This document shows, one piece after another, positions 1 through 64,000 of a stretch of DNA of 64,000 bases (positions are counted from its first letter, which is position 1; every line of letters begins with the position of its first letter). A program made the position numbers and the translations under genes. The DNA lies in NCBI GenBank assembly GCA_031553915.1, contig JAVBKT010000001.1, positions 18,891 to 82,890 on the forward strand. The letters are read 5' to 3'. Under the pieces are notes generated by a model that saw only the letters and a program-made list of their open reading frames with translations, was not told where the DNA came from and did not search any database. Source of the DNA: Bacillota bacterium (GTDB taxonomy: Bacteria; Bacillota; Dehalobacteriia; UBA4068).

Positions 1-64
1 CAGGACCAGGAACTCCGTCGCGATCGCCGATAATAATAACTTTTTTACCTTCGATTAAGCTCAC
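1..64 (-). CDS. grdA: Grd reductase selenoprotein A (GrdA), N-terminal fragment; gene continues beyond window start
   Basis: Reverse complement reads GGAGG, an 8-nt spacer, then GTG-SLIEGKKVIIIGDRDGVPGP. This is the characteristic GrdA N-terminus (GDRDG(I/V)PG). It sits in a cluster with trxA, trxB, grdB and grdE. Confidence 0.6.
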   Translation of the reverse strand, partial: MSLIEGKKVIIIGDRDGVPGP

Positions 65-125
65 TTGTGTTTCCTCCTTCCCGAAATAATTTTTATACTA
101 TCCCCAAAAGGGAGTATAAAACAGT

Positions 126-446
126 TTAGATATATTTTTTGACCATTGCTTCGATGTTTTCACGAGTTGCATCGTCTTTAACCAGTTCTTCTACTTTTTC
201 GCCGGCTTTGTAAATAACCATAGCAGGCAAACCCATAACACGCTGACCAATAGCCAGTCTACGGTTTTCTGTAGTATTCAATGCTGCAAATTTAAGATTG
301 CCGCCTGCGTTTTTGTCTGCCAGTTCATGGACGAAAGGCATCAATTCAGCGCAGGGAACGCAGCCATTGCCATAATAGTCAACAAATACATAACCATCGG
401 CTTGAAGTACTTCAGCTTCAAAATTATCTTTGTTCAGTTCGAGCAT
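126..446 (-). CDS. trxA: thioredoxin with GCVPC active site (Grd-system type)
   Basis: 106 aa with a thioredoxin fold. The active site is GCVPC rather than WCGPC, which is the signature of reductase-associated thioredoxins. Confidence 0.85.
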   Translation of the reverse strand: MLELNKDNFEAEVLQADGYVFVDYYGNGCVPCAELMPFVHELADKNAGGNLKFAALNTTENRRLAIGQRVMGLPAMVIYKAGEKVEELVKDDATRENIEAMVKKYI

Positions 447-500
447 TTTAATTTCCTCCTATTTTTGGTTGTATTATATCAAGCAAAAGCTTAATAACTA

Positions 501-1448
501 TTAATAACCTTCAATATAATGACCAGCTTCAACAGCGGCAATAGCGCCGTCAGCAGCTGCGGTAACAACCTGGCGCAAGCTTTTCTTGCGGGCATCGCCT
601 GCGGCAAAAACGCCAGGGATATTGGTATGCATATCATCATCGGTTATAATGTAGTTTTTCTCCATTTCCACTTTGCCTTCGAGGAAGGTGGTGTTGGGAA
701 TAAAACCAATGAAGCCGAAGACGCCAAAAGTACCGTCTTCTTCAGGAGCAAGAATTTCTCTCTCCTCACCGGTTTGGGTGTCCTTGACAGTCATAGCTTC
801 CAAAATGCCGTCGCCCTTCAGCTCAGTGATAACGCTGTTCCACATCACTTCTAATTTGGGGTTAGCAAAAGCTTTTTCCTGAATAGATTTTGCTGCGCGC
901 AGCTCATCACGGCGATGAACAACATAAACCTTGCGGGCAAATTTGGTCAGATACATAGCTTCTTCCACAGCGGAATCGCCGCCGCCAACCACATAAACTT
1001 CCATATCTTCAAAGAATGCAGCGTCGCAGGTAGCGCAGTAAGATACGCCTTTACCAACCAGTTCCTGCTCACCAGGGCAGCCAATAGGTCTGGGATAAGC
1101 GCCCGGAGCAAGAATGATGGTTTTTGCCTGGTATTCAGCATTCTTACAAATAACTTTTTTAATATCGCCTTCCAGCTGAAGATCGTCTACGGTATCGTAG
1201 ATTCTCTCTGCGCCAAAATGGTCAGCTTGATGAGCCATTCTCTCAATCAGAGAAGGGCCGCTATCGCCTTCCACGCCGCCAGGATAATTTTCGATTTCAT
1301 CGGTACTAACAATCTGGCCGCCGACTTTTGCCTTTTCGATAATCAAGGTATCAAGGCGGGCACGCCCAGCATAACTGCCTGCGGATAAACCAGCAGGGCC
1401 GGCACCAATAATAATAACGTCGTATATCTTTGTCATACTACTCCTCAT
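501..1448 (-). CDS. trxB: thioredoxin-disulfide reductase
   Basis: 315 aa. Has a GAGPAG FAD motif, a CATCD redox-active disulfide and a GGGDSA NADPH motif. Confidence 0.9.
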   Translation of the reverse strand: MRSSMTKIYDVIIIGAGPAGLSAGSYAGRARLDTLIIEKAKVGGQIVSTDEIENYPGGVEGDSGPSLIERMAHQADHFGAERIYDTVDDLQLEGDIKKVICKNAEYQAKTIILAPGAYPRPIGCPGEQELVGKGVSYCATCDAAFFEDMEVYVVGGGDSAVEEAMYLTKFARKVYVVHRRDELRAAKSIQEKAFANPKLEVMWNSVITELKGDGILEAMTVKDTQTGEEREILAPEEDGTFGVFGFIGFIPNTTFLEGKVEMEKNYIITDDDMHTNIPGVFAAGDARKKSLRQVVTAAADGAIAAVEAGHYIEGY

Positions 1449-1711
1449 CCTTCTCGTCCTGCGCTAAATTCTAGCCTTTCCCCCGCAAACAAGATTCCTG
1501 TGCAGCATTGCGCCAGCGCAGGGCACTAAACAAGCATACCTGTCTAGTGCCCATTGCTGGGATTATTCTGCACAATTTCCTGCCATATCATACCGGAGTA
1601 ATAATGGCCGGTAACTTTGCAAAAGGAACCATATTTACGGAGAGAAACAATATAAACAGGACCGCTTAAATTTATTTTCTCCGGTACGCAGCTTAGGCTA
1701 CGCAATAAAAA

Positions 1712-3052
1712 TTATTCAATAACAACGGTCTTTGGAGCATCCATATCTTCTTGGAGAAGCTGAAGAGCAGCTTCAACATATTTGCGGCGAAGAGCTTTTT
1801 CTTTATCAGCATTTTCCAGTTTAGGATTGCCAACCGGATGCGGAACGGCATTACCAACAACGATTCTGTTAACGCCGACCATCTCAGCGATGTTCGGGAT
1901 AGCAGTGATCTGAACAGTTGGGATACCAGCTTTTTCTAAACCTCTAGCAATCGTTGACCCGCAACGAGTAGAGGTGCCTCATGTGGAGGGCAGGATAACG
2001 CCATCAATACCGCCACGAGCCACGATATCAGCGGCAATAGCCTCACCAACTTCGGCGCAACGTTTGGAAACGGTGGTGCAGGCTGGCATTGCATAATAAA
2101 CTTTATCAAGTTTACCAACTCTGCCTTCGCCAACCATATCTTCCATAACATCCTTAGGCAAAAGTCTGTCTGGATCCTGCAATACATAGTCATTGAAATA
2201 ACCGGCATGAACTACTTCATAGGCTTCGAATACTTTATCGAGGTCATATGCAGCCCAAACAAGATTACTTCTGGTAGCCATTCTGTCAGGATTGCCTTTT
2301 GGTACCAAGCCGCCGTCAGAGACAAAAGCGATAGTAGCTTTGGACATATCTTTGATAGCTTTTGGCGGTTCGATGACTTCCAGTCTTTCCGGAACAACTT
2401 CAGTGACGAATGCTTCGCCGTTCAATTTCTGAACTATTTTTTCAACAGCACGTTCTGCCATTGATTTGTCAATCTTGGCATTGCGCAGAACGTCGCGGGT
2501 GAAGTAGTTATATTCTACTGGATCAGGAATATATTCCAAGCTGATAAGTCTGGTTTCTTTGCCGGTTTTGTCTTCCAACAAATACTTAGCCAATTTAGCC
2601 ATATCAGTGACATTGGGAACCATAGTACGGCTGTTATTGGAGCCTTTGGTGATATAGACTTCTTTGCGGTACATATCCATACCAGGACCAGATTCGTCCA
2701 TGCTGCTTACGCAAGGAATGCCGAGCTCATCCTGGACTGCTTTACACATAGCGCCGCATGCTACGCTATAGCGGCCAGCTGCGAATGCCGGACCGGCAAA
2801 GAATACGTCCGGATTATATTTTTTAACAAGAGCCAAACCTTCGGCAGAGTTTTTGTCGGTATCATCACCAAAATAGTCATCGCCGCAGATAACGGTTGCA
2901 ACGATTTCAAAATCATCACCAAGCTGAGCTTGAAGAGCCACACCAGGGCCGACTGGTCCTTCCTTAACAGAAAAGCCGACTGCTGCTGCTTCTTCAGCAC
3001 CGAGCTGACCAAAGAACTGGTTCAGATAGTGCACAACTTTATATTTAGCCAT
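1712..3052 (-). CDS. grdB: glycine/sarcosine/betaine reductase component B selenoprotein subunit (GrdB/GrdF/GrdH family); TGA at 1979-1981 read as selenocysteine
   Basis: The N-terminus MAKYKVVHYLNQFFGQLGAEE is GrdB-like. The ORF track stops at a TGA. The same frame continues as U-GTSTRCGSTIARGLEKAGIPTVQITAIP...VVIE to a TAA at 1712-1714. That gives 446 aa with the conserved U...C motif of Grd protein B. Confidence 0.85.
1935..1978 (-). other. putative bacterial SECIS stem-loop immediately 3' of the grdB UGA
   Basis: On the mRNA the sequence is UGA GGC ACCUCUA CU CGUUG-CGGGU-CAACG AUUGC UAGAGGU. This is a nested hairpin with an apical loop containing GGU about 20 nt after the UGA. Confidence 0.45.
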
Positions 3053-3076
3053 TTTTGTTACACCTCACCTTTCCAA

Positions 3077-4369
3077 TTAATATTCTTCCACAATAATCTT
3101 ACGGCTGCCGGTGTGGTCCATGCAACCTGCGATATTATACTGTTCAAGACCAATCACATCATCACCGGCATATTGCGGGATTGGTTCCGGATAATACAAC
3201 TTGGTTTTTTCGGTGCCGCCCAAGATTTTTTCAGCTTTGAAAGGAATCTTAGTGGTTTTTTCAAACATAGCGCCGGAAATAACGATCAAGTCGAGTTCGA
3301 TATCATTGTAGAGAATGGTATCAGCCAAAGTACCGGTAGCGGTCAATGGAGTGGTGGTGCAGCAAGTCTTAACACCAAGTCTTTCCATCGCAACACCAGT
3401 GGAAGAAATATCAGCATGTGGCATACCACCGAGGATTTTGACCAGGATAACGCCATCTGCATGCAGGATATTTTTAGCAAGGTTAGCTGCCATGGTAGCG
3501 GTTACGACACGGCCATCAAGGGTAGTGTTGGCAGGGCCGGAGATAACACCAATAAAGTTAAGGTCTTTGCCATGATGTTTGTAGAGCTCTTTAACAACGC
3601 CAAAATTCTGAATGCTATAGGAATCAAGGGCTTTCAGAGCGTTCCAACCGACAAAACCACCGTCCAAAACTTCGTTTGGATTATAAATTGTGGGGAAAGT
3701 GTTGGTAACAGGTGCGCCGTAAACAATTTTATCAGAAACAGCCATATAGTCGAACTGTGGGCTGTAGTTCTGATAGAAAAGAGCAACGCGGGGAAGCTTA
3801 GGATCTACGGTTTCGCCAACCTCAGATTCAAATACTTCGGTTTCTTTAACAGCCAGGCCTTCAGCAGCACGGGCTACGAAGACAGCAGCTTTAAAACCAG
3901 CAATCTTAACAGCATTTTCAAAATCGCGTTCTTCAACACCGTCAACTTTATAAGGAGCAACTGACAGGTTAACAAAATTAGAATATAGTGAGATGCCTGA
4001 CATCGGGCCATCACTATCAAGAACAGCGGTTTCAACCCTGTTAGTGCAAGGGTTGGATACTATGATAGCCGTACCGAGCAAGGATCTGGTTTTACCAGAG
4101 CCGGCAGTATGCATTTCGCCGAGGAAACCAGGGAAGTCCTGGTTGTCCACACCAACTTTGCAGCGAGGCTGAACTACATCAACGACGTTAACCATTCTGG
4201 CTTTATCACCAGGTTTTACGATAGTCAGGTCAACAGATTTAATTCTTTCATCCTTAAGAATCTCTGCTTCCAATTCTTTAAGGTTCAAATACAAAACGCC
4301 ATCTTTAGCGCTTGTAGCTGAGGACTCTTGAATATCTTTAATTTCAATCGAGTCAATCTCAAGTCTCAT
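3077..4369 (-). CDS. grdE: Grd reductase protein B proprotein (GrdE/GrdG/GrdI family, pyruvoyl-type alpha/beta precursor)
   Basis: 430 aa starting MRLEIDSIEIKDIQ...GVLYLNLKELEAEILKDE, similar to the GrdE proprotein. It lies directly upstream of grdB. Confidence 0.75.
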   Translation of the reverse strand: MRLEIDSIEIKDIQESSATSAKDGVLYLNLKELEAEILKDERIKSVDLTIVKPGDKARMVNVVDVVQPRCKVGVDNQDFPGFLGEMHTAGSGKTRSLLGTAIIVSNPCTNRVETAVLDSDGPMSGISLYSNFVNLSVAPYKVDGVEERDFENAVKIAGFKAAVFVARAAEGLAVKETEVFESEVGETVDPKLPRVALFYQNYSPQFDYMAVSDKIVYGAPVTNTFPTIYNPNEVLDGGFVGWNALKALDSYSIQNFGVVKELYKHHGKDLNFIGVISGPANTTLDGRVVTATMAANLAKNILHADGVILVKILGGMPHADISSTGVAMERLGVKTCCTTTPLTATGTLADTILYNDIELDLIVISGAMFEKTTKIPFKAEKILGGTEKTKLYYPEPIPQYAGDDVIGLEQYNIAGCMDHTGSRKIIVEEY

Positions 4370-4598
4370 TGTTTCATCCTCCCACCTTAATTAAATATTT
4401 GAAAAACATATTCAATACTTGGACAAAATTTGCCTAAGTATTTGAGCAAATTAAATTTTGACAAAATCAAGATACTTGTAATATTTTTATTATCTACAAT
4501 AATTATATTATAGGTATTTTCTAATGTCAATATTGGTCAAAGATCACCGAATAGAGCCATAATTCAAAATCACTAGACAATTTCGGCTATTCTTCTTG

Positions 4599-4635
4599 CT
4601 TGCAGATAGGCCACCATCGGTGACCTATCTGCAAG
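4599..4635. promoter_or_regulatory. perfect 12-bp-stem hairpin (cttgcagatagg / cctatctgcaag) with a 13-nt loop between the aminotransferase stop and the grdE promoter region
   Basis: Read directly from the sequence. There is no U-tract on either side, so it is either a non-canonical terminator or RNA-stability element, or a protein operator. Confidence 0.4.
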
Positions 4636-4687
4636 GTTGTTCCTGTTCAAGGTTGTTGTTTTTCTTATCAGTTGGCTGTTTTGCAGA

Positions 4688-6025
4688 CTATTCAAGTACT
4701 GCGTCGCAAGCTGCTGCCAGAATTTCCATACCCTGGTTCAACTGTTCGTCGGTCATTACCAGCGGCGGCAGGAATCTCATAACATTACCGCGGATTCCGC
4801 AGTTAAGTACGATCATGCCTCTCTTGCGGCATTCGGCCATAATATTGTTCAACAGGCCTGCTGCCGGTTTCTTGGTTACCGGGTCTTCGACGAATTCTGC
4901 TGCACACATCGCGCCTACGCCACGGATGTCGCCCAGTTGCGGATGTTTCTTCTGAATTTCAGTGCAGGCTGCTTTGATCTTGTCGCCAATTTGCAAAGCG
5001 CGTGCACAGAAATCTGTTTCTTTGAAGGTGTCAATTGCGGCACAGGATGCTGCGCATGCTACCGCATTACCCATATAAGTACCGCCCAACTGGCCAGGAA
5101 GAACCTTATCCAGTTCAGACTGTACCAGCGCTGCACTAAGAGGCATACCTGCTGCCATGGATTTGGCGATGGTCATAATGTCTGGTGCAAAACCAGCATA
5201 TTCAATACCAAACCATTTACCAGTACGGCAGAAACCGCTCTGGATTTCATCAGCAATATAGAGAATGCCGTATTTTTCGCACAGTTTTTTGATGCCTTGG
5301 ATATATCTTACCGGTTGCGGCAAGAATCCGCCTTCGCCTTGGATAAACTCGGCGATGAAGGCTGCGATGTATTCGCTGTCAAATACGTTGGCAAATTTGA
5401 AGGCTGCTTCTTCCAGCAGGGCGTCAACATATTGATCTTCGGTCAGGCTGCCGCCGTAACGATAATAATAGGCGCCATCCAGTCTGTAAAGCTCTGAGGG
5501 TTGCGGGCCTTGGCCATTCTTCTGCGGTGCACATTTATAAGTCAATGCACTGGTCAAAAGGGTGCGGCCATGGAAAGCGTTGGTCAGGGAGATCAAGCCA
5601 CCGCGTTTGGTTGCCGCTTTGGCTATTTTGGTGGCGTTTTCTACTGCTTCAGAGCCGGAGCTGGCAAATACTGCTCTCATCTCTTTGCCAAAAGGAGTGA
5701 TGGTGTTAATCTTTTCCGCCAAGACCAGATCTGGTTCATACTGGCAATAGTTGACCATCGTGCACATCATTTTGCCTGCCTGGTCTTGTACTGCTTTGAC
5801 TACTTTGTCCGGGCAATGACCCAAACTAAGTACGCCGACGCCGGCAAACATATCTAAATAGATATTGCCTTCTACGTCTTTAATTACTGCGCCTTTGGCT
5901 TCTTCGCCTACTACCGGGGCCATTGGCAATGCGCCGATCAGGTATGGTCTAGCTTTAGCTGTCAGAGCGCTTGTTGCTTCGCCCGGCTGCTTGACGATAT
6001 TTGCTAATTCTGTACCTTTTAACAT
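4688..6025 (-). CDS. class III (omega) PLP-dependent aminotransferase (GABA/ornithine/taurine-pyruvate AT family)
   Basis: 445 aa. Has the DEIQSGFCRTG motif and the PLP lysine in TIAKSMAAG. Confidence 0.8.
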   Translation of the reverse strand: MLKGTELANIVKQPGEATSALTAKARPYLIGALPMAPVVGEEAKGAVIKDVEGNIYLDMFAGVGVLSLGHCPDKVVKAVQDQAGKMMCTMVNYCQYEPDLVLAEKINTITPFGKEMRAVFASSGSEAVENATKIAKAATKRGGLISLTNAFHGRTLLTSALTYKCAPQKNGQGPQPSELYRLDGAYYYRYGGSLTEDQYVDALLEEAAFKFANVFDSEYIAAFIAEFIQGEGGFLPQPVRYIQGIKKLCEKYGILYIADEIQSGFCRTGKWFGIEYAGFAPDIMTIAKSMAAGMPLSAALVQSELDKVLPGQLGGTYMGNAVACAASCAAIDTFKETDFCARALQIGDKIKAACTEIQKKHPQLGDIRGVGAMCAAEFVEDPVTKKPAAGLLNNIMAECRKRGMIVLNCGIRGNVMRFLPPLVMTDEQLNQGMEILAAACDAVLE

Positions 6026-6122
6026 TTCTCTTTCCCTCCTAATTCTTTTCTTTATTTTTTAATCCCTCATACACCAGCTTAACTCTCCTAGCGTACTCGG
6101 GCATGAAAACCTTTTGTTTGCC

Positions 6123-7490
6123 TTAGATAGCGTCTTTTGCTCTGGCTGCTTTAGTGTTTGCTACAACCTGATCAACAAAGTAGCCGCTCTTGCCGGTATA
6201 TTTTTCCGGATCCATAACAGCTTCCAGTTGCTCACGGGTAACATTTTTAGCAACAGTTGCATTAGCCATCAGTTCATCGATGAAACAAGCGTCTTTTTCA
6301 AAGCAATCCATGCAGATCTCATAGACGATTTCATGAGCAGTTTGTTTGCCGAGCTTTTCGCCGAGCAAGAACATAATCGGTTCAGAATAGAGTAAACCTT
6401 TGGTCAGTTCCAGATTCTGTCTCATCCGTTTTTCATTAACGTTCAAGCCAGCCAACAATTTTTTAGCTTTAACTGCTGCGGTACCGGTAGCGATGAAGCA
6501 TTCGGTGATGCCTCTCCATTCCACACGCCATACAGCAGCGTCTCTTTCATGCTCACTAACCATTGAGTTCATCGAAGCATCAGCAGATGCTTTGGCCAAG
6601 CGGGCAAGAGCCTGGGAAATTTCCGAGAGGCCGGGGTTGCGTTTATGCGGCATGGTGGTAGAACCAACCATACCTTTGACAAAACCTTCGGTTACTTCGC
6701 CAAACTCGGTTTTCATCATGCAAGCACATTCGTGGCCAATATGGCACAGAGAATAAGCGGCAATGGAAAGCACGTTAAGGATGGAGGCAATTCTATCACG
6801 GCTGGAATGCCAAGCAATATCAGGAATATCCAAACCAAGCTTAGCTATGGTTTCATTGCTGATAATTTCGCCTTTATCGCCAAAGCCGGCCATAGTGCCG
6901 ACAGCGCCGGAGAGCTGGCCAACAAAATCGCGGGCATAAACTTCCTTCATTCTTTCGATAATGCGGCGGAGTTCGCTGACCCAGATAGCTACTTTGTAGC
7001 CAAAGGTAATCGGCAGACCCTGCTGGCCATGAGTACGGCCAACCATAACAGTGTCTCTGTATTTTTCAGCAAGTACCAAACCTGCTTCTTCAACATCGCG
7101 AAGGTCATTGTAGATGATTTTGAAAGCGCGTTTCATGGACATGATAAAACCGGTATCGGAGATATCCTGCGTGGTTGCGCCCAAATGCAGGTATTCACCA
7201 TAACCATTTTCACACAGATGTTCAAGAGCACGCAATGCCGGGATAAAAGGATGGCCGACAGCAGCTACGCCTTTGCCGAGCTCATCAAGATCGACGAGGC
7301 TGGCATCAGCTCTTTTGCTAATTTCCGCAGCAGCCTCTTTGGGGATAATGCCATATGCTGCCTGGGTCTGAGCTAAAGCTTTTTCGATGTCAAACCAGTT
7401 CTGAACGATGGTTCTGTCATCAAATTCTTTGCTGAGCTCAGGGGTGCTAAACATTGTGTTGAACAACTTGGAATCAATCATACTTGCCAT
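6123..7490 (-). CDS. fumarate-lyase superfamily enzyme, adenylosuccinate lyase / 3-carboxymuconate cycloisomerase subgroup
   Basis: 455 aa. The GSTTMPHKRNP signature matches the GSSxMPxKxN family motif. The N-terminal FSTPEL...VQNWFDIEKALAQTQAAYGIIP motif is typical of PurB/PcaB. Confidence 0.75.
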   Translation of the reverse strand: MASMIDSKLFNTMFSTPELSKEFDDRTIVQNWFDIEKALAQTQAAYGIIPKEAAAEISKRADASLVDLDELGKGVAAVGHPFIPALRALEHLCENGYGEYLHLGATTQDISDTGFIMSMKRAFKIIYNDLRDVEEAGLVLAEKYRDTVMVGRTHGQQGLPITFGYKVAIWVSELRRIIERMKEVYARDFVGQLSGAVGTMAGFGDKGEIISNETIAKLGLDIPDIAWHSSRDRIASILNVLSIAAYSLCHIGHECACMMKTEFGEVTEGFVKGMVGSTTMPHKRNPGLSEISQALARLAKASADASMNSMVSEHERDAAVWRVEWRGITECFIATGTAAVKAKKLLAGLNVNEKRMRQNLELTKGLLYSEPIMFLLGEKLGKQTAHEIVYEICMDCFEKDACFIDELMANATVAKNVTREQLEAVMDPEKYTGKSGYFVDQVVANTKAARAKDAI

Positions 7491-7667
7491 AAATCCAATC
7501 CTCCATGCTTCTAATTTTTTATTTTAAATAAACACTTATATCAAACGTTATATGGCACAGACGATAGCGCCGGCAAAAACATAGCACAACACTAGAGAAA
7601 AAGATAATAAAAAAGGCTGTGTCAATATCTTCTGTTTCAACAAAACGAAAAGCTAAAACGATTAGGG

Positions 7668-7693
7668 ACAGAATCAAAACGTTTTGATTCTGT
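7668..7693. promoter_or_regulatory. perfect 13+13 bp palindrome acagaatcaaaac|gttttgattctgt upstream of the lyase operon promoter region; candidate operator
   Basis: Seen in the sequence. It lies about 180 bp upstream of the lyase start codon, inside an 800-bp non-coding stretch. Confidence 0.3.
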
Positions 7694-8310
7694 GAAATCA
7701 TCTGCTTTCATGATGCTGATAAACAAACATCAGATACAAACCACAGCATGCCTCCTCAACTGAGAGTATAGTTATCGGATAGCGAAAATTACATGTTCCG
7801 TTATTAAAATATGTACAGATCAGTCCATTTTTTGGCTGCTCCCCAAGCTCAACCATGCATATATATACCTGCCGAAAACCGCATAAAAAAGACTTGCCGA
7901 GGCCAAAAAAATGGCTGGTATCCCTCACCCCTAACGCTGAAAGGCTTGGGATATGCGGCACGAATACGCACTGCATATTATCCACGAATTAAGCATATTT
8001 TACAGCGGTTATATGCATTTCTACTGAAAAAAGCAACCAATATCCTTATAATATGGTACTAGAGATAATTTTACCGTATTTATCAGCAAAAGTCAAGCGT
8101 TTGCCTTTTTTTGACCACTCGATTAAGCTTGGTTTATCTTTGCCAATTTTATATAAATATGCTAAATTTTCAGAATATTATGCACTGACTTTTTTTGCCC
8201 TAATTTTGCCTGCATTTAGACAATTATTTTATATTTATATTAAATAATATAAATATAAATATTAAAAAAAGCTATTAATATTTATACCATTTTGTAATAA
8301 TTACAGCCAG

Positions 8311-8892
8311 TTACTGAATAACTTTTTCCACATAATATTTCTCTGTGGCAAATTGCTCTGCCAAAGAAAGATCATGGGTAATCAGCAAAATTAATTTTTG
8401 CTGCCAATCCTCAACTATCCGGCTCATTATCCTTGCTGCCAATTGATCATCCAGACCAGCTGTCGGCTCATCCATCATCAAAATATCGCCGCCATAGGCT
8501 AAAGCGCGGGCAATGGCCACTCTTTTTTGCATACCGCCGGAAAGCTCCGCCGGATATTTGTGCGCAGCTTCCACAAGCTCAACCTTTTCTAAAAAATGCC
8601 AGGCTTTTTGCCGGTCTCCCTGGATAACAAAAGCGACATTGCTCAAGGCATCATACCAGGGCAGCAATCTGTTTTCCTGGAAAACCATGGCCAGCTGCTT
8701 ATCCTCCAGGCCGGAAATATGCCCACTATCAGGCGTGATAATCCCTGCTAAACAGTTAAACAATGTCGTTTTGCCACTGCCGGAGGGGCCAATAAGGCAT
8801 ACCACTCCCCTCCCCGGCAAGCGCAGGGAAAAATCCGCCAGCACTTTTTTATGGTCAAAGCTGACATTCACTTTATCGAGGATAATTGTCAT
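8311..8892 (-). CDS. ABC transporter ATP-binding protein (NitT/TauT family, short form)
   Basis: Has a Walker A motif GPSGSGKTT, the LSGGMQKR signature and a Walker B motif ILMMDEPTAGLD. It overlaps the permease gene by 4 nt. Confidence 0.85.
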   Translation of the reverse strand: MTIILDKVNVSFDHKKVLADFSLRLPGRGVVCLIGPSGSGKTTLFNCLAGIITPDSGHISGLEDKQLAMVFQENRLLPWYDALSNVAFVIQGDRQKAWHFLEKVELVEAAHKYPAELSGGMQKRVAIARALAYGGDILMMDEPTAGLDDQLAARIMSRIVEDWQQKLILLITHDLSLAEQFATEKYYVEKVIQ

Positions 8893-9647
8893 TTGCGTCT
8901 ACCTCTTTTAAGCAAGCGCTGCAGCAATTTTTCCAGACAAATTGCCAGCAGTATCACAACAATGGTCCAGACAAAAACATCCGCTGTTTCCAAATATACC
9001 TTGGCTGTTTGCAGCTGGCCGCCGATAGCCATTTTAGGATAAGCGATAACCTCGGCCGTAATGCCGGATTTCCAGGCCAATCCCATACCGGTAGTGGCGG
9101 CGGCCAAAATATAGGGCTGCAAGGACGGCAAATAAATATTGCGCCATTTACGCCAAATGCCCACATGAAACATATCCGCCAGCACCAAAAGCTGCTTATC
9201 GGTCTCCTCTATGCCGGTAAAGGTGTTGGCCCAGGCAATAGGCAATACCATCAAAGCAGAAATAAACACCGGCAGAACACCGCTGGCCAGCCAGACCAAT
9301 GCCAGCAAAATGAAGGACGCAACCGGCGCGGCGCGCACAATTTTGATTACTGGCGAAAATATGGCATATATAACTTTATTTTTAAACATGGCAATCGCAA
9401 GGATAATGCCTGCTGCCATGCCACAAATAAAACCAAGAATAATCCGCAACAAGGAGGCCAGGGTAATCCGCCAGAACTCTGCAGTGATAATCAGCTCAAA
9501 AAAACGCTCTCCGACTGCAAACGGCGTTGGCAAAAGCAGCTCTTTGTTGACAGCGGCGGCCAAAAGCCACCAGACCAGCAACCAAAAGAGTGCAACAGCA
9601 ATGCCTTTGAGTATGGAGAGCGTTGTTTTCTTTACTTTATTGTTCAT
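8889..9647 (-). CDS. ABC transporter permease (NitT/TauT/SsuC-like)
   Basis: 252 aa with six predicted TM segments and the permease EAA-like region. Confidence 0.8.
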   Translation of the reverse strand: MNNKVKKTTLSILKGIAVALFWLLVWWLLAAAVNKELLLPTPFAVGERFFELIITAEFWRITLASLLRIILGFICGMAAGIILAIAMFKNKVIYAIFSPVIKIVRAAPVASFILLALVWLASGVLPVFISALMVLPIAWANTFTGIEETDKQLLVLADMFHVGIWRKWRNIYLPSLQPYILAAATTGMGLAWKSGITAEVIAYPKMAIGGQLQTAKVYLETADVFVWTIVVILLAICLEKLLQRLLKRGRRK

Positions 9648-9658
9648 GCCTTAGATTT

Positions 9659-10723
9659 CTATTCGCTGTAGTAAATATCCTCCCCGGGCATAGCGCCACC
9701 TACAGAAGAAGGATCCGCATCAAACAAAACCTGTAAATAGCCGCTTACCTCTTGCTCAATAGCTCCGCTTTTGGCAAAGGTAAGGCTCATCTTGGGGATG
9801 GCGACCGCGGCAATGGCCTCATTATCAATAATGCCATGCGTAGCGCACAGAGCCGCTGTTTCGCTAACATTGTCGATAGCGTAATTTATTGAAGCCTCAA
9901 GATCAGTCAGGAAGGCGGCAATCGCCTCCGGATTAGCGGCAATAAAATCCTTGCGAGCGGCTACACAGGTCATTGTCAACTTGCCGCCGGTGCTGGCAGC
10001 CCAATCATCATTCAGATCAAGCGCCACTCTCACCTGGTCGTTTTTGCCCAAAACTACTGAAACATTGGGCTCGGGCAGCATCGCAATATCAACCTCGCCG
10101 CTGGCCATCAAGGTTGCCAGTTCCGCATGTTCGCTTTTCCAGACAATCTCCACATCTTCACCGACAGTCAGCCCTGCCTCAGCAAGCAGATATTCTAAAA
10201 TGTACTGAGGATTGGAGCCTTGTCCGGTAGCGTAAATTGTCTTACCAGCCAGGTCGGCAAGAGAATTAATGCTCTCCCCCGCTTCGAGGATATATAGCGA
10301 GCCATAGTTGATAATGGCCAGCATCTGCAAATCGCCATCGGTTTTAGCGTAAAGCTTGGCGGCAAGGTTAGTCGGCATTGCCGCAATATCAGCATCACCA
10401 TTGCTAATAGCAGCAACGATTTCATCAGGGGTGCTGACCACGCTATAGGCATAGTTGCCGGCATCATCAATCATCTTGGCCATACCTACACCAGACGGGC
10501 CCTTGAGTGTCATCACAGCAGGCGTAACAGCGGCGACATCTCCGCCATTGTTATTATTATCCGGCACATCGTTTTCTGCGGGAGTGCAGGCCACCAACAA
10601 GGCTGTGAGCAAAACCAAAACCAGCAATAAAAGCAAACTCTTTTTCATCCTTACTTTTCCTCCTAAAGGTATATTGTTTACCACTTGGCTCAACTTAATA
10701 ATTTTATTTGAAAAATAATTCAA
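9659..10723 (-). CDS. ABC transporter substrate-binding lipoprotein (NMT1/SsuA/ThiY-like)
   Basis: Has a signal peptide followed by a lipobox (LVAC). A Gly/Asn-rich linker follows. The rest is a periplasmic-binding-protein fold of the NitT/TauT family. Confidence 0.8.
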   Translation of the reverse strand: MNYFSNKIIKLSQVVNNIPLGGKVRMKKSLLLLLVLVLLTALLVACTPAENDVPDNNNNGGDVAAVTPAVMTLKGPSGVGMAKMIDDAGNYAYSVVSTPDEIVAAISNGDADIAAMPTNLAAKLYAKTDGDLQMLAIINYGSLYILEAGESINSLADLAGKTIYATGQGSNPQYILEYLLAEAGLTVGEDVEIVWKSEHAELATLMASGEVDIAMLPEPNVSVVLGKNDQVRVALDLNDDWAASTGGKLTMTCVAARKDFIAANPEAIAAFLTDLEASINYAIDNVSETAALCATHGIIDNEAIAAVAIPKMSLTFAKSGAIEQEVSGYLQVLFDADPSSVGGAMPGEDIYYSE

Positions 10724-10884
10724 GACCGCCTGAATATTTAGTTAGCCGCGTGTAACTATTATATATCTTATCCGCCAATTTATCAATAATAATTCCTGCA
10801 TAAATATTATAAAATTATGCCTGCCTGACTAGTAGGTGAATTTTTGTTAAAACATATTTGTAGCTGTTTAAAACCATAGAACAG

Positions 10885-10915
10885 AAAAAGAACCTGCACA
10901 AGGCAGGTTCTTTTT
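10885..10915 (-). terminator. rho-independent terminator after hydA
   Basis: The hairpin is gaacctgc-acaa-gcaggttc, flanked by an A-run and a T-run. Confidence 0.7.
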
Positions 10916-10923
10916 GATGATAA

Positions 10924-12753
10924 TTATTTATTATAAGCGCCTTGATTTTTTTTCTTATTTCTAACGGCTGCTTCAGCAACAGCTTCCTTTTTCTGCTGGT
11001 CTATCCTGAAGCCTGGATATTTTGACCGGGGTTGATATGAGGTATGCAGCCATTCATGCGCATTATGCCCGCCCGGTTCGCCAATCAATTCTTCATATAG
11101 CTTTTTGACGATGGGGTTCTCATGCGATTTACGCAGAGGCATTTTGGCGTCCTGTTTATAAAGAGCTTTGGCGCGCAGCTCACGCAGCTCGTGGAAATTG
11201 CGCACTGACGCCGACTGCACCGGCTGTCCGCCGCCATTGACGCAGCCGCCGGGGCAAGCCATGATTTCAACCATATCATAATGGACATCGCCACTTTTAA
11301 TCTTGTTCAAAAGATTGCGGGCATTAGCCAAACCAGAGGCACAAGCCACACGCACCTTACGTCCATTGAGGTCATACTCAGCTTCTTTGATCCCGGAAAT
11401 ACCGCGTACTTCTTTGAAATCGACCTTTTCCAGCTCTTTGCCGGTAACCAGCTCCACAACAGTACGCAAGGCAGCTTCCAGAACACCGCCGGTAGCGCCA
11501 AATATCGCACCGGCACCAGTAGAAATGCCAAAGGCCGGATCAAAATCTTCATCGGGCAACTCAGTAAACATAATGCCTGCGCGCGAAATCATTCTCGCCA
11601 GCTCCCGGGTAGTGAGTGACACATCAATATCATCAAGACCATATACTGCCTGTTCATCTTTACGGTGGATCTCAAATTTTTTGGCTGTGCAAGGCATAAC
11701 ACTGACCACAAAAATATCTTTAGGGTCTATGCCCATTTTGCGCGCATAATAAGTTTTCATCATCGCCCCATACATCTGCTGTGGTGATTTGCAGGTGGAG
11801 AGGTTAGGAATAAACTCTGAGAAATATTGCTCGCAAAAACGAATCCAGCCCGGGCTGCAAGAGGTGATCAAAGGCAGGTTTTCGCCTGATTCCAAGCGTT
11901 TTAAAAATTCTGTGCCTTCTTCCACAATGGTCAGGTCAGCAGTAACGTCAACATCGAAAACACCGTCAAAGCCCAGCCGCCTCAGCGCTGCAACCATCTT
12001 GCCTTCCACATTGCTGCCAATCGGCATATCAAAGCATTCGCCTAGGGTAACACGCACAGATGGCGCAGTACCGACCACAACATGCTTGGTTGGGTCGCCC
12101 AAGGCTTGCCAAACCTTTTCCGTATCATCACGTTCTGTCAAAGCGCCGGTGGGGCAGACAGCAACACATTGTCCGCAGGAAACACAGGCAACTTCATCAA
12201 GATTGCGATCAAAAGCGCAGCTGATATGGGTAGCAAACCCGCGGTCATTGGGGCCGATCACTGCCACGCCCTGATTATTTTTACATACTGCCACGCAACG
12301 GCGGCAGAGAATGCACTTAGAATTATCGCGAATCAAATGCAGGGTTGAGTCTTCAATTTTGGGGGTTGGGTTGCCGCCAAAGCGAATATGCTCAACACCA
12401 AAATCTTTAGCCATTTTCTGCAATTCACAGTTTTGATTGCGTAGGCAAGTAAGGCAATCCTTGCGGTGGTTTGATAAGATCAGTTCCAAGGTCATTTTGC
12501 GTGATCTGGTAATTAAAGCGGTATTGGTAAAAACTTCCATACCGTCGCTGACCGGATATACGCAAGAGGCAACCGGCGCTCTGGCGCCTTTAACCTCAAC
12601 AACGCACATCCTGCAAGCGCCAATGGCATTGATTGCTTTCATATAGCATAGGGTCGGAATGTCAATTCCCGCCAAGCGCGCTGCCTCTAAGATAGTGGAC
12701 TGGGCCGGGCATTCAACCTCTATTCCGTTGATTTTTACTTTGACAGTATCCAC
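10924..12753 (-). CDS. hydA: [FeFe] hydrogenase catalytic subunit HydA (bifurcating/NADH-dependent type, N-terminal 2Fe-2S plus 4Fe-4S domains); motif L1 reads TSCSPGW
   Basis: The H-cluster motifs are L2 VMPCTAKKFE and L3 EIMACPGGCVNGGGQP. L1 is TSCSPGW, encoded ACC TCT TGC AGC CCG GGC TGG. Confidence 0.85.
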   Translation of the reverse strand: MDTVKVKINGIEVECPAQSTILEAARLAGIDIPTLCYMKAINAIGACRMCVVEVKGARAPVASCVYPVSDGMEVFTNTALITRSRKMTLELILSNHRKDCLTCLRNQNCELQKMAKDFGVEHIRFGGNPTPKIEDSTLHLIRDNSKCILCRRCVAVCKNNQGVAVIGPNDRGFATHISCAFDRNLDEVACVSCGQCVAVCPTGALTERDDTEKVWQALGDPTKHVVVGTAPSVRVTLGECFDMPIGSNVEGKMVAALRRLGFDGVFDVDVTADLTIVEEGTEFLKRLESGENLPLITSCSPGWIRFCEQYFSEFIPNLSTCKSPQQMYGAMMKTYYARKMGIDPKDIFVVSVMPCTAKKFEIHRKDEQAVYGLDDIDVSLTTRELARMISRAGIMFTELPDEDFDPAFGISTGAGAIFGATGGVLEAALRTVVELVTGKELEKVDFKEVRGISGIKEAEYDLNGRKVRVACASGLANARNLLNKIKSGDVHYDMVEIMACPGGCVNGGGQPVQSASVRNFHELRELRAKALYKQDAKMPLRKSHENPIVKKLYEELIGEPGGHNAHEWLHTSYQPRSKYPGFRIDQQKKEAVAEAAVRNKKKNQGAYNK

Positions 12754-12774
12754 GAATATTATCCTCCCCTTTAC

Positions 12775-14568
12775 TTATTGTTTAACGATAGCATTAAAGC
12801 GGCATTTTTCAAAACATGCGTTACATTTAATGCATTTATCATGGTCAATAACATGCAGCTTTTTCACTTCGCCGGAAATAGCGCTGGTGGGGCAAACACG
12901 TGAGCAAGCCGTACAACCAGTACATTTATCTTCAAGGATAAAATAATTCAGCAAAGCTTTGCAGACGCCGGATGGGCAACGATGCTCTTTTACATGAGCT
13001 TCATATTCATCGCGGAAATGACGCAAAGTAGACAGCACCGGGTTGGGCGCAGTCTGACCCAAGGCGCACAAGGAATTGGATTTGATGTGCATACACAGCT
13101 CTTCCATCAGATCAAGATCTTCCATGGTGCCGTTGCCGCTGGTGATTTTGTCCAGCAGCTGCATCAGCCGTCTGGTGCCGATACGGCAAGGAGAACATTT
13201 GCCGCAGGATTCATCAACAGTAAAATCAAGGAAATAGCGGGCAATATCAACCATGCAGTTATCTTCGTCCATGACGATCAAACCGCCGGAACCCATCATC
13301 GAACCAATAGCGATCAAGGATTCATAATCAATGGGGGTATCAATTAAACTAGCAGGGATGCAGCCGCCTGAGGGGCCGCCGGTTTGCGCTGCCTTAAACT
13401 TTTTGCCATTAGGCACGCCGCCGCCGATTTCTTCAACAATTTCCCGCAGAGTGGTTCCCATGGGGATTTCCACCAAACCGGTATTGGTAATCTTGCCGCC
13501 CAGGGCAAACACCTTTGTGCCCTTAGAGGTTGCCGTACCCATCGCCGCAAAAGCCTCTGGACCATTATTGATAATCCAGGGGATATTAGCATAAGTCTCA
13601 ACATTATTCAAGATAGTCGGCTTGCCAAAGAGACCTTTGACTGCCGGGAACGGAGGACGGGGGCGGGGCTCGCCGCGGTTGCCTTCAATAGAAGTAAGCA
13701 AAGCTGTCTCTTCGCCGCAAACAAAGGCGCCGGCGCCAAGACGGATTTCCAAATCAAAATCAAAGCCTAAATCGAAAATGTTTTTGCCCAAAAAGCCATA
13801 TTCTTTGGCTTGTTCAGTGGCTATTTTTAATCTTTCAACAGCAATAGGATACTCAGCACGGACATAAATATACCCTTGTGACGCGCCAATAGCATAACCG
13901 GCGATAGTCATCGCCTCAATAATGCTGTGCGGGTCGCCTTCCAAAACTGAGCGATCCATGAATGCGCCGGGATCACCTTCGTCGGCATTACAGCAAACAT
14001 ATTTCACCGGGTTTTTTTCCTTGGCGGCAAAAGACCACTTGGTGCCGGTGGGGAAACCAGCCCCGCCGCGTCCGCGTAATCCGGATGCGGAAATCAACTC
14101 AATGACCTCTGCGGGGGTGCGCTCGGTCAAACAGGTGGCCAGCGCTTGATATCCGTCATAGGCAATATATTCATCAATGCTTTCCGGATTGATAACACCG
14201 CAGTTACGCAAAGCGATTCTTTTCTGCTTTTTGTAAAAAGGCGTTTCATTCAGGGATTGAATTTCATGGCCAACACCCTTGTCCTGATACAGCAAACGGT
14301 GGACAATGCGTCCCTTGAGGATATGTTCTTGGACGATTTCCGCCACATCGGAAACCTGCACCATTGAATAAAAAGCCCCTTCCGGATAAACCACGACAAT
14401 GGGCCCCAATGCGCATAAGCCAAAGCAGCCAGTGGGAATCACCCTTGCTTCTTCAGCTAGTCCATATTTCTTCAGTTGAACATTAAACTCCTCGATAATC
14501 TTTGGGCTGGATGAAGATGTGCAGCCCGTGCCGCAGCAAACGAGGATATGCGAACGTGCAAAACTCAT
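12775..14568 (-). CDS. hydB: NuoF-like NADH-binding flavoprotein subunit of hydrogenase (HydB/HndC) with N-terminal 2Fe-2S and C-terminal 2x[4Fe-4S]
   Basis: 597 aa. Has GRGGAGFPTG FMN/NADH-binding motifs and C-terminal CxxCxxCxxxCP clusters. Confidence 0.85.
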   Translation of the reverse strand: MSFARSHILVCCGTGCTSSSSPKIIEEFNVQLKKYGLAEEARVIPTGCFGLCALGPIVVVYPEGAFYSMVQVSDVAEIVQEHILKGRIVHRLLYQDKGVGHEIQSLNETPFYKKQKRIALRNCGVINPESIDEYIAYDGYQALATCLTERTPAEVIELISASGLRGRGGAGFPTGTKWSFAAKEKNPVKYVCCNADEGDPGAFMDRSVLEGDPHSIIEAMTIAGYAIGASQGYIYVRAEYPIAVERLKIATEQAKEYGFLGKNIFDLGFDFDLEIRLGAGAFVCGEETALLTSIEGNRGEPRPRPPFPAVKGLFGKPTILNNVETYANIPWIINNGPEAFAAMGTATSKGTKVFALGGKITNTGLVEIPMGTTLREIVEEIGGGVPNGKKFKAAQTGGPSGGCIPASLIDTPIDYESLIAIGSMMGSGGLIVMDEDNCMVDIARYFLDFTVDESCGKCSPCRIGTRRLMQLLDKITSGNGTMEDLDLMEELCMHIKSNSLCALGQTAPNPVLSTLRHFRDEYEAHVKEHRCPSGVCKALLNYFILEDKCTGCTACSRVCPTSAISGEVKKLHVIDHDKCIKCNACFEKCRFNAIVKQ

Positions 14569-14645
14569 GCTGTTTTACCTCCCAATGATATTAGGCCGAC
14601 TCCGGCCGATACCGCCATTAAACGACAGAGTATGCTAAAATTTTA

Positions 14646-15023
14646 TTATTTGCTGTCAGCCGCGCCGATGGTATATTCATCAACCACACGGTGATTTACC
14701 AGATGTTCGCTGACAACTATGGCTGCTTTTTCTGCATCCATCTTCACATAGGTAATTTTCTCTTTGCCTGGTTCAAATATTTCCACAACAGGCTCCAAGC
14801 GGCAAACACCAATGCAGCCGGTTTGAGAAACCAAAACCCCCTGCAGGTTTCGCTTATTCACTTCTTCCACAAATTTATTCAGCACTGGCCGGGCGCCGGC
14901 GGCAATACCGCAGGTAGCCATCCCTACAACAACACGAGTATCTTCGCTGCTGTTGTCTTTACGCAAATTCATTTTGCCTTGCATTTCATCACGTAAAGCT
15001 TTTAATTCTTCAATTGATTTCAT
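14646..15023 (-). CDS. thioredoxin-like [2Fe-2S] ferredoxin (HndB/HydD-like small subunit)
   Basis: 125 aa with the Cys pattern CG...C...CIGVC. Confidence 0.7.
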   Translation of the reverse strand: MKSIEELKALRDEMQGKMNLRKDNSSEDTRVVVGMATCGIAAGARPVLNKFVEEVNKRNLQGVLVSQTGCIGVCRLEPVVEIFEPGKEKITYVKMDAEKAAIVVSEHLVNHRVVDEYTIGAADSK

Positions 15024-15055
15024 CTTTGCCCTCCTACTATATCAAAATCAAACTT

Positions 15056-15604
15056 TTATGAATCGACACTAAGCGCAGCTATATTTTCTTCCAGGAATTG
15101 CTTAATCCACTCCAGAACCATCGGGTCATTGATCGCAACATCTTCCATAATTAAGCGAATCTGATTGGTATCAAGGATGAACTCACCTTTATCGGTAATA
15201 TGGGTGTAGAGCAAATCAATATCCGGATTGCCCTGCAGCAGGGTAATAATCGTCCCTGCTAAATCTCCCAAAGGCGGGCAATCAAGATGCGAGCGCTTAA
15301 ACGTTGTTGAGACTTCGGTCCCCTGACCCACCTCACTGGCAATAGAAAAACTGCCTTCAGACATCTCTGCCGCCAGTTTAAATAAGGGCAAACCCAAACC
15401 AACCTTGCGTGTTGTTCTGGTTGTGGTAAAAGGGTCTGTCACTTGCTGTAGAAATTCCTGGCTCATACCGCAGCCATTGTCTACAACAGTTATTTCAATC
15501 ACATCTTCTTCTTCAGATTCTCTGAGGGTTATCGCTACTTTTGTTGCCTGAGCGGTAAAAGAGTTCTGCGCAATATCCAACAAATGTAGCGAGAGTTCCT
15601 TCAT
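15056..15604 (-). CDS. histidine-kinase-like ATPase (HATPase_c) protein embedded in the hydrogenase operon
   Basis: Has the HATPase motifs VVDNGCGM and GLGLPLFK and no transmembrane segment. Confidence 0.7.
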   Translation of the reverse strand: MKELSLHLLDIAQNSFTAQATKVAITLRESEEEDVIEITVVDNGCGMSQEFLQQVTDPFTTTRTTRKVGLGLPLFKLAAEMSEGSFSIASEVGQGTEVSTTFKRSHLDCPPLGDLAGTIITLLQGNPDIDLLYTHITDKGEFILDTNQIRLIMEDVAINDPMVLEWIKQFLEENIAALSVDS

Positions 15605-15687
15605 CTAAATTATCTCCAAACAATGTGAACTGTGAAAGAAGTATCCAGCCTAGCCATTAGAGATGCGAATTCATGCGCCCCGGACGA

Positions 15688-16275
15688 CTAGATGCTATGC
15701 ACCTCGTTTGATAAGTATTTATCCAGGATGCCATCTATTTGAGCAGGAGTAAGACGTCCATAAACATCCTCGTTAACCGTCATCACCGGAGCCAGTCCGC
15801 AAGCGCCGATGCAGCGCGTCGCATCAACAGAAAACTTGCCGTCCGCAGTAATCGAGTCTGCCTGGCAGCCTAGTTTAGCGCAAACTTTATCCAAAATTTC
15901 GCCTGAGCCTTTGACATAACAGGCTGTACCCATACACACAGAAACACGGTACTTGCCTTTGGGATTCATCGTAAACTGAGAATAAAAGGAAGCAATACCG
16001 TAAATTTCCGAAAGGGGTATATCCAAGTCGCAGGAAATCAGCACTTGTACTTCTTCAGGCAAATAGCCATATATGGCTTGCGCCTCCTGAAGAATAGGCA
16101 TGGTTGCGCCAGGCTGACCTTTATACTTCTCAATCACCGCGTGCAACTGTTTTTCTTGCTCTGGAGTTCCATTAAAAGGCACTACTGTTTTAAGATTTGG
16201 CATACCATAAATACCTCCTTGTTTCAGGCTGGCTTTTAAGGTAAGCATAGCAATAACTTCCCTCCAGCCATCCAA
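15688..16275 (-). CDS. hydC: NuoE-like [2Fe-2S] subunit of hydrogenase (HydC/HndA); start codon uncertain
   Basis: Cys pattern SVCMGTAC...CIGAC and a NuoE/24-kDa-subunit fold. Confidence 0.8.
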   Translation of the reverse strand: MDGWREVIAMLTLKASLKQGGIYGMPNLKTVVPFNGTPEQEKQLHAVIEKYKGQPGATMPILQEAQAIYGYLPEEVQVLISCDLDIPLSEIYGIASFYSQFTMNPKGKYRVSVCMGTACYVKGSGEILDKVCAKLGCQADSITADGKFSVDATRCIGACGLAPVMTVNEDVYGRLTPAQIDGILDKYLSNEVHSI

Positions 16276-16396
16276 AGTATAACATAATAAAATACAGAAA
16301 GATAGTGTTTTTTTGCAATTTTTTTAATAAAACCAGCAATTACCCTGTGCGATATTAAAGAACAAAAAAAATATTTAAGTATTGCCGGGGTTTTGC

Positions 16397-17149
16397 TCAA
16401 AGCGTGCCTATAAGCTGGCCTTTTGCTATAGAATCCAATACTGCGTCGATACTTTTCTCTGCCAGAGATAAGCTGTATTTGGCATCTTTCATATCAAATA
16501 AATTATGCGCATCAGAATTAATAATATACGGAAATAGTGCAAGTTCCGGGTTATGTAAAACTAACTTTTCTCTGTCACAATACTCGGTAATTTCCATGAC
16601 AGTAAAGTTCAAAGATGGGTCGCAGTAGACTAAATTCGACAAAAGTGAAAAGCTGGGCCGGTCAATATGCGCCGGAAAAGCAACCCCTCCATATGCAGAA
16701 ATTAATTCACTAATTTCAAAAACACTTATGGCTGCCGCCGATATCAACAAACGCTCTTCTTCGCCAACAACGCTGTCATTCTCATCCATCAGCAATTGAT
16801 GCCCAAAAATCATGCTGTTGTTGGCAATTTTTGGCAGCCGCTGATAAACATAGCTGTCCCATTCTAAGGCCGCCTCCAAATTTGGTAGGAGGCAGATCAC
16901 ATGTACTTCTTCCGCTGTGGTTAGCTCCATACCCGGGATAGCGATAATCCCCGCTGTTTTGGCCGCAGCTAACACAGCCGGACAATTACGCGTGGTATTA
17001 TGGTCAGTTACCGCGATAATTTGATATCCGGCAAGAGCAGCCATGTTAGCGATATTATATGGAGACATCTGATCATCGCCACATGGTGAAAGGCAAGAAT
17101 GCAAATGTAAATCATAAAAATAACGCACTATTTCGCCTCCAAGGCTCAT
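16397..17149 (-). CDS. PHP-domain phosphoesterase
   Basis: Has HLHSCLSPCGDD and VTDHNT, the PHP-domain His/Asp motifs. Confidence 0.7.
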   Translation of the reverse strand: MSLGGEIVRYFYDLHLHSCLSPCGDDQMSPYNIANMAALAGYQIIAVTDHNTTRNCPAVLAAAKTAGIIAIPGMELTTAEEVHVICLLPNLEAALEWDSYVYQRLPKIANNSMIFGHQLLMDENDSVVGEEERLLISAAAISVFEISELISAYGGVAFPAHIDRPSFSLLSNLVYCDPSLNFTVMEITEYCDREKLVLHNPELALFPYIINSDAHNLFDMKDAKYSLSLAEKSIDAVLDSIAKGQLIGTL

Positions 17150-17157
17150 ACAATGGC

Positions 17158-17490
17158 TTACGGCATTAGCTTGGCTATGCTGGTTGCCAGCTGATAAGCG
17201 GACAATTTGCTGCTAAAAAGAGCTATGTTCTCTTTGTGCGCCTTGTCCAGCAGGGCCTGATCAGGCTGAACATCCTCAGCAAGCAAAACACAGGAAACAT
17301 TGGCCAAAGAGGCCACCGCTGCCACATTCATATTGGACATAATCGTAATCCAAATGCAGCCGGGCATGGCGCGCCCCATCACCCAGCTGAGCAAATCACC
17401 AATATACACTCCGGTAATTTCCCGGGATAGATCAGCATTGGCATTATGGTTGACCAAAGATATGTTGGCCGCTAAACCCTCTAATGTCAT
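17158..17490 (-). CDS. DRTGG-domain protein
   Basis: 110 aa. Member of the DRTGG family typically paired with sensory hydrogenase genes. Confidence 0.6.
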   Translation of the reverse strand: MTLEGLAANISLVNHNANADLSREITGVYIGDLLSWVMGRAMPGCIWITIMSNMNVAAVASLANVSCVLLAEDVQPDQALLDKAHKENIALFSSKLSAYQLATSIAKLMP

Positions 17491-17493
17491 CGC

Positions 17494-18819
17494 TCATTCC
17501 TCCTTTATGCCATCAGCCTCGTCTTGGGCTGACGCTCTAAATGGCGGGGGCAAATATTCATCAGCATTGCCGCTGCCTGCCATATACTGCATACGTTCTC
17601 TCATGCGGAAGATGCAATCCTCTTCTGAGGCCAGCCCCAGCACAACGTCTTCGGCCAAAGCACGGCAGGACGGCGCTCCACAGGAGCCGCAATCCAAACC
17701 GGGCAAGGCTTCGGTTAATTTGTCAATACGCATAAATTTTTCCATCGCGGCAAAGCGGTTTTCATCAAGCACCGGTACTGTTGCTTCCAGTGGTTTTTCC
17801 GGCATGCCCTCAATGATTTCGGCATCTTCATCGGTCAATTTGTTGCGGGAAACAGGCAAATATTTCATCACCCTTTTTAGTCTCGCTTTTGCCGCATAGG
17901 GGTTTTCTACAGTGAGGCAACCGCCGACACAACCTTGTGTGCAGGCATTAAGCTCCAAAAACTCCACGTCCTCCAAGGAACCGTTTTCGACATCATTCAA
18001 AATTTTAATCACATTTTCAATCCCGTCAACTGCCAGCTGATGGTCACTCAGCAGCGCCGAGGCCTCACCGCCGGAGCGCGCCCAACCTACGCCGATAATG
18101 CCGGAATGAGCCAAGCTGGGCGGGTCAGTCACCTCTTTCATGGCCGAGAGCAATTGTTTATATATTTCCTGCATCGAAAAGGCGCCGTCCACAATAGGCT
18201 CGCTTAAAGTTAAGGGGCTATGCACTGCTGTGGCTTTTGCCGGACAAGGCGTAATGAAAAAGACGCCTATTTCCTCATTCTTCAAGCCGGTTTTGGCCAT
18301 AGCCTCTTCTCGAGCATAGCGGGCCGCCACCTCCAAGGGCGCGGCATGGGGTGCGATATGATCAACCAGCTTGGGGAAACGCATACAAATCAAACGCGTC
18401 GCAGCCGGACAGGCTGAGGAAATAAAAGGCTTGGGCAAATGCCCTTCAATAATCTCCCGCCTGGTGAGGTCAGAAATCAATTCTGCGCCGCGGGATACTT
18501 CATAGACATCATCAAAACCAATTTTGAGTAAGGCGGCCAGGATAATATTAATATCGCGCAAATTATGAAACTGCCCGTACAGCGAAGGCGCTGGCAAGGC
18601 AATATTATATTTAAATTTTTCTAAATCAGTCAGCGGGTCGCATACTGCTTTTTTGGCATGATGCGGGCATACCCGAATACACTGGCCGCAGTCAATGCAA
18701 CGGTCTTCCAAAATATGCGCCTTGCCGCGGCGAACCCGTATCGCCTCTGTCGGGCATTGCTTGATACAGGTGGTGCAGCCTTTACATTTATCTTTGTCTA
18801 AGGTAACCGCATGTTGCAT
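17494..18819 (-). CDS. putative sensory [FeFe]-hydrogenase-like protein (HydS-like: 2x[4Fe-4S] ferredoxin domain, H-domain with L1 SSACPAA, C-terminal Cx2Cx4C motif)
   Basis: L1 is SSACPAA, so the proton-relay Cys position is Ala while the cubane Cys is kept. L2 is TPCPAK at the canonical 55-residue spacing from L1. L3 is ELNACTQGCVGGC. The C-terminus has DCGSCGAPSC. Confidence 0.75.
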   Translation of the reverse strand: MQHAVTLDKDKCKGCTTCIKQCPTEAIRVRRGKAHILEDRCIDCGQCIRVCPHHAKKAVCDPLTDLEKFKYNIALPAPSLYGQFHNLRDINIILAALLKIGFDDVYEVSRGAELISDLTRREIIEGHLPKPFISSACPAATRLICMRFPKLVDHIAPHAAPLEVAARYAREEAMAKTGLKNEEIGVFFITPCPAKATAVHSPLTLSEPIVDGAFSMQEIYKQLLSAMKEVTDPPSLAHSGIIGVGWARSGGEASALLSDHQLAVDGIENVIKILNDVENGSLEDVEFLELNACTQGCVGGCLTVENPYAAKARLKRVMKYLPVSRNKLTDEDAEIIEGMPEKPLEATVPVLDENRFAAMEKFMRIDKLTEALPGLDCGSCGAPSCRALAEDVVLGLASEEDCIFRMRERMQYMAGSGNADEYLPPPFRASAQDEADGIKEE

Positions 18820-18860
18820 ATTTTTCCCCTCATAGCAGTAACTTAACTAGTCCACATCAA

Positions 18861-19286
18861 CTATTCATGGGCTTTTATTTTCATGGTCACAGTAGTACCG
18901 ACACCAAGCGTAGAAATAATTTCTATATCATCAGCGTATTTCTTCATATTAGGTATACCCATACCAGCGCCAAAACCTAAATCACGTACTGTTTGCGGTG
19001 CGGTCGAATAACCCTCTTCCCAAATCTTTTCCATATCAGCAATACCTGGGCCAGTATCTTTCATGATAATCTCGACACTTTCCGGATTAATATAAATATC
19101 AATTTCACCGCCTGAGGCATGAATAACCATATTGATTTCGCCCTCATACATACAAATAGAGGTTCTGCGAATCATTTCCGCATCAAAACCCAGCTTATGT
19201 AATACTTCTCTGACATCGCTGGAAGCTTCGCCCGCGGCAGTAAAATCATCTCCATCAACAAAATAATGAAGGTGTATTTTTTCCAT
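18861..19286 (-). CDS. anti-sigma-factor-like Ser/Thr kinase (RsbW/SpoIIAB-type HATPase)
   Basis: 141 aa with the HATPase_c motifs DTGPGI and GFGAGMG. Confidence 0.7.
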   Translation of the reverse strand: MEKIHLHYFVDGDDFTAAGEASSDVREVLHKLGFDAEMIRRTSICMYEGEINMVIHASGGEIDIYINPESVEIIMKDTGPGIADMEKIWEEGYSTAPQTVRDLGFGAGMGIPNMKKYADDIEIISTLGVGTTVTMKIKAHE

Positions 19287-19291
19287 TCGGC

Positions 19292-19636
19292 TCAGTCCCC
19301 CTCTGTCAGACCTTGCGCATACAGTTTCCCACAGGCAACATACATTGAGTATTTGGTGGCGAGAAGCACAATCCCTCTTTTGGCGGCTAATTCAATAAGC
19401 TGCTGCTCCGGCCTCTTTCCTCTCACAATAACAATACAGCACATGTCCATCATTTCTACTGTACGTACTACCTGGGGGTTGAGCAAACCAGTTAACAGGA
19501 TGCCTTGATGCTTGACAAAAGCCAGCACATCACTCATCAAATCAGCGCCACAAGCGGATGATACTTCCAAATCGAGCCGATCTTCTCCACATAATACTTG
19601 GGCCTCGAGAAAATCGCGCACATCCTTTATCCGCAT
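19292..19636 (-). CDS. DRTGG-domain protein
   Basis: 114 aa. Second DRTGG paralogue in the cluster. Confidence 0.6.
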   Translation of the reverse strand: MRIKDVRDFLEAQVLCGEDRLDLEVSSACGADLMSDVLAFVKHQGILLTGLLNPQVVRTVEMMDMCCIVIVRGKRPEQQLIELAAKRGIVLLATKYSMYVACGKLYAQGLTEGD

Positions 19637-19814
19637 ATAAAGCGTCCTCCTAATCTTTTGACAAAGTATTCAAACTATTGCAATCTCTATTATTATATCT
19701 GATAGTATTGATTTTGACAATAAGCTTTTATTTCCATAGCAGTATAATTCTTTTGCTATTAAACTTAATAAAAAAGAGGCTCTTATATCAGAACCTCTGC
19801 GCTTGCAGTCTTTT

Positions 19815-20729
19815 TTAATTAAATTCACCAATCATTTTCACTTCCGGCTCCAGCCGTATTCCCGAATATTCATAAATCTGCCGCTGCACCTCAGCAATCA
19901 AGTCATAAACGTCAGCAGCAGTGGCGCCGCCCAAATTGACAATAAAATTACCATGCTTTTCCGAAACAGCAGCATTGCCAATGCGCAAACCGCGCAATGA
20001 GGCCAGCTCTACCAGGCGTCCAGCATGGTCATTAGCCGGGTTGCGAAAAACACTGCCGCAGCTGGGGAATTCCAGTGGCTGTGCCAACAAACGCTTTTGC
20101 TGGTACATTTTCATCTTATTCATAACCTCTTCCCTATCCCCTTTTGGTAATACCAAAGTGATAGCGGTAATAACAGCATCCAGACGAAAAAGGCTGCTGT
20201 CGCGATAGGCAAACTCAATCTCATCTCCTGCCAAAACAAGCTTATCTCCATTATAAGCGATTGCTTCCACCGCAGTAACATAGTTGCCGATATTGCTGCC
20301 ATAAGCGCCGGCATTCATGCGTACCGCGCCGCCGACAGATCCGGGTATGCCCCGGGCAAATTCCAGCCCCGCAGCGCCGCGCTCCGCCGCCTCCAAAGAC
20401 AAGGTAGCCAGCAAAGTTCCTGCCTTGACGCTGACCTCCAGTTTCCGCCATTCACATCCGGCATAATTATCGCCCATTTTTATGACTACGCCGCGTATAC
20501 CCTGGTCTGAGACCAGTAAATTGGAGCCGTTGCCAATCACCAGCCAGGGCAGCTCCAACTCTTGAATCAGCGGCAATAATTTGCTCAATTCTGCTTCAGA
20601 TCCAGGAAAAACCATAATGTCAGCAGGTCCGCCAATTTTCCAGGTGGTGTGGGTAGCCATGGGCACATCAATCTCAACTTTTGCAGTTAAAACAGCCTGG
20701 AGTTTAGCCGCAATAGTAGATTTATCCAT
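19815..20729 (-). CDS. murB: UDP-N-acetylenolpyruvoylglucosamine reductase; ORF-track N-terminal extension trimmed to MDKSTIAAKLQ
   Basis: FAD-binding MurB fold with GGPAD and GNGSNLL motifs. Confidence 0.85.
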   Translation of the reverse strand: MDKSTIAAKLQAVLTAKVEIDVPMATHTTWKIGGPADIMVFPGSEAELSKLLPLIQELELPWLVIGNGSNLLVSDQGIRGVVIKMGDNYAGCEWRKLEVSVKAGTLLATLSLEAAERGAAGLEFARGIPGSVGGAVRMNAGAYGSNIGNYVTAVEAIAYNGDKLVLAGDEIEFAYRDSSLFRLDAVITAITLVLPKGDREEVMNKMKMYQQKRLLAQPLEFPSCGSVFRNPANDHAGRLVELASLRGLRIGNAAVSEKHGNFIVNLGGATAADVYDLIAEVQRQIYEYSGIRLEPEVKMIGEFN

Positions 20730-22098
20730 TACTTTGCTCCCTTCTGATAGCGGCAAATTTTTCCGAGACATTGCGAACATTGCCTGCGCCCATAATCAAT
20801 ACTGTGCCTTCGCCCTTAATATTATCTTGCAGATAAGCCAAAGTCGACTCCAAGCTATCAGCATAAGCCACCTGCCTGTGGCCAAAATCAGTCATTTTAT
20901 CAACGATCATTTTGGCGGACACACCAGGTATCGGCGGCTCAAATGCCGGGTAGATTTCACAAAGGACTACCTGATCCGCCTCCATCAGGGCTTCGGCGAA
21001 TTCAATATACATGCTTTTGGTCCTGCTATAACGGTGCGGTTGGAAGACAACAGTCATATTCTTGACTCCCTGCCCCCGCACCGCGTCGATGGTCTTCCTG
21101 ATTTCTGTTGGATGATGAGCATAGTCGTCAATAATGCTCAGGCCATTGAATTCACCCATTTTTTCCATCCTGCGTCCGGTACCGCTAAAATGAGCCAAAC
21201 CCTGGGCGCAAGTCTCAAAATCGAGACCCAGCGCTATGCCTACGGCAATGGCAGCCAAGGCATTGGCTATATTATGCCGTCCGGCAATCTGCAAGGCCAA
21301 GCGGCCCAATTTTTTACCTTTATAATAAATATCCGCAGAAATACCATTGCCCTGAATGATATTATCAGCGGTATAGTCAGCTTCTTCTTCAATGGCATAA
21401 CTAATATAATTGCCGGGAACGCTGTAGGCTAAATCCTTACATATAGGACAATCCGCGCAATAGACGGCAAAACCATCGCCCGGCACTTGCCGGAAATATT
21501 GCTCAAAGGCGACAATAATATCATTGAGATCAGAATAGAAATCAAGATGGTCAGCTTCAATATTGGTAACCACGGCAATTGTCGGATGCAATAATAAAAA
21601 GGTGCCGTCGCTTTCATCCGCCTCTGCCACCAGATATTGCCCCTGCCCTGCCTTGGCATTGCCTCCACCGATAGCAGGCAGCATGCCGCCAATAATAACT
21701 GTCGGGTCATATCCGGCACAATCCAGCATGGTCGCAATCATCGCCGAGGTGGTGGTTTTGCCATGCGCGCCGGCCACGCCAATGCTGATACGCGTGCTCA
21801 TCAGAAAAGCCAGCGCTTCCGCGCGTTTATATACCGACAAGCCGCGCCTTTTGGCTTCTATCATCTCCGGGTTATCACATTTAACAGCAGAGGAATAGAC
21901 CACAGCCTCTGCATCAGACGGGATATTCTTGGCTGCGTGTGAGTAACAAATCCGCGCTCCGGCCGCTTCCAATTCCTCTGTCAAATGTCTTTTATTAACA
22001 TCAGAGCCGCTGATGCGATACCCCATGTTGAGCATTATTTTGGCTATGGCGCTCATGCCAATGCCGCCAATACCGATAAAATGTAATTTATTTTCCAT
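20722..22098 (-). CDS. murC: UDP-N-acetylmuramate--L-alanine ligase
   Basis: 458 aa. Starts HFIGIGGIGMSAIA and has the Mur ligase GTNGKTTT P-loop. Confidence 0.9.
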   Translation of the reverse strand: MENKLHFIGIGGIGMSAIAKIMLNMGYRISGSDVNKRHLTEELEAAGARICYSHAAKNIPSDAEAVVYSSAVKCDNPEMIEAKRRGLSVYKRAEALAFLMSTRISIGVAGAHGKTTTSAMIATMLDCAGYDPTVIIGGMLPAIGGGNAKAGQGQYLVAEADESDGTFLLLHPTIAVVTNIEADHLDFYSDLNDIIVAFEQYFRQVPGDGFAVYCADCPICKDLAYSVPGNYISYAIEEEADYTADNIIQGNGISADIYYKGKKLGRLALQIAGRHNIANALAAIAVGIALGLDFETCAQGLAHFSGTGRRMEKMGEFNGLSIIDDYAHHPTEIRKTIDAVRGQGVKNMTVVFQPHRYSRTKSMYIEFAEALMEADQVVLCEIYPAFEPPIPGVSAKMIVDKMTDFGHRQVAYADSLESTLAYLQDNIKGEGTVLIMGAGNVRNVSEKFAAIRREQSNG

Positions 22099-22119
22099 TA
22101 TTTCCTCGATAACCTCATA

Positions 22120-23223
22120 CTATTGTTTTTTCGCTTTTGCTTCCGCTATATCCGCAATATCACTGGCTGCCTGGGTCTTGGCTAGGGAACGCGCGCCTTC
22201 TTGCATCCGCCACAGACGTTGCGGATTGTTTAATATTACAGGAACTGTTTGCGTGAGCCACGAGCCAGTGAGCTCGCTGTCTTTGACCACCAAGGCAGCG
22301 TCCGCCTCAAAAAAGGCCTCGGCATTAGCGCTCTGGTGATCGTTGGTTGCATGCGGATAGGGAACCAAAATCAGCGGTAAAGCCAACACCGCCGCTTCAG
22401 CCAGAAACGAGGCGCCTGATCTTGCCAAGGCTAAATTGGCTATGGCCAAAGCATATTCCATATTATCTAAATATGGCAAAAGATGCAAGTGCCTATTTGC
22501 AGGCGCTTTTTGTTTAAGCTCAAAAAAATTACTTTTGCCGCAGAGATGAATAATGCGGATATTCTGCGCTAACAGCTGTTGATAGGCTGCAAGCATAGCA
22601 TCGTTAAGCGTTTTGGCGCCTTGAGAGCCGCCGGTTATCAACAGCGTTGGCAGCTCGCGTTCTTCTTTGTCAATGCCAAAGTATTGATACGCCGCCTCCG
22701 GTACTGGTTTATTGCTCAAGTCCAAAATAGCTGTTCGTACCGGTAAGCCCGTATGATATGTTTTGTCAGGGCAAGCAAAATATTGCTTTGCCGCAGTAAA
22801 GGTCAGGCAAACTGCCTCCGCTTTTTTGGCTAGACGGCGGTTAGCCAGCCCCGGATAGGCGTTCTGTTCATGAATAATAGTAGGGACTTGGCTCCTTTGG
22901 CAGGCCAGCAATACCGGAGCTGTAACAAAGCCCCCTGTACCAATAGCAACATCGGGGGCAAATTCTGCAACGATCTTCTCCGCCTGATGCGTACCGCGCA
23001 AATTGGCAGCAAGATCACCTATAACCTTTAGTGATTTACGATGCAAAGGGGCGGTTTGCACCGCCTTAAAGATAAAGCCAAACTGTTCTGCCGCATCTTG
23101 CTCGGCAGAAGCAGGCCCGCCTATATATAGAACCTGATGATTTCTGGCTCTCAATTCCTCAGCAATCGCCAATGCGGGATAAATATGCCCGCCTGTGCCG
23201 CCGCCGGAGATGACAACCCGCAT
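22120..23223 (-). CDS. murG: undecaprenyldiphospho-muramoylpentapeptide beta-N-acetylglucosaminyltransferase; start moved to MRVVISGGGTGGH (GGGAGG RBS)
   Basis: GGTGGH N-terminal motif and a GT28 fold. Confidence 0.85.
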   Translation of the reverse strand: MRVVISGGGTGGHIYPALAIAEELRARNHQVLYIGGPASAEQDAAEQFGFIFKAVQTAPLHRKSLKVIGDLAANLRGTHQAEKIVAEFAPDVAIGTGGFVTAPVLLACQRSQVPTIIHEQNAYPGLANRRLAKKAEAVCLTFTAAKQYFACPDKTYHTGLPVRTAILDLSNKPVPEAAYQYFGIDKEERELPTLLITGGSQGAKTLNDAMLAAYQQLLAQNIRIIHLCGKSNFFELKQKAPANRHLHLLPYLDNMEYALAIANLALARSGASFLAEAAVLALPLILVPYPHATNDHQSANAEAFFEADAALVVKDSELTGSWLTQTVPVILNNPQRLWRMQEGARSLAKTQAASDIADIAEAKAKKQ

Positions 23224-23315
23224 AAAGCAGTCCTCCCTTTTGTGCAATATATATATTATACACATTTTATGGTTTCTTTCAAGGGAGGTGCTTGTCAAAT
23301 CAACGCATAATAACG

Positions 23316-24446
23316 CTACTTTTCGGCGTAGCAGGAAATATTCAACAACACCCCCACCATGGCGAGCGAGACCACCATTGATGTGCCGCCATAACTGACA
23401 AACGGCAAAGTCACCCCTGTCACCGGCAGCAGCCCTGTTGCCACACCTAGATTGATAAATGATTGCAGCGCAATGGAAACAATAATGCCTAAAGCGAGTA
23501 GCGAAGTATACATATCCGGCGCTTTAACTGAGACCATCAATCCGCGCCAGACGATAAAGGCTATCAACAAAACGACAAAGGTAGCGCCTAGAAAGCCTAA
23601 TTCTTCCCCGGTAATAGAAAAAATAAAATCCGTATGCCGGGCCGGTAAATACAACCATTTGGAGCCGCCTGCGCCCAATCCCACGCCATTTAAGCCGCCG
23701 GAGCCCAGAGCCATTAAGGATTGGCAGGTCTGCCAGCCTTCGTCATTGGCATAGGCCCAGGGGTTAAACCAGGCATAGATTCTCTCCATGCGGTAAGGTT
23801 CTATGAGAATCGCGCCGATAACAGCCACCACGCCGGCGCCGATTGTTCCCAGCAAATAGCGGGGGCGAATGCCAGCGCAAAACATCATAATAAAAGCTGT
23901 ACCAGCTACTACCATCGAAGATGATAGGTCCTTTTGCGCCAAAATCAAGCCGGCGGTAATGGCAGTTGCCGCTATCGTCGGCAAAAAGCCCACCTTAAAA
24001 GTACCAATCTCATCCTTATTCACTGACATCCAATGTGCTAAAGCCATAGGTAAGACTATTTTGGCAAATTCCGAGGGCTGAAACTGTTGACCAAAAACCT
24101 CCAGCCAACGCTCTGCGCCGCCAATGCTTTCGATCTGCTTAGAGATTACCATGAACACAAACACGCCTAATAGAACAATCAAGGCAGGGTAACTGAGTTT
24201 TTTGTATACGCGGATTTTCACCTTAAACATGAGGAACATTGCAATCAGGCCAATGCCCACATTACGCAGCTGTTCCTTGAAATATTTGTAGGCATCGCCA
24301 TAATCAAGCTTGGCAAAATATTGCGAGGAAGAAAAAACCATGATCACACCAATGGTCGTGAGTAATAACACCGCAATCAGCAGCCACCAGTCCGGTTGTA
24401 ATCTTTTTCTCTTTTCTGTTAAAATATTCCGCACTCTTTTGTTCAA
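23316..24446 (-). CDS. ftsW: FtsW/SpoVE (SEDS family) peptidoglycan polymerase
   Basis: 376 aa with 10 TM segments and SEDS motifs. Confidence 0.85.
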   Translation of the reverse strand: MNKRVRNILTEKRKRLQPDWWLLIAVLLLTTIGVIMVFSSSQYFAKLDYGDAYKYFKEQLRNVGIGLIAMFLMFKVKIRVYKKLSYPALIVLLGVFVFMVISKQIESIGGAERWLEVFGQQFQPSEFAKIVLPMALAHWMSVNKDEIGTFKVGFLPTIAATAITAGLILAQKDLSSSMVVAGTAFIMMFCAGIRPRYLLGTIGAGVVAVIGAILIEPYRMERIYAWFNPWAYANDEGWQTCQSLMALGSGGLNGVGLGAGGSKWLYLPARHTDFIFSITGEELGFLGATFVVLLIAFIVWRGLMVSVKAPDMYTSLLALGIIVSIALQSFINLGVATGLLPVTGVTLPFVSYGGTSMVVSLAMVGVLLNISCYAEK

Positions 24447-25793
24447 CTATTTCACCAATTCCTTAAATCTTTCTCCCCGTTCTTCAAAGCAATTGAAGCT
24501 ATCCCATGAGGCGCAAGCCGGCGATAAAATAACAACATCCCCGCTTTGGGCCTTGTCTTTAGCAAGAGCCACCGCATGATCAAAATCATTGGCGATCAGA
24601 TAGCTCTTATAGCCGACAGTGTCAGCAGCAGCTTTCAGCTCTGCTGTCGCTTCGCCAAAAATAATCGCCAGCTTGACTTTTGCCTTGACTAATTGCATCA
24701 GCTCGCTAAAATCGCTGCCTTTATTGCGTCCGCCGAGCAGAAGAATCATCGGCCGCTCATAGGCATTGATCGCCTGAAAGGTGCTGGCAGGGTTAGTACC
24801 CTTGGAATCATTGACATACAAAATGCCGTCCTTTTCGACTACATATTCCAGCCGGTGCGCCACACCCTTAAAGCTGATAATGGCTTCCGCAATTTTAGCC
24901 GGGTCAAGCTTGAGCGCTGCAGTGGCTAAAAAGGCGGCCATGGCATTCTGCACATTATGCCTGCCCTTGATAAATATCTGCGTGCTGTCAAAGCTAAATA
25001 CTTCTGCGCCATCCACTATATAGCGAAGTATTCCTTCCTCAAAGTATATGCCATTTTCCGGCGCACAATGCAGCGAAAACCAAAGTATCTTGGCTGAAAT
25101 ATTTTTTTCGACAGATCTAACCAGCGGGTCATCCCAATTCAAAACGGCAAAATCATTTTCATCCTGGTTGGCAAAGATTCGCTCTTTGGCTGTACCATAG
25201 TTTTCCATATCATAATGGCGGTCAAGATGGTCCGGGGTCAGGTTCAGATAAGCCGCTACTTTTGGCTTAAAAGTGATGCAGCTCTCCAATTGAAAGCTGG
25301 ATAATTCAGCAACAATATAGTCCCCCTTAAAATCCTCAACGCTATCAACCAAAGGCGTGCCGATATTGCCGCCCAGCAGAATATCCACGCCGCAATTTTG
25401 CAAAATATGCGCGGTTAGGGCTGTGGTGGTTGTTTTACCATTGGTCCCGGTAATGCCAATAAAAGGCGCTTTGGCCGCGGCATACGCCAGCTCAATTTCA
25501 CCAATAATTGCTACCCCGGCCTCGCGGCTGATATTGAGCAAAGGGATATGCAGCGGTACGCCAGGGCTTACCACCACCAGTTCCCAACTAATCTTCTCCG
25601 GAATCTCATTTTGCGGCAAAAGCTGAACGCCTTTTTTGACCAAAGCGCTGATCTCCGGTTTTTGCAGCAAAAGCTCCTTGCTTTTATTATCAGAAAGAAT
25701 GACATGGCTGCCCTGCTTTAATAAATAATGACAAGCAGCCAAGCCGCTCACACCACCGCCTACTACCAATATTGTTTTATCGGTATAATTCAT
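24447..25793 (-). CDS. murD: UDP-N-acetylmuramoylalanine--D-glutamate ligase; start trimmed to MNYTDKTILVVGGG
   Basis: GGGVSG Rossmann motif and GTNGKTTTT P-loop. Confidence 0.85.
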   Translation of the reverse strand: MNYTDKTILVVGGGVSGLAACHYLLKQGSHVILSDNKSKELLLQKPEISALVKKGVQLLPQNEIPEKISWELVVVSPGVPLHIPLLNISREAGVAIIGEIELAYAAAKAPFIGITGTNGKTTTTALTAHILQNCGVDILLGGNIGTPLVDSVEDFKGDYIVAELSSFQLESCITFKPKVAAYLNLTPDHLDRHYDMENYGTAKERIFANQDENDFAVLNWDDPLVRSVEKNISAKILWFSLHCAPENGIYFEEGILRYIVDGAEVFSFDSTQIFIKGRHNVQNAMAAFLATAALKLDPAKIAEAIISFKGVAHRLEYVVEKDGILYVNDSKGTNPASTFQAINAYERPMILLLGGRNKGSDFSELMQLVKAKVKLAIIFGEATAELKAAADTVGYKSYLIANDFDHAVALAKDKAQSGDVVILSPACASWDSFNCFEERGERFKELVK

Positions 25794-25810
25794 CCAGTAT
25801 CTCCCTTGTC

Positions 25811-26776
25811 TTAACTCCACAAGAACACAAATAATAACAAAGTTACCAGCATACAAGCAGCTGCGGCTAAACAAAACACAGTAGTAACTTTTGTTTCCCG
25901 CCAGCCCTTGAGCTCAAAATGATGATGCAAGGGCGCCATCAGCAAGAGGCGTTTCCCTGTCATTTTGAACCAAAAAACCTGCAACATTACTGAAATAGCC
26001 TCGGCCAGATAAACCAGTCCAAAGCCAATTAAAAGTATTTCCATATGCGAGATAACCGCCAGCCCGACAATGGCGCCGCCCAAAGACATGGAGCCGGTAT
26101 CGCCCATGAAAACCCGCGCCGGATAGCGGTTGTAGAACAAGAACCCTAAGCAAACGCCAGCCATAATGATGGCTATCTGTGGCAAACGGGCAAAGGCCGG
26201 ATATACTGATGCGATCACCATGCCGACAAAGACAAAGCCCGCAAAAGCAAAAATACTTACGCCTGAGGCCAGTCCATCTAAGCCGTCAGTGAGATTGACC
26301 GCATTGACCATACCCACCACAAACACCGCGGTCAGAGGATAATACAGCCAGCCGACTTCCAGCTGCAGGCCAAAAAAGTCATAGGCAGTGCCTCTGTCCA
26401 GCAGCGTTGCGTTCATAATCAAGAGGATTGCTACGGCGATGAATTGGGCGACCAGTTTCTGTTTGCCGGAGAGCCCTTTGTTATGATGATGCCGCAATTT
26501 AGTGAAATCATCTAAAAAGCCGATTAAGCCGAAACTAAGAAAAGAAAACAGCCATACCCAGAGCAAAGGCTGAGCATCTATCAAAAAGAGACAACAAATC
26601 AGCGCCGCGGCAATAAAAATCAACCCGCCCATGGTTGGTGTGCCTGCCTTGGCCAGATGCTTCTGGGGCCCATCCTCACGAATAGACTGTTTAACCTTCA
26701 TATTAATTAATAGTGGCAGCAGCACCAAACCCATAACAATTGTTAATAGCACTGCACCGATAAACAACAAGACCAT
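25811..26776 (-). CDS. mraY: phospho-N-acetylmuramoyl-pentapeptide transferase
   Basis: 321 aa polytopic membrane protein with the MraY motifs NAVNLTDGLDGLA and HHHFE. Confidence 0.9.
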   Translation of the reverse strand: MVLLFIGAVLLTIVMGLVLLPLLINMKVKQSIREDGPQKHLAKAGTPTMGGLIFIAAALICCLFLIDAQPLLWVWLFSFLSFGLIGFLDDFTKLRHHHNKGLSGKQKLVAQFIAVAILLIMNATLLDRGTAYDFFGLQLEVGWLYYPLTAVFVVGMVNAVNLTDGLDGLASGVSIFAFAGFVFVGMVIASVYPAFARLPQIAIIMAGVCLGFLFYNRYPARVFMGDTGSMSLGGAIVGLAVISHMEILLIGFGLVYLAEAISVMLQVFWFKMTGKRLLLMAPLHHHFELKGWRETKVTTVFCLAAAACMLVTLLLFVFLWS

Positions 26777-26807
26777 AGCGATTCCCCTTATTTATTCCCT
26801 TTGGTAA

Positions 26808-28295
26808 TTATGATTTTTGCAGTCTGAGCCGGATTATTTTTCTCGCCAGCTCTCTGTCATCAAAATGATGTTTTTGGTCGCCTATAATTTGATAATCTTC
26901 ATGCCCCTTGCCTGCCAGAACAACCATATCGCCCGGCATTGCCATGTTGATCGCCAATTCAATAGCGCGCTCCCGGTCCGCCTCCACCAGATAATTATTG
27001 CAGACGCTTTTAATCCCCGCCTCCACCTGGGCAATAATTTCATCCGGGTCTTCAAAACGCGGATTGTCCGAGGTAATCAGCGCCACATCACTGACTGCTC
27101 CGGCAATGCGTCCCATAATCGGTCTTTTGCCGGTATCACGGTTACCGCCACAGCCAAACACTGTCAGCAGACGCCGCGGTTTCAGCTGTTTGGCTGCACT
27201 GAGAAGGTTTTCCAGGCCATCGGGGGTATGGGCATAATCAACCACCACCATAAAATCCTGGCCTTCATCTATCAGCTCAAAACGGCCCGGAACCTGCGGC
27301 GCCTGGGCCAAGGCAGCAATAATATCCTCAATCCGGAAGCCTTCCGCCAAAGCAACTGTCATCGCTGCCATGGTGTTATAAATATTAAACTCGCCGATCA
27401 GCGGAATATTCACTTGATAATTTTTATTACGGAAAGCAATGCTATAGCTCATCCCGCGCGCGGAAGAGCTATAATGCAGTAATTTTACATCTATCTCACT
27501 ATCTCCTGTACCATAGGTCCAAACAGGTGATTCCGTGGCAGCGATAAATGTGTCCGCATGATCATCGGAAATATTGACAACTCCGTAACGGTTGCTGCCG
27601 GCTAGAGGCGAGAGCATACGGAATAGCTCTGCTTTACAATTGCCATAGTTTTCAATTGTGCCATGAAAATCAAGATGATCCTGAGTAAGATTGGTAAATA
27701 CCGCTCCGGCAAAATTGCAGGCGGAAACCCGGCCTTGTGCCAAAGCATGAGAGGACGCCTCAATAACCAAATAATCACAGCCTTTTTCTTCCATTAGTGC
27801 AAAAAGCTGGAACAGTTCCAATGATTCCGGCGTGGTGTGTGTGGCCGGCAGCACCTCTTGGCCAGCCATATTATTAATTGTGCCAACGAGGCCAACCTTA
27901 TGCCCGGCCGATTCCAGCAGCCATTTGATCATATTGGCGGTGGTAGTCTTGCCATTGGTGCCGGTCACGCCGATTAAGCGCAGGCGGCGATCCGGATAAT
28001 TATAAAATTTGGCGGAAATGGCCGCTAAGGCACGACGGCTGTCCGGGACAATAATCACGGGCTTGTCCCCGCTATCACAGCTGCGCTCACCAATAATAGC
28101 AGCCGCGCCGGCGCTGATGGCCTGATCAATAAAATTATGTCCGTCAAACTGGGCGCCGCTAATTGCCACAAAAACAAACCCCGGTTTCACCTTTCGTGAA
28201 TCATAGGCAATGCCGCCAATCTCAATATCTATTTTTCCTGAAACTTTTGTTTGTTTATCTAAAACATTAATCAGCTCAGCTAATTTCATCTGCAT
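26808..28295 (-). CDS. murE: UDP-MurNAc-tripeptide synthetase, meso-DAP-adding type (DNPR motif)
   Basis: 495 aa with a GTNGKTTT P-loop. The DNPR motif in TSDNPRFEDP indicates meso-DAP specificity. Confidence 0.9.
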   Translation of the reverse strand: MQMKLAELINVLDKQTKVSGKIDIEIGGIAYDSRKVKPGFVFVAISGAQFDGHNFIDQAISAGAAAIIGERSCDSGDKPVIIVPDSRRALAAISAKFYNYPDRRLRLIGVTGTNGKTTTANMIKWLLESAGHKVGLVGTINNMAGQEVLPATHTTPESLELFQLFALMEEKGCDYLVIEASSHALAQGRVSACNFAGAVFTNLTQDHLDFHGTIENYGNCKAELFRMLSPLAGSNRYGVVNISDDHADTFIAATESPVWTYGTGDSEIDVKLLHYSSSARGMSYSIAFRNKNYQVNIPLIGEFNIYNTMAAMTVALAEGFRIEDIIAALAQAPQVPGRFELIDEGQDFMVVVDYAHTPDGLENLLSAAKQLKPRRLLTVFGCGGNRDTGKRPIMGRIAGAVSDVALITSDNPRFEDPDEIIAQVEAGIKSVCNNYLVEADRERAIELAINMAMPGDMVVLAGKGHEDYQIIGDQKHHFDDRELARKIIRLRLQKS

Positions 28296-28312
28296 CCCCT
28301 CCTTGTTGCTGA

Positions 28313-30478
28313 TTATGGCGCAATATCGCTATTAATAATTGCCTCGTCCTCAAAGACGACTTTAATGGTGGTTCCGGCCTTGACGACTTCGCCGTAATCC
28401 GGCTTTTGTGATAAAACAACACCGCTGCCCTCAGCAGTCAGCCCCAGTCCCAAAACAGAGAGGATATTGGCTGCCTCGGCAAAGCGTTTGCCCCGCAAAT
28501 CCGGAACGGTTACCATGCCCTCGCCCAGACTGTTATCAGCTGCGGCAGTCAATAAAACACTGGTACCGGTTCTGGCGTCAGCGCCGGCTACAGGCTGCTG
28601 ACTGCTAACAGTATTGCCGCTGCCGCTCAGCTTGACGTTCAGCCCCAAGCGCTGCAAATTGGCAATGGCCTCGGCCACAGAGAGATTGGTCACATTTGGC
28701 ACAGTAATGGTAATATTGCTGTCTTGATTGGCCGCACTATTTGCCGTATCAACAGGCTCCGTCGGAGCTATCCCTAAATAGCGCAGCGTGTCAGACATCA
28801 CTGTATGGAAAATAGGCGCTGCCACCTGTGATCCATAAAAGAGCCCGGATGGTTCATCGACAATAACCAAACAAACCAGCTCCGGATCATTTGCCGGCAC
28901 CATACCAATAAAGGAGGCGACATATTTACCAGCAGCATAGCCACCTGATTCCGGTTTTTGCGCCGTACCTGTTTTTCCGCCAATCAGATAGCCGTCAATT
29001 GCCGCCTGATAGCCGGAGCCATTGGTAACAACGCCAACCAATAATTTGCGCAGCTCTTGGGCTGTTTCCGCGGAAACAATCTTACGCACTTCTTCCGGCT
29101 CTTGTTCATAAATAACCGTGTCGCCATCCATCACCTTGGAAACCAGCTGCGGCTTAAGCAGGACCCCGTCATTAGCAACCGCGCATACAGCGGTGATCAG
29201 CTGAATGGGCGTAACAGAAATCCCCTGCCCCATGGCAATGGTAGCAATTTCAACCTGATTAACATTTTCTTCCGCCTGCAAAATGCCGGTAGCTTCACCT
29301 TGCAGTTGAATGCCGGTGGTTTGGCCAAAGCCATAGGCATTAATATATTTGTAGAACAGCCCTTTTTCTTTAGCTTCAATGCTCTGGCCAATGGCGACAA
29401 AAGCCGGGTTGCAGGAGTTTTGCACAGCCTCTGCCAAGTTTTGCGAACCATGCGGCACCGTGGACCAACAGCCAATGCGCGCACCGGCAACTGTAACAGA
29501 GCCGCCGCAATAGAAACCGCTGTGATCGTCAACAGTTCCTTCTTCCATGGCTGCGGAGGCAGTAACGATTTTAAAGGTGGAGCCTGGCTCATAAGAATCA
29601 TTGAGCAAAAAATTGCGCCGCGAAGACTCTTCATAATCATTATAATTATTGGGATCATAGGTATTAGCCACAGCCATGGCCAAAACTTCCCCTGTTTTGG
29701 GGTTCATGATAATAATACCGGCATTTTTGGGCGGCGTTTCACTGTTCATCAAGTTAGCCAAATCCCGCTCACAAAAATACTGAATATTTTCGTCAATCGT
29801 CAAATAGACGTCATAGCCCTCTTCGGGGGCAATATATTCATATTCGGAATGCTGGATAGGTGTATTATTAGCGTCATATTCACCAACTATCCGTCCGTCT
29901 GTACCGACAAGCCAGTCCTCCAGGGACAATTCCACACCGTAAAGCCCTTGATTATCAATACCAGCTGCGCCCAGCACATGCGCTGCCAGCGTACCCTTAG
30001 GATAATAACGCTGGGTCTCCTGCTCGATTTCTACACCAATCAATTCCGCCTCGCGGATTTTTTCCGCAACATCAAAATCTACTTTGCGTTTAACATAGAC
30101 ATAGTATTGATCAGCAGTAACCTTGCCATATACCTCCTGATATTCCATATCAAGCGCTTCCGCTAAAAATTCCGAGGTTTTTCTGGCAGCAGCCTCCTGA
30201 TCAGCCTCCTCCAGACGTTTAATTGCCGGCGGACGGACAGCAATAGAATCAGCGGTAATGCTAATCGCCAGTTTGCTGCCGGTGCTGTCATAGATAACTC
30301 CCCTGGGGGCTGCCACAGACATATCTCTGGTACGCATATCCTCCGCTTTGGCTTGCAGAGTATCGCCTTGCACAAATTGCACAACGAACAATTTGACAAC
30401 TATCGCCAAAAAACACAAAAGGAGCAGGCTCAAGACCAGCGCAATCTTTCTTTTTATCCCAAGTTTAACTGCTGCCAT
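28313..30478 (-). CDS. class B penicillin-binding protein / peptidoglycan D,D-transpeptidase with two C-terminal PASTA domains (FtsI/SpoVD/PBP2B-like)
   Basis: Active-site motifs STFK, SQN and KTGTA are present. There are two PASTA repeats after the transpeptidase domain. Confidence 0.85.
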   Translation of the reverse strand: MAAVKLGIKRKIALVLSLLLLCFLAIVVKLFVVQFVQGDTLQAKAEDMRTRDMSVAAPRGVIYDSTGSKLAISITADSIAVRPPAIKRLEEADQEAAARKTSEFLAEALDMEYQEVYGKVTADQYYVYVKRKVDFDVAEKIREAELIGVEIEQETQRYYPKGTLAAHVLGAAGIDNQGLYGVELSLEDWLVGTDGRIVGEYDANNTPIQHSEYEYIAPEEGYDVYLTIDENIQYFCERDLANLMNSETPPKNAGIIIMNPKTGEVLAMAVANTYDPNNYNDYEESSRRNFLLNDSYEPGSTFKIVTASAAMEEGTVDDHSGFYCGGSVTVAGARIGCWSTVPHGSQNLAEAVQNSCNPAFVAIGQSIEAKEKGLFYKYINAYGFGQTTGIQLQGEATGILQAEENVNQVEIATIAMGQGISVTPIQLITAVCAVANDGVLLKPQLVSKVMDGDTVIYEQEPEEVRKIVSAETAQELRKLLVGVVTNGSGYQAAIDGYLIGGKTGTAQKPESGGYAAGKYVASFIGMVPANDPELVCLVIVDEPSGLFYGSQVAAPIFHTVMSDTLRYLGIAPTEPVDTANSAANQDSNITITVPNVTNLSVAEAIANLQRLGLNVKLSGSGNTVSSQQPVAGADARTGTSVLLTAAADNSLGEGMVTVPDLRGKRFAEAANILSVLGLGLTAEGSGVVLSQKPDYGEVVKAGTTIKVVFEDEAIINSDIAP

Positions 30479-30517
30479 GAACCCACCCCATAAAGTTTTT
30501 TAATATTTTTCGCTAGA

Positions 30518-31054
30518 TCAATCGTTCTCAGCTGCTTTGGCTGTACCAAAAAGGAAACTACTGACAGAGCTCCAGAAACCGCTGTCTTCAACCTCTGCCA
30601 TAGCAGTGTTTTGGCTGTTTGCCAATTGCTGCTGACCCATGGCTATGGCCAAAGAGCTTTGTTCATCAAGAATATAAACATCGCTGGCCGTGGGCCGTAC
30701 CATAGCAAGATTGTCTGCCACATAAGCCTCAACCCGGTCCAGAGAAGCCAGCTGGCCCAGCTCCAGTTCAGCGCGGGCAGTCATATTATTGGTCTCGCTA
30801 ATGGCCGCCTGCAGTTGGTTAATTTCCACACCCACGCTGCAAACCTGAGCGCTCATAAAAGTAACCGCCAAAAGATAAAGAAGGACAGCAGATGCTGCGA
30901 CAGCTATTTTAGCGATATCCGCGCGTCTTTTGTTTTCGCGTGCTTTGGCCTGTTTGCCGTCAAGAACCCTAATTTCTCTGCGTTCGAATTCTTGCGCACG
31001 CTCATAGGCCACCGCACTACCATTGATACCCATTTTATGTCCTCCTCTGATCAA
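30518..31054 (-). CDS. ftsL: FtsL-like cell division protein (single TM plus coiled coil); start uncertain
   Basis: The position between rsmH and the PBP gene matches FtsL. A TM helix is followed by a coiled-coil region. Confidence 0.6.
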   Translation of the reverse strand: MIRGGHKMGINGSAVAYERAQEFERREIRVLDGKQAKARENKRRADIAKIAVAASAVLLYLLAVTFMSAQVCSVGVEINQLQAAISETNNMTARAELELGQLASLDRVEAYVADNLAMVRPTASDVYILDEQSSLAIAMGQQQLANSQNTAMAEVEDSGFWSSVSSFLFGTAKAAEND

Positions 31055-31057
31055 ATA

Positions 31058-31999
31058 TTACAGTTTCACCGCTGCCCTCAGCATTGCCGAGCGGCTACGG
31101 GGGTTTTCTTCTAACTCTGTTGCCTGCGCCATAACCGGCTTTTTGGTCAGTATTTTCAGATCCGCCTGATGTCCGCAAACACAGATCGGGGTACGCGGCG
31201 GACAAAGGCAATTGGTGGCGTGAAGCTTGAAGGTTTCTTTGACAATCCGGTCTTCCAAAGAATGAAAGCTAATTACTGCCAATACTCCGCCTGGTTTCAA
31301 CAAGGAGACCGCTGCCTCCAAACCAGTCTCAAGCGCGGCCAGCTCCTGGTTAACAACAATGCGCAAAGCCTGAAAGCTGCGTTTGGCCGGGTGCTGATCC
31401 TTTTCCCGGGCATTCTTGGGTACCGCTTTTTTTATGATATCCACCAACTGATAGGTGGTGTTAATCTCGCTTTTTGCTCTTTCCTCAACAATAAACTTAG
31501 CAATGCGTTTGGCCCATTTTTCCTCGCCATAGCGGTAGAGGATATTGGCTAGTTCTTCTTCACCTGTGGTATTTACCAGCTCAGCGGCTGATATTCCTTC
31601 CTCCTGATTCATGCGCATATCCAGCGGAGCATCCTGCATATAAGAAAATCCGCGCTGCGGCGTATCCAGCTGATGGGATGAAACGCCGATATCCAGTAAA
31701 ATGCCATCAACAGCGGCTATTCCCTCCTGGTTTGCAATCTGTTGCATTTGCGCATAATTGCCGGAGGCAAGCGCGAAACGTCCTTTGTATTCGGCCAATT
31801 TTTCAGCTGCCGCATTTAGCGCTTCACTGTCCCGATCTATACCGAGGAGAAAACCCTTGGGCGTCGAAGCTTTTAGGATAGCATAAGCATGATTGCCGCC
31901 GCCAACAGTGCCATCGATATAGATGCCGTTGCTTTTGGGTTGCAAATACTCCAGTACGGGAGCAACAAGTACTGGAATATGGCTAAAGGATCCGCTCAT
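31058..31999 (-). CDS. rsmH: 16S rRNA (cytosine1402-N4)-methyltransferase
   Basis: 313 aa with a SAM-binding motif (GTVGGGGH) and the MraW family signature. Confidence 0.9.
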   Translation of the reverse strand: MSGSFSHIPVLVAPVLEYLQPKSNGIYIDGTVGGGNHAYAILKASTPKGFLLGIDRDSEALNAAAEKLAEYKGRFALASGNYAQMQQIANQEGIAAVDGILLDIGVSSHQLDTPQRGFSYMQDAPLDMRMNQEEGISAAELVNTTGEEELANILYRYGEEKWAKRIAKFIVEERAKSEINTTYQLVDIIKKAVPKNAREKDQHPAKRSFQALRIVVNQELAALETGLEAAVSLLKPGGVLAVISFHSLEDRIVKETFKLHATNCLCPPRTPICVCGHQADLKILTKKPVMAQATELEENPRSRSAMLRAAVKL

Positions 32000-32001
32000 G
32001 A

Positions 32002-32433
32002 TTACAGCCTGATATCCGGGAAATAGGCAGCGTCTTCTTCAAAGGTCTCCGCTGCTTCCTCACAGTAGCTCTGCCAGCGGTCTTTATCCCATATTTCCAA
32101 ACGGGTGGTAGCGCCGACAGTAACAATTTCCTTGTCGATTCCGGCAAATTCACGCAGAACCGGGGGCAATACGACGCGGAATTGCTTATCGATCTCAACA
32201 TCAAAAGCTCTGGCAGTAAAGGAACGGGAAAAGCGTCTGGCCCGTGGGTCAGTAGCGGAAAGCTGTTCCAAGCTGGCGATAACTGTTTGCCATTTTTTTA
32301 AGGGGTAGACAAAAATGCAGTCGTCAAGACCCTTAACCAGCACAAATTGCTCGCCCAGCTCTTCCCTGAAACGGGATGGTATGATGTAGCGCCCTTTGGC
32401 GTCAATCGAATGATTAACCTCGCCGATTAGCAT
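32002..32433 (-). CDS. mraZ: transcriptional regulator MraZ
   Basis: 143 aa with a duplicated DxxxR MraZ fold. Confidence 0.9.
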   Translation of the reverse strand: MLIGEVNHSIDAKGRYIIPSRFREELGEQFVLVKGLDDCIFVYPLKKWQTVIASLEQLSATDPRARRFSRSFTARAFDVEIDKQFRVVLPPVLREFAGIDKEIVTVGATTRLEIWDKDRWQSYCEEAAETFEEDAAYFPDIRL

Positions 32434-32542
32434 CTGCTTCTACTTTCCTCCACTTTACTCCACTTTGGACTTGTTTATTAATTCTCTTTCAATAAGCGAA
32501 TTCCTTTTTTTATTATAAAATTTTTTACTAAAGGCCCAGCTA

Positions 32543-32592
32543 AAAAGCGATAGGCATCAATACTATATATAGTATTGATGCCTATCGCTTTT
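32543..32592. terminator. 50-bp perfect palindrome (25-bp arms, no spacer) flanked by an A-tract and a T-tract; bidirectional terminator-like element between the exporter gene and mraZ
   Basis: The sequence aaaagcgataggcatcaatactata|tatagtattgatgcctatcgctttt is exactly self-complementary. Confidence 0.6.
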
Positions 32593-32687
32593 GTCAATAT
32601 ATGCCAAATATAAATAATTAGCTAATCTGTTGCGAAAAAAATTAAAAATTATTTTCTAAATATTTAAAAAAGTTTTCCCAAAGCAAA

Positions 32688-33237
32688 CTATTTTTTGGCT
32701 CTTTTTTTGAAAAAAATGATCGCGCCAATGATCAACAATGCGATCAAAACAAAAATCAACTCGCCATATACCAATTGAGAAATCATCAATCCGCCGCTAA
32801 CAATAGCAGTAACAGCTAAACCTGCCACCAGCATCCCCACGGTAATGGCAACAGCTGCTTTTGCAAAAGGAATATTCAAAAGCACAGCTACCAGGCAACC
32901 GGTCCAAACCCCTGTCCCTGGGAGAGGAATAGCAACCAAAAGCGCTAAGCCGACCAAACCGTAGCGACGCACTTGTTCGCCTTTTTTATCTCCCCGCTCC
33001 GCTAGCTTACGCAAAGGCTTCCCTAAACGCGGCCAATGCACAACCTTGGCATAGAGAAACTTCAGCAATAAAAGCAAGGGAATGATCGGCGCAAAATTAC
33101 CCAAAACCGCCCAAAAAAAAAGCCGACCAGACTGACATGTCCCAAGCAACACCCAAGGGGATAGTGGCGCGCAGCTCTGTAATCGGCAGCATTGATAAAA
33201 AGAACACCCTCCATGTTTCCGGTATTCCTGATAACAT
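32688..33237 (-). pseudogene. small multidrug export protein (COG2426/PF06695-like) split by a frameshift in an A9 (T9 on coding strand) homopolymer at 33113-33121
   Basis: The N-terminal frame MLSGIPETWRVFFLSMLPITELRATIPLGVAWDMSVWSAFFLGGFG* and the C-terminal frame ...FFWAVLGNFAPIIPLLLL... are fused by removing one T. Confidence 0.55.
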
Positions 33238-33280
33238 TTCGATAAATGTATTAGCCACTACTAATTAATCCCCGCCTCAG

Positions 33281-34462
33281 CTATTCCTTTTTTTCTTTGG
33301 TTAAATTTGTAGCTGCCTGCGCCAACACCTGCGCTCCCAAGAACAAGCCGTCCTCTTCAATATCAAAGGCAAAATCATGCCATGGCTGGTTGCATCTTTT
33401 GCTGCCGGTGCCGGTAAAAAACAGCGCCGCCGGTACATGTTTGCCAAACATGGCAAAATCTTCTCCGCCCATTGGCGATTTGAAAACAGAGGATACCCGG
33501 GCAGAGCCTATCGCTTCCACCGCCTCCTTGATCAATCCGACCATATGGCTGTCATTATTCACCGGCGGATAAGCGATATCATAGACAAATTTGCAGGAGG
33601 CGCCCCAAGCCTGGCAAAAACCCTCGGCAATCCGCTGCATTTCTGCTCTGATTTTATCACGCAAGCTCAAATCAAAAGTGCGTACTGTGCCTTTGATCGC
33701 CACATCCTGCGGGATAACATTATATGTTTCAATGGTATTAATCGAGCTGACTGTCAATACCGCACAATCCTGCGGATCAATTCTTCTGCTGATTATCTGG
33801 TGATAGGCGGTAATAATTTGGGCTGCTATTGCCACAGGATCAATCGCCTGATGCGGAATTGCCGCATGCCCGCTTTTGCCGCTGATCAGCAAATCAAAAT
33901 CATCGCTGGCTGCCATCATCGTGCCTGTTTTGACAGCAATAGCGCCTACTGGAAAGCTGTTATTGACATGCGTAGCAAATATCCCGTCAACTTGGGGGTC
34001 TTCCAACACACCGGCGGCAATCATCCCTTTTGCTCCGCCGGGCTTACGCTCTTCATGCGGCTCAAAGAAAAACTTAACTGTCCCCGGCGGCGGGTTTTCC
34101 ACCAGCATTTTAGCAGCGCCCAGCCCCATGGCAATATGCCCGTCATGACCGCATGCATGCATGCGGCCCGGATATATGGATTTATACTCGCAATCATTTG
34201 CCTCCTGCACTGGCAGGGCATCCATATCAGCTCTAATCGCAGCGCATTTGTGCAGAGAATCGCCCGGCAATGTTGCCATCAGACCATAGCCATCCCCCAC
34301 ACGCTCCTTGACTGTCAAGCCAAAAGAACGCAACTGCTCCGCAATATAGCCCGCTGTTTCTTTTTCTTCTCCCGAAAGCTCCGGATACATATGAAAATGT
34401 CTGCGCCAAGCAATAATTTCTTCTTTGTTAATAGTCATAGCCACTCCTTTAATCATATGCAC
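33281..34462 (-). CDS. M20D-family amidohydrolase (N-acyl-L-amino acid amidohydrolase / hippurate hydrolase-like)
   Basis: The metal-binding signatures of the AmaA/HipO family are present (ACGHDGH, HQAIDP). Confidence 0.8.
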   Translation of the reverse strand: MHMIKGVAMTINKEEIIAWRRHFHMYPELSGEEKETAGYIAEQLRSFGLTVKERVGDGYGLMATLPGDSLHKCAAIRADMDALPVQEANDCEYKSIYPGRMHACGHDGHIAMGLGAAKMLVENPPPGTVKFFFEPHEERKPGGAKGMIAAGVLEDPQVDGIFATHVNNSFPVGAIAVKTGTMMAASDDFDLLISGKSGHAAIPHQAIDPVAIAAQIITAYHQIISRRIDPQDCAVLTVSSINTIETYNVIPQDVAIKGTVRTFDLSLRDKIRAEMQRIAEGFCQAWGASCKFVYDIAYPPVNNDSHMVGLIKEAVEAIGSARVSSVFKSPMGGEDFAMFGKHVPAALFFTGTGSKRCNQPWHDFAFDIEEDGLFLGAQVLAQAATNLTKEKKE

Positions 34463-34574
34463 GGGAAAACAAAATATCCCTGGCGATCAAAACTGTCCCC
34501 ATAGCTCAAAAGAAGGAAACACGGAACTTGTAATCAGGTTCCGTGTTTATCAATCAAGGTGTTTATTTTTCTGT

Positions 34575-35330
34575 CTATTGATTCTCAGTATTGGCATTGT
34601 CCCCGGTTTCAGCATTAGGGTCGGTATCAGTATTTTCATCTGCCGGTGTATTATTAGCCGTCATCAGCGCAAAATAGCCGATCAAATTACTAATTGTTTT
34701 ATATTCTTCACTGTCTTCTTCGACCAAAGCCAAATATGTATCAGCATAGGCTTGCGCTTCTTCCAGCCCAGAGTTTATGTATAAAAAGTATACATAAGAA
34801 TAGGCATAATTGATATTGGTCGGGTCCAGCGTAACTACTTCTTGATAAAGAGCTTTGGCTTCGTCTGCCTGCTGCAAATAACTAAGAGCAGCAGCTTTTC
34901 CTGCCAATATTTGCGCCCTGCCGGCATCATTTAAGGTCTCCGGCGCAGTATCTAACTGGATTTGATAATAATCATTCGCTTTGGTGGCTGCGTCAGTGGC
35001 TTTATCAGAGTATTGAGTGGCCATTGCCGCATCTGTTTCTTCACCGGCCTGCGTAGCACATAAAGAGGCAAGAGTACTATATAAATTTGCCATTGAGGAA
35101 GCAGTCGAAAAATCTATCTGGGCGCCAGCGGCAGGCTCATTGCTGGCAATATAACCTTCGTATTGAGCAATCTGTTCAGCTGTTGTTGCTTCAGCTGGCT
35201 GCCTCCCGGTATTGGAGCCTGCGCCCCAAACAGCAAAAGAACCAACCAAACCAACGGCAAGAATAACAACAATTACTATTAATAATTTCCCATGTTTTTT
35301 CGTCCCTTGACGAATTCTTTGCATGAACAC
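34575..35330 (-). CDS. membrane-anchored protein with TPR-like repeats and Asp/Asn/Thr-rich C-terminal tail, function unknown
   Basis: There is an N-terminal TM helix (LLIVIVVILAVGLVGSFAVW). Repetitive A/Q/Y-rich helices follow. Confidence 0.5.
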   Translation of the reverse strand: MFMQRIRQGTKKHGKLLIVIVVILAVGLVGSFAVWGAGSNTGRQPAEATTAEQIAQYEGYIASNEPAAGAQIDFSTASSMANLYSTLASLCATQAGEETDAAMATQYSDKATDAATKANDYYQIQLDTAPETLNDAGRAQILAGKAAALSYLQQADEAKALYQEVVTLDPTNINYAYSYVYFLYINSGLEEAQAYADTYLALVEEDSEEYKTISNLIGYFALMTANNTPADENTDTDPNAETGDNANTENQ

Positions 35331-35376
35331 TACATTTATCCTCCCAAAATCAACAGCTATATTTAAGTCCGTTTAG

Positions 35377-35781
35377 TTAATATAACACATTTTTTATTTT
35401 TAGGCAATCATTACATATGCCATAGCATTCCAGGCGGTATGATTGTATTTTGCCCGGCACATTGGCAAAGGTTTCTCCGGAAATAAGCGAATCATCGCAG
35501 GCAAAATCATAAAGCTTGCCACATTGCTCGCAGACAAAATGATAGTGCAGATTGGCATTGCCGTCAAAGCGGCTTTGACCCTTGCCATAATTCAGCTCCA
35601 TAATTTTGCCATCATGAATCAACACCTGCAAGTTACGATAAACTGTGCCCAGGCTAATATCAGGAATTCTTTTTCTTGCTTGCTCATATATCCAATCTGC
35701 AGTAGGATGGCTTGTGGTGGAGCTGATAATATCAAATATTACCGCTTTTTGTTTTGTCATTCTTTTTTGTTTAACTTCCAT
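35377..35781 (-). CDS. Fur-family metalloregulator (Fur/Zur/PerR)
   Basis: Has a winged-helix N-terminus. The motifs HYHFVCEQCG and CYGICNDC indicate a structural Zn site. Confidence 0.8.
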   Translation of the reverse strand: MEVKQKRMTKQKAVIFDIISSTTSHPTADWIYEQARKRIPDISLGTVYRNLQVLIHDGKIMELNYGKGQSRFDGNANLHYHFVCEQCGKLYDFACDDSLISGETFANVPGKIQSYRLECYGICNDCLKIKNVLY

Positions 35782-35829
35782 ACTTCGTCTTCCCTCGCAA
35801 ATTTAATAATTGTTTATTTAATCACTGCT

Positions 35830-36330
35830 CTAATTAAGCAAAGAGCTATAATCAGCAGAATCCATTTCCTCGCTTAAATGCCATAACTCCAGCTTATCGC
35901 TAAAAACCTCTTCAATCGAAGCAATCAGGTGAAAAAGCCGACCTTCAGCAAAAAGATAATCGCTGAGCAAAGGATTACCTGCCATAGTAAGGTAGAGCTC
36001 TTCCATTTGCTGATGATCATCAAGCGTATCATCACCAATCATGGCTGCCAGGCGGTCAGCCATTTGCTGCTGGCGTAATTGATTTAAAATATTGCTTTGC
36101 GTATCATCCGCCTCAAGACGGCTTTTGGCTGCCACAAACTGCATATATTCCGGGCTTGCCTTTAAAAGCTCCGCCAGATAAAATGCTTGTTTTTTAATCA
36201 GCTCTCTATGGTCTTTAGTAGACATTTTTTTTATATCATCGTTTTTATATGTCATTAATCGCACCTTAAATATTTTCTGATAACAGTTACTATTTACTCT
36301 AAAACGAATATTCTCCGTAAATCTGTTCAC
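35830..36330 (-). CDS. YlbF/YmcA (UPF0342) family regulator; true start probably MTYKNDD
   Basis: Sequence similarity to ComK/biofilm-associated YlbF-like proteins. Confidence 0.6.
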   Translation of the reverse strand: MNRFTENIRFRVNSNCYQKIFKVRLMTYKNDDIKKMSTKDHRELIKKQAFYLAELLKASPEYMQFVAAKSRLEADDTQSNILNQLRQQQMADRLAAMIGDDTLDDHQQMEELYLTMAGNPLLSDYLFAEGRLFHLIASIEEVFSDKLELWHLSEEMDSADYSSLLN

Positions 36331-36429
36331 ACCTTTTCATTTATAAAAATTATATAAAAATTTAGGGAAAAGCACCTATTTAATCCGCATGCATATTATT
36401 TTAATATAAAGAAACTAGGAGGTGCCAGA

Positions 36430-36843
36430 ATGAAACGGTATACTGTAGAGAGAGGCGATAGCCTTTGGAAAATAGCCCAAAACCATAATATCAGCCTCGA
36501 ATCTTTAATTGCCGCAAATCCTCAGATAGCTGATCCAAATTTAATTCAAATAGGTAGCCTGGTCAATATCCCTGAACTATGGGATCAGCCGGGATATGAT
36601 GAGAAGGATTATCGCGCCGGATTTGTCTATTGTGATGAAAGCGAAGAGCGTCCCTGCATTTATGTTGCAGATGAAGGAGAAACTTTAGAGAGCATTGGCA
36701 GACAATTGCATGTTCCCCTCTCTCAGTTAATCTATTATAACCTGCGTTATGGCAAAAGAGAACCCCTGGCTAAAGGAGCGCGTGTGGTGATTCCCGAAAA
36801 CCGCTATCCTTATCCTGAGCAACGGCCACGCCGTCCCCGTTAA
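36430..36843 (+). CDS. LysM-domain protein (only plus-strand gene in window)
   Basis: N-terminal LysM domain (YTVERGDSLWKIAQNHNISLESLIAANP). Has a good RBS (aggagg). Confidence 0.8.
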   Translation: MKRYTVERGDSLWKIAQNHNISLESLIAANPQIADPNLIQIGSLVNIPELWDQPGYDEKDYRAGFVYCDESEERPCIYVADEGETLESIGRQLHVPLSQLIYYNLRYGKREPLAKGARVVIPENRYPYPEQRPRRPR

Positions 36844-36846
36844 GCT

Positions 36847-36878
36847 AAAAACAGCCGCCTCGAGGCGGCTGTTTTATT
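36847..36878. terminator. bidirectional rho-independent terminator (acagccgcc-tcga-ggcggctgt + TTTTATT)
   Basis: Perfect 9-bp GC-rich stem with U-tracts on both strands. Confidence 0.8.
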
Positions 36879-36888
36879 GTAGTAAAAA

Positions 36889-37086
36889 TTATTCGACAGC
36901 TGCATTCAAGGCATCCATCAAAGCATCAACGTCCATACCATGGGCGGAGGCGCCATCTTCGATTGACTCGAAATGGGCGGCTGCACAGCCGATTCAGCCC
37001 ATGCCTTGCTCCATGAGAATCTGAGCAGTCTGAGGCCATTTGTCGATGATTTCCATAATGCCCATATCCCTTGTGATAGTGGTCAC
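36889..37086 (-). CDS. DUF1858-like small redox protein with in-frame TGA (candidate selenocysteine) in a UxxC motif: VTTITRDMGIMEIIDKWPQTAQILMEQGMG-U-IGCAAAHFESIEDGASAHGMDVDALMDALNAAVE
   Basis: GAGGAGG RBS, 7-nt spacer, GTG start. The TGA at 36994-36996 is in frame, and the ORF continues to a TAA at 36889. The sequence aligns with the GMxCxGCP...ESIEEAA..HGIDxDxLL..LN redox-disulfide family. Confidence 0.6.
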
Positions 37087-37190
37087 AATAATTCCTCCTC
37101 GCTAATATAAAAAATATGCCGCAATATATCTTTTGCATACTGCTTAACGACAGTTTGTCCAACTCTGAAAATAAGTATAACATAATAAAT

Positions 37191-37223
37191 AAAAAAAGCA
37201 AGGGCATAGGCCCTTGCTTTTTT
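37191..37223. terminator. bidirectional terminator downstream of gdhA (gcaagggc-ata-gcccttgc)
   Basis: 8-bp GC stem flanked by an A7 and a T6 run. Confidence 0.75.
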
Positions 37224-37243
37224 AAACATAATTCTTAATCTGA

Positions 37244-38581
37244 TTAAACAAGACCCTGTGCCAGCATAGCATCAGCAATCTTAATAAAACCACCGATGTT
37301 GGCGCCCTTAACATAATTGATCTTGTTGCCTTCTGTACCATATTTAACACAGGTTTCATGGATAGTAAGCATGATCTGGTCAAGCTTAGCGCCGACTTCT
37401 TCAGCAGTCCAGCTGATTTTGCCAGCGTTTTGGCTCATTTCCAAACCAGAAACAGCAACGCCGCCGGAGTTAGCTGCTTTACCAGGAGCGAAGACAATTG
37501 CATCGACCAGGTAGTTAACAGCTTCAGCAGTGCAGCCCATGTTGGATGTTTCAACAACCATCTTGGTGCCATTGGCAACCAGCTGTTTAGCATCGTCAAT
37601 GTTCAATTCGTTCTGGAAAGCGCACGGGAAGGCGATATCGCATTTGGCAGCCCAAGCTTTTTTGCCAGGGATAAATTCAACGCCTTTGAAATCTTCAGCA
37701 AAAGGAGCAACGATGTTTTTGTTGGTTGCACGCAAAGCGAGCATATAGTCAACGCCTTCAGGAGTCATGCCGTCTTTGATGTAGACATAGCCGTCCGGAC
37801 CAGAGATAGCAACAACTTTAGCACCAAGCTCGGTGAGCTTTTTGCAGCAGCCCCACGCCACATTACCAAAACCGGAAACAGCACAGGTTTTGCCAACAAT
37901 GGTGTCATTTAATTCTGCGAGCATATGTTGGGCAAAGTAAACAGTACCAAAACCGGTTGCTTCCGGACGAACCAGGCTGCCGCCGAATTCGCGGTTTTTA
38001 CCGGTAAGTACGCCGACGAAATGGTTCTGTATTCTCTTGTATTGGCCAAAGAGGAAACCGATTTCACGACCGCCAACGCCAACGTCACCAGCAGGAACGT
38101 CAGTATCAGCGCCGATATGACGATATAATTCAGTCATGAAAGACTGGCAGAAACGCATAACTTCAGCATCAGATTTGCCGGTAGGATCAAAATCAGCTCC
38201 GCCTTTACCGCCGCCCATAGGCAGGGTGGTCAGGCCGTTTTTGAGTGTCTGTTCAAAACCCAAAAATTTCATCATGCTGAGATTAACGGCAGGGTGGAAA
38301 CGCAGGCCGCCTTTATAAGGGCCGATTGCACTGTTAAACTGGACACGGTATCCGCGGTTAATCTGAATTTCGCCCTTGTCATCAACCCAAGGCACACGGA
38401 AAGAAATAGCGCGTTCAGGCTCAACCATACGTTCCATAATTTTTGCATCAACGTATTTGGGGTTAGCATTGAGGAAGCCAGCAAGAGATTCTACGACTTC
38501 GTGTACAGCCTGATGGAATTCGACTTCTTCGGGGTTTTTAGCAACAACTTTGTCCATAAATTGCTTGACATCAAAAGACAT
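37244..38581 (-). CDS. gdhA: NADP-specific glutamate dehydrogenase
   Basis: 445 aa with the GGGKGG motif and a GDH catalytic lysine region. Confidence 0.9.
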   Translation of the reverse strand: MSFDVKQFMDKVVAKNPEEVEFHQAVHEVVESLAGFLNANPKYVDAKIMERMVEPERAISFRVPWVDDKGEIQINRGYRVQFNSAIGPYKGGLRFHPAVNLSMMKFLGFEQTLKNGLTTLPMGGGKGGADFDPTGKSDAEVMRFCQSFMTELYRHIGADTDVPAGDVGVGGREIGFLFGQYKRIQNHFVGVLTGKNREFGGSLVRPEATGFGTVYFAQHMLAELNDTIVGKTCAVSGFGNVAWGCCKKLTELGAKVVAISGPDGYVYIKDGMTPEGVDYMLALRATNKNIVAPFAEDFKGVEFIPGKKAWAAKCDIAFPCAFQNELNIDDAKQLVANGTKMVVETSNMGCTAEAVNYLVDAIVFAPGKAANSGGVAVSGLEMSQNAGKISWTAEEVGAKLDQIMLTIHETCVKYGTEGNKINYVKGANIGGFIKIADAMLAQGLV

Positions 38582-38722
38582 TGTACTACCTCCTAAAATT
38601 TTATCTGTGTTTTACACAGTTATTCGGTATATATACATCACCGTAACCTGCAAAAAGGGCAAAAAAAATTACATCTCTCCCTATTGAAGGTATTAAGGTA
38701 ATCATACAACTTTTGACCTTAA

Positions 38723-38783
38723 AAAACAAGTACTTTTACATAAATAATTATAATAATTTATGATAATTATCCGTACTTGTTTT
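38723..38783 (-). terminator. 11-bp-stem hairpin with 39-nt AT-rich loop followed by T-run, 3' of dnaE
   Basis: aaaacaagtac ... gtacttgtttt. Assignment is low-confidence because of the large loop. Confidence 0.35.
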
Positions 38784-38805
38784 GATGAAAATATTACAAT
38801 ACTAG

Positions 38806-41800
38806 CTAGCGGATAACAACATTATCCTGGCCCAAAGTATCAGCCAATCCTTTAAGTATTTTTTGATCCAATTCCACGCCAAATATATCGGGGAAGGGGC
38901 TGTATAGCTGAGAATCCATATAAAAAACCTCCACCGGCAAATGCCCGGGGCTGCTGGACAAGAGCTCCCTTGTCAAATTTTGCAGCTCATAATCAGTTTT
39001 GCCGGGCAAGCGCAAATAAAGCTTGCATGGGGTAAACACTTCGCTGACCATCAGCTCCAGCTCTGTACCCTCTGCCTTTAATCTACCTTTGGCCAGAACA
39101 GAGTTGCTGTCAATCAGCATTTTTTTGCATTGCTCATAGGCGCGGGGGAAAACAGTACAGCGAATAGTGGCGCGGCTGTTTTCCAGGTGAAAGTTAGCCA
39201 TTTGCACGCCGGTTTTGGTATAGCGGTGATTAACCATGCTGATGAGACCCGCGGTAATGATCTCACTTTTATCGCTTAATCCGCCCAGTTTATCTATGCT
39301 ACAGCTGATTTTGCGGCTGACATAAGGCTCATATGCATCGAAGGGATGACCGCTGACATAAAATCCCAGGGTCTCTTTCTCCATATCCAATAATTCTTTT
39401 TTGGAAAATTCTTTGATATGCGCAATGGTGATTTCCGGCTTATTGATTTCCGCGTCAAAGCCAAAGTCAAACAAAGACACCTGGTCTGTATCTTTGTTGG
39501 CGGCCATGCGTTTCGACATATCCAAAACCGTATCCATGGCTGCCAGCATGGAGGCTCTGTTATAGCCCATAGAATCCAGTGCGCCGCAGCGAATAAGGTT
39601 TTCCAACATTTTACGGTTCAGCGAAACCCTTTCGCACAGATCCGCTAATGAGGCATAATTACCATTAGCATCCCGCTCCGCTACTATTTGGCGGACAGCT
39701 TCCCGGCCGACATTTTTAACCGCAGCCAGAGCATAACAAATTTTGCCGTCTACAACATTAAACTTTTCATTGCTATCGTTGATATTAGGCGGCAAAATAT
39801 CAATGCCCATCTCCCGGCTATGTTCAATATATTTAGCGAGCTTATCGGTATCATTCATTACCGAGGTCATCATCGCTGCCATAAACTCCGGGCGATAGTG
39901 ACATTTCAACCACGCTGTTTGATAAGAAACCATGGCATAGGCTGCGCTATGACTTTTATTAAAGCCGTATCCGCCAAAATATTGCAGCAACTGGAAAATT
40001 TCTATGGCAATTCTTTTATCAACGCCGTGCTCGACACATCCGGCGACAAACTCATCTTTAGCCGCCTCGATGATAGAAGGTTTTTTCTTGCCCATGGCAC
40101 GGCGCAGCATATCCGCTTTGCCGAGAGAAAACCCGCCTAAAGCCTGGGTAATCTGCATCACCTGCTCCTGATAAAGAATCACCCCGTAGGTTTCTTTGAG
40201 AATATCCTCCAGCAGAGGGTGCATGAATTTTACTTTTTTGGTGCCATGCTTGCCGGCAATATAATCATCCACCATGCCGCTGCCCAGCGGGCCTGGCCGG
40301 TACAGCGCGACCAAAGCAATGATATCCTCAAAACGCTCCGGCTTCAAATTGCGCATAATTTTGCGCATACCTTCACTTTCCAGCTGAAACACTGCCACCG
40401 CATCGCCGGTGCTGAGCATATCATAGGTAGCCTGGTCGTCAAGGGCAATTTTGCTGATATCAATATCAATATTATGGCTATTTTTGATATTTTCCAGCGT
40501 ATCGTCAATCAAAGAAAGAGTGCGCAAGCCCAGCAAGTCTATTTTGACCAAGCCGCAAGCTTCGACCTGCTCTTTGGCATATTGGGTAGTGATAGAGCCA
40601 TCCTTGCTGTCTTTTTGCACCGGCATATAGGAAATAAGCTCATTTTGCGCAATGGCAACGCCAGCCGCGTGTTTGCCGCAATGCGAGGGCATTCCCTGGA
40701 TTCTGTCAGCAATTTCCAGCAGTTCTCTGGCTTGGGCATCGTTCTGATACAGCTCTTTAAATTCCGGGCTGGCATCAATGGCATCTTTAATCGTTTTGAT
40801 GCGCAGATCATCCGGCATCAGCTTGACAATGCGGTCAACATCAGCATAAGGCCAATCCAGAACCCGGCCCACCGCGCGGACAGCTCCTTTGACCAGCAAA
40901 AAGTTGAAGGTTACAATTTGCGAAACATGGTCCTCTCCATATTTATGCACCAAATAATCAACAACCTCGCCACGGCGCACATCGGAAATATCCGTATCTA
41001 TATCCGGAGGAGAAACGCGCTCCGGGTTCAAAAAGCGCTCAAAGAGCAAATCATACTGCAAAGGCTCAATATCGGTAATCCCCAGGCAATAGGCAACAAT
41101 ACTGCCGGCCGCAGAACCTCGTCCCGGGCCGACAGATATCCCCTGCTGCCGGGCATAGTTGATCATATCCCACACGATTAAAAAATAGCCGGGGAAATCC
41201 ATCTTATTAATAACATCCAGCTCATAGTCAAGGCGCTCTTTGATCTGCGGAGTTATTTCCGCATATTTTTGCCGCAAACCTTGTTCGCATAGATGCCGCA
41301 AATAGCTGGTAAGATTATACCCCTCCGGCACTTCGTAATCAGGCATAAACAATTTATCAAACTCAAAATCAACATTGCATTTCTCAGCAACCTTGGTGGT
41401 GTTCGCCAGAGCTTCCGGCCATTTGGGGAAGAGGGCAATCATTTCCGCTTCTGTTTTGAGATAGAACTGGTCATTGGGGAAACGCATCCTGTTTTCATCA
41501 CTTCTGATTTTGCCGGTTTGGATACACAAGAGAATATCATGCATTTCCGCATCTGTCTGATTGACATAATGCAAGTCATTGGTGGCCACCAGCTCAATAT
41601 CCAGCTCTTGGCTAAGCTCAACCAAAACCGGGTTAACGCGCAATTCCTCAGATAGACCGTGATTTTGCAGCTCCAGATAATAATCATCACCAAAAATGCT
41701 TTTATATTCGGCAGCCATTTTTCTGGCGCCATCCATATCCCCTGCCAAAATCAGCTCCGGCAGCTCTCCGGCAATACAGGCGGAAAGGCAAATCAACCCT

Positions 41801-42183
41801 TCGGAATATTTTTTCAACAATTCATGGTCAATACGCGGTTTATAATAAAAACCTTCGAGAAATCCCAGAGATACCAGCTTGCAGAGATTAATATAGCCTG
41901 TTTGATTTTTGGCCAGCAGCACTAAATGGCAGGCGGTATCTCCTTTGCGTCCAGAGCGGGAAAAACGGTCATTGCAAACATAAACCTCGCAGCCGATAAT
42001 CGGCTTGATGCCCTCTTGTTTGCATTTTTGATAAAAGCTGATTGCGCCATACATCACGCCATGATCAGTGATGGCGATAGCATCCATACCATAAGAAACA
42101 GCCCGTTCCACAAGATCATTAATCCGGGCTGCACCATCCAGCAAGCTATATTCACTATGATTATGTAAATGAACAAATGCCAT
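38806..42183 (-). CDS. dnaE: DNA polymerase III alpha subunit (DnaE-type with N-terminal PHP domain); start trimmed to MAFVHLHNHSEYS
   Basis: The PHP motif HLHNHSEYSLLDG and the polIII alpha catalytic core are present. Length is about 1125 aa. Confidence 0.9.
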   Translation of the reverse strand: MAFVHLHNHSEYSLLDGAARINDLVERAVSYGMDAIAITDHGVMYGAISFYQKCKQEGIKPIIGCEVYVCNDRFSRSGRKGDTACHLVLLAKNQTGYINLCKLVSLGFLEGFYYKPRIDHELLKKYSEGLICLSACIAGELPELILAGDMDGARKMAAEYKSIFGDDYYLELQNHGLSEELRVNPVLVELSQELDIELVATNDLHYVNQTDAEMHDILLCIQTGKIRSDENRMRFPNDQFYLKTEAEMIALFPKWPEALANTTKVAEKCNVDFEFDKLFMPDYEVPEGYNLTSYLRHLCEQGLRQKYAEITPQIKERLDYELDVINKMDFPGYFLIVWDMINYARQQGISVGPGRGSAAGSIVAYCLGITDIEPLQYDLLFERFLNPERVSPPDIDTDISDVRRGEVVDYLVHKYGEDHVSQIVTFNFLLVKGAVRAVGRVLDWPYADVDRIVKLMPDDLRIKTIKDAIDASPEFKELYQNDAQARELLEIADRIQGMPSHCGKHAAGVAIAQNELISYMPVQKDSKDGSITTQYAKEQVEACGLVKIDLLGLRTLSLIDDTLENIKNSHNIDIDISKIALDDQATYDMLSTGDAVAVFQLESEGMRKIMRNLKPERFEDIIALVALYRPGPLGSGMVDDYIAGKHGTKKVKFMHPLLEDILKETYGVILYQEQVMQITQALGGFSLGKADMLRRAMGKKKPSIIEAAKDEFVAGCVEHGVDKRIAIEIFQLLQYFGGYGFNKSHSAAYAMVSYQTAWLKCHYRPEFMAAMMTSVMNDTDKLAKYIEHSREMGIDILPPNINDSNEKFNVVDGKICYALAAVKNVGREAVRQIVAERDANGNYASLADLCERVSLNRKMLENLIRCGALDSMGYNRASMLAAMDTVLDMSKRMAANKDTDQVSLFDFGFDAEINKPEITIAHIKEFSKKELLDMEKETLGFYVSGHPFDAYEPYVSRKISCSIDKLGGLSDKSEIITAGLISMVNHRYTKTGVQMANFHLENSRATIRCTVFPRAYEQCKKMLIDSNSVLAKGRLKAEGTELELMVSEVFTPCKLYLRLPGKTDYELQNLTRELLSSSPGHLPVEVFYMDSQLYSPFPDIFGVELDQKILKGLADTLGQDNVVIR

Positions 42184-42208
42184 TTTTCTCTCCCGGGCAA
42201 AGCAAAAT

Positions 42209-42916
42209 TTATTTAGCCGCCAGCAGCCCTTTTTCGGCAAAACTGTAATACTCGTCTCCACTCACGATAATGTGGTCAACCACATCAATAGACATTTCCG
42301 CCAAGAGGGCCTTGATTTTTTGGGTCAATTTCAAATCATCCCCGGACGGCTGCAAGCGGCCGCCAGGATGATTATGCGCCAAAACCACATACCTGGCCTT
42401 ATGCAGCAGGGCTGTCTCTACTGCAATTCTTGGATATATTAAAACCTCTGATATGCTGCCCTTGTTGAGCAGTACAGCCTTGATGATTCTCCACTGGCTG
42501 CTCAGACAAATCATATAGAACTCTTCGTAGTTTTTACCGATAAAGATGCTTTTCACATAGGCCACTGTCTGCGGCAAATCAAGCAAGGTCCGTTTTTCTC
42601 CGGTAAAATCCTGCATATAGCGGCGAAAGAACCCCGGCATCAATGCCAGCAAAGAGGCAGTATGGGCGCCAATACCCTTCACTTCCAGAAGGCTGTTATA
42701 GTCAGCATTAAACACTGCTGAAAGCGAACCGAACTTGTCTATCAAGGCATGGGCAAGCTCATTGGTATCTTTTTGCGGCAAGACATAGAACAACAGTAAT
42801 TCCAAAACCTGGTAGGAGGACATGCCTTCCAGGTCGTTAGAAAGCGCCTCCTCTTTCAGGCGGTTGCGGTGACCATGATGGGAATGTCGCGGCGGCTGCT
42901 TTAGCTCTGACACCAA
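42209..42916 (-). CDS. radC: RadC-like JAB/MPN domain protein
   Basis: HhH N-terminal region plus the JAMM motif HNHPGG. Confidence 0.8.
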   Translation of the reverse strand: MVSELKQPPRHSHHGHRNRLKEEALSNDLEGMSSYQVLELLLFYVLPQKDTNELAHALIDKFGSLSAVFNADYNSLLEVKGIGAHTASLLALMPGFFRRYMQDFTGEKRTLLDLPQTVAYVKSIFIGKNYEEFYMICLSSQWRIIKAVLLNKGSISEVLIYPRIAVETALLHKARYVVLAHNHPGGRLQPSGDDLKLTQKIKALLAEMSIDVVDHIIVSGDEYYSFAEKGLLAAK

Positions 42917-43842
42917 CTGCCTCCTCCAAAATGAGAAGTAACCACTTCTTGCAAAGCCTCTTCATCTATTTGCCAGTAACTAATACCATTTTTTGTCATA
43001 AAATCGCCGCTCAAAGTAATACTGGAGAGATCCTCTCCTGAGAGAGAGCGGAAGAAAAACGCCAAGTGCAACATATCTGTAAAAGGTAAATCTGTTTCCA
43101 CCGCGCGGTTCACTGCCGGCAAGATTTGCGGCAATTTGCTGATGCCGCTGTTCTCGCTAAACTCAGTAAAAATGGCTTTGAGCAGCAATTGCTGACGTGA
43201 AACCCGGGTGATATCGCCCATAGCATCAGAGCGGTAACGCACATATTGCAGAGCCTGTTCTCCGTTTAGCCGTTGCTGGCCTGCTTCAATATCAATCAAG
43301 TCATCATAGGTTTGGTAATACATCCTCTTATCAACATCGATCTCTACTCCACCCAGAGCATCAATGATGTCTTCGAAACCGGAAAAATCAACTACCGCAT
43401 AATAATCAATGGGAATGCCGAATAGATTTTCTACGGTATCGCTCAATAAATCAATGCCGCCATAAGCATAGGCATGGTTAATTTTATCCTCACCATAGCC
43501 TTCAATCGGCACATATGAATCACGCGGCACCGAAACCAAAAAGACCTGCTTTTGCACAACATCAACCGCAGCTACAATAATTGTATCCGCACGGCTGGAA
43601 TCGCTAACCGCCTCGTTTTTATCAGAACCAACCAAAAGAAAATAGAGCTTGTCCGAGTCCGCTGTCAGTCCGGCGGCCAGCGCGTCATCACGGGAGGGTA
43701 CCAAAGCGGCAGGGCTGCTCAGCCAGACAAAGCCAATCACAATGGCTGCCACAATCAAACAGGCAGCCAACAATAGCGGGAGGCATCCCCTTTTTTTCTT
43801 TTTTATCTCTTTAGCTTTTTTGCTATCTTTTTCGGCTACCAA
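42901..43842 (-). CDS. LytR-CpsA-Psr (LCP) family phosphotransferase
   Basis: N-terminal TM anchor plus an LCP domain (LLVGSD...VSVPRDS). Confidence 0.8.
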   Translation of the reverse strand: MVAEKDSKKAKEIKKKKRGCLPLLLAACLIVAAIVIGFVWLSSPAALVPSRDDALAAGLTADSDKLYFLLVGSDKNEAVSDSSRADTIIVAAVDVVQKQVFLVSVPRDSYVPIEGYGEDKINHAYAYGGIDLLSDTVENLFGIPIDYYAVVDFSGFEDIIDALGGVEIDVDKRMYYQTYDDLIDIEAGQQRLNGEQALQYVRYRSDAMGDITRVSRQQLLLKAIFTEFSENSGISKLPQILPAVNRAVETDLPFTDMLHLAFFFRSLSGEDLSSITLSGDFMTKNGISYWQIDEEALQEVVTSHFGGGSWCQS

Positions 43843-43943
43843 GACAATCTCCTAAATAGGTTATTATTTCTGCTAATTATACCATATTTAGTGTTTGCCG
43901 TCCAGAAAAATCGAACATTTGCTAATTACTCTGCTGCTGATGT

Positions 43944-44725
43944 TTAAAAAAAACGGTCAACAGTCATCCATGTCAGTAAAAAGAGAATCTCTGCCCAGGC
44001 ACAGGCAGCGCCATAACAAGGGTCATCCAAGCCGCCGGCATTTCTTTGCCGATATGTAGCAAAAATCAGTATTCCCAGCACTGAAATTAAAATAGACAAA
44101 TACAGCGCCGGCCGGCTAAACGGCACAAGTATTGCCATCGTAATAATTGTCGCAACGATAAAATCCTTGCGGGAAAAATTGCGGTGCAGCCAGGCCGGCG
44201 GAACAGCATAAAAATAATAGATCAGCCAGCACATCAGCCAGCGGCAAAGCACTGGCGCAGTAAAAAAAACAAAATTACTGATATTGGCATCATAAAAATA
44301 CCACAAATAAAGGAAGTATAATGCCAGCAACCAGACTAGCCCCCACACCAACCCGGCGCGTCCGGCATTAAAACGCCACGATTTCTCTTTAAGCTCTTTT
44401 TCATTCAAAGGGTTCAGTTTAATTTCTTCGGCTGCTTTTTGCGGCGGATAAAGAGGATTGACTGCCAGGCCATCGGCTACGGTAATGAGAGAGCGCAGCA
44501 ATATGGCGCCGCCAAAAAAAAGGTTAAGCCCCAAAAGAGCGGCGGCTGCGCCGATATTGGGCATGATGTCCAGCAATCTTGAGGCCAAATAGAGCAGCGC
44601 GCCGACCAAAAGGCCAAGCAAAGGCAAAAAACGAACAGCCTTGGGTAAGGACTCTTCGCCAGCCTGCCATTTTTTCGGCACATAAATATAGGTGAATTTG
44701 TTCAGCAAAAGAAAAAACTGTTTCA
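43944..44725 (-). CDS. polytopic membrane protein, unknown function; translationally coupled to upstream coiled-coil ORF (start MKQFF 4 nt after its stop)
   Basis: About 7 TM helices and rich in Trp/Tyr/Leu. Confidence 0.5.
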
Positions 44726-44730
44726 TGCTA

Positions 44731-44967
44731 TTATTTTTCCCTAACCGATGACTCTGTACGCAGCTGCCATAGCTCTTTGGCATAAAGAGAAACCTGCTTA
44801 TTCAGCCTGCGGTTCTCTTTTGTCAGGCGGTCTTGCTCCATCTTGTTGCTCAGCTGAGATTGCTCCAGCAAAGTCATCATAATCCGCCTGCTCATCCGGA
44901 GCCCGGTAATGTCTTCTTCCAAACGTCTGATCTTATCCTGATAAAGCACTTCGATATCTTTTTCCAT
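44731..44967 (-). CDS. 78-aa coiled-coil protein, unknown function
   Basis: AAGGAGGG RBS. Has a heptad-repeat sequence. Its SD and AUG are embedded in a 10-bp hairpin. Confidence 0.5.
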   Translation of the reverse strand: MEKDIEVLYQDKIRRLEEDITGLRMSRRIMMTLLEQSQLSNKMEQDRLTKENRRLNKQVSLYAKELWQLRTESSVREK

Positions 44968-45027
44968 ACTATCCCTCCTTACGGGATAGTATATGAAATA
45001 ATTGCCGATATTATCATCGCTCTTTGA

Positions 45028-45882
45028 CTATTCGCCCTCAACTCCGCTTTTATGTAAAATCTCTTCCCTTTTCTCCGCCAAACGCGCCAATTGTTTAATC
45101 GTGGTAATGCGGCAGCCAATCTCACGGAAGCCCCGCATATGAAAATCCGACCCGCCGGTGGCAGCTAAACGGTATTTTTGAGTGATTTGTAAATATTTAC
45201 GGGTAGCGGCATAATTGTGATCCGGGTGATATACCTCTATACCGCCCAGGCCTGCCCTGACCAGAGCAGGAATCAACTGATCGGGAACGCCCTTGCCAGG
45301 ATGAGCTAAAACAGGGACGCCTTTGGCGCGGTGAATTATCTCCATGGCCTGCACCGGCTCTAGCTTCAGCCGCGGCACAAAGCCCGGCAAGCCACGCCCC
45401 AGCCATTTATTGAAAGCATCTTTAATGCTTGAGCAGAACCCTGCCTCAACCATCGCCTTGGCAATATGCGGCCTGCCGAGAGACCCGCAATTACCCGCCT
45501 GGGCAATAATCTGCTCCGCATCCAAAGACATACCCAAACGCGCCAAACGGGCGACTATTTCATAACAACGCTGATAGCGTGCTGCCTGCATGGCCTTAAG
45601 ATCAGTATCTGCTAAAACAATATCCATATCCAGCCAATAGCCAAGAAGATGCACATCTCTTTCGTTAACTTCCGCCGAAAGCTCAATACCGGGTATAAAG
45701 GGGAAATCCACCGCCATTGCCGCCTGCGCTGCTTCCTTCAAGCCATCGGCCGTATCATGATCAGTAATGGCCAGGCCCAGCACACCCTGCTCTTTGGCCA
45801 TATGCACTAAAGCAGCCGGGGCTTCCGCCCCGTCTGACGCTGTAGAATGAATATGAATATCAAAGCCCGCCATCGCTGTCAT
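45028..45882 (-). CDS. PHP-family metal-dependent phosphoesterase (TrpH/YcdX-like)
   Basis: HIHSTASDG and ITDHDT motifs. Confidence 0.75.
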   Translation of the reverse strand: MTAMAGFDIHIHSTASDGAEAPAALVHMAKEQGVLGLAITDHDTADGLKEAAQAAMAVDFPFIPGIELSAEVNERDVHLLGYWLDMDIVLADTDLKAMQAARYQRCYEIVARLARLGMSLDAEQIIAQAGNCGSLGRPHIAKAMVEAGFCSSIKDAFNKWLGRGLPGFVPRLKLEPVQAMEIIHRAKGVPVLAHPGKGVPDQLIPALVRAGLGGIEVYHPDHNYAATRKYLQITQKYRLAATGGSDFHMRGFREIGCRITTIKQLARLAEKREEILHKSGVEGE

Positions 45883-46009
45883 CCTTTTGCCAACTAATAG
45901 AGTTTTTCAGCCAACAAAACTATTTTTCAGCATTCTCACTGCTGCTTACTTGCTCATCTGTTTTAGTGAAGGCTCCGCCTTCATCACCGGCCACTCAGCC
46001 TTTAGGGGT

Positions 46010-46942
46010 TCAGGCAATTTTAATCAGCGGGTGGTCAGGCAATACTTCTGTTAACAAAGCCTTTACGCTATCTCCCATGACATTGTCCAGATCCCTGTCA
46101 CTCATTCCCCGCAAAGACAACTGCTGATAGAGACGAGGCAAATGCTCAACCCCGGCCAAATCATCATGCGGCTCGCAGCCGTCAAAATCGCTGCCGATGG
46201 CCACATGGCTGCTGCCAAGCAAGGCTACTGCATATTCAATATGTTCGCAGACGCGCGACAAATCTCCTGCACTGCCGAGGAAATCAGGGACAAAGTTAAT
46301 GCCCATCACCCCGTCTTTGGCTGCCAAAGCCTTCATCTGTTGATCATCAAGATTGCGGCAATGGTCATGCAGGGCATTGCAGCAGGTATGGGATACGATC
46401 AGCGGCCTTTCGCTATGTTCTATCAGCTGCCAAAAACTTTTTCTGTTGAGATGCGCGCCGTCCAGCAAAATCCCTTTGGCTTTGCATTTTTCGATCAGAT
46501 TATAGCCAGCCTCGCTAAACTCCCCGTCAGAAAAAGCGCCGCCGGCATAGCTATTGGCCTGGTTCCAGGTGGGGCCGATCAAACGCAGCCCTGCTTCATA
46601 ATACTCATCAAGGAATTCACTGTCTTTTCCCAGGGCAGCGGCACCCTCCATCGCCAAAAGCACCCGTTTTTGCCTGCCAATACGCTCCATTTGCTTTTTA
46701 TAGCGCAGCGGGCGCACCAGGTCTTTATGCGCATCAAGATCCTCATTCAGCAAACGCAAAATATGGCGGAAAAAATCCGGGCTATCGACCGGATGCTCCG
46801 CTTGATTGACAAAAATGGCCAGAAAAGCAATATCCAAATACTGAGCCAGGCGCTGATAATCAAGATGCGCGGCAGGCAACTGCCATAGGCTTTTTTCTTC
46901 AAGCAAAAACAAAGCTGTATCAGCGTGGCAATCTATACGCAT
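46010..46942 (-). CDS. membrane dipeptidase (peptidase M19 family)
   Basis: 310 aa with the M19 signature pattern (HxD ... GxDFDG). Confidence 0.75.
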   Translation of the reverse strand: MRIDCHADTALFLLEEKSLWQLPAAHLDYQRLAQYLDIAFLAIFVNQAEHPVDSPDFFRHILRLLNEDLDAHKDLVRPLRYKKQMERIGRQKRVLLAMEGAAALGKDSEFLDEYYEAGLRLIGPTWNQANSYAGGAFSDGEFSEAGYNLIEKCKAKGILLDGAHLNRKSFWQLIEHSERPLIVSHTCCNALHDHCRNLDDQQMKALAAKDGVMGINFVPDFLGSAGDLSRVCEHIEYAVALLGSSHVAIGSDFDGCEPHDDLAGVEHLPRLYQQLSLRGMSDRDLDNVMGDSVKALLTEVLPDHPLIKIA

Positions 46943-47000
46943 ATGCTCTCCTCATCTACAATATCTACAATATCTACAGTATCGGCAATATCTCTAATAT

Positions 47001-47783
47001 CTATAATGACGGTTGCCAAAAATTAATCAGCTCAAGGTCTTGGCAGTGATTATCTTCATCAATATCAAAAATGATTGCGTTGAATTGCAAATCTCCGTTA
47101 GCTACTTCAAAACGGGGGCTGACTCCGGTCAAAAAGCGCTCAATAATTATCTCTTTTTCTACGCCCAGCACTGAATCACGCGGACCGGTCATGCCCGCGT
47201 CAGTAAGATACCCTGTTCCCCTCGGCAGAATTCGCGCGTCATTGGTTTGTACATGGGTATGCGTGCCCACAACCGCAGTCACCCGGCCATCGAGATAATT
47301 GGCCAAGGCAATCTTTTCTGAGGTTGCCTCCGCATGAATATCAACAAAAATTATGGCATCTTTGGTCGAATGCTCTTTAAGCAAGGCATCCATAGTGCGA
47401 AAAGGGCAATCAAAAGGAGTCATAAAAATGCGGCCGATAACATTGATGATAACCAGCCTTTTACCGGCTACAGCAAACTCGCGGTAGCCTACCCCCGGCA
47501 GACCAGGCGGATAATTGGCCGGACGCACCAGACGCGTCTCTTGATCGATAAAACGGTAAATCTCTTTATTGTCCCAAGTATGATTGCCCATAGTAAAGCA
47601 ATCAATGCCACAGTCTATCAGCTCTTGATAATTACGCTGATTAAGGCCAAAGCCGGAAGAACAATTCTCACCGTTGGCAACAGTAAAATCAATATTTTTC
47701 TCGGCAATAATTTTGCCAAGATGCTCATAGACCATCTTACGCCCGGGAGCGCCAACAATATCTCCCACAAAAAGGATACGCAT
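47001..47783 (-). CDS. ymdB: YmdB-family metallophosphoesterase (2',3'-cNMP phosphodiesterase, TIGR00282)
   Basis: The N-terminus MRILFVGDIVG and the conserved location downstream of rny both fit. Confidence 0.8.
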   Translation of the reverse strand: MRILFVGDIVGAPGRKMVYEHLGKIIAEKNIDFTVANGENCSSGFGLNQRNYQELIDCGIDCFTMGNHTWDNKEIYRFIDQETRLVRPANYPPGLPGVGYREFAVAGKRLVIINVIGRIFMTPFDCPFRTMDALLKEHSTKDAIIFVDIHAEATSEKIALANYLDGRVTAVVGTHTHVQTNDARILPRGTGYLTDAGMTGPRDSVLGVEKEIIIERFLTGVSPRFEVANGDLQFNAIIFDIDEDNHCQDLELINFWQPSL

Positions 47784-47882
47784 ATTATTCCTCCAGCCTA
47801 GTTAAATAAACAAGAAAAGGCTGCCTTAGCAAGCGTTCACAGAGAAATGATCGCCAAAAGCAGCCCTTTACTGAAAGTCTAG

Positions 47883-49424
47883 TTATTTTGCATATTCGGT
47901 AGCACGGGTTTCTCTGATCACAACTACTTTGATTTGTCCCGGATATTCCAGTTCTTCTTCAATCTTTTTCGAGATATCCCGGGCGGTACGTACTGCCATC
48001 AGATCATCAATTTTATCCGGCTGAACAATAATGCGAACCTCGCGGCCAGCTTGAATAGCAAAAGATTTTTCTACACCCTCGAAACCGTCAGCAATTTCCT
48101 CCAGCTTTTGCAGCCTCTTAATATAGTATTCAAGAGTTTCGCGCCTTGCGCCTGGCCGCGCGGCAGAAATACTGTCCGCTGCCTGTACCAACGCTGCTTC
48201 GAGTGAGGCAATCTCTACATCGCCATGATGAGCCATGATGCAATGCACAACATCTTTGCTTTCTTTATACTTTCTGGCAATATCCGCGCCAATAATAGCA
48301 TGAGAGCCCTCAACCTCGTGGTCAATGGCCTTGCCGATATCATGGAGCAGGCCGCCCCGCTTGGCCAAGGTAATATCAGCGCCCAGCTCTGCGGCCATAA
48401 CGCCTGCCAGGTGGGATACCTCAATGCTGTGTTTAAGCACGTTTTGGCCATAGCTGGTACGGAATTTTAGCCGGCCCAAGAGCTTAATCAGCTCTGTATG
48501 CAGGCCATGGACATTAGTATCAAAGGTGGCTTGTTCGCCTTCATCCCAAATGCGCTGCTCAACCTCTTTGCGCGATTTTTCAACCATTTCCTCAATGCGT
48601 CCCGGTTGAATACGCCCGTCCATAATCAGTTTTTCCAGAGCATTACGGGCAATTTCTCTTCTAACCGGGTCAAAACCGGACAAAATAACCGCTTCCGGAG
48701 TGTCGTCAATAATCAAGTCCACACCGGTCAAGGTTTCCAGAGTACGGATATTACGGCCCTCGCGACCGATAATACGCCCCTTCATCTCATCATTAGGCAG
48801 GGCCACCACAGAAACCGTAGTCTCTGAGCAATGATCAGCAGCCACCCTCTGAATAGCTGCGCCAACGATTTCGCGCGCTCTTTTTTCGCCTTCTTCTCTG
48901 GCCGAGTTTTCAATATCGCGGATCAAAATCGCCGCTTCATGCTTAACCTCGTCCTCAATACTTGAGAGCAAAATTTGCTTGGCCTCGTTAATCGTCATGC
49001 CGGAAACATTTTCCAGCTCTTCGAGCTTTTGCTGTTGCAGCTCTTCAACCTTGACTAAGCCGGCTTCAACCTCTGCTTCCTGCTTTTTGATTGCATCTTC
49101 TTTCTTCTCAATAGACTCCAGCTTGCGGTCAATATCTTCTTCTTTTTTCTGTAAGCGGTTTTCCTGATGTTTAATTTCATTACGCCGCTCTTTGTTTTCG
49201 CGGTCCGCTTCCGCCCGCAGCCGGTGAATTTCTTCTTTGGCTTCGATTAGTGCCTCTTTTTTGCGCGTTTCGCTTTCTTTTTTGGCATCAATAAGAATTT
49301 TTGCCGCGGCTTCTTCAGCCGATTTAATTTTGGCTTCTGCTAAATTTTTACGCACGATATAGCCCGTGAGCAAACCAATCAGCAGCGTGCCAAAAGCAAT
49401 TAATACTCCGACAATAGTTGGCAT
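47883..49424 (-). CDS. rny: ribonuclease Y
   Basis: N-terminal TM helix, coiled-coil region, KH domain and HD domain (HDIGK). Confidence 0.9.
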
Positions 49425-49530
49425 GTTTCACCTCCATTTGCGCTAATCCTGATCGTTGCCGGCAGTTCACACAAACAAACGCCAGCTAAACAGCATTAGG
49501 CTTTTTCTCATTTAATTTTTAATTTAAAAT

Positions 49531-49557
49531 AAAAAACCGAGCAAAAGACTCGGTTTT
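49531..49557. terminator. terminator hairpin aaccgag-caaaaga-ctcggtt with flanking A/T tracts (after recX)
   Basis: Seen in the sequence. Confidence 0.6.
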
Positions 49558-49790
49558 AGCGGCAAAAGATGACAAGCCTTTACCCATAGCATAGGCAGGC
49601 TGCTATTCAAAATATATATATATCAAAATCACAACAATTTGTAAAATGGATTAATTGAAAATATATATATAAAGTTAAGCGTCATCTCTTGTCTGTGAAT
49701 CCACCAAATGTGATTCCAAAACAAGTCTTAACATTATATATGATATTATTTTTTTTTGTAACTGTCAATAGCTATTTTGTCGCTAAGCTG

Positions 49791-50297
49791 CTATTTTCTA
49801 AAAATACTGCTAATTTCATCCAAAATCATCGCTTGGCTAAAGCCTTTAGCGAGTAACTGGCGGATAACTTTGTCCCGATATTTGCTATTATCTGCCCCAT
49901 TATCATTGTTCGCTTTAGTAGCCGCCTTTTGCAGCAAGGCCACTACTACTTCTCTTTGTCTATCCTCATCATATTCCTCAGCCAGCGCAAGGTCGATAAT
50001 GCTGCTGTCAACGCCTTTGCCCCGGAGCTCCATGATAATTTTCGCCGCGCCGCAAGGATGAAAATCGCGGCGGTCACGCACATAAGCGGCTGCGTAACGG
50101 CTATCGCTCAGATAATCCTTTTCCTGCAAAAGGGCGATGACTTGCTCGACCTGCTCTTTGGGCGCGCCCCGCTGTAATAATTTGCGGCTCAACTCTTGGC
50201 TGGAATATTCTCTTTTGGCCAGATAAGCAAGCGCTGCGGGCAAAATTTTCTCCGCAGCGTTGGCTAAGTCATGTTTATTTGCTGTCTGCCAGGTCAT
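49791..50297 (-). CDS. recX: RecA regulator RecX; start trimmed to [11 protein letters not shown] (overlaps recA 3' end)
   Basis: Three-helix repeats with [18 protein letters not shown]. Confidence 0.7.
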
Positions 50298-51318
50298 GGT
50301 TATTCTCCTCAGCAGCTGGGGCCTCAGGGGCAGCAAAGGCCTTTTCTCTAAGCTTTTGCTCGATCTCAAACATAATTTCCGGATGCTCTTCCAGGAAAAT
50401 CTTGGCATTCTCCCGTCCCTGGCCAATCCGTTCGCCATTATAGCTGAACCAGGAGCCTGATTTATCAATCATCTGCATGGTTACGCCCAAATCAAGAACA
50501 TTGCCTGATGCAGAAATACCTTTGCCGTACATAATATCAAATTCAGCAGTCTTAAAAGGAGGAGCAACCTTGTTTTTGACCACCTTCACTTTAGTGCGGT
50601 TGCCGATCATATCTGTGCCTGACTTAATCGTCTCTGCCTTGCGCACTTCCAGGCGTACGGAAGAATAAAATTTAAGGGCGCGGCCGCCGGAGGTGGTCTC
50701 CGGATTGCCAAACATCACGCCAACCTTTTCTCTGATCTGATTAATAAAAATAAAACAAGCATTGGATTTACTGACTACTCCGGTCAGCTTACGCAGCGCT
50801 TGTGACATCAACCTTGCTTGCAGGCCAACATGAGCGTCGCCCATATCCCCTTCCAATTCCTGGCGGGGAACCAAGGCTGCTACCGAGTCCACGACAATCA
50901 CATCAATAGCGCCGGAGCGCACTAGCTGCTCGGCAATTTCCAGGCCCTGTTCTCCGGTATCCGGCTGAGAAATAAGCAATTCATCAACATCTACGCCCAA
51001 ATTATTGGCATATACCGGGTCCAGAGCATGCTCCGCATCAATAAAGGCGGCCACACCGCCCATTTTCTGCGCTTGGGCCACAATATGCAGCGCTACTGTT
51101 GTCTTGCCGGAGCTTTCCGGGCCATAAATTTCTACTACTCTGCCGCGCGGCATACCGCCCACACCCAGAGCTATATCAAGGGCCAGAGAGCCTGTTGGGA
51201 TAGTTGCCACAGCAGTAATACCAGATGAGCCAAGTTTCATGATTGACCCTTTGCCAAACTGTCGCTCTATTTGCGATAATGCAGCTTCTAATGCAGCCTC
51301 TTTATTTTTATCCAACAT
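50275..51318 (-). CDS. recA: recombinase RecA; start set to [14 protein letters not shown] (AAAGGAG RBS) rather than the extended ORF
   Basis: Walker A motif GPESSGKTT plus L1/L2 loop regions. Confidence 0.9.
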
Positions 51319-51336
51319 ATTTTCGCTCCTTTTTCT

Positions 51337-51350
51337 CAAACGTATGTTCG
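51337..51350. promoter_or_regulatory. LexA/DinR (Cheo) box CGAACATACGTTTG immediately upstream of recA RBS
   Basis: Matches the Gram-positive SOS box consensus CGAACRNRYGTTYG. Confidence 0.6.
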
Positions 51351-51412
51351 ATAATCATTATACCGCTTTTTTTATGGCATTGCAAGCTTTTTCATAAAAA
51401 TTTTTTAATAGC

Positions 51413-51508
51413 TTAATTATTACTCATAAGATCAATAACAATGCCACTTAAAACAAACAATAAAGCTAAAACAGCAAGAAGAATAACCAGCTTAGTGCCT
51501 TTTCCCAT
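51413..51508 (-). CDS. possible 31-aa hydrophobic micro-protein (MGKGTKLVILLAVLALLFVLSGIVIDLMSNN)
   Basis: Small ORF with a weak AAGGA SD. It codes for a single TM helix. It is not in the ORF track because it is under 60 aa. Confidence 0.25.
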   Translation of the reverse strand: MGKGTKLVILLAVLALLFVLSGIVIDLMSNN

Positions 51509-51648
51509 AATCAAAAATTCCTTATAATTTTTTTGCTAATTTTCAGCAATTATACTTACAATTCGTTATTATATGTCATTATAGGTGCTATTTCAAGTAT
51601 TTTTTTTACAAAATATAACTTATTTTTTATAATTATCTAAATAGTTAT

Positions 51649-51676
51649 AAAAAAACAGGCTATATAGCCTGTTTTT
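51649..51676 (-). terminator. rho-independent terminator after proS (aaacaggctat|atagcctgttt + T-run)
   Basis: Perfect hairpin with a T5 run. Confidence 0.75.
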
Positions 51677-51701
51677 CGGTCAAATGTATTACTCTAATGC
51701 T

Positions 51702-53453
51702 CTATTTAATCAAATCAGGATTAACTTCCGCCAACATTGACGTCTTTAACTCAGCAATCTTGATGTATAGCTGATCCAGCGAAACTTCTAAAACCTCACC
51801 GGTAGCGCGGATTTTAATTTCAACCAGACCTTCTTCTTTGCATTTTTTACCCATCACCACTCGCAGCGGAAAACCGAGCAAATCCGCATCGTTAAACTTA
51901 ACGCCCGGCCGCTCCTTGCGGTCATCCAGAACAGCCTCGATTTCATCCGCTAATAATTGCTGATACACTTCTTCCGCTTTTGCCATCAGCCATTCGTCCT
52001 TATCATTGACCGGAACAACCGCTACCTCATAGGGAGCAATGGACATCGGCCAGATGATGCCATAATCATCATGATGCTGCTCAATCACTGCCGCCATTGT
52101 GCGGCCAACGCCAATACCATAGCAGCCCATAATCATATCATGCTCTTTGCCCGCCTCATCAACATAGCGCGCGCCCAGCTTGGCGCTGTATTTATCATGC
52201 AGCTTGAAAATTTGCCCCACTTCAATACCGCGGGCAGCGTCAAGCGGCTGGCCGCAGCAAGGGCAGGCCGCGCCTTTATCAACCAAAGCAATATCCGCGA
52301 CCTTCGATATCCGGTAATCTTTTCGGCTATAATTGACATTGATCAGATGATAATCTTTTCTGCCGTCGCCGCATTCGTGGTTGATCATCAATGGCGCTTC
52401 CGCATCTGCCAGGATGAAAATATCTTCTGCAAGGCCAACCGGGCCGCAATAACCAGGCTCCATGCCATGCGCGCGTACTTCTTCATCGGTGGCAAAACGC
52501 ACTTCCAAACAATCCATCTGGTTTTGCAGCTTGATTTCATTGACCTGGCGGTCACCACGGATGAGGACGACAAAAAACTTTTCTTCATCTTCATAAATCG
52601 CCTTGTAGCAGAGGGTTTTAACCATGCGGTCCTCAGCCACGCCCAGCAATTTGGCTACATCTTCAACGGTAGTGCAATTGGGGGTAGCCACAGCTTCCAT
52701 GGCTCTCAATTCTTCACCAAGCCCGGTTGGCACAGGCGCAACAGCGGCAATCTCATCGGTTGCTGCATAAGTGCAGCTATTACAAAAAAGAATAGTGCTT
52801 TCGCCAATATCAGATAAAGCCATAAACTCATGGCTGCCTTCGCCGCCAATGGCGCCGGAATCTGCTGCCACCGGACGAAAATCCAAGCCGCAGCGAGTAA
52901 AAATCCGGCTATAGGCATCATGCATCTTATTATAGGAAATATCTAAGCCCGCCTCATCCTTGTCAAAGGAATAGAGGTCTTTCATAATAAATTCGCGGCA
53001 ACGAATCACGCCAAAGCGGGGGCGCCGCTCATCACGAAATTTGGTTTGAATTTGATAAGGCAGCATCGGCAGCTGCTTATAGGAACGAATATCCTGCCGT
53101 GCGTGGCTGGTGATTACCTCTTCATGCGTGGGGCCCAAGAGAAAATCCCGGTCATGGCGGTCCTGCATGCGCATCAACTCTTTGCCATATACCCACCAAC
53201 GTCCGCTTTCCTGCCACATTTCCGCTGGCTGGACAATCGGCATGGCCATTTCCTGACCGCCTTTGGCATCCATTTCCTCACGGATAATATCCATAATTTT
53301 TTTCATCGTACGCCAGCCAACAGGCATATAGGAATAAATACCCATGGCGACTTTGTGGATCAGCCCGGCCCGCAGCATCAGCTGATGGCTGACAATTTCC
53401 GCCTCAGCAGGCACCTCACGCAAGGTTGGCGCGTATATTTGTGACATCCTCAT
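51702..53453 (-). CDS. proS: prolyl-tRNA synthetase (bacterial type with editing domain)
   Basis: 583 aa with class II aaRS motifs and an INS domain. Confidence 0.9.
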   Translation of the reverse strand: MRMSQIYAPTLREVPAEAEIVSHQLMLRAGLIHKVAMGIYSYMPVGWRTMKKIMDIIREEMDAKGGQEMAMPIVQPAEMWQESGRWWVYGKELMRMQDRHDRDFLLGPTHEEVITSHARQDIRSYKQLPMLPYQIQTKFRDERRPRFGVIRCREFIMKDLYSFDKDEAGLDISYNKMHDAYSRIFTRCGLDFRPVAADSGAIGGEGSHEFMALSDIGESTILFCNSCTYAATDEIAAVAPVPTGLGEELRAMEAVATPNCTTVEDVAKLLGVAEDRMVKTLCYKAIYEDEEKFFVVLIRGDRQVNEIKLQNQMDCLEVRFATDEEVRAHGMEPGYCGPVGLAEDIFILADAEAPLMINHECGDGRKDYHLINVNYSRKDYRISKVADIALVDKGAACPCCGQPLDAARGIEVGQIFKLHDKYSAKLGARYVDEAGKEHDMIMGCYGIGVGRTMAAVIEQHHDDYGIIWPMSIAPYEVAVVPVNDKDEWLMAKAEEVYQQLLADEIEAVLDDRKERPGVKFNDADLLGFPLRVVMGKKCKEEGLVEIKIRATGEVLEVSLDQLYIKIAELKTSMLAEVNPDLIK

Positions 53454-53564
53454 CGATTTTCCTCCTCATCTATCTCAGCCGGGGCAAACCCCAAGCTCAT
53501 CAACAAACCAGCAAATATCATATCTTATCCGGCGCGGAAATTCAAGCCCCCGCATAAGACTGTT

Positions 53565-54635
53565 TTAGTCATTATCGTTCATCAGTTTTTTGGCTTCAAT
53601 CAGCAGCTGGTCAAGCAATTGCTCTTCCGGGAAAAAGCCCAACTTTTCCCCCTTGGCAAAAAGCACTGCACCGCCTTTGCCGCCGGCAATACCCAAATCA
53701 GCATCAGCTGCCTCGCCCGGGCCATTAACAGCGCAGCCCATCACCGCTATTTTCAACAAACGCGGCGGAGCATAGGCTGAAAGTAATTGCTCTACCTTTT
53801 TGGCCAGAGCAATAAGATCAATTTCCGTACGGCCGCAGGTGGGGCAAGAGATAAATTGCCAGCCTTTGCTCCGCATACCCAGCATCGTTAGAATATCTTT
53901 GGCAACTTCCACCTCTTTCAGCGGGTCCTCGGTCAGAGAGACGCGAATGGTATCGCCAATCCCCTGCTCGAGCAAAATGCCAATGCCCATGGCATTCTTG
54001 ATGCTGCCCCGCAACAGCGTCCCCGCTTCTGTCATGCCAATATGTAGCGGATAGTCGCATAAAACAGCAATTTGCCGGTAAGCGGCAATCATTTCCTCAA
54101 GATCACTGGATTTGAGCGAGATTTTGATGGCGGAGAAGCCCAGCTCTTCGAGGATTTCCGCATCACGCAAGGCCAGCTGCACCATGGCTTCACTGCGGGA
54201 ACTAAACTGCTGCCATTGCTCCGGCCGCACCGAACCGGCGTTAACGCCGATCCTGATCGGGATACCCGCAGCTTTGGCGGCAAGGGCGACCTCTTTGATT
54301 TTTTGCTTGTCCCCGATATTGCCCGGATTAATGCGCAAGGCGGCAATCCCCGCTTTAATCGCGGCCAGTGCCAGGCGGTGATCAAAATGAATATCAGCTA
54401 CCAAAGGCAAAGGCGATTGCTTGACAATTTGCGCTAATGCCGCGGCCGCCTCCATATCCGGCACAGCTAAACGCCCGATATCTGCACCAGCAGCCTTCAG
54501 CTGCTCTAATTGCACCAAGGTTGCCATCACATCAGCGGTTTTGCTATTACACATAGATTGAATCGCAATCGGATGATCAGCGCCGATTGCGATTTCACCA
54601 ATATATACAGTTTTGCTTAATCTTCTTGCTTCCAT
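53565..54635 (-). CDS. ispG: 4-hydroxy-3-methylbut-2-en-1-yl diphosphate synthase (flavodoxin)
   Basis: 356 aa. A TIM-barrel domain is followed by a 4Fe-4S domain with CPTCGR...C. Confidence 0.9.
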   Translation of the reverse strand: MEARRLSKTVYIGEIAIGADHPIAIQSMCNSKTADVMATLVQLEQLKAAGADIGRLAVPDMEAAAALAQIVKQSPLPLVADIHFDHRLALAAIKAGIAALRINPGNIGDKQKIKEVALAAKAAGIPIRIGVNAGSVRPEQWQQFSSRSEAMVQLALRDAEILEELGFSAIKISLKSSDLEEMIAAYRQIAVLCDYPLHIGMTEAGTLLRGSIKNAMGIGILLEQGIGDTIRVSLTEDPLKEVEVAKDILTMLGMRSKGWQFISCPTCGRTEIDLIALAKKVEQLLSAYAPPRLLKIAVMGCAVNGPGEAADADLGIAGGKGGAVLFAKGEKLGFFPEEQLLDQLLIEAKKLMNDND

Positions 54636-54636
54636 A

Positions 54637-55665
54637 TTAAGTCCCAGACGCTAAACGTATAATATCATTAATGGTAATTACCACCATCAGCCCCATCAGC
54701 AATATCAGGCCGATGAAATGCACCATGCCTTCTTTGGCCCGGGAAATAGGCTTGCGGCGAATGCCCTCAATGGCCAAAAAGACCAGCCTGCTACCATCCA
54801 GCGCCGGCAAGGGGAAGAGATTGATCAACCCCAAATTGATCGAAAGCAGGGCTGTTAATTGAAGGATATAGGTGAACCCCTCGCTGGTGGATTGGCCAAT
54901 AATCTGCACAATGCCCACCGGGCCAGCCACCTCAGGCTCAATCTGTCCGGTGATCATCTGGAACAGACCGCGGATAATCTCCACGGTGATGCGCATTGAG
55001 TTTTCAAAACCCATGCCAATGGCGGTAAAAAAGCCCAGATGCTCCGTGGCAGGATAAATGCCAACCTTCCACTGCTGGTCTGTTTCATTAAAATAAGGTT
55101 CAACCGCTACGCTAATGCTTTCACCAGCGCGCTCGACAGTCATATTAATCGTGGCTCCGGCCTCGCCGGCATTGACAGCCGCGCTGATATCGCTCCACTG
55201 GCTGATAGCAGTGCCATTAATCTCGGTGATAATATCGCCTTCCTGCAAAACGCTATAAGCCGGAGTATCTGGCAGCGGTTCTCCGACAATATTTTTTTCC
55301 GAGGCTGTGCCGATAATCATATAAGCTAAGACAAAAAGGATGATAGCAAAAAGAAAATTAGCTATTGGTCCGGCAGCAATGGTAACCATGCGTTGCCAGA
55401 CTTTTTTATTATTAAAACCGCGCGGGTCAGTGCTGTCCTCATCTTCGCCGCGCATATTACACCAGCCGCCGATCGGCAGCAGGCGCAGAGTATAAGTAGT
55501 TCCTTTTTTGCTTTTTTTCTGCAGCAGCTTTGGCCCCATGCCCAGGCTGAAATCTTCTACATAAATACCGCAAGCCCTGGCCGCGGAAAAATGCCCTAAT
55601 TCATGACTCAAAATCAAGGCGCAAAAAACTAGAATAACAGTAATTATGGTAATCACAGTTTCCAC
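54637..55665 (-). CDS. rseP: RIP zinc metalloprotease RseP (site-2 protease, M50) with PDZ domain
   Basis: HELGH motif in TM1 and an LDG motif. Confidence 0.85.
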   Translation of the reverse strand: METVITIITVILVFCALILSHELGHFSAARACGIYVEDFSLGMGPKLLQKKSKKGTTYTLRLLPIGGWCNMRGEDEDSTDPRGFNNKKVWQRMVTIAAGPIANFLFAIILFVLAYMIIGTASEKNIVGEPLPDTPAYSVLQEGDIITEINGTAISQWSDISAAVNAGEAGATINMTVERAGESISVAVEPYFNETDQQWKVGIYPATEHLGFFTAIGMGFENSMRITVEIIRGLFQMITGQIEPEVAGPVGIVQIIGQSTSEGFTYILQLTALLSINLGLINLFPLPALDGSRLVFLAIEGIRRKPISRAKEGMVHFIGLILLMGLMVVITINDIIRLASGT

Positions 55666-55685
55666 TGATTAATTATACCTCCGCT

Positions 55686-56864
55686 TTATTTGTGGCTTTC
55701 GGCAATCTGCCTTATCGCATCCTGCCGCCCCTCTTTATCCGCAAGATAAACCTGCGATATATCTTTGACCGCTATGCTATTATATCCGGCAAAGAGAGAA
55801 GATAGAATAGCCGTGATATTAGTAAAGCTAATTTTTCTTGCCAAAAATGCTTCCACCAGCACTTCATTGGCCGCATTAAGATAGGCGGGCGCGCTGCCCC
55901 CTCTCTCACCGGCCTGGCGAAACAGATCCAGGCCCGGGAAACGCTCACTGTCAGGACAATAAAAGGTTAGTTCCCCTATTGCTGCCAGGTCAAGCAGGTT
56001 ATCAAACAATCGCGGGCGTTCCTGTTCGGTTAATGCGTACTGAATTGGCAGGCGCATATCCGGCAGAGACAACAGCGCTTTTTGGTTGCCGTCAAGGTAC
56101 TCCACCAAAGAATGGATAATGCTTTGCGGATGTACCAATACCTCTATTCTATCATATGGCAAGCCAAAGAGCCAATGCGCCTCAATAATTTCCAGGCCTT
56201 TGTTGACCATGGTGGCGCTGTCTATGGTAACTTTCGCTCCCATTTTCCAATTGGGGTGCGCCAAGGCCTGCTCCGGCGTGGCAGAAGATAGTTGCTCTAC
56301 CGCAAAATTGCGAAAGGGTCCGCCGCTGGCAGTGAGAATAAGCTTGGAAACAGACTGCCTCGCTTCTCCCTGCAAGCATTGCCAAATCGCTGAATGCTCA
56401 CTGTCAACCGGCAGAATTTCCACATTGCGCTCCCCGGCCAGGCGGGTGACAATCTCCCCCGCGGAAACCAAGGTCTCTTTATTAGCCAGGGCAATTTTCT
56501 TTTTGCCGCCATAAATTGCCGCGAGCAGGGGCGCCAAGCCCGCTAAACCGGAAATGGCTGCAACCACCATATCCACCTCTTGCAGCGAGGCGGCATCAGC
56601 CAGACCGGTATCGCCGCCCAAAACCTTAATCGGCAGATCGGCAAGCTCTTTTTTTAATTGCTTCAGATAGGAAATATCGCCGATAGCCACCACGGAGGGC
56701 AAAAATTTCCGCGCGGCATTACCAAGAAAGCGCCAGTCGCTATTAGCGGTCATGGCGCATATCTTAATCTGGTCGTTCAGGCCAAGCTCATTCAGTTGTT
56801 GACAAACCTCAAGGGTCTGGCGGCCAATAGAGCCGCTCACCCCGAGTATAGATATTTTTTTCAT
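55686..56864 (-). CDS. dxr: 1-deoxy-D-xylulose 5-phosphate reductoisomerase
   Basis: N-terminus ISILGVSGSIGRQTL plus the Dxr catalytic motifs. Confidence 0.9.
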   Translation of the reverse strand: MKKISILGVSGSIGRQTLEVCQQLNELGLNDQIKICAMTANSDWRFLGNAARKFLPSVVAIGDISYLKQLKKELADLPIKVLGGDTGLADAASLQEVDMVVAAISGLAGLAPLLAAIYGGKKKIALANKETLVSAGEIVTRLAGERNVEILPVDSEHSAIWQCLQGEARQSVSKLILTASGGPFRNFAVEQLSSATPEQALAHPNWKMGAKVTIDSATMVNKGLEIIEAHWLFGLPYDRIEVLVHPQSIIHSLVEYLDGNQKALLSLPDMRLPIQYALTEQERPRLFDNLLDLAAIGELTFYCPDSERFPGLDLFRQAGERGGSAPAYLNAANEVLVEAFLARKISFTNITAILSSLFAGYNSIAVKDISQVYLADKEGRQDAIRQIAESHK

Positions 56865-56868
56865 ATTT

Positions 56869-58104
56869 TTAGCTAATCGTAATCTTTGGGTTATCGTCTG
56901 GCGGTTCCGCTTCCGGGTGATCTTTATTCTTTGCCCGCTTTGGCTTTAATTTATCCTTGATAAAAGAAGTCTTATCATTTTTGAGCGGCGTTCCATCGCC
57001 GTTAGGATCCAAAATAATCCGCTGCCGTCTGCCTCTATACGCAGCCACAATTACCGCGAGAATAATCGGGCCCAAAATCAAACCGGCCAGACCAAACATT
57101 TTCATACCGATGAAAATCGCAGCCAGGGCAGCCAAAGGATGCAGGCCAACTCTGTCGCCGACAATTTTTGGTTCCAAAATATAGCGGGCAATAGAAGTCA
57201 GGGCATAAATAATCAGCAGGCCAATGCCAAAGCCGATCTCTCCGGAAATAAATGACCATATTGCCCAGGGAACAATCAGGGTGCCTGGCCCCAGTACCGG
57301 GATAATATCCATTACCGCGGTAAAAAGGCCCATGGCCAAGGGACTGCCAACGCCAATGATGGCAAAGCCCACGGTACAGATTAAAAAGGAAATGCTGATT
57401 AAAATTAATTGTGCGCGCACATATTGGCCGATGACATTAGAAATATTGTCATAGGTGCGTTCCGCATTGTTTCTGTGTTTACGCGGCAAGATGCCGCAGA
57501 TGGCATTACGCACCTTGAGCTCATCGCGGCACCAATAAAATACCGCCACAAAAGCAACAAAGATCAGCACTATAGCGCCCGGAGTGCCTTTAGCTACATT
57601 GACAAGGAAGCCGACGCCCTGCGATGCCCAATCAACAAATTGATCCGAAATCTGATCCAAATATACTTTGACCTGAGAATAATCAAGATTCAGCTTATCA
57701 TATAGCTGGGCAATAAATGCTCCGGCATCATCAAGAGTGAGATTCAACTCATGGGCATATTGAGTGAGGTTGGAAACAACATTGGCCACAACCGAAATTA
57801 CCAACATAATCAGTAAAGCGATAAAGGTAAACACCACCAACATCATCAGCAAAACCGCCAAGGTCGGCGGAAAATGCAGCTTGCGGATCAAGAACTGATT
57901 GAGCGGGCGGGTAATTACCGCTGCCAGCCAGGCAATGATAAATGGAGAAAGCAGCACGCCGACAAAGCTCAAAATTGTCCCTAAATAGGGCACCACCTTT
58001 TCATAAAGCAGCACAAAGGCAGCCCCGCTAACCAAAACAATAGCGGCAATCAGCAAATATTGGATCAGAGTCTCTTTTTCCGGTTTACGCATATTTTCTC
58101 CCAC
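56869..58104 (-). CDS. AI-2E family (UPF0118/PerM) membrane transporter
   Basis: 411 aa with 8 TM helices. Confidence 0.7.
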   Translation of the reverse strand: MGENMRKPEKETLIQYLLIAAIVLVSGAAFVLLYEKVVPYLGTILSFVGVLLSPFIIAWLAAVITRPLNQFLIRKLHFPPTLAVLLMMLVVFTFIALLIMLVISVVANVVSNLTQYAHELNLTLDDAGAFIAQLYDKLNLDYSQVKVYLDQISDQFVDWASQGVGFLVNVAKGTPGAIVLIFVAFVAVFYWCRDELKVRNAICGILPRKHRNNAERTYDNISNVIGQYVRAQLILISISFLICTVGFAIIGVGSPLAMGLFTAVMDIIPVLGPGTLIVPWAIWSFISGEIGFGIGLLIIYALTSIARYILEPKIVGDRVGLHPLAALAAIFIGMKMFGLAGLILGPIILAVIVAAYRGRRQRIILDPNGDGTPLKNDKTSFIKDKLKPKRAKNKDHPEAEPPDDNPKITIS

Positions 58105-58121
58105 AGGTGGTGTTAATTACA

Positions 58122-58757
58122 TTATTGCATAATCAGCAAAAATACATACATAAAAGGCGCAGCCAGTAAAATGCTGTCAAAACGGTCTAAGACCCCTCCG
58201 TGCCCGGGGAAAATATTTGCACTGTCTTTAACTCCGGCCATACGCTTAAATTTGCTCTCCAGCAAATCGCCAATCTGGCCGATAATTGAAATCAAAAGCG
58301 GAATCAGCAAAGCAGCGCCAAAGCCTGCTTCCTTCATAAAAATCAGTCCATAGAGCAAGCCGACTATCAATCCGCCGGCAACTCCGGCAAGAGCTCCCTC
58401 TACTGTCTTATTGGGGCTCAGCTGTGAGGCCAATGGGGTTCTGCCAAAGCGGCGGCCAAATTCATAGGCGGCAGTATCTGTTGACCAGATAATCAGCAGC
58501 AGCCACAATGTTCCGGACAAAGCCTTGGTACCGAAGAAGGCCAAAAAGCCCAGGGCAATATAGGCGCAGCCCAAAAGCAACCAAAAGGCAAATGTCTGCA
58601 AATGCATTTTTTGCAGCATTCTGTAGTATTCTATGCCGCCAAGAATAGCGAGAATACCAACAGCTATTCCCAGCCACCAGCCGCCCAGCCACACCAATAA
58701 CAGTAATACTGGTATGCCGATTGCTGCGGTAATAATTCGTTTTCTTTGTTGGTCCAT
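58122..58757 (-). CDS. cdsA: phosphatidate cytidylyltransferase (short form)
   Basis: The C-terminal CTP-transferase motif GDLLESKFKR..KDS...PGHGG..DRFDS is present. Confidence 0.85.
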   Translation of the reverse strand: MDQQRKRIITAAIGIPVLLLLVWLGGWWLGIAVGILAILGGIEYYRMLQKMHLQTFAFWLLLGCAYIALGFLAFFGTKALSGTLWLLLIIWSTDTAAYEFGRRFGRTPLASQLSPNKTVEGALAGVAGGLIVGLLYGLIFMKEAGFGAALLIPLLISIIGQIGDLLESKFKRMAGVKDSANIFPGHGGVLDRFDSILLAAPFMYVFLLIMQ

Positions 58758-58763
58758 AATTGT

Positions 58764-59531
58764 TTATTCCTTTGTAATTTGTTCTTGTGTCTTACCAAAG
58801 CGGCGGTTGCGGTTTTGATAAGCGATAATTGCTTCCAGCAAATCCCTTTTACTAAAATCAGGCCACAGCTTATCGGTAAAATATAATTCCTCATAAGCTC
58901 CCTGCCAGAGCAGGAAATTGCTAATCCTTTGCTCGCCTGAGGGCCGAATCATCAAATCAGGATCAAACTCTCCTGCTGTGTCAAGATAAGCGCTAAAGGC
59001 CTGCTCATCAATGGCAGTGATATCAAGCGCGCCATCCTGCACGTCATACGCTATGGCTTTGACAGCACGCAGCAGCTCATCCCTGCCGCCATAATTAACC
59101 GCAATATTGAGCAGCATCTGTTGATTAGCTGCGGTAGCCTGCTGCGCTTGCTCCAGCGCTGCTCTTACTTTATCCGGCAGCCCCTGCTTATCGCCAAGAA
59201 AGCCTAAGCGGATATTCTGCTCATTCATCAGTTTAGTTTCTTTTTCTAAATAGTCGATGAACAAATGCATGAGAAACCGGACTTCTTCTGCCGGACGCTG
59301 CCAGTTTTCCGTCGAAAATGCATAAACGCTCAAAATGGGTATTGCTATTTCCCGGCAAATTTCGACAGTTCTGCGCAGGGCTTCAGCGCCTGCCTTATGC
59401 CCGGCAGTTCTCGGCAAATGTCGTTTGCTTGCCCATCTACCGTTACCATCCATAATAATTGCAATGTGGCGGGGCAATTTCTCTTGATCCACTTGGATAA
59501 GAAGATCTTGATATTGCTCTTGTTGGCCCAT
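58764..59531 (-). CDS. uppS: isoprenyl transferase / undecaprenyl diphosphate synthase
   Basis: HIAIIMDGNGRWA motif and a cis-IPPS fold. Confidence 0.9.
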   Translation of the reverse strand: MGQQEQYQDLLIQVDQEKLPRHIAIIMDGNGRWASKRHLPRTAGHKAGAEALRRTVEICREIAIPILSVYAFSTENWQRPAEEVRFLMHLFIDYLEKETKLMNEQNIRLGFLGDKQGLPDKVRAALEQAQQATAANQQMLLNIAVNYGGRDELLRAVKAIAYDVQDGALDITAIDEQAFSAYLDTAGEFDPDLMIRPSGEQRISNFLLWQGAYEELYFTDKLWPDFSKRDLLEAIIAYQNRNRRFGKTQEQITKE

Positions 59532-59685
59532 AGATGCTCCTAAACAATTATACCAGATATGGGTATTATCTCACAGAATCGTCAATACTACAATATGGAA
59601 ATTATTAATTTAGTGCATAGTTCTTGAATAATTCCTTAAATATTCATTAATTCGTCACGCTTTGATAAGCGCTGATAAATTATCA

Positions 59686-59716
59686 TAATAAAAAACCCCT
59701 TCCGACAAGGAAGGGG
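59686..59716 (-). terminator. rho-independent terminator after ferredoxin gene (ccccttcc-gacaa-ggaagggg, T-run on minus strand)
   Basis: Seen in the sequence. Confidence 0.7.
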
Positions 59717-59735
59717 TTTAAGCGCTTTTTGGGGC

Positions 59736-59900
59736 TTATTTTTCGATGATCGCGCCACTCGGGCAAGAATCAACACAAGCGCCACATTCAACGCAAGCTT
59801 CAGTGATTTTGTAAATATCGCCTTCAACGATTGCCTCAGATGGGCATTCACTCAAGCAAGCGCCACAAGCCAAGCATTCTTCAGTAATTACATATGCCAT
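59736..59900 (-). CDS. fdx: 2x[4Fe-4S] clostridial-type ferredoxin, 54 aa (MAYVITEECLACGACLSECPSEAIVEGDIYKITEACVECGACVDSCPSGAIIEK); missed by ORF track (<60 aa)
   Basis: GGAGG RBS 6 nt before the ATG. There are two CxxCxxCxxxCP motifs. It has its own terminator. Confidence 0.85.
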   Translation of the reverse strand: MAYVITEECLACGACLSECPSEAIVEGDIYKITEACVECGACVDSCPSGAIIEK

Positions 59901-59982
59901 GATTATCTCCTCCTTGAAATGTAATCATTCTTAATTGAGAACAAACCGCTCAATTACCCTTTAATATTCGACAATTGAGTAG

Positions 59983-60549
59983 CTATACCTCCATAACTTC
60001 TTTTTCCTTTTCAGAAAAAATTTCATCAACTTTTTTGATAGATTTATCCGTCATTTTCTGCACGTCATCCAGGCCTTTCTTGGCCTCGTCTTCAGAAACT
60101 TCTTTGTTTTTTTCCAAAGATTTGATGTGGTCATTAGCATCACGCCGGATATTGCGCACAGCCACCTTGGCCTCTTCCGCCTTACCAGCGCACTGTTTGA
60201 CAATCTCCTTGCGCCGCTCTTCGGTAAGCTGAGGAATAGCGAGACGAATAACCACACCGTCGTTAGCGGGGGTAATCCCCAGCTCGGATTTTAAGATTGC
60301 CTTTTCAATAGCGCTGATATTATTTTTATCCCAGGGCTGGATCACGATCAAACGTGGTTCCGGGCAGGAAATATTCGCAGTTTGGTTTATCGGAGTGGGT
60401 GTTCCGTAAAAATCCACCATAATCCGGTCCAGCAAGGCAGGGGTTGCCCTGCCGGCGCGCAATGAAGCAAAATCACTGATCAGAATCTTCTCAACCTTTC
60501 CCATACGGTCTTCGGCATCGTTCAGTATTTCTTTAATCATTGTTTTCAC
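59983..60549 (-). CDS. frr: ribosome recycling factor
   Basis: 188 aa with conserved Frr sequence. Confidence 0.9.
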
Positions 60550-61267
60550 CTCCCAGATATGTTCCTATTTTTTCTCCCATCACAGCCTTCATCATATTCC
60601 CGGCTTTGTTAATATTAAACACAATCAGCGGTATATGATTGTCCTTGCATAAAGAAGCGGCGGTCGTATCCATAACATGCAATTCTTTATTGATAACATC
60701 CAAATATGACAGCTGCTCAAAAAGAGCGGCCTTAGGATTAGCTTTGGGGTCCGAATCATAGACCCCGTCCACTTTTTTCGCCATCAAAATTACTTCCGCA
60801 TGTATTTCAGCAGCGCGTAGGGCTGCTGCTGTATCAGTTGAAAAATATGGGTTACCGGTACCGGCGGCAAAAATGACTACGCGGCCTTTTTCCAGATGCC
60901 GGACAGCGCGCAGGCGAATATATGATTCCGCAACAGCTTTAATCTCAATCGCGCTTTGCACCCGGCAATCGACACCGTGTTGCTCAATAGCATCGGCCAG
61001 GGCCAAGGCATTAATCAGGGTTGCCATCATTCCCATATAATCCGCGGTAGCACGGTCCATACCGCCTTCGCTGCCAGTAATACCTCTCCAGATATTACCG
61101 CCGCCGACGACGATAGCTACTTCAACTCCGGCGTTTTTGATTTGGGCAATTTCCTCAGCCATGCGATTGAGCGTTGGCTGATTAAGGCCATGTGCCAGGT
61201 CTCCCGCTAAACTTTCCCCGCTTACTTTAAGGATAATTCGCTGATACTTTGGCTGTTGTGCGGTCAT
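60533..61267 (-). CDS. pyrH: UMP kinase
   Basis: 244 aa amino-acid-kinase fold with KLSGE. Confidence 0.9.
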
Positions 61268-61293
61268 ATTGCCTCTTTCCGCAATCCGGCTGT

Positions 61294-61947
61294 TTAACCC
61301 TGTTTGCTCAGCTCGGCAACTTCTTCAGCAAGATTGCTTTCTTTTTTCTCAATACCTTCACCAACGACAAAACGGGCAAAACGGCGGATAGAAATATTCT
61401 CGCCGATTTTGGCAACTTTTTCTGTGAGATATTTTTCAACGGTCAGGTCATTATCTTTAATATAAACCTGTTCCATCAGGCAAACTTCTTTATAGTACTT
61501 TTCAATACGGCCGGCCACAATTTTGTCCAAAATTTGTTCTGGTTTACCATCATTAATTGCTTGCTGGCGGGCAATATTGCTTTCTCTTTCCACGATATCA
61601 GCAGGAACTTCGTCTCTTTTGACATATTCCGGGTTAGCAGCGGCAATCTGCATGGCGATATCCTTGCAAAAACCTCTGAACTCATCAGTATTGGCAACGA
61701 AATCCGTTTCGCAGTTGACTTCGACCAAAACACCAATGCGTCCGCCGCCATGAATATAGGCTTCGACAACGCCTTCGGCAGCGACACGACCGGCTTTTTT
61801 GGCAGCGGCAGCCAGACCTTTTTCTCTCAAAAGGTCAATCGCTTTTTCCATATCACCATCAGCTTCGGCCAGACATTTTTTACAGTCCATCATGCCGGCG
61901 CCGGTTCTTTCGCGTAAAACTTTTACATCCTGTGCACTAATTGCCAT
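61294..61947 (-). CDS. tsf: elongation factor Ts
   Basis: 217 aa. The N-terminal UBA-like motif [19 protein letters not shown] is present. Confidence 0.9.
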
Positions 61948-61963
61948 TTGTTCACGTCCTCCT

Positions 61964-62800
61964 TTATTGTTCAGCAGCTTCAGCTGCGGGAGCTTCTTTA
62001 GCTATTTCTTCTGCTACAACTTCTTCGGCCACGATTTCTTCAATATCAGCTGCCGGAGCGGCCTCTGCCGCTGCAGCCGCACTGGCGGCCTCTTCAGCAG
62101 CTGCGCTGGCAGCATCTATCCCCTGCTGGGCCTCGATGATAGCATCCGCCATCTTGGCTGCCAAAAGCTTGACTGCGCGGATAGCGTCATCATTGCCGGG
62201 GATAACATAGTCAATTTCATCAGGGTCACAGTTGGTATCAACAATACCGACGATGGGGATATTAAGAAGTCTGGCTTCTGCCACGGCGATTCTCTCTTTT
62301 CTGGGGTCAACCACAAAGAGGGCGCCCGGCAGCTTATTCATATCTTTAATGCCGCCCAAAAATCTTTCCAGTTTCTCTTTTTTCACTTTCAGCTGTGATA
62401 CTTCTTTTTTGGGCAAGCGCTCAAACGTACCGTCTTCTTCCATTTTCTCTAGGTCACGCAGATAGCTGATGCGGCTCTGAATGGTCTTGAAATTGGTCAG
62501 CATCCCGCCCAGCCAACGTTCGTTGACGAAAAACTGGCCGCAGCGTTCGGCTTCTTCTTTGATCGAATCCTGAGCCTGTTTTTTGGTGCCGACAAACAAT
62601 ACGCTCTTGCCGGTTGCGGCAACGCTTTTAATAAAGTTATATGCCTCATCGACTTTGTGGACGGTTTTTTGCAGGTCAATGATGTAGATCCCATTTCTCT
62701 CAGTGAAAATATAGGGAGCCATCTTGGGGTTCCAGCGACGGGTCTGATGTCCAAAATGAACACCTGCTTCTAAAAGTTGTTTCATAGAAATTACTGCCAT
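61964..62800 (-). CDS. rpsB: 30S ribosomal protein S2 with Ala/Glu-rich C-terminal extension; start trimmed to [19 protein letters not shown] (GGAGG RBS)
   Basis: Canonical S2 N-terminus. There is a low-complexity acidic tail about 45 aa long. Confidence 0.9.
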
Positions 62801-63099
62801 TTGTATTGCCTCCTGTTTTATTTTTGTTATTTGCCGCCGGCATTTCCAAAGCCGCTCACCTGGGAATAGTTCTTTATCAACCATACCGAGGCACGCGAAC
62901 GACCAATTCACGCCGTGTGTAATAACAGACTGCATAGCGCTAAACTATGCCACTGATAAACATACCATAGTAAGCACATTTTTGCAAGTATTTTTTGCCG
63001 CAAAGCAGCGTTGCTTATTATGGTATGTTTTTTGTTGATACGCTATTTTGTGTCAGATCTAGAATTTTTATCCTTTTTGAAAATAAGCCTGTTTAGATA

Positions 63100-64000
63100 T
63101 TAAAGAATAAACCTGCTCAAATCCTCATCAGTGGCAATCTCCGCCAGCTTATATTCAATATATTTGCGGTCAATATTGAAATGCCCCTGTACTTTTTCCG
63201 GCGCATCATAAAGAAGGTCTTCCAACACTTTTTCCAAAATCGTATGCAGCCGTCTGGCGCCGATATTCTCGGTATTACTGTTCACCTTATCCGCTATTTC
63301 CGCCAGTGCGTCAATACCGTCCTCGCTAAACTCAGCGTCTACACCGTCAACCTGCAACAAAGCCAGATACTGCTCAATCAGGGAGTTTTCCGGCTCGCGC
63401 AGGATACGGCGCAAATCTTCCCGGGTCAGAGTATCAAGATTGACCCGAATGGGGAAACGGCCTTGCAGCTCCGGAATTAGATCAGACGGTTTGGACATCG
63501 AAAACGCTCCGGCAGCGATAAAGAGCACAAAATCGCTCTTGACCGGGCCATATTTGGTCTGTACAGTGCAGCCTTCAACTATCGGTAAAATATCTCTTTG
63601 CACACCGCCGCGGGAAACATCAGGACCGCTGCCGCCATGCTCTCCGGCTATTTTGTCCAGCTCGTCAAGGAAAACAATACCGCTTTGCTCCGCGCGCTCC
63701 ACCCCCAGCTGATTTACTTCATCGTCATCAATCAGCTTATCTGCCTCTTCCTGGGTAATAATGCGTTTGGCCTCGGCAATAGTAACCTTGCGTTTTTTCA
63801 TCTTTTTGGGCATGATATTGCCTAAAATAGCAGACATATCAATGCCCATTTGATCGGCGCCGGTCATCTGCGGAGGGGTCTCCTCAACCTCAATCTCAAT
63901 AATCTGCTTATCTAAATTGCCTTTGGCAAGCTGATCACGCAGCCATACTCTCTTGCGGCGAATCTCTTCGTTTTTGCTTTTGGCTTCTTCACTGTTATCT
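63100..64000 (-). CDS. hslU: ATP-dependent protease ATPase subunit HslU, C-terminal ~300 aa; gene continues past window end
   Basis: AAA+ sensor and C-terminal motifs (GARRLHTILE, ...LSRFIL). Confidence 0.85.
   Translation of the reverse strand, partial: DNSEEAKSKNEEIRRKRVWLRDQLAKGNLDKQIIEIEVEETPPQMTGADQMGIDMSAILGNIMPKKMKKRKVTIAEAKRIITQEEADKLIDDDEVNQLGVERAEQSGIVFLDELDKIAGEHGGSGPDVSRGGVQRDILPIVEGCTVQTKYGPVKSDFVLFIAAGAFSMSKPSDLIPELQGRFPIRVNLDTLTREDLRRILREPENSLIEQYLALLQVDGVDAEFSEDGIDALAEIADKVNSNTENIGARRLHTILEKVLEDLLYDAPEKVQGHFNIDRKYIEYKLAEIATDEDLSRFIL

What the first reader, a model, noticed from the sequence alone, without database searches (positions are those of the whole stretch)
1..7490. 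Non-canonical Grd-type selenoprotein reductase locus coupled to an aminotransferase and a PurB/PcaB-like lyase
The gene order on the minus strand is lyase, class-III aminotransferase, [hairpin], grdE-like, grdB-like(Sec), trxB, trxA(GCVPC), grdA. No grdA lies between grdE and grdB, and the thioredoxin pair is inserted between grdB and grdA.

Two extra enzymes are read in the same direction directly upstream, with only about 97 bp between them and no terminator. A NitT/TauT-family ABC importer lies just beyond, past an 800-bp non-coding region.

Fumarate-lyase-family enzymes cleave N-succinyl or amino adducts to release fumarate. Class-III aminotransferases act on omega-amines such as GABA, ornithine and taurine. 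Together with a Grd-type reductase this could be a Stickland-type reductive branch for a substrate other than glycine, sarcosine or betaine.

The GrdE-like proprotein has Cys only at about residues 69, 107, 345/346 and 415, so it has no mid-protein Cys where I would expect the GrdE self-cleavage site. This is from memory and needs an alignment to confirm.
Basis: inference. Interest (0 to 1): 0.55.

Follow-up and report, generated by a model that had tools for sequence, protein, structure and literature searches.

The report
Divergent glycine-reductase-like selenoenzyme gene cluster
An anaerobic Clostridia-type genome carries an intact selenium-dependent "glycine-reductase-like" system whose substrate-binding subunits belong to a widespread, uncharacterised branch lacking the hallmarks of glycine, sarcosine and betaine reductases, so it probably reduces another, still unknown compound. 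The neighbouring aminotransferase and lyase are only loosely tied to it.

Summary
On the minus strand it runs lyase, class-III aminotransferase, hairpin, grdE-like, grdB-like (UGA-Sec plus SECIS), trxB, trxA (GCVPC), then the start of grdA.

The GrdE-like and GrdB-like pair is not a canonical glycine, sarcosine, betaine, fluoroacetate or proline reductase. Every NCBIfam equivalog cut-off is missed. The GrdE "SGN-C-VSAC" self-cleavage loop is replaced by a shorter Cys-free "GWN-A-LKAL". GrdB has UxxSxxC instead of UxxCxxC, HAGYF instead of HGGYD, and MPACTTV instead of TTGNGT/TTGTGT.

The pair belongs to a large uncharacterised family found in Clostridia, Syntrophomonas, Dehalobacterium, Geobacteraceae, Desulfobacterota and Synergistota. 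Family members usually sit next to organic-anion transporters and GntR or IclR regulators. In Dehalobacterium formicoaceticum the family coexists with two canonical GrdE proteins.

The lyase and aminotransferase accompany these grd genes only in one monophyletic clade. In that clade the flanking housekeeping genes are syntenic too. A strong terminator-like hairpin and a conserved consensus promoter separate the aminotransferase from grdE. Functional coupling is therefore possible but unproven.

The lyase is of the CMLE/Tad1/XcbD type, not the PurB type. The aminotransferase is GabT-like.

Verdict: a new variant of a known kind, substrate unknown.

The parts
1..64 (-). 5' end of grdA (selenoprotein A), GTG start at 64, running off the window
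   Evidence: The sequence reads VSLIEGKKVIIIGDRDGVPGP. It is identical to the start of the complete grdA, which has the CFVU Sec motif, in the 88%-identical relative L006, where grdC follows.
126..446 (-). trxA, a Grd-type thioredoxin with the GCVPC active site
   Evidence: NF047697 ThioredTrxAClost scores 148.8 bits against a cut-off of 140; PF00085.
501..1448 (-). trxB, thioredoxin reductase (the true start is probably the ATG at 1436)
   Evidence: TIGR01292 scores 367 bits against a cut-off of 343. Close homologues are 311 aa long.
1712..3052 (-). grdB-like selenoprotein B (446 aa, Sec358 encoded by UGA at 1979-1981)
   Evidence: PF07355 matches. TIGR01918 (the family-level model) scores 396 bits against a cut-off of 65. 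GrdB, GrdF, GrdH and PrdB equivalog models all score far below their cut-offs. The UGA is conserved in more than 40 loci.
1941..1978 (-). SECIS-like hairpin directly 3' of the UGA
   Evidence: Rfam SECIS_4 scores 29 bits, E 0.0034, below the gathering score of 38.
3077..4369 (-). grdE-like subunit (430 aa), predicted not to be processed
   Evidence: PF09338 scores 277 bits. GrdG scores 192 against 780 and FarE 165 against 675. The processing loop is replaced.
4502..4530 (-). sigma-70 consensus promoter of the grd operon (TTGACA-17-TATAAT)
   Evidence: It matches 12 of 12 positions. The element is present at the same place in most of the 8 relatives aligned (GACA of the -35 hexamer is invariant), but L009 and L005 have a degenerate -10.
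4599..4635 (-). terminator-like hairpin after the aminotransferase gene
   Evidence: The stem is 17 bp, -29.8 kcal/mol, z -6.4. Hairpins conserved in position but not in sequence occur in L044, L011 and L009; the L009 hairpin is followed by a U-run.
4688..6025 (-). GabT-like class-III aminotransferase
   Evidence: PF00202 scores 364 bits. TIGR00700 scores 415 against a cut-off of 507. The PLP Lys (AKS, 287-289) and both substrate-binding Arg residues of E. coli GabT are conserved.
6123..7490 (-). fumarase/aspartase-superfamily lyase of the CMLE/Tad1/XcbD branch
   Evidence: PF00206 and PF10397 match. XcbD scores 480 against 600 and purB 295 against 326. The best solved relatives are 3c8t, CMLE and Tad1. 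The GSTTMPHKRN loop and THGQ are present.
7491..8310 (.). AT-rich non-coding spacer upstream of the lyase
   Evidence: No Rfam hit. The sequence is not conserved in relatives.
8311..10723 (-). NitT/TauT-type ABC importer: ATPase 8311-8892, permease 8889-9647, lipoprotein SBP 9659-10648(10723)
   Evidence: SsuA_fam, TauB/SsuB-like and BPD_transp_1 hits, all below equivalog cut-offs. The importer is absent from the otherwise syntenic L008.

Best explanation
The window's left end encodes a thioredoxin-driven, selenocysteine-dependent reductase of the glycine-reductase (Grd) type. It comprises thioredoxin reductase, thioredoxin, selenoprotein A and a substrate-specific 'protein B' made of GrdE-like and GrdB-like subunits. 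By synteny, GrdC and GrdD lie just outside the window.

Protein B belongs to a distinct, widespread and uncharacterised clade. It is not cleaved to form a pyruvoyl group, which makes it like betaine GrdI and fluoroacetate FarE. Its selenocysteine pocket is also altered.

Inferred mechanism, by analogy with Grd enzymes: Sec358 of the GrdB-like subunit attacks the alpha-carbon of an X-CH2-COO- compound and expels X. The carboxymethyl group passes to the Sec of GrdA. GrdCD release it as acetyl-phosphate, which yields ATP. NADPH, TrxB and TrxA re-reduce GrdA.

The substrate is most likely not glycine, sarcosine or betaine. It is probably an anionic carboxymethyl compound that needs no Schiff base.

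The lyase-aminotransferase pair is a separate, clade-specific transcription unit, probably dealing with a fumarate-related amino compound. It may feed the reductase or follow it, but this link is not shown.
For: Shown:
- The genes are intact and the Sec and SECIS are present.
- Family-level models are met but every substrate-specific model is missed.
- The window GrdE-like scores lower against the GrdG model (192 bits) than BCCT-linked GrdI-like proteins (357) or canonical-loop proteins (445-630).
- The processing site 'SGN-C-V(S/A)A-C-DK' becomes 'GWN-A-LKA-L-D', with a 3-5-residue deletion, in all family members.
- GrdB has UxxSxxC, HAGYF and MPACTTV. None of the published GrdB or GrdF motifs is met, whereas a GrdF-like control passes (motifs from PMC9751293).
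- The family has at least 120 clusters at 53-95% identity and 47 genome loci across phyla, with a conserved E-B-(trxB)-trxA-A-C-D core.
- Neighbours are anion transporters (TAXI-TRAP, DctPQM, DASS, OPA/ACS-type MFS, TctABC, sulfonate-type ABC) and GntR or IclR regulators.
- D. formicoaceticum has two canonical GrdE proteins, one of which (WP_089609584) is encoded next to grdA/C/D; both are expressed. It also has the family member P0011, 63% identical to the window protein.
- Literature: FarE and GrdI lack the processing Cys, and FarB lacks CxxC (PMC10838667).
- A separate promoter and a terminator-like hairpin are present.

Inferred: the chemistry, the nature of the substrate, and the presence of grdCD to the left.
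Against: - No experiment exists for any member of the family.
- Many family loci carry a full grdA-C-D set, as a primary glycine reductase would.
- Some loci are next to amino-acid-type Liv ABC transporters or corrinoid/MtaA-like methyltransferases. This fits glycine or sarcosine produced by betaine demethylation.
- The role of the GrdE pyruvoyl group in glycine binding is itself debated (PMC9908766), so its absence does not strictly exclude glycine.
- Whether the window's genome has a second, canonical grd set is unknown.
Confidence: 0.6

Rival explanations
1. It is simply this lineage's glycine reductase, highly divergent in sequence, and the lyase and aminotransferase are unrelated neighbours. 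Glycine would be reduced to acetyl-phosphate and ammonia without a GrdE pyruvoyl group.
For: - The operon carries grdA, trxAB and, in relatives, grdCD.
- The family occurs in syntrophs, Geobacteraceae and Desulfobacterota, where reductive-glycine or glycine-reductase metabolism is discussed (PMC7547702, PMC12827605).
- Geobacter- and Desulfobacterota-type GrdB-like proteins keep an 'STSGN.T' motif close to the GrdB 'TxGNxTxV'.
- Liv-type ABC transporters and methyltransferase neighbours occur in some loci.
- The bifurcating hydrogenase next door recalls proposed H2-glycine metabolism (PMC9751293).
Against: - All glycine-specific tests fail: TIGR01917 scores 372 against 602, and the published GrdB motifs, the processing Cys and UxxCxxC are all missing.
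- The Asp of H(G/A)GYD, which is kept in the GrdF-like and GrdH-like controls and in the other non-family GrdB-like proteins aligned here, is Phe in this family.
- The family coexists with canonical, expressed GrdE in D. formicoaceticum.
- The usual neighbours are anion transporters, not amino-acid carriers.
Confidence: 0.25
2. One reading: ABC importer, lyase, aminotransferase and reductase form one pathway. An imported amino or N-succinyl-type compound would be converted by the lyase and aminotransferase into the reductase's substrate, or its leaving group would be processed by them.
For: - The order (ABC)-lyase-AT-grdE-grdB recurs in the window, L044, L064, L008 (without the ABC system), L009 and a 125-kb JGI contig.
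- The lyase, AT and GrdE of these loci each form one monophyletic clade with similar branching.
- The AT clade (66-95% identity) was seen only in this context; the next relative is 55% identical.
- The nearest outgroups of both AT and lyase sit in fumarase/aspartase/malic-enzyme clusters, so the two plausibly work as a pair around fumarate.
Against: - Synteny also covers hydABC upstream and pyrF-aspS-hisS downstream, so adjacency follows from common descent.
- A conserved terminator-like hairpin and an own promoter precede grdE.
- Sister family members at 62-65% identity work without the lyase and AT, next to MFS, DASS or TRAP transporters instead.
- No chemically complete route from an omega-amine or succinyl adduct to X-CH2-COO- can be written with these genes alone. 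An aldehyde-oxidising step is missing.
Confidence: 0.25
3. The B component is a decaying or inactive paralogue. A UxxCxxC-less GrdB-like gene was called a likely pseudogene in strain DCMF.
For: Loss of the first Cys of UxxCxxC and of the GrdE processing Cys. Holland et al. 2019 drew that conclusion for one DCMF gene (PMC6778437).
Against: - Both ORFs are intact and the UGA and SECIS are retained.
- UxxSxxC and many other residues are invariant across more than 40 loci from several phyla.
- A consensus promoter is present at the same place in most relatives aligned.
- Dedicated grdA, trx and grdCD genes sit in the same operon.
Confidence: 0.03

Closest known systems
Glycine reductase protein B (GrdB + GrdE) of Clostridium sticklandii, Eubacterium acidaminophilum and C. 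difficile
   Same: Same two Pfam families (PF07355, PF09338). Sec lies in an 'STUG' context. The operon includes grdA, trxB, the GCVPC trxA and, in relatives, grdCD. Presumably the same carboxymethyl-selenoether to acetyl-phosphate chemistry.
   Different: About 31-34% identity to canonical GrdE. No Asn-Cys processing site, so no pyruvoyl group. UxxSxxC, HAGYF and MPACTTV motifs. No grdA between E and B. All equivalog cut-offs are missed.
Betaine reductase GrdH/GrdI
   Same: The E-like subunit is not processed. The E-like and B-like genes are adjacent, without an intervening grdA.
   Different: The GrdI/H-like loci found here (L047, L048, L051, L053) keep UxxCxxC and HAG(Y/F)D and sit next to BCCT betaine carriers. 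The window pair does none of this. NF040795 scores 358 against 775.
Fluoroacetate reductase FarB/FarE of Cloacibacillus porcorum (PMC10838667)
   Same: A Grd-type B component that lacks the processing Cys residues and has a modified CxxC. It acts on a non-amine X-CH2-COO- substrate and feeds GrdA and GrdCD. This is the best precedent for the mechanism proposed here.
   Different: NF053623 FarE scores only 165 against 675. It is a different clade with different neighbours.
B components of 'unclear specificity' and the 'likely pseudogene' in Ca. Formimonas warabiya DCMF and the DFE-SYN MAG (PMC6778437, PMC9768040)
   Same: Non-canonical GrdB/E pairs that do not cluster with the glycine, sarcosine or betaine enzymes. 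One lacks UxxCxxC.
   Different: Those were only noted in passing.
CMLE / Tad1 / CreD / XcbD branch of the fumarase-aspartase superfamily (for the lyase)
   Same: Best NCBIfam and PDB matches. The catalytic GSxxMPxKxN loop and the TH.Q motif are present.
   Different: Below every curated cut-off. The nearest homologues (56-59% identity) are in TctCBA-PrpD-lyase-fumarase-malic-enzyme clusters of unknown substrate.
4-aminobutyrate:2-oxoglutarate aminotransferase GabT (for the aminotransferase)
   Same: 318 bits to E. coli GabT. The PLP Lys and both carboxylate-binding Arg residues are conserved.
   Different: TIGR00700 is below cut-off. It forms a separate clade seen only beside this lyase. The next relative (55% identity) is flanked by fumarase and aspartase genes.

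Membership tests
Grd/Prd selenoprotein-B superfamily (TIGR01918, PF07355) with PF09338 partner | Family-level HMMs above cut-off; in-frame UGA with a SECIS; adjacent E-like subunit | tested here: met
   TIGR01918 scores 396 against 65. PF07355 scores 358 bits and PF09338 277 bits. The UGA is at 1979-1981 with a SECIS_4-like hairpin.
Glycine reductase GrdB/GrdE | GrdE proprotein with a conserved Asn-Cys (Cys242) that self-cleaves to give a pyruvoyl group | tested here: not met
   'SGNCV(S/A)ACDK' in canonical sequences versus 'GWNALKALD' here. Ala244 replaces the Cys and the loop is 3-5 residues shorter (site from PMC9908766).
Glycine reductase GrdB/GrdE | GrdB UxxCxxC motif | tested here: not met
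   U358-G-T-S-T-R-C364. UxxSxxC occurs in all family loci, and UxxCxxC in the GrdF/GrdH-like controls.
Glycine reductase GrdB/GrdE | Published GrdB motif set (GPxF[NF]AGRYG, AHGGxD[QTAP], RV[IL]PxD, TxGNxTxV; PMC9751293) and the TIGR01917 cut-off | tested here: not met
   None of the four motifs is present. TIGR01917 scores 372 against 602.
Glycine reductase GrdB/GrdE | Operon partners grdA, trxB, trxA, grdC, grdD | tested here: inconclusive
   The grdA start, trxA and trxB are in the window. grdC and grdD are seen only in relatives, including the 88%-identical L006.
Sarcosine reductase GrdF/GrdG | NF040794 and NF040793 cut-offs; IHGGYDR and TTGTGT motifs | tested here: not met
   409 against 800 and 192 against 780. 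The motifs are absent here but present in control L050.
Betaine reductase GrdH/GrdI | NF040795 cut-off; BCCT carrier neighbour; unprocessed GrdI | tested here: not met
   358 against 775. No BCCT gene is present. Only the 'unprocessed' feature is shared.
Fluoroacetate reductase FarB/FarE | NF053623 FarE cut-off | tested here: not met
   165 against 675.
D-proline reductase PrdA/PrdB | TIGR04483 and TIGR04480 cut-offs | tested here: not met
   PrdB scores 74.7 against 300. There is no PrdA hit; the only Prd-cluster hit for the GrdE-like protein is PrdD at 18.7 against 320.
Adenylosuccinate lyase PurB | TIGR00928 or NF006764 cut-offs; being the genome's purine-pathway enzyme | tested here: not met
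   295 against 326 and 106 against 446. The closest solved structures are CMLE and Tad1, not PurB. Whether another purB exists in the genome is not testable with 64 kb.
XcbD / CMLE (pcaB) | NF052536, NF006554 and TIGR02426 cut-offs | tested here: not met
   480 against 600, 380 against 595 and 290 against 356.
GabT 4-aminobutyrate aminotransferase | TIGR00700 cut-off; PLP Lys; Arg141 and Arg398 equivalents | tested here: inconclusive
   415 against 507, which is not met. The catalytic Lys and both Arg residues are conserved.

The most novel reading that the evidence does not exclude
This may be a representative of a whole, uncharacterised class of pyruvoyl-independent Grd-type selenoenzymes. 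The class would use a non-amine, anionic carboxymethyl compound (X-CH2-COO-) as a terminal electron acceptor and make ATP via acetyl-phosphate. Candidate substrates are sulfoacetate, a haloacetate or thioether-acetate, or a phosphono- or other acid-substituted acetate.

In one clade of Clostridia known so far only from metagenome assemblies, some of them from gut samples, a dedicated omega-aminotransferase and a C-N/C-S lyase would have been recruited to channel an imported precursor into it. That would be a new Stickland-like reductive branch, widespread from guts to sediments.
Probability: 0.3. Interest if true: 0.8.

Novelty: new variant of a known kind. Interest (0 to 1): 0.5.

Why it matters
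Grd-type reductases let strict anaerobes make ATP by substrate-level phosphorylation from a simple reductive cleavage. Only glycine, sarcosine, betaine and, recently, fluoroacetate are known substrates.

The clade described here spans Clostridia, syntrophs, metal reducers and sulfate reducers. Annotation pipelines label it 'glycine reductase', yet it fails the sequence tests for the known substrates. If it acts on another compound, two things follow:
- Metabolic reconstructions that infer glycine reduction, or the reductive glycine pathway, from these genes would be wrong for many genomes.
- A new anaerobic electron acceptor would be waiting to be identified.

The signatures found here (short Cys-free GrdE loop, PRCK, GGMPH.D; GrdB UxxSxxC, HAGYF) allow the clade to be recognised. 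Cultured carriers (Dehalobacterium formicoaceticum, Ca. Contubernalis alkaliaceticus) make the question testable.

Tried and rejected
- Riboswitch or leader upstream of grdE, upstream of the lyase, or in the 263-bp grdB-trxB gap. Rfam at E<=1 found nothing relevant. Alignments of the three spacers from relatives show only the promoter, the RBS and non-homologous hairpins.
- Metagenome scan with the aminotransferase. The patterns were too specific, and only two unrelated weak hits came back.
- Recovering the window's own contig or organism. The proteins are on a 108,853-bp NCBI contig, but it is not in the context index. Only short Logan contigs came back, and no names are attached.
- Solved structures. 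There are none for the GrdB-like or GrdE-like proteins. The SBP only hits a 'nitrate transport protein' of unknown ligand. Structure prediction of GrdB-like was not attempted, because no permitted alignment could be built and a single-sequence model would not resolve the pocket.
- 'The unusual gene order is diagnostic'. Rejected, because the same order occurs in a GrdG/F-like cluster (L050) and, with a BCCT gene inserted, in GrdI/H-like loci.
- 'The lyase is XcbD, so this is sulfonate or CoM chemistry'. The XcbD score (480) is about the same as the score for the generic subfamily model (468), and both are below cut-off. It remains only a lead.
- Sulfoacetate as the substrate. The literature holds nothing linking it to Grd enzymes. 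It remains a speculative candidate.
- Pseudogene reading. Rejected on conservation.

Full report
**1. What is in the sequence**

All genes of the finding lie on the minus strand and are intact.
- A 455-aa lyase: 6123-7490.
- A 445-aa class-III aminotransferase (AT): 4688-6025, after a 97-bp gap.
- A 430-aa GrdE-like protein: 3077-4369, after a 318-bp gap.
- A 446-aa GrdB-like selenoprotein: 1712-3052, after a 24-bp gap.
- trxB: 501-1448, after a 263-bp gap.
- trxA: 126-446.
- The first 21 codons of grdA: 64-1.

The GrdB-like gene has an in-frame UGA at 1979-1981. A hairpin that matches Rfam SECIS_4 follows directly (29 bits, E 0.003, below the gathering score).

TrxA carries GCVPC and meets the Clostridial Grd-type TrxA model. 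TrxB meets TIGR01292.

Upstream, past 820 bp of AT-rich non-coding DNA, lies a NitT/TauT-type ABC importer. Beyond that is a HydABC-type [FeFe]-hydrogenase operon.

**2. The reductase is Grd-type but belongs to no characterised specificity group**

Family-level models are met: TIGR01918 scores 396 against a cut-off of 65, and PF07355 and PF09338 both match.

Every substrate-specific NCBIfam model is missed by a wide margin:

| Model | Score | Cut-off |
|---|---|---|
| GrdB | 372 | 602 |
| GrdF | 409 | 800 |
| GrdH | 358 | 775 |
| PrdB | 75 | 300 |
| GrdG | 192 | 780 |
| FarE | 165 | 675 |

As a yardstick against the GrdG model, proteins with the canonical processing loop score 445-630 and BCCT-linked GrdI-like proteins score 357. 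The window family scores only 192-198.

An exhaustive search shows how the family sits in the wider superfamily. At 50% clustering the window's family collapses into essentially one cluster. The next clusters are at 46% and about 41% identity. The PF09338 superfamily holds 864 such clusters.

**3. The GrdE processing site is gone**

C. difficile GrdE is cleaved at Cys242, giving an N-terminal pyruvoyl group (PMC9908766).

I aligned the window protein with 130 superfamily members. I also aligned it with two canonical GrdE sequences of Dehalobacterium formicoaceticum, taken from a paper's supplement.
- The canonical sequence reads 'SGN-C-V(S/A)A-C-DK(N/I)TTY'.
- The window protein and all its relatives read 'VGWN-A-LKA-L-D---SY'.
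- The Asn is kept, both Cys residues are lost, and the loop is 3-5 residues shorter.

The protein's only Cys residues are at 70, 108, 336, 337 and 416.

FarE and GrdI likewise lack the processing Cys residues and are not proproteins (PMC10838667).

Other family signatures are an invariant 'PRCK' (Cys70, mostly Val/Ala/Ile in non-family sequences, although Cys recurs in the related short-loop clusters) and 'GGMPH.D' (canonically 'EEGYGNPD.D').

**4. The GrdB-like pocket is changed too**

In more than 40 family loci the Sec context is ST-U-G-(T/S)-S-T-R-C, that is UxxSxxC. GrdF-like and GrdH-like controls have UxxCxxC.

None of the GrdB or GrdF motif elements published by Nobu et al. (PMC9751293) is present. 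A GrdF-like control (L050) passes the GrdF set.

The conserved H(G/A)GYD becomes HAGYF (Asp to Phe).

The TTG(N/T)GT segment differs by group:
- Firmicutes-type members (and the Ca. Adiutrix MAG L016): MPACTTV.
- Geobacteraceae: STSGNCTV.
- Other Desulfobacterota: STSGNATV.

I infer, but have not shown, that these residues line the substrate site. Losing the acidic residue together with the Schiff-base carbonyl argues against an amine substrate.

**5. The family is large and widespread, with a conserved core and variable periphery**

The protein search returned at least 120 clusters at 53-95% identity. The genome scan returned 47 loci, of which about 40 belong to the family and the rest are more distant relatives at 30-35% identity. 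Sources include Syntrophomonas, uncultured Clostridia and Firmicutes MAGs (one labelled Hadza, one from a human gut catalogue), a goat-duodenum Oscillospiraceae MAG, Dehalobacterium formicoaceticum, Ca. Contubernalis alkaliaceticus, Geobacteraceae, Ca. Adiutrix, Syntrophaceae, Desulfobacterales, Desulfovibrionaceae and Synergistota.

The core is E-B-(trxB)-trxA-grdA-grdC-grdD. It also occurs in a GrdG/F-like cluster (L050).

Recurrent neighbours are:
- GntR/FCD regulators (14 loci) and IclR regulators (15 loci).
- TAXI-TRAP (7-8 loci), DctPQM, a DASS symporter, an OPA/ACS-type MFS and TctABC.
- Liv-type ABC systems.
- Here and there Fe-ADH plus aldehyde dehydrogenase, corrinoid protein plus MtaA-like methyltransferase, radical-SAM and RDH-like Fe-S proteins.

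The predominance of organic-anion carriers suggests an anionic substrate. The Liv-type and methyltransferase neighbours keep glycine or sarcosine alive as an alternative.

**6. Coexistence with the canonical enzyme**

D. formicoaceticum carries the family member P0011, 63% identical to the window protein. It sits beside GntR, an MFS carrier, trxA and grdA.

The same genome encodes two canonical GrdE proteins with the 'SGNCV(A/S)ACDK' loop. One of them (WP_089609584) is encoded next to grdA/C/D, and both were detected in the proteome of dichloromethane-grown cells (supplement of PMC10327494).

Holland et al. (PMC6778437) had already met B components of 'unclear specificity' in strain DCMF, and dismissed one that lacked UxxCxxC as a likely pseudogene. 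The strict conservation seen here argues against decay.

**7. The lyase and the aminotransferase**

The lyase belongs to the CMLE/Tad1/CreD/XcbD branch of the fumarase-aspartase superfamily.
- NCBIfam scores are XcbD 480 against 600, a generic subfamily model 468 against 626, and purB 295 against 326.
- The best solved relatives are 3c8t, CMLE and trans-aconitate decarboxylase.
- The catalytic loop GSTTMPHKRN and the THGQ motif are intact.
- It is therefore not a housekeeping-type PurB.
- Its nearest homologues outside the clade (56-59% identity) sit in TctCBA-PrpD-lyase-fumarase-malic-enzyme clusters. The grd-linked lyases form one clade nested among them.

The AT is GabT-like.
- It scores 318 bits to E. 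coli GabT, with the PLP Lys and both carboxylate-binding Arg residues conserved.
- It is below the TIGR00700 cut-off.
- Its clade (66-95% identity) was found only beside this lyase and grd.
- Identity then drops to 55%, for a gene flanked by class-I fumarase and an aspartase/fumarase-II gene.

Both enzymes thus have roots in fumarate-centred clusters and plausibly act as a pair. What they act on is unknown.

**8. How tightly are they coupled to the reductase?**

The order (ABC)-lyase-AT-grdE-grdB recurs in six places: the window, L044, L064, L008 (which lacks the ABC genes), L009 and a 125-kb JGI contig. In an NJ tree these GrdE proteins form one monophyletic clade, and the lyase tree branches in a similar way.

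Three points weaken the case for coupling:
- In the same loci hydABC upstream and pyrF-aspS-hisS downstream are also syntenic, so conserved adjacency is what common descent predicts.
- The AT gene is followed by a strong hairpin (4599-4635, -29.8 kcal/mol, z -6.4). Relatives have hairpins conserved in position but not in sequence, and the L009 hairpin is followed by a U-run. Then comes a perfect TTGACA-17-TATAAT promoter, which is present at the same place in most of the 8 relatives aligned (degenerate in L009 and L005). The grd operon therefore has its own transcription start.
- Sister family members of equal similarity (62-65% identity) function without the lyase and AT.

I conclude that a functional link is possible but not demonstrated, for instance as a peripheral feeder or a product-processing module. 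I rate that pathway model at about 0.25.

**9. Most likely mechanism**

Shown: the genes, the motifs, the family, the contexts and the separate promoter.

Inferred from established Grd enzymology (Andreesen's mechanism; the FarBE precedent, PMC10838667):
- Sec358 displaces a leaving group X from X-CH2-COO-.
- The carboxymethyl group is handed to GrdA-Sec.
- GrdCD convert it to acetyl-phosphate.
- TrxB and TrxA recycle the selenide-thiol.

Three features are missing: the Schiff-base carbonyl, the first CxxC Cys and the pocket Asp. Combined with the anion-carrier neighbours, this makes a non-amine, anionic substrate the best guess. Its identity is open, and sulfoacetate, halo-, thio- or phosphono-acetates are only candidates.

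The rival that this is a pyruvoyl-independent glycine reductase keeps about 0.25.

**10. Novelty and score**

This is a new variant of a known kind. It is a recognisable, conserved and broadly distributed clade of Grd-type protein B with unknown substrate. Annotation currently labels it 'glycine reductase'. The literature touches on it only as 'unclear specificity' or 'pseudogene'.

A 2026 preprint reporting Grd-family genes in a flavin-induced neighbourhood also suggests that this enzyme family occurs in more contexts than the known substrates explain (10.64898/2026.02.13.705874).

The lyase/AT coupling that motivated the finding is the weakest part. Interest is 0.5.

Noticed in passing
window 10924-18819: A bifurcating-type [FeFe]-hydrogenase operon lies directly upstream. 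It comprises HydA 10924-12753, a NuoF-like gene 12775-14568, a small HATPase_c protein 15056-15604 and a NuoE-like gene 15688-16275. A PHP-domain protein and a HydS-like sensory hydrogenase (17494-18819) follow. The HydA/NuoF genes keep this position next to the lyase/grd block in L008, L044 and the JGI contig. This hints at H2 as the electron donor for the reductase.
   Followed up: partly
window 4455-4467: An inverted repeat, ATTTTG-T-CAAAAT, lies in the ~130-nt AT-rich 5' leader of grdE. A similar AAATTTTGTCC lies 40 nt downstream. It could be an operator, but it is not conserved in the more distant relatives.
   Followed up: partly
window 1449-1711: A 263-bp spacer between grdB and trxB contains a GGGCACTA...TAGTGCCC hairpin. 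Relatives also have 210-270-bp spacers here, but without sequence conservation. Syntrophomonas and L004 have only 40-106 bp.
   Followed up: partly
window 7491-8310: An 820-bp non-coding stretch of 31-38% G+C lies between the ABC ATPase gene and the lyase. It is 445-630 bp long in relatives and not conserved. It holds only spurious short ORFs and has no Rfam hit.
   Followed up: partly
L001/L002 12727-13548; L004 57-920; L012: A ~275-aa Fe-S protein with a weak reductive-dehalogenase/QueG-like match sits inside or next to the grd cluster in four family loci. In D. formicoaceticum it sits where trxB normally is. It may be an alternative electron-input protein.
   Followed up: no
L041 (Desulfovibrionaceae MAG), about 1-9000: The gene order is GntR, Fe-alcohol dehydrogenase, aldehyde dehydrogenase, grdE-like, grdB-like, TAXI-TRAP. 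This layout would fit X-CH2-CH2-OH -> X-CH2-CHO -> X-CH2-COO- -> reductive cleavage, for example from isethionate- or choline-like compounds. The clade is only 41% identical to the window protein.
   Followed up: no
L003, L013, L026, L033: MtaA/CmuA-like methyltransferase and corrinoid-protein genes lie next to family grd clusters. This suggests demethylation upstream of the reductase in some lineages.
   Followed up: no
L056-L060 (lyase homologues): A recurrent, apparently uncharacterised cluster reads TctCBA, (aconitase or URO-D-like), MmgE/PrpD-like, CMLE-like lyase with overlapping genes, class-II fumarase, malic enzyme, GD_AH dehydratase. It is probably a tricarboxylate or adduct catabolic pathway that yields fumarate.
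   Followed up: no
window 19815-31999 and 37244-58104: The rest of the window examined is housekeeping: the dcw cell-wall cluster (murB, murC, murG, ftsW, murD, mraY, murE/F, PBP, mraW), glutamate dehydrogenase, dnaE, RNase Y, recA, proS, ispG, rseP-like and dxr. No purB-like gene or regulator for the grd block was seen among the ORFs scanned up to 58.1 kb; those beyond that, and a few in between, were not scanned.
   Followed up: yes
window 9659-10723: The SBP ORF as listed starts at a TTG (354 aa). The likely start is the ATG giving MKKSLLLL...LLVAC-TP, which is a lipoprotein signal with a lipobox. This start matches the 329-aa gene call on a Logan contig.
   Followed up: partly

Follow-up and report, generated by a model that had tools for sequence, protein, structure and literature searches.

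The closest described system is a selenoprotein listed in two catalogues of prokaryotic selenoproteins as 'DUF1858 domain-containing protein, pfam08984, CxxU, WP_012065717.1' (PMC9312934, 2022; PMC13188914, 2026). The sequence of this exemplar (MKINRDM...KYGLHCLGUPGATME...FFEEKGN) is given in the deep-Sep supplement (PMC12013277). By the convention of the review catalogues, a different position of selenocysteine (Sec) within one domain defines a separate subfamily or 'form'. Neither PMC9312934 nor PMC13188914 lists a UxxC form or any other second form of DUF1858, and a search of the 2008 and 2016 papers, supplements included, found no DUF1858 selenoprotein by that name. A precedent for Sec at either position of a redox pair is provided by the Trx-like 1 selenoproteins of the GOS study (Zhang & Gladyshev 2008, PMC2398784), in which different members carry UxxC or CxxU and, as in DUF1858, the first Cys lies at the N-terminus of a helix. 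The likeness does not extend to the fold, as the thioredoxin fold of Trx-like 1 is unrelated to the all-helical, five-helix fold of DUF1858. The DUF1858 family is large (at least 7850 scored matches in one search), two of its structures have been solved, and it is known under two entries: Pfam DUF1858 (PF08984) and the NCBIfam 'hybrid cluster protein-associated redox disulfide domain' (TIGR03980).

The gene described here lies in a 64,000-nt stretch of Bacillota DNA, referred to below in its entirety as the window. The gene and the signals that frame it are as follows:

36889..37086, minus strand: 65-codon DUF1858/TIGR03980 gene, TAA stop included (from the translation and full-length HMM matches)
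37094..37100, minus strand: ribosome binding site (RBS) GAGGAGG, with a 7-nt spacer to the GTG (read off the sequence)
37086..37084, minus strand: GTG start codon; the N-terminus aligns with that of orthologues (MATITKDMG...)
36994..36996, minus strand: in-frame TGA, the proposed Sec codon, residue 31 in U-I-G-C (aligned with a near-invariant Cys31)
36891..36889, minus strand: TAA stop codon (read off the sequence)
36847..36872, minus strand: intrinsic terminator, ACAGCCGCC-TCGA-GGCGGCTGT followed by a T-run (read off the sequence)
37192..37223, minus strand: gdh terminator upstream of the DUF1858 gene; a T-run follows its 14-bp stem (from the terminator scan)

The ORF coordinates, RBS, GTG, TGA and translation had been given in a preliminary description of this DNA and were correct when read off the sequence. 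The frame consists of 30 codons, the TGA, 34 codons and the TAA, and its translation is VTTITRDMGIMEIIDKWPQTAQILMEQGMG*IGCAAAHFESIEDGASAHGMDVDALMDALNAAVE*. With Cys put at the TGA, the product matched PF08984 over positions 1-59/59 (E 3.4e-20; 72.3 bits, curated cut-off 32.2) and TIGR03980 over positions 1-58/58 (E 6e-27; 93.4 bits, curated cut-off 44.95), in agreement with the earlier suggestion that the family fit extends over the whole length. The family motif is a C-x-G-C pair after G-[ML]-x; G28, G33 and C34 are present in the window protein, and C31 is replaced by the TGA. The terminator at 36872..36847 lies 17 nt past the TAA and is common to the convergent LysM/SafA gene; its stem was absent from the list produced by the consensus terminator scan. 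Its location after the TAA indicates that the transcript ends past the full-length ORF and not past the TGA, and the gdh terminator at 37223..37192 indicates that the DUF1858 gene is a separate, monocistronic transcription unit. Within the window, the neighbours of the gene are gdh, LysM/SafA (convergent), ylbF and perR. The 30 window ORFs scanned included no hybrid cluster protein, from which the family takes its name. An alternative-frame ORF of 93 aa (36926..37207), set aside as spurious in the preliminary description, has its start within the hairpin of the gdh terminator and had no record as a gene product in an exact-product look-up; the look-up returned no record for the window GDH either.

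The window protein and WP_012065717.1 share the same Pfam domain, are of similar length (65 and 68 aa, respectively) and are 45% identical in an ungapped alignment. Both are predicted selenoproteins and both have a CxxC-type motif at the same place. The position of Sec differs: it is the second residue of the pair in WP_012065717.1 (GLH-C30-L-G-U33-P), whereas it is the first in the window protein (GMG-U31-I-G-C34-A), so that in the alignment U31 of the window protein stands opposite C30 and C34 opposite U33. The flanking signature differs as well, reading AAAHFE in the window protein and PGATME in WP_012065717.1. The gene had been put forward as a candidate new selenoprotein, of a family without a known Sec form; since DUF1858 is already catalogued (PMC9312934, PMC13188914) with WP_012065717.1 as its exemplar, this claim of novelty does not hold. 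The window gene varies a predicted selenoprotein family that is already known, differing from it in the position of Sec, and represents neither a new family nor a new mechanism.

A homology search yielded 78 close homologues among the matches listed, 27 of which were aligned. These homologues read GMG-C-[ILF]-G-C-AAAHFE, and 26 of the 27 have Cys where the window has TGA; the sole exception (P0076) was scrambled over the whole motif. When 40 members of greater diversity were aligned separately, the column was occupied by Cys in all homologues (39/39), and C31, G33 and C34 were invariant. The UGA thus falls on the first Cys of the CxxC pair, as had been proposed. Two Cys-form orthologues have the same length and gene order as the window gene and carry a Cys codon instead of TGA: P0001 (locus L009), with 86% identity to the window protein and the codon TGT, and P0010 (locus L010, GCA_024679955.1), with 78% identity and the codon TGC. 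The synteny common to the window, L009 and L010 is DnaE-GDH-DUF1858-LysM(convergent)-YlbF-PerR-...-M20 peptidase. Among the matches found, the closest relatives (P0001-P0009, 80-86% identity) were Cys forms in every case, and a profile search for annotated Sec forms returned no U-containing protein among the 192 proteins retrieved.

The TGT of L009 and the TGC of L010, as codons of the closest orthologues, are what would be expected if the TGA were a sequencing or assembly error for a true TGC or TGT. The Logan assembly of run SRR23967709 (L011, 5,665 bp), which comes from the same strain and was found through the exact-product look-up of the window PerR, has the same TGA and is identical to the window over the whole DUF1858 gene. 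Over 5.7 kb the two sequences show 0 mismatches and one indel, a T9 versus T8 homopolymer at ~33113, which is intergenic-looking and 3.9 kb from the gene. Recurrence of the TGA in an independent assembly makes an assembly error unlikely, and we regard a miscalled Cys codon as extremely improbable. In the annotation of L011 no gene was called at the DUF1858 locus, where the only long ORF is the spurious one of 93 aa. The window gene is missed by gene callers, and the same failure probably hides further Sec forms of DUF1858.

Use of Sec by the host is indicated by a second gene in the window:

1712..3052, minus strand: grdB-family (selenoprotein B) gene (TIGR01918 1-345/431, E 2.5e-89, for the part before the TGA)
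1981..1979, minus strand: Sec-TGA of the grdB-family gene, in frame (...GVILPST*GTSTRCG...)

The frame of the grdB-family gene runs for 88 more codons beyond the TGA, and the presence of a grdB selenoprotein gene in the window, noted previously, was confirmed (3052..1712, with the in-frame TGA in ...ST*GTSTRCG...). Judged from this Sec-TGA gene, the genome is one that uses Sec. The best NCBIfam match of the gene was sarcosine reductase GrdF; a GrdG/GrdE-like gene (3077-4369, minus strand) lies upstream of it and a thioredoxin reductase gene (501-1448, minus strand) downstream. Within the 64-kb window no selA, selB, selD or tRNA-Sec was seen, nor was tRNA-Sec present in any of the related loci. 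Four of the 44 long window ORFs end in TGA, one of the four being the grdB Sec codon. TGA otherwise serves as an ordinary, rare stop in the window, and a non-standard genetic code does not account for it. When long ORFs that end in TGA with a continuing frame were considered as additional selenoprotein candidates, grdB alone qualified. A sensory-type [FeFe]-hydrogenase-like ORF (17494-18819, minus strand; Fe_hyd_lg_C plus a putative Fe-S domain) also ends in TGA; this is most likely not a Sec site, the 111 codons that follow (A-MTLEGL...) probably being the next gene, starting from that Met. As to the lifestyle of the host, genes for an electron-bifurcating-type [FeFe] hydrogenase (10924-14568, minus strand; HydA-like, 609 aa, and NuoF-like, 597 aa) point to a strict anaerobe, and the SafA/LysM spore-coat gene (36430-36843) points to a spore former.

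Other TGA-bearing DUF1858 genes were identified using a degenerate 48-nt pattern with TGA at the first Cys inside G-[ILMVF]-x-U-x-G-C-A-x-A-x-F-E-x-[ILMVF]-E. The scan used this one pattern, for the UxxC form, and covered 185,579 species-representative genomes plus a metagenome collection (596 Gb). It resulted in matches in four genomes (L001-L004, Clostridia/Bacillota MAGs) and four metagenome contigs (L005-L008), compared with ~0.02 chance matches expected in 596 Gb by our own estimate. All eight matches were in-frame DUF1858 genes with 33-36 conserved codons past the TGA and then a normal stop. An RBS was present wherever the upstream sequence was informative (L001, L002, L004, L005 and L008), and L002 and L004 share with the window the arrangement of GAGGAGG and GTG in front of their Sec-form genes. 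Gene contexts differed from clade to clade, with no conserved neighbourhood among the Sec forms.

Together with the window, these genes comprise four Sec lineages: the window itself, L001/L003/L005/L006/L008, L002/L004, and L007. The best non-self matches of the lineages were Cys forms, at 75-86% identity (~60% for L007), and the identity between different Sec lineages was about 55-60%. Because each Sec lineage is closest to Cys forms and not to other Sec lineages, these identities imply that the Cys/Sec switch at the first Cys of DUF1858 happened at least four times independently. The fourth lineage, L007 (347-394, minus strand), is a single observation on a 1128-bp metagenome contig and reads ...KYGLG*VGCAAARFENLEAG.... 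The Cys form closest to the L002/L004 Sec clade (P0107; L013, 391-1796) adjoins a DDE transposase gene.

Purifying selection past an in-frame TGA is a standard comparative signature of a Sec codon. The window lineage is represented by one strain, and selection on the post-TGA codons was computed within the other Sec clades, where dN/dS after the TGA ranged from 0.01 to 0.06. In the 33 codons past the TGA, L001 and L003 differed by 14 synonymous and 1 nonsynonymous changes (dN/dS about 0.01); the corresponding counts were 7 and 2 for L002 versus L004, and 6 and 1 for L003 versus L008. Such a nearly exclusive restriction to synonymous change indicates that the sequence past the TGA is translated in these organisms.

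These data also bear on the possibility that the window TGA is a recent TGT/TGC-to-TGA nonsense mutation in this strain, with a 30-residue fragment or nothing stable being made. The uniformly Cys-bearing relatives P0001-P0009 are in keeping with such an event, as is the fact that TGA in the window lineage comes from one strain only, in two assemblies. Yet the stop falls on precisely the one column of 65 at which TGA occurs in three other independent, selectively maintained lineages, the host uses Sec (grdB-family gene), and neither the RBS and reading frame nor the ORF and terminator downstream show any damage; we consider a nonsense mutation unlikely. Translation past the TGA could in principle also proceed without selenium. 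Low-level UGA read-through is known in Firmicutes, and a near-cognate tRNA (Trp or Cys) acting at a leaky UGA would produce a full-length non-seleno protein in which, if Cys were inserted, the ancestral CxxC would be restored. Read-through of this kind is inefficient, however, and leaves unexplained why TGA recurs and is maintained at the redox Cys in several lineages; moreover, genuine selenoproteins are typified by Sec/Cys pairing at CxxC motifs, and DUF1858 already has an accepted Sec site at the sister position (WP_012065717.1). This route appears very improbable. The reading that we prefer, and that we consider likely, is that the window DUF1858 gene is a selenoprotein gene in which the CxxC pair has Sec in place of its first Cys. 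This was the core of the preliminary description, and it is well supported by the Cys column, the recurrent TGA and the post-TGA selection found elsewhere; for this strain itself, Sec insertion is a prediction drawn from comparison.

Recoding of UGA as Sec requires consideration of a SECIS element, and candidates were evaluated against the bSECIS model, i.e. a loop of 3-9 nt with G within its first two nucleotides (often G then G/U), located 16-37 nt after the UGA, and an energy <= -7.5 kcal/mol. The preliminary description had drawn attention to a strong hairpin enclosing the UGA (AUGGGC-UGAAUC-GGCUG..CAGCC-GCCCAU). This hairpin does fold (-12.4 kcal/mol; AUGGGC/GCCCAU with GGCU-GUGC-AGCC inside, the inner stem needing a loop of 4 nt and not 2 nt), but it was rejected as a SECIS since only 7 nt separate its loop from the UGA, where the model asks for 16-37 nt. 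Neither was its strength exceptional (z -0.68; 41 of 200 shuffles fold equally well), and one of its arms is unpaired in the Sec form of the L001 clade (read by eye). A second hairpin, further downstream, fits the model:

36944..36986, minus strand: candidate SECIS hairpin, nt 11-53 after the U of the UGA
36973..36968 with 36962..36957, minus strand: upper stem of the candidate SECIS, UUUCGA/UCGAAG, 6 bp
36967..36963, minus strand: apical loop of the candidate SECIS, GUCAA, starting 26 nt after the UGA

Beneath the upper stem, the candidate (36986..36944) has an internal loop and then a lower stem, CGCC/GGCG. Its energy was -14.9 kcal/mol (z -2.1 relative to dinucleotide shuffles), and it complied with all four bSECIS criteria. 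Compliant hairpins were found in 7 of the 8 Sec forms versus 1 of the 5 Cys forms. The strength of the hairpin was nevertheless dropped as evidence for Sec after comparison with a synonymous-recoding null: when the window peptide was recoded synonymously using the codon usage of the window, 69% of the recodings passed the bSECIS model and 31% were as stable as the observed sequence. The RNA encoding GCAAAHFExIExGA appears to be inherently hairpin-prone, which renders the SECIS test uninformative. The Cys orthologue at L009 (416-616, P0001) itself passes, with an energy of -19.7 kcal/mol and a spacing of 26; two G-C pairs in the upper stem of the window hairpin correspond to G-U pairs in L009, and the L009 loop reads GACCA, as against GUCAA in the window. 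The best hairpin of L007 has the loop AAACC, with no G at either of its first two nucleotides, and passes only if two closing pairs are opened. For the nonsense mutation weighed above, the hairpin counts in both directions. Its strength does not exceed what encoding this peptide would produce in any case; on the other side, a model-compliant SECIS candidate with a GU loop at the correct spacing is present, although 69% of synonymous recodings also comply.

The hairpins of the four Sec lineages were not clearly in one register. A single SECIS in a register shared by all lineages was rejected (90% of cells pair versus 85% in shuffles, with two covarying pairs), and the Sec lineages probably use different hairpins. 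RNAalifold returned a UGA-proximal consensus helix for the eight Sec forms, similar to the hairpin of the preliminary description, in which columns 2-12 pair with 16-26, with some covariation at pair 4-24; this helix competes with the downstream hairpin. It was rejected as a SECIS as well, its 3-nt loop lying 9 nt after the UGA and thus outside 16-37 nt. With the UGA in the A site, the helix would be expected to lie inside the mRNA channel of the ribosome and hence not to be the SelB-binding element. The grdB-family gene has a SECIS-like hairpin 17 nt after its own UGA (UCGUUG-CGGGU-CAACGA), which is unlike the DUF1858 candidate in both loop and stem. A search of the whole window against Rfam at the gathering threshold gave no match.

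Structural context was obtained from the Cys orthologue with 86% identity, for which the AlphaFold model (pLDDT 91.5) consists of five short helices. Residue 31 directly precedes helix 3 (32-38) and forms its N-cap, and residue 34 lies in the first turn of this helix. The model superposes on the NMR structures 2K53 and 2K5E (TM 0.83; five-helix fold), both of which have the same fold and are uncharacterised. The same fold is also seen in the N-terminal ScdA_N domain of the iron-sulfur repair protein YtfE/RIC (PDB 5FNY, 5FNN; TM 0.75), and more distant homologues also match PF04405. The match to YtfE is weak (E 2.1, 21% identity), and the di-iron hemerythrin-like domain of YtfE is absent from the window protein.

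In thiol-disulfide oxidoreductases, it is usually the first Cys of a CxxC redox motif, at a helix N-cap, that acts as the nucleophile. We propose that SelB and Sec-tRNA(Sec) decode the UGA at 36996..36994 as Sec, with the coding-sequence hairpin at 36986..36944 (loop GUCAA, 26 nt downstream) as the most plausible SelB-binding element. The product would be a 65-residue, five-helix DUF1858 protein with Sec as the first residue of the pair (G-M-G-U-I-G-C). U31 would be the more reactive nucleophile and would form a selenenylsulfide with C34, and the protein could then cycle between selenol/thiol and selenenylsulfide states as a small redox carrier or reductant. The modelled position of residue 31 at a helix N-cap, i.e. 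the usual geometry of a CxxC nucleophile, is consistent with such cycling. Sec/Cys pairing is an accepted sign that a cysteine is catalytic and redox-active. The occurrence of Sec at the first Cys in the window protein and at the second in WP_012065717.1 supports the view that the DUF1858 CxxC is a genuine redox pair as opposed to, for instance, a pair of metal ligands. If this is correct, Sec at either Cys in different lineages would mark both as redox-active and would constitute the first functional evidence for DUF1858.

More tentatively, and with somewhat less than even confidence, we suggest that UxxC constitutes an uncatalogued 'form 2' of the DUF1858 selenoproteins, with at least four origins, a coding sequence that is SECIS-ready and two Cys that are both redox-active. 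By SECIS-ready we mean that the conserved coding sequence after the CxxC, for GC-AAAHFExIExGA, would fold almost inevitably into a SECIS-like hairpin. One TGY-to-TGA change at either Cys, with the loop 26 or 17 nt downstream of it, might then be decodable as Sec immediately. The hairpin-prone nature of the RNA encoding GCAAAHFExIExGA may in this way explain the repeated conversion of Cys to Sec. The family would offer a compact system, open to testing, for the ease with which Cys codons turn into Sec codons where the downstream coding RNA is hairpin-prone.

The genomic neighbourhood offers some indication of physiological context. The perR gene is located two genes from the DUF1858 gene, and this synteny is conserved. 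A PerR/Fur-box-like consensus (TTATAATNATTATAA) had 21 matches across the window versus about 6 expected. One PerR-box-like site with 2 mismatches (36341..36355) is located just upstream of the ylbF-perR operon, and a weak site with 3 mismatches (37166..37180) is located 80-94 nt upstream of the DUF1858 start. One report places a DUF1858/ScdA-like gene among those changed in a Leptospira perRB mutant (PMC8638851). By analogy with that report, and given the PerR synteny and boxes, a role of the DUF1858 gene in oxidative stress is plausible.

Lastly, one of the genomes recovered by the pattern scan contains a further ORF with a possible relation to selenium. In L002, ~3 kb from the Sec-form DUF1858 gene, an ORF at 313-732 that starts MSKVGDLAVNYYAQGYNCCESVW... 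resembles the C_GCAxxG_C_C family (a putative assignment), a family with catalogued Sec forms of its own.
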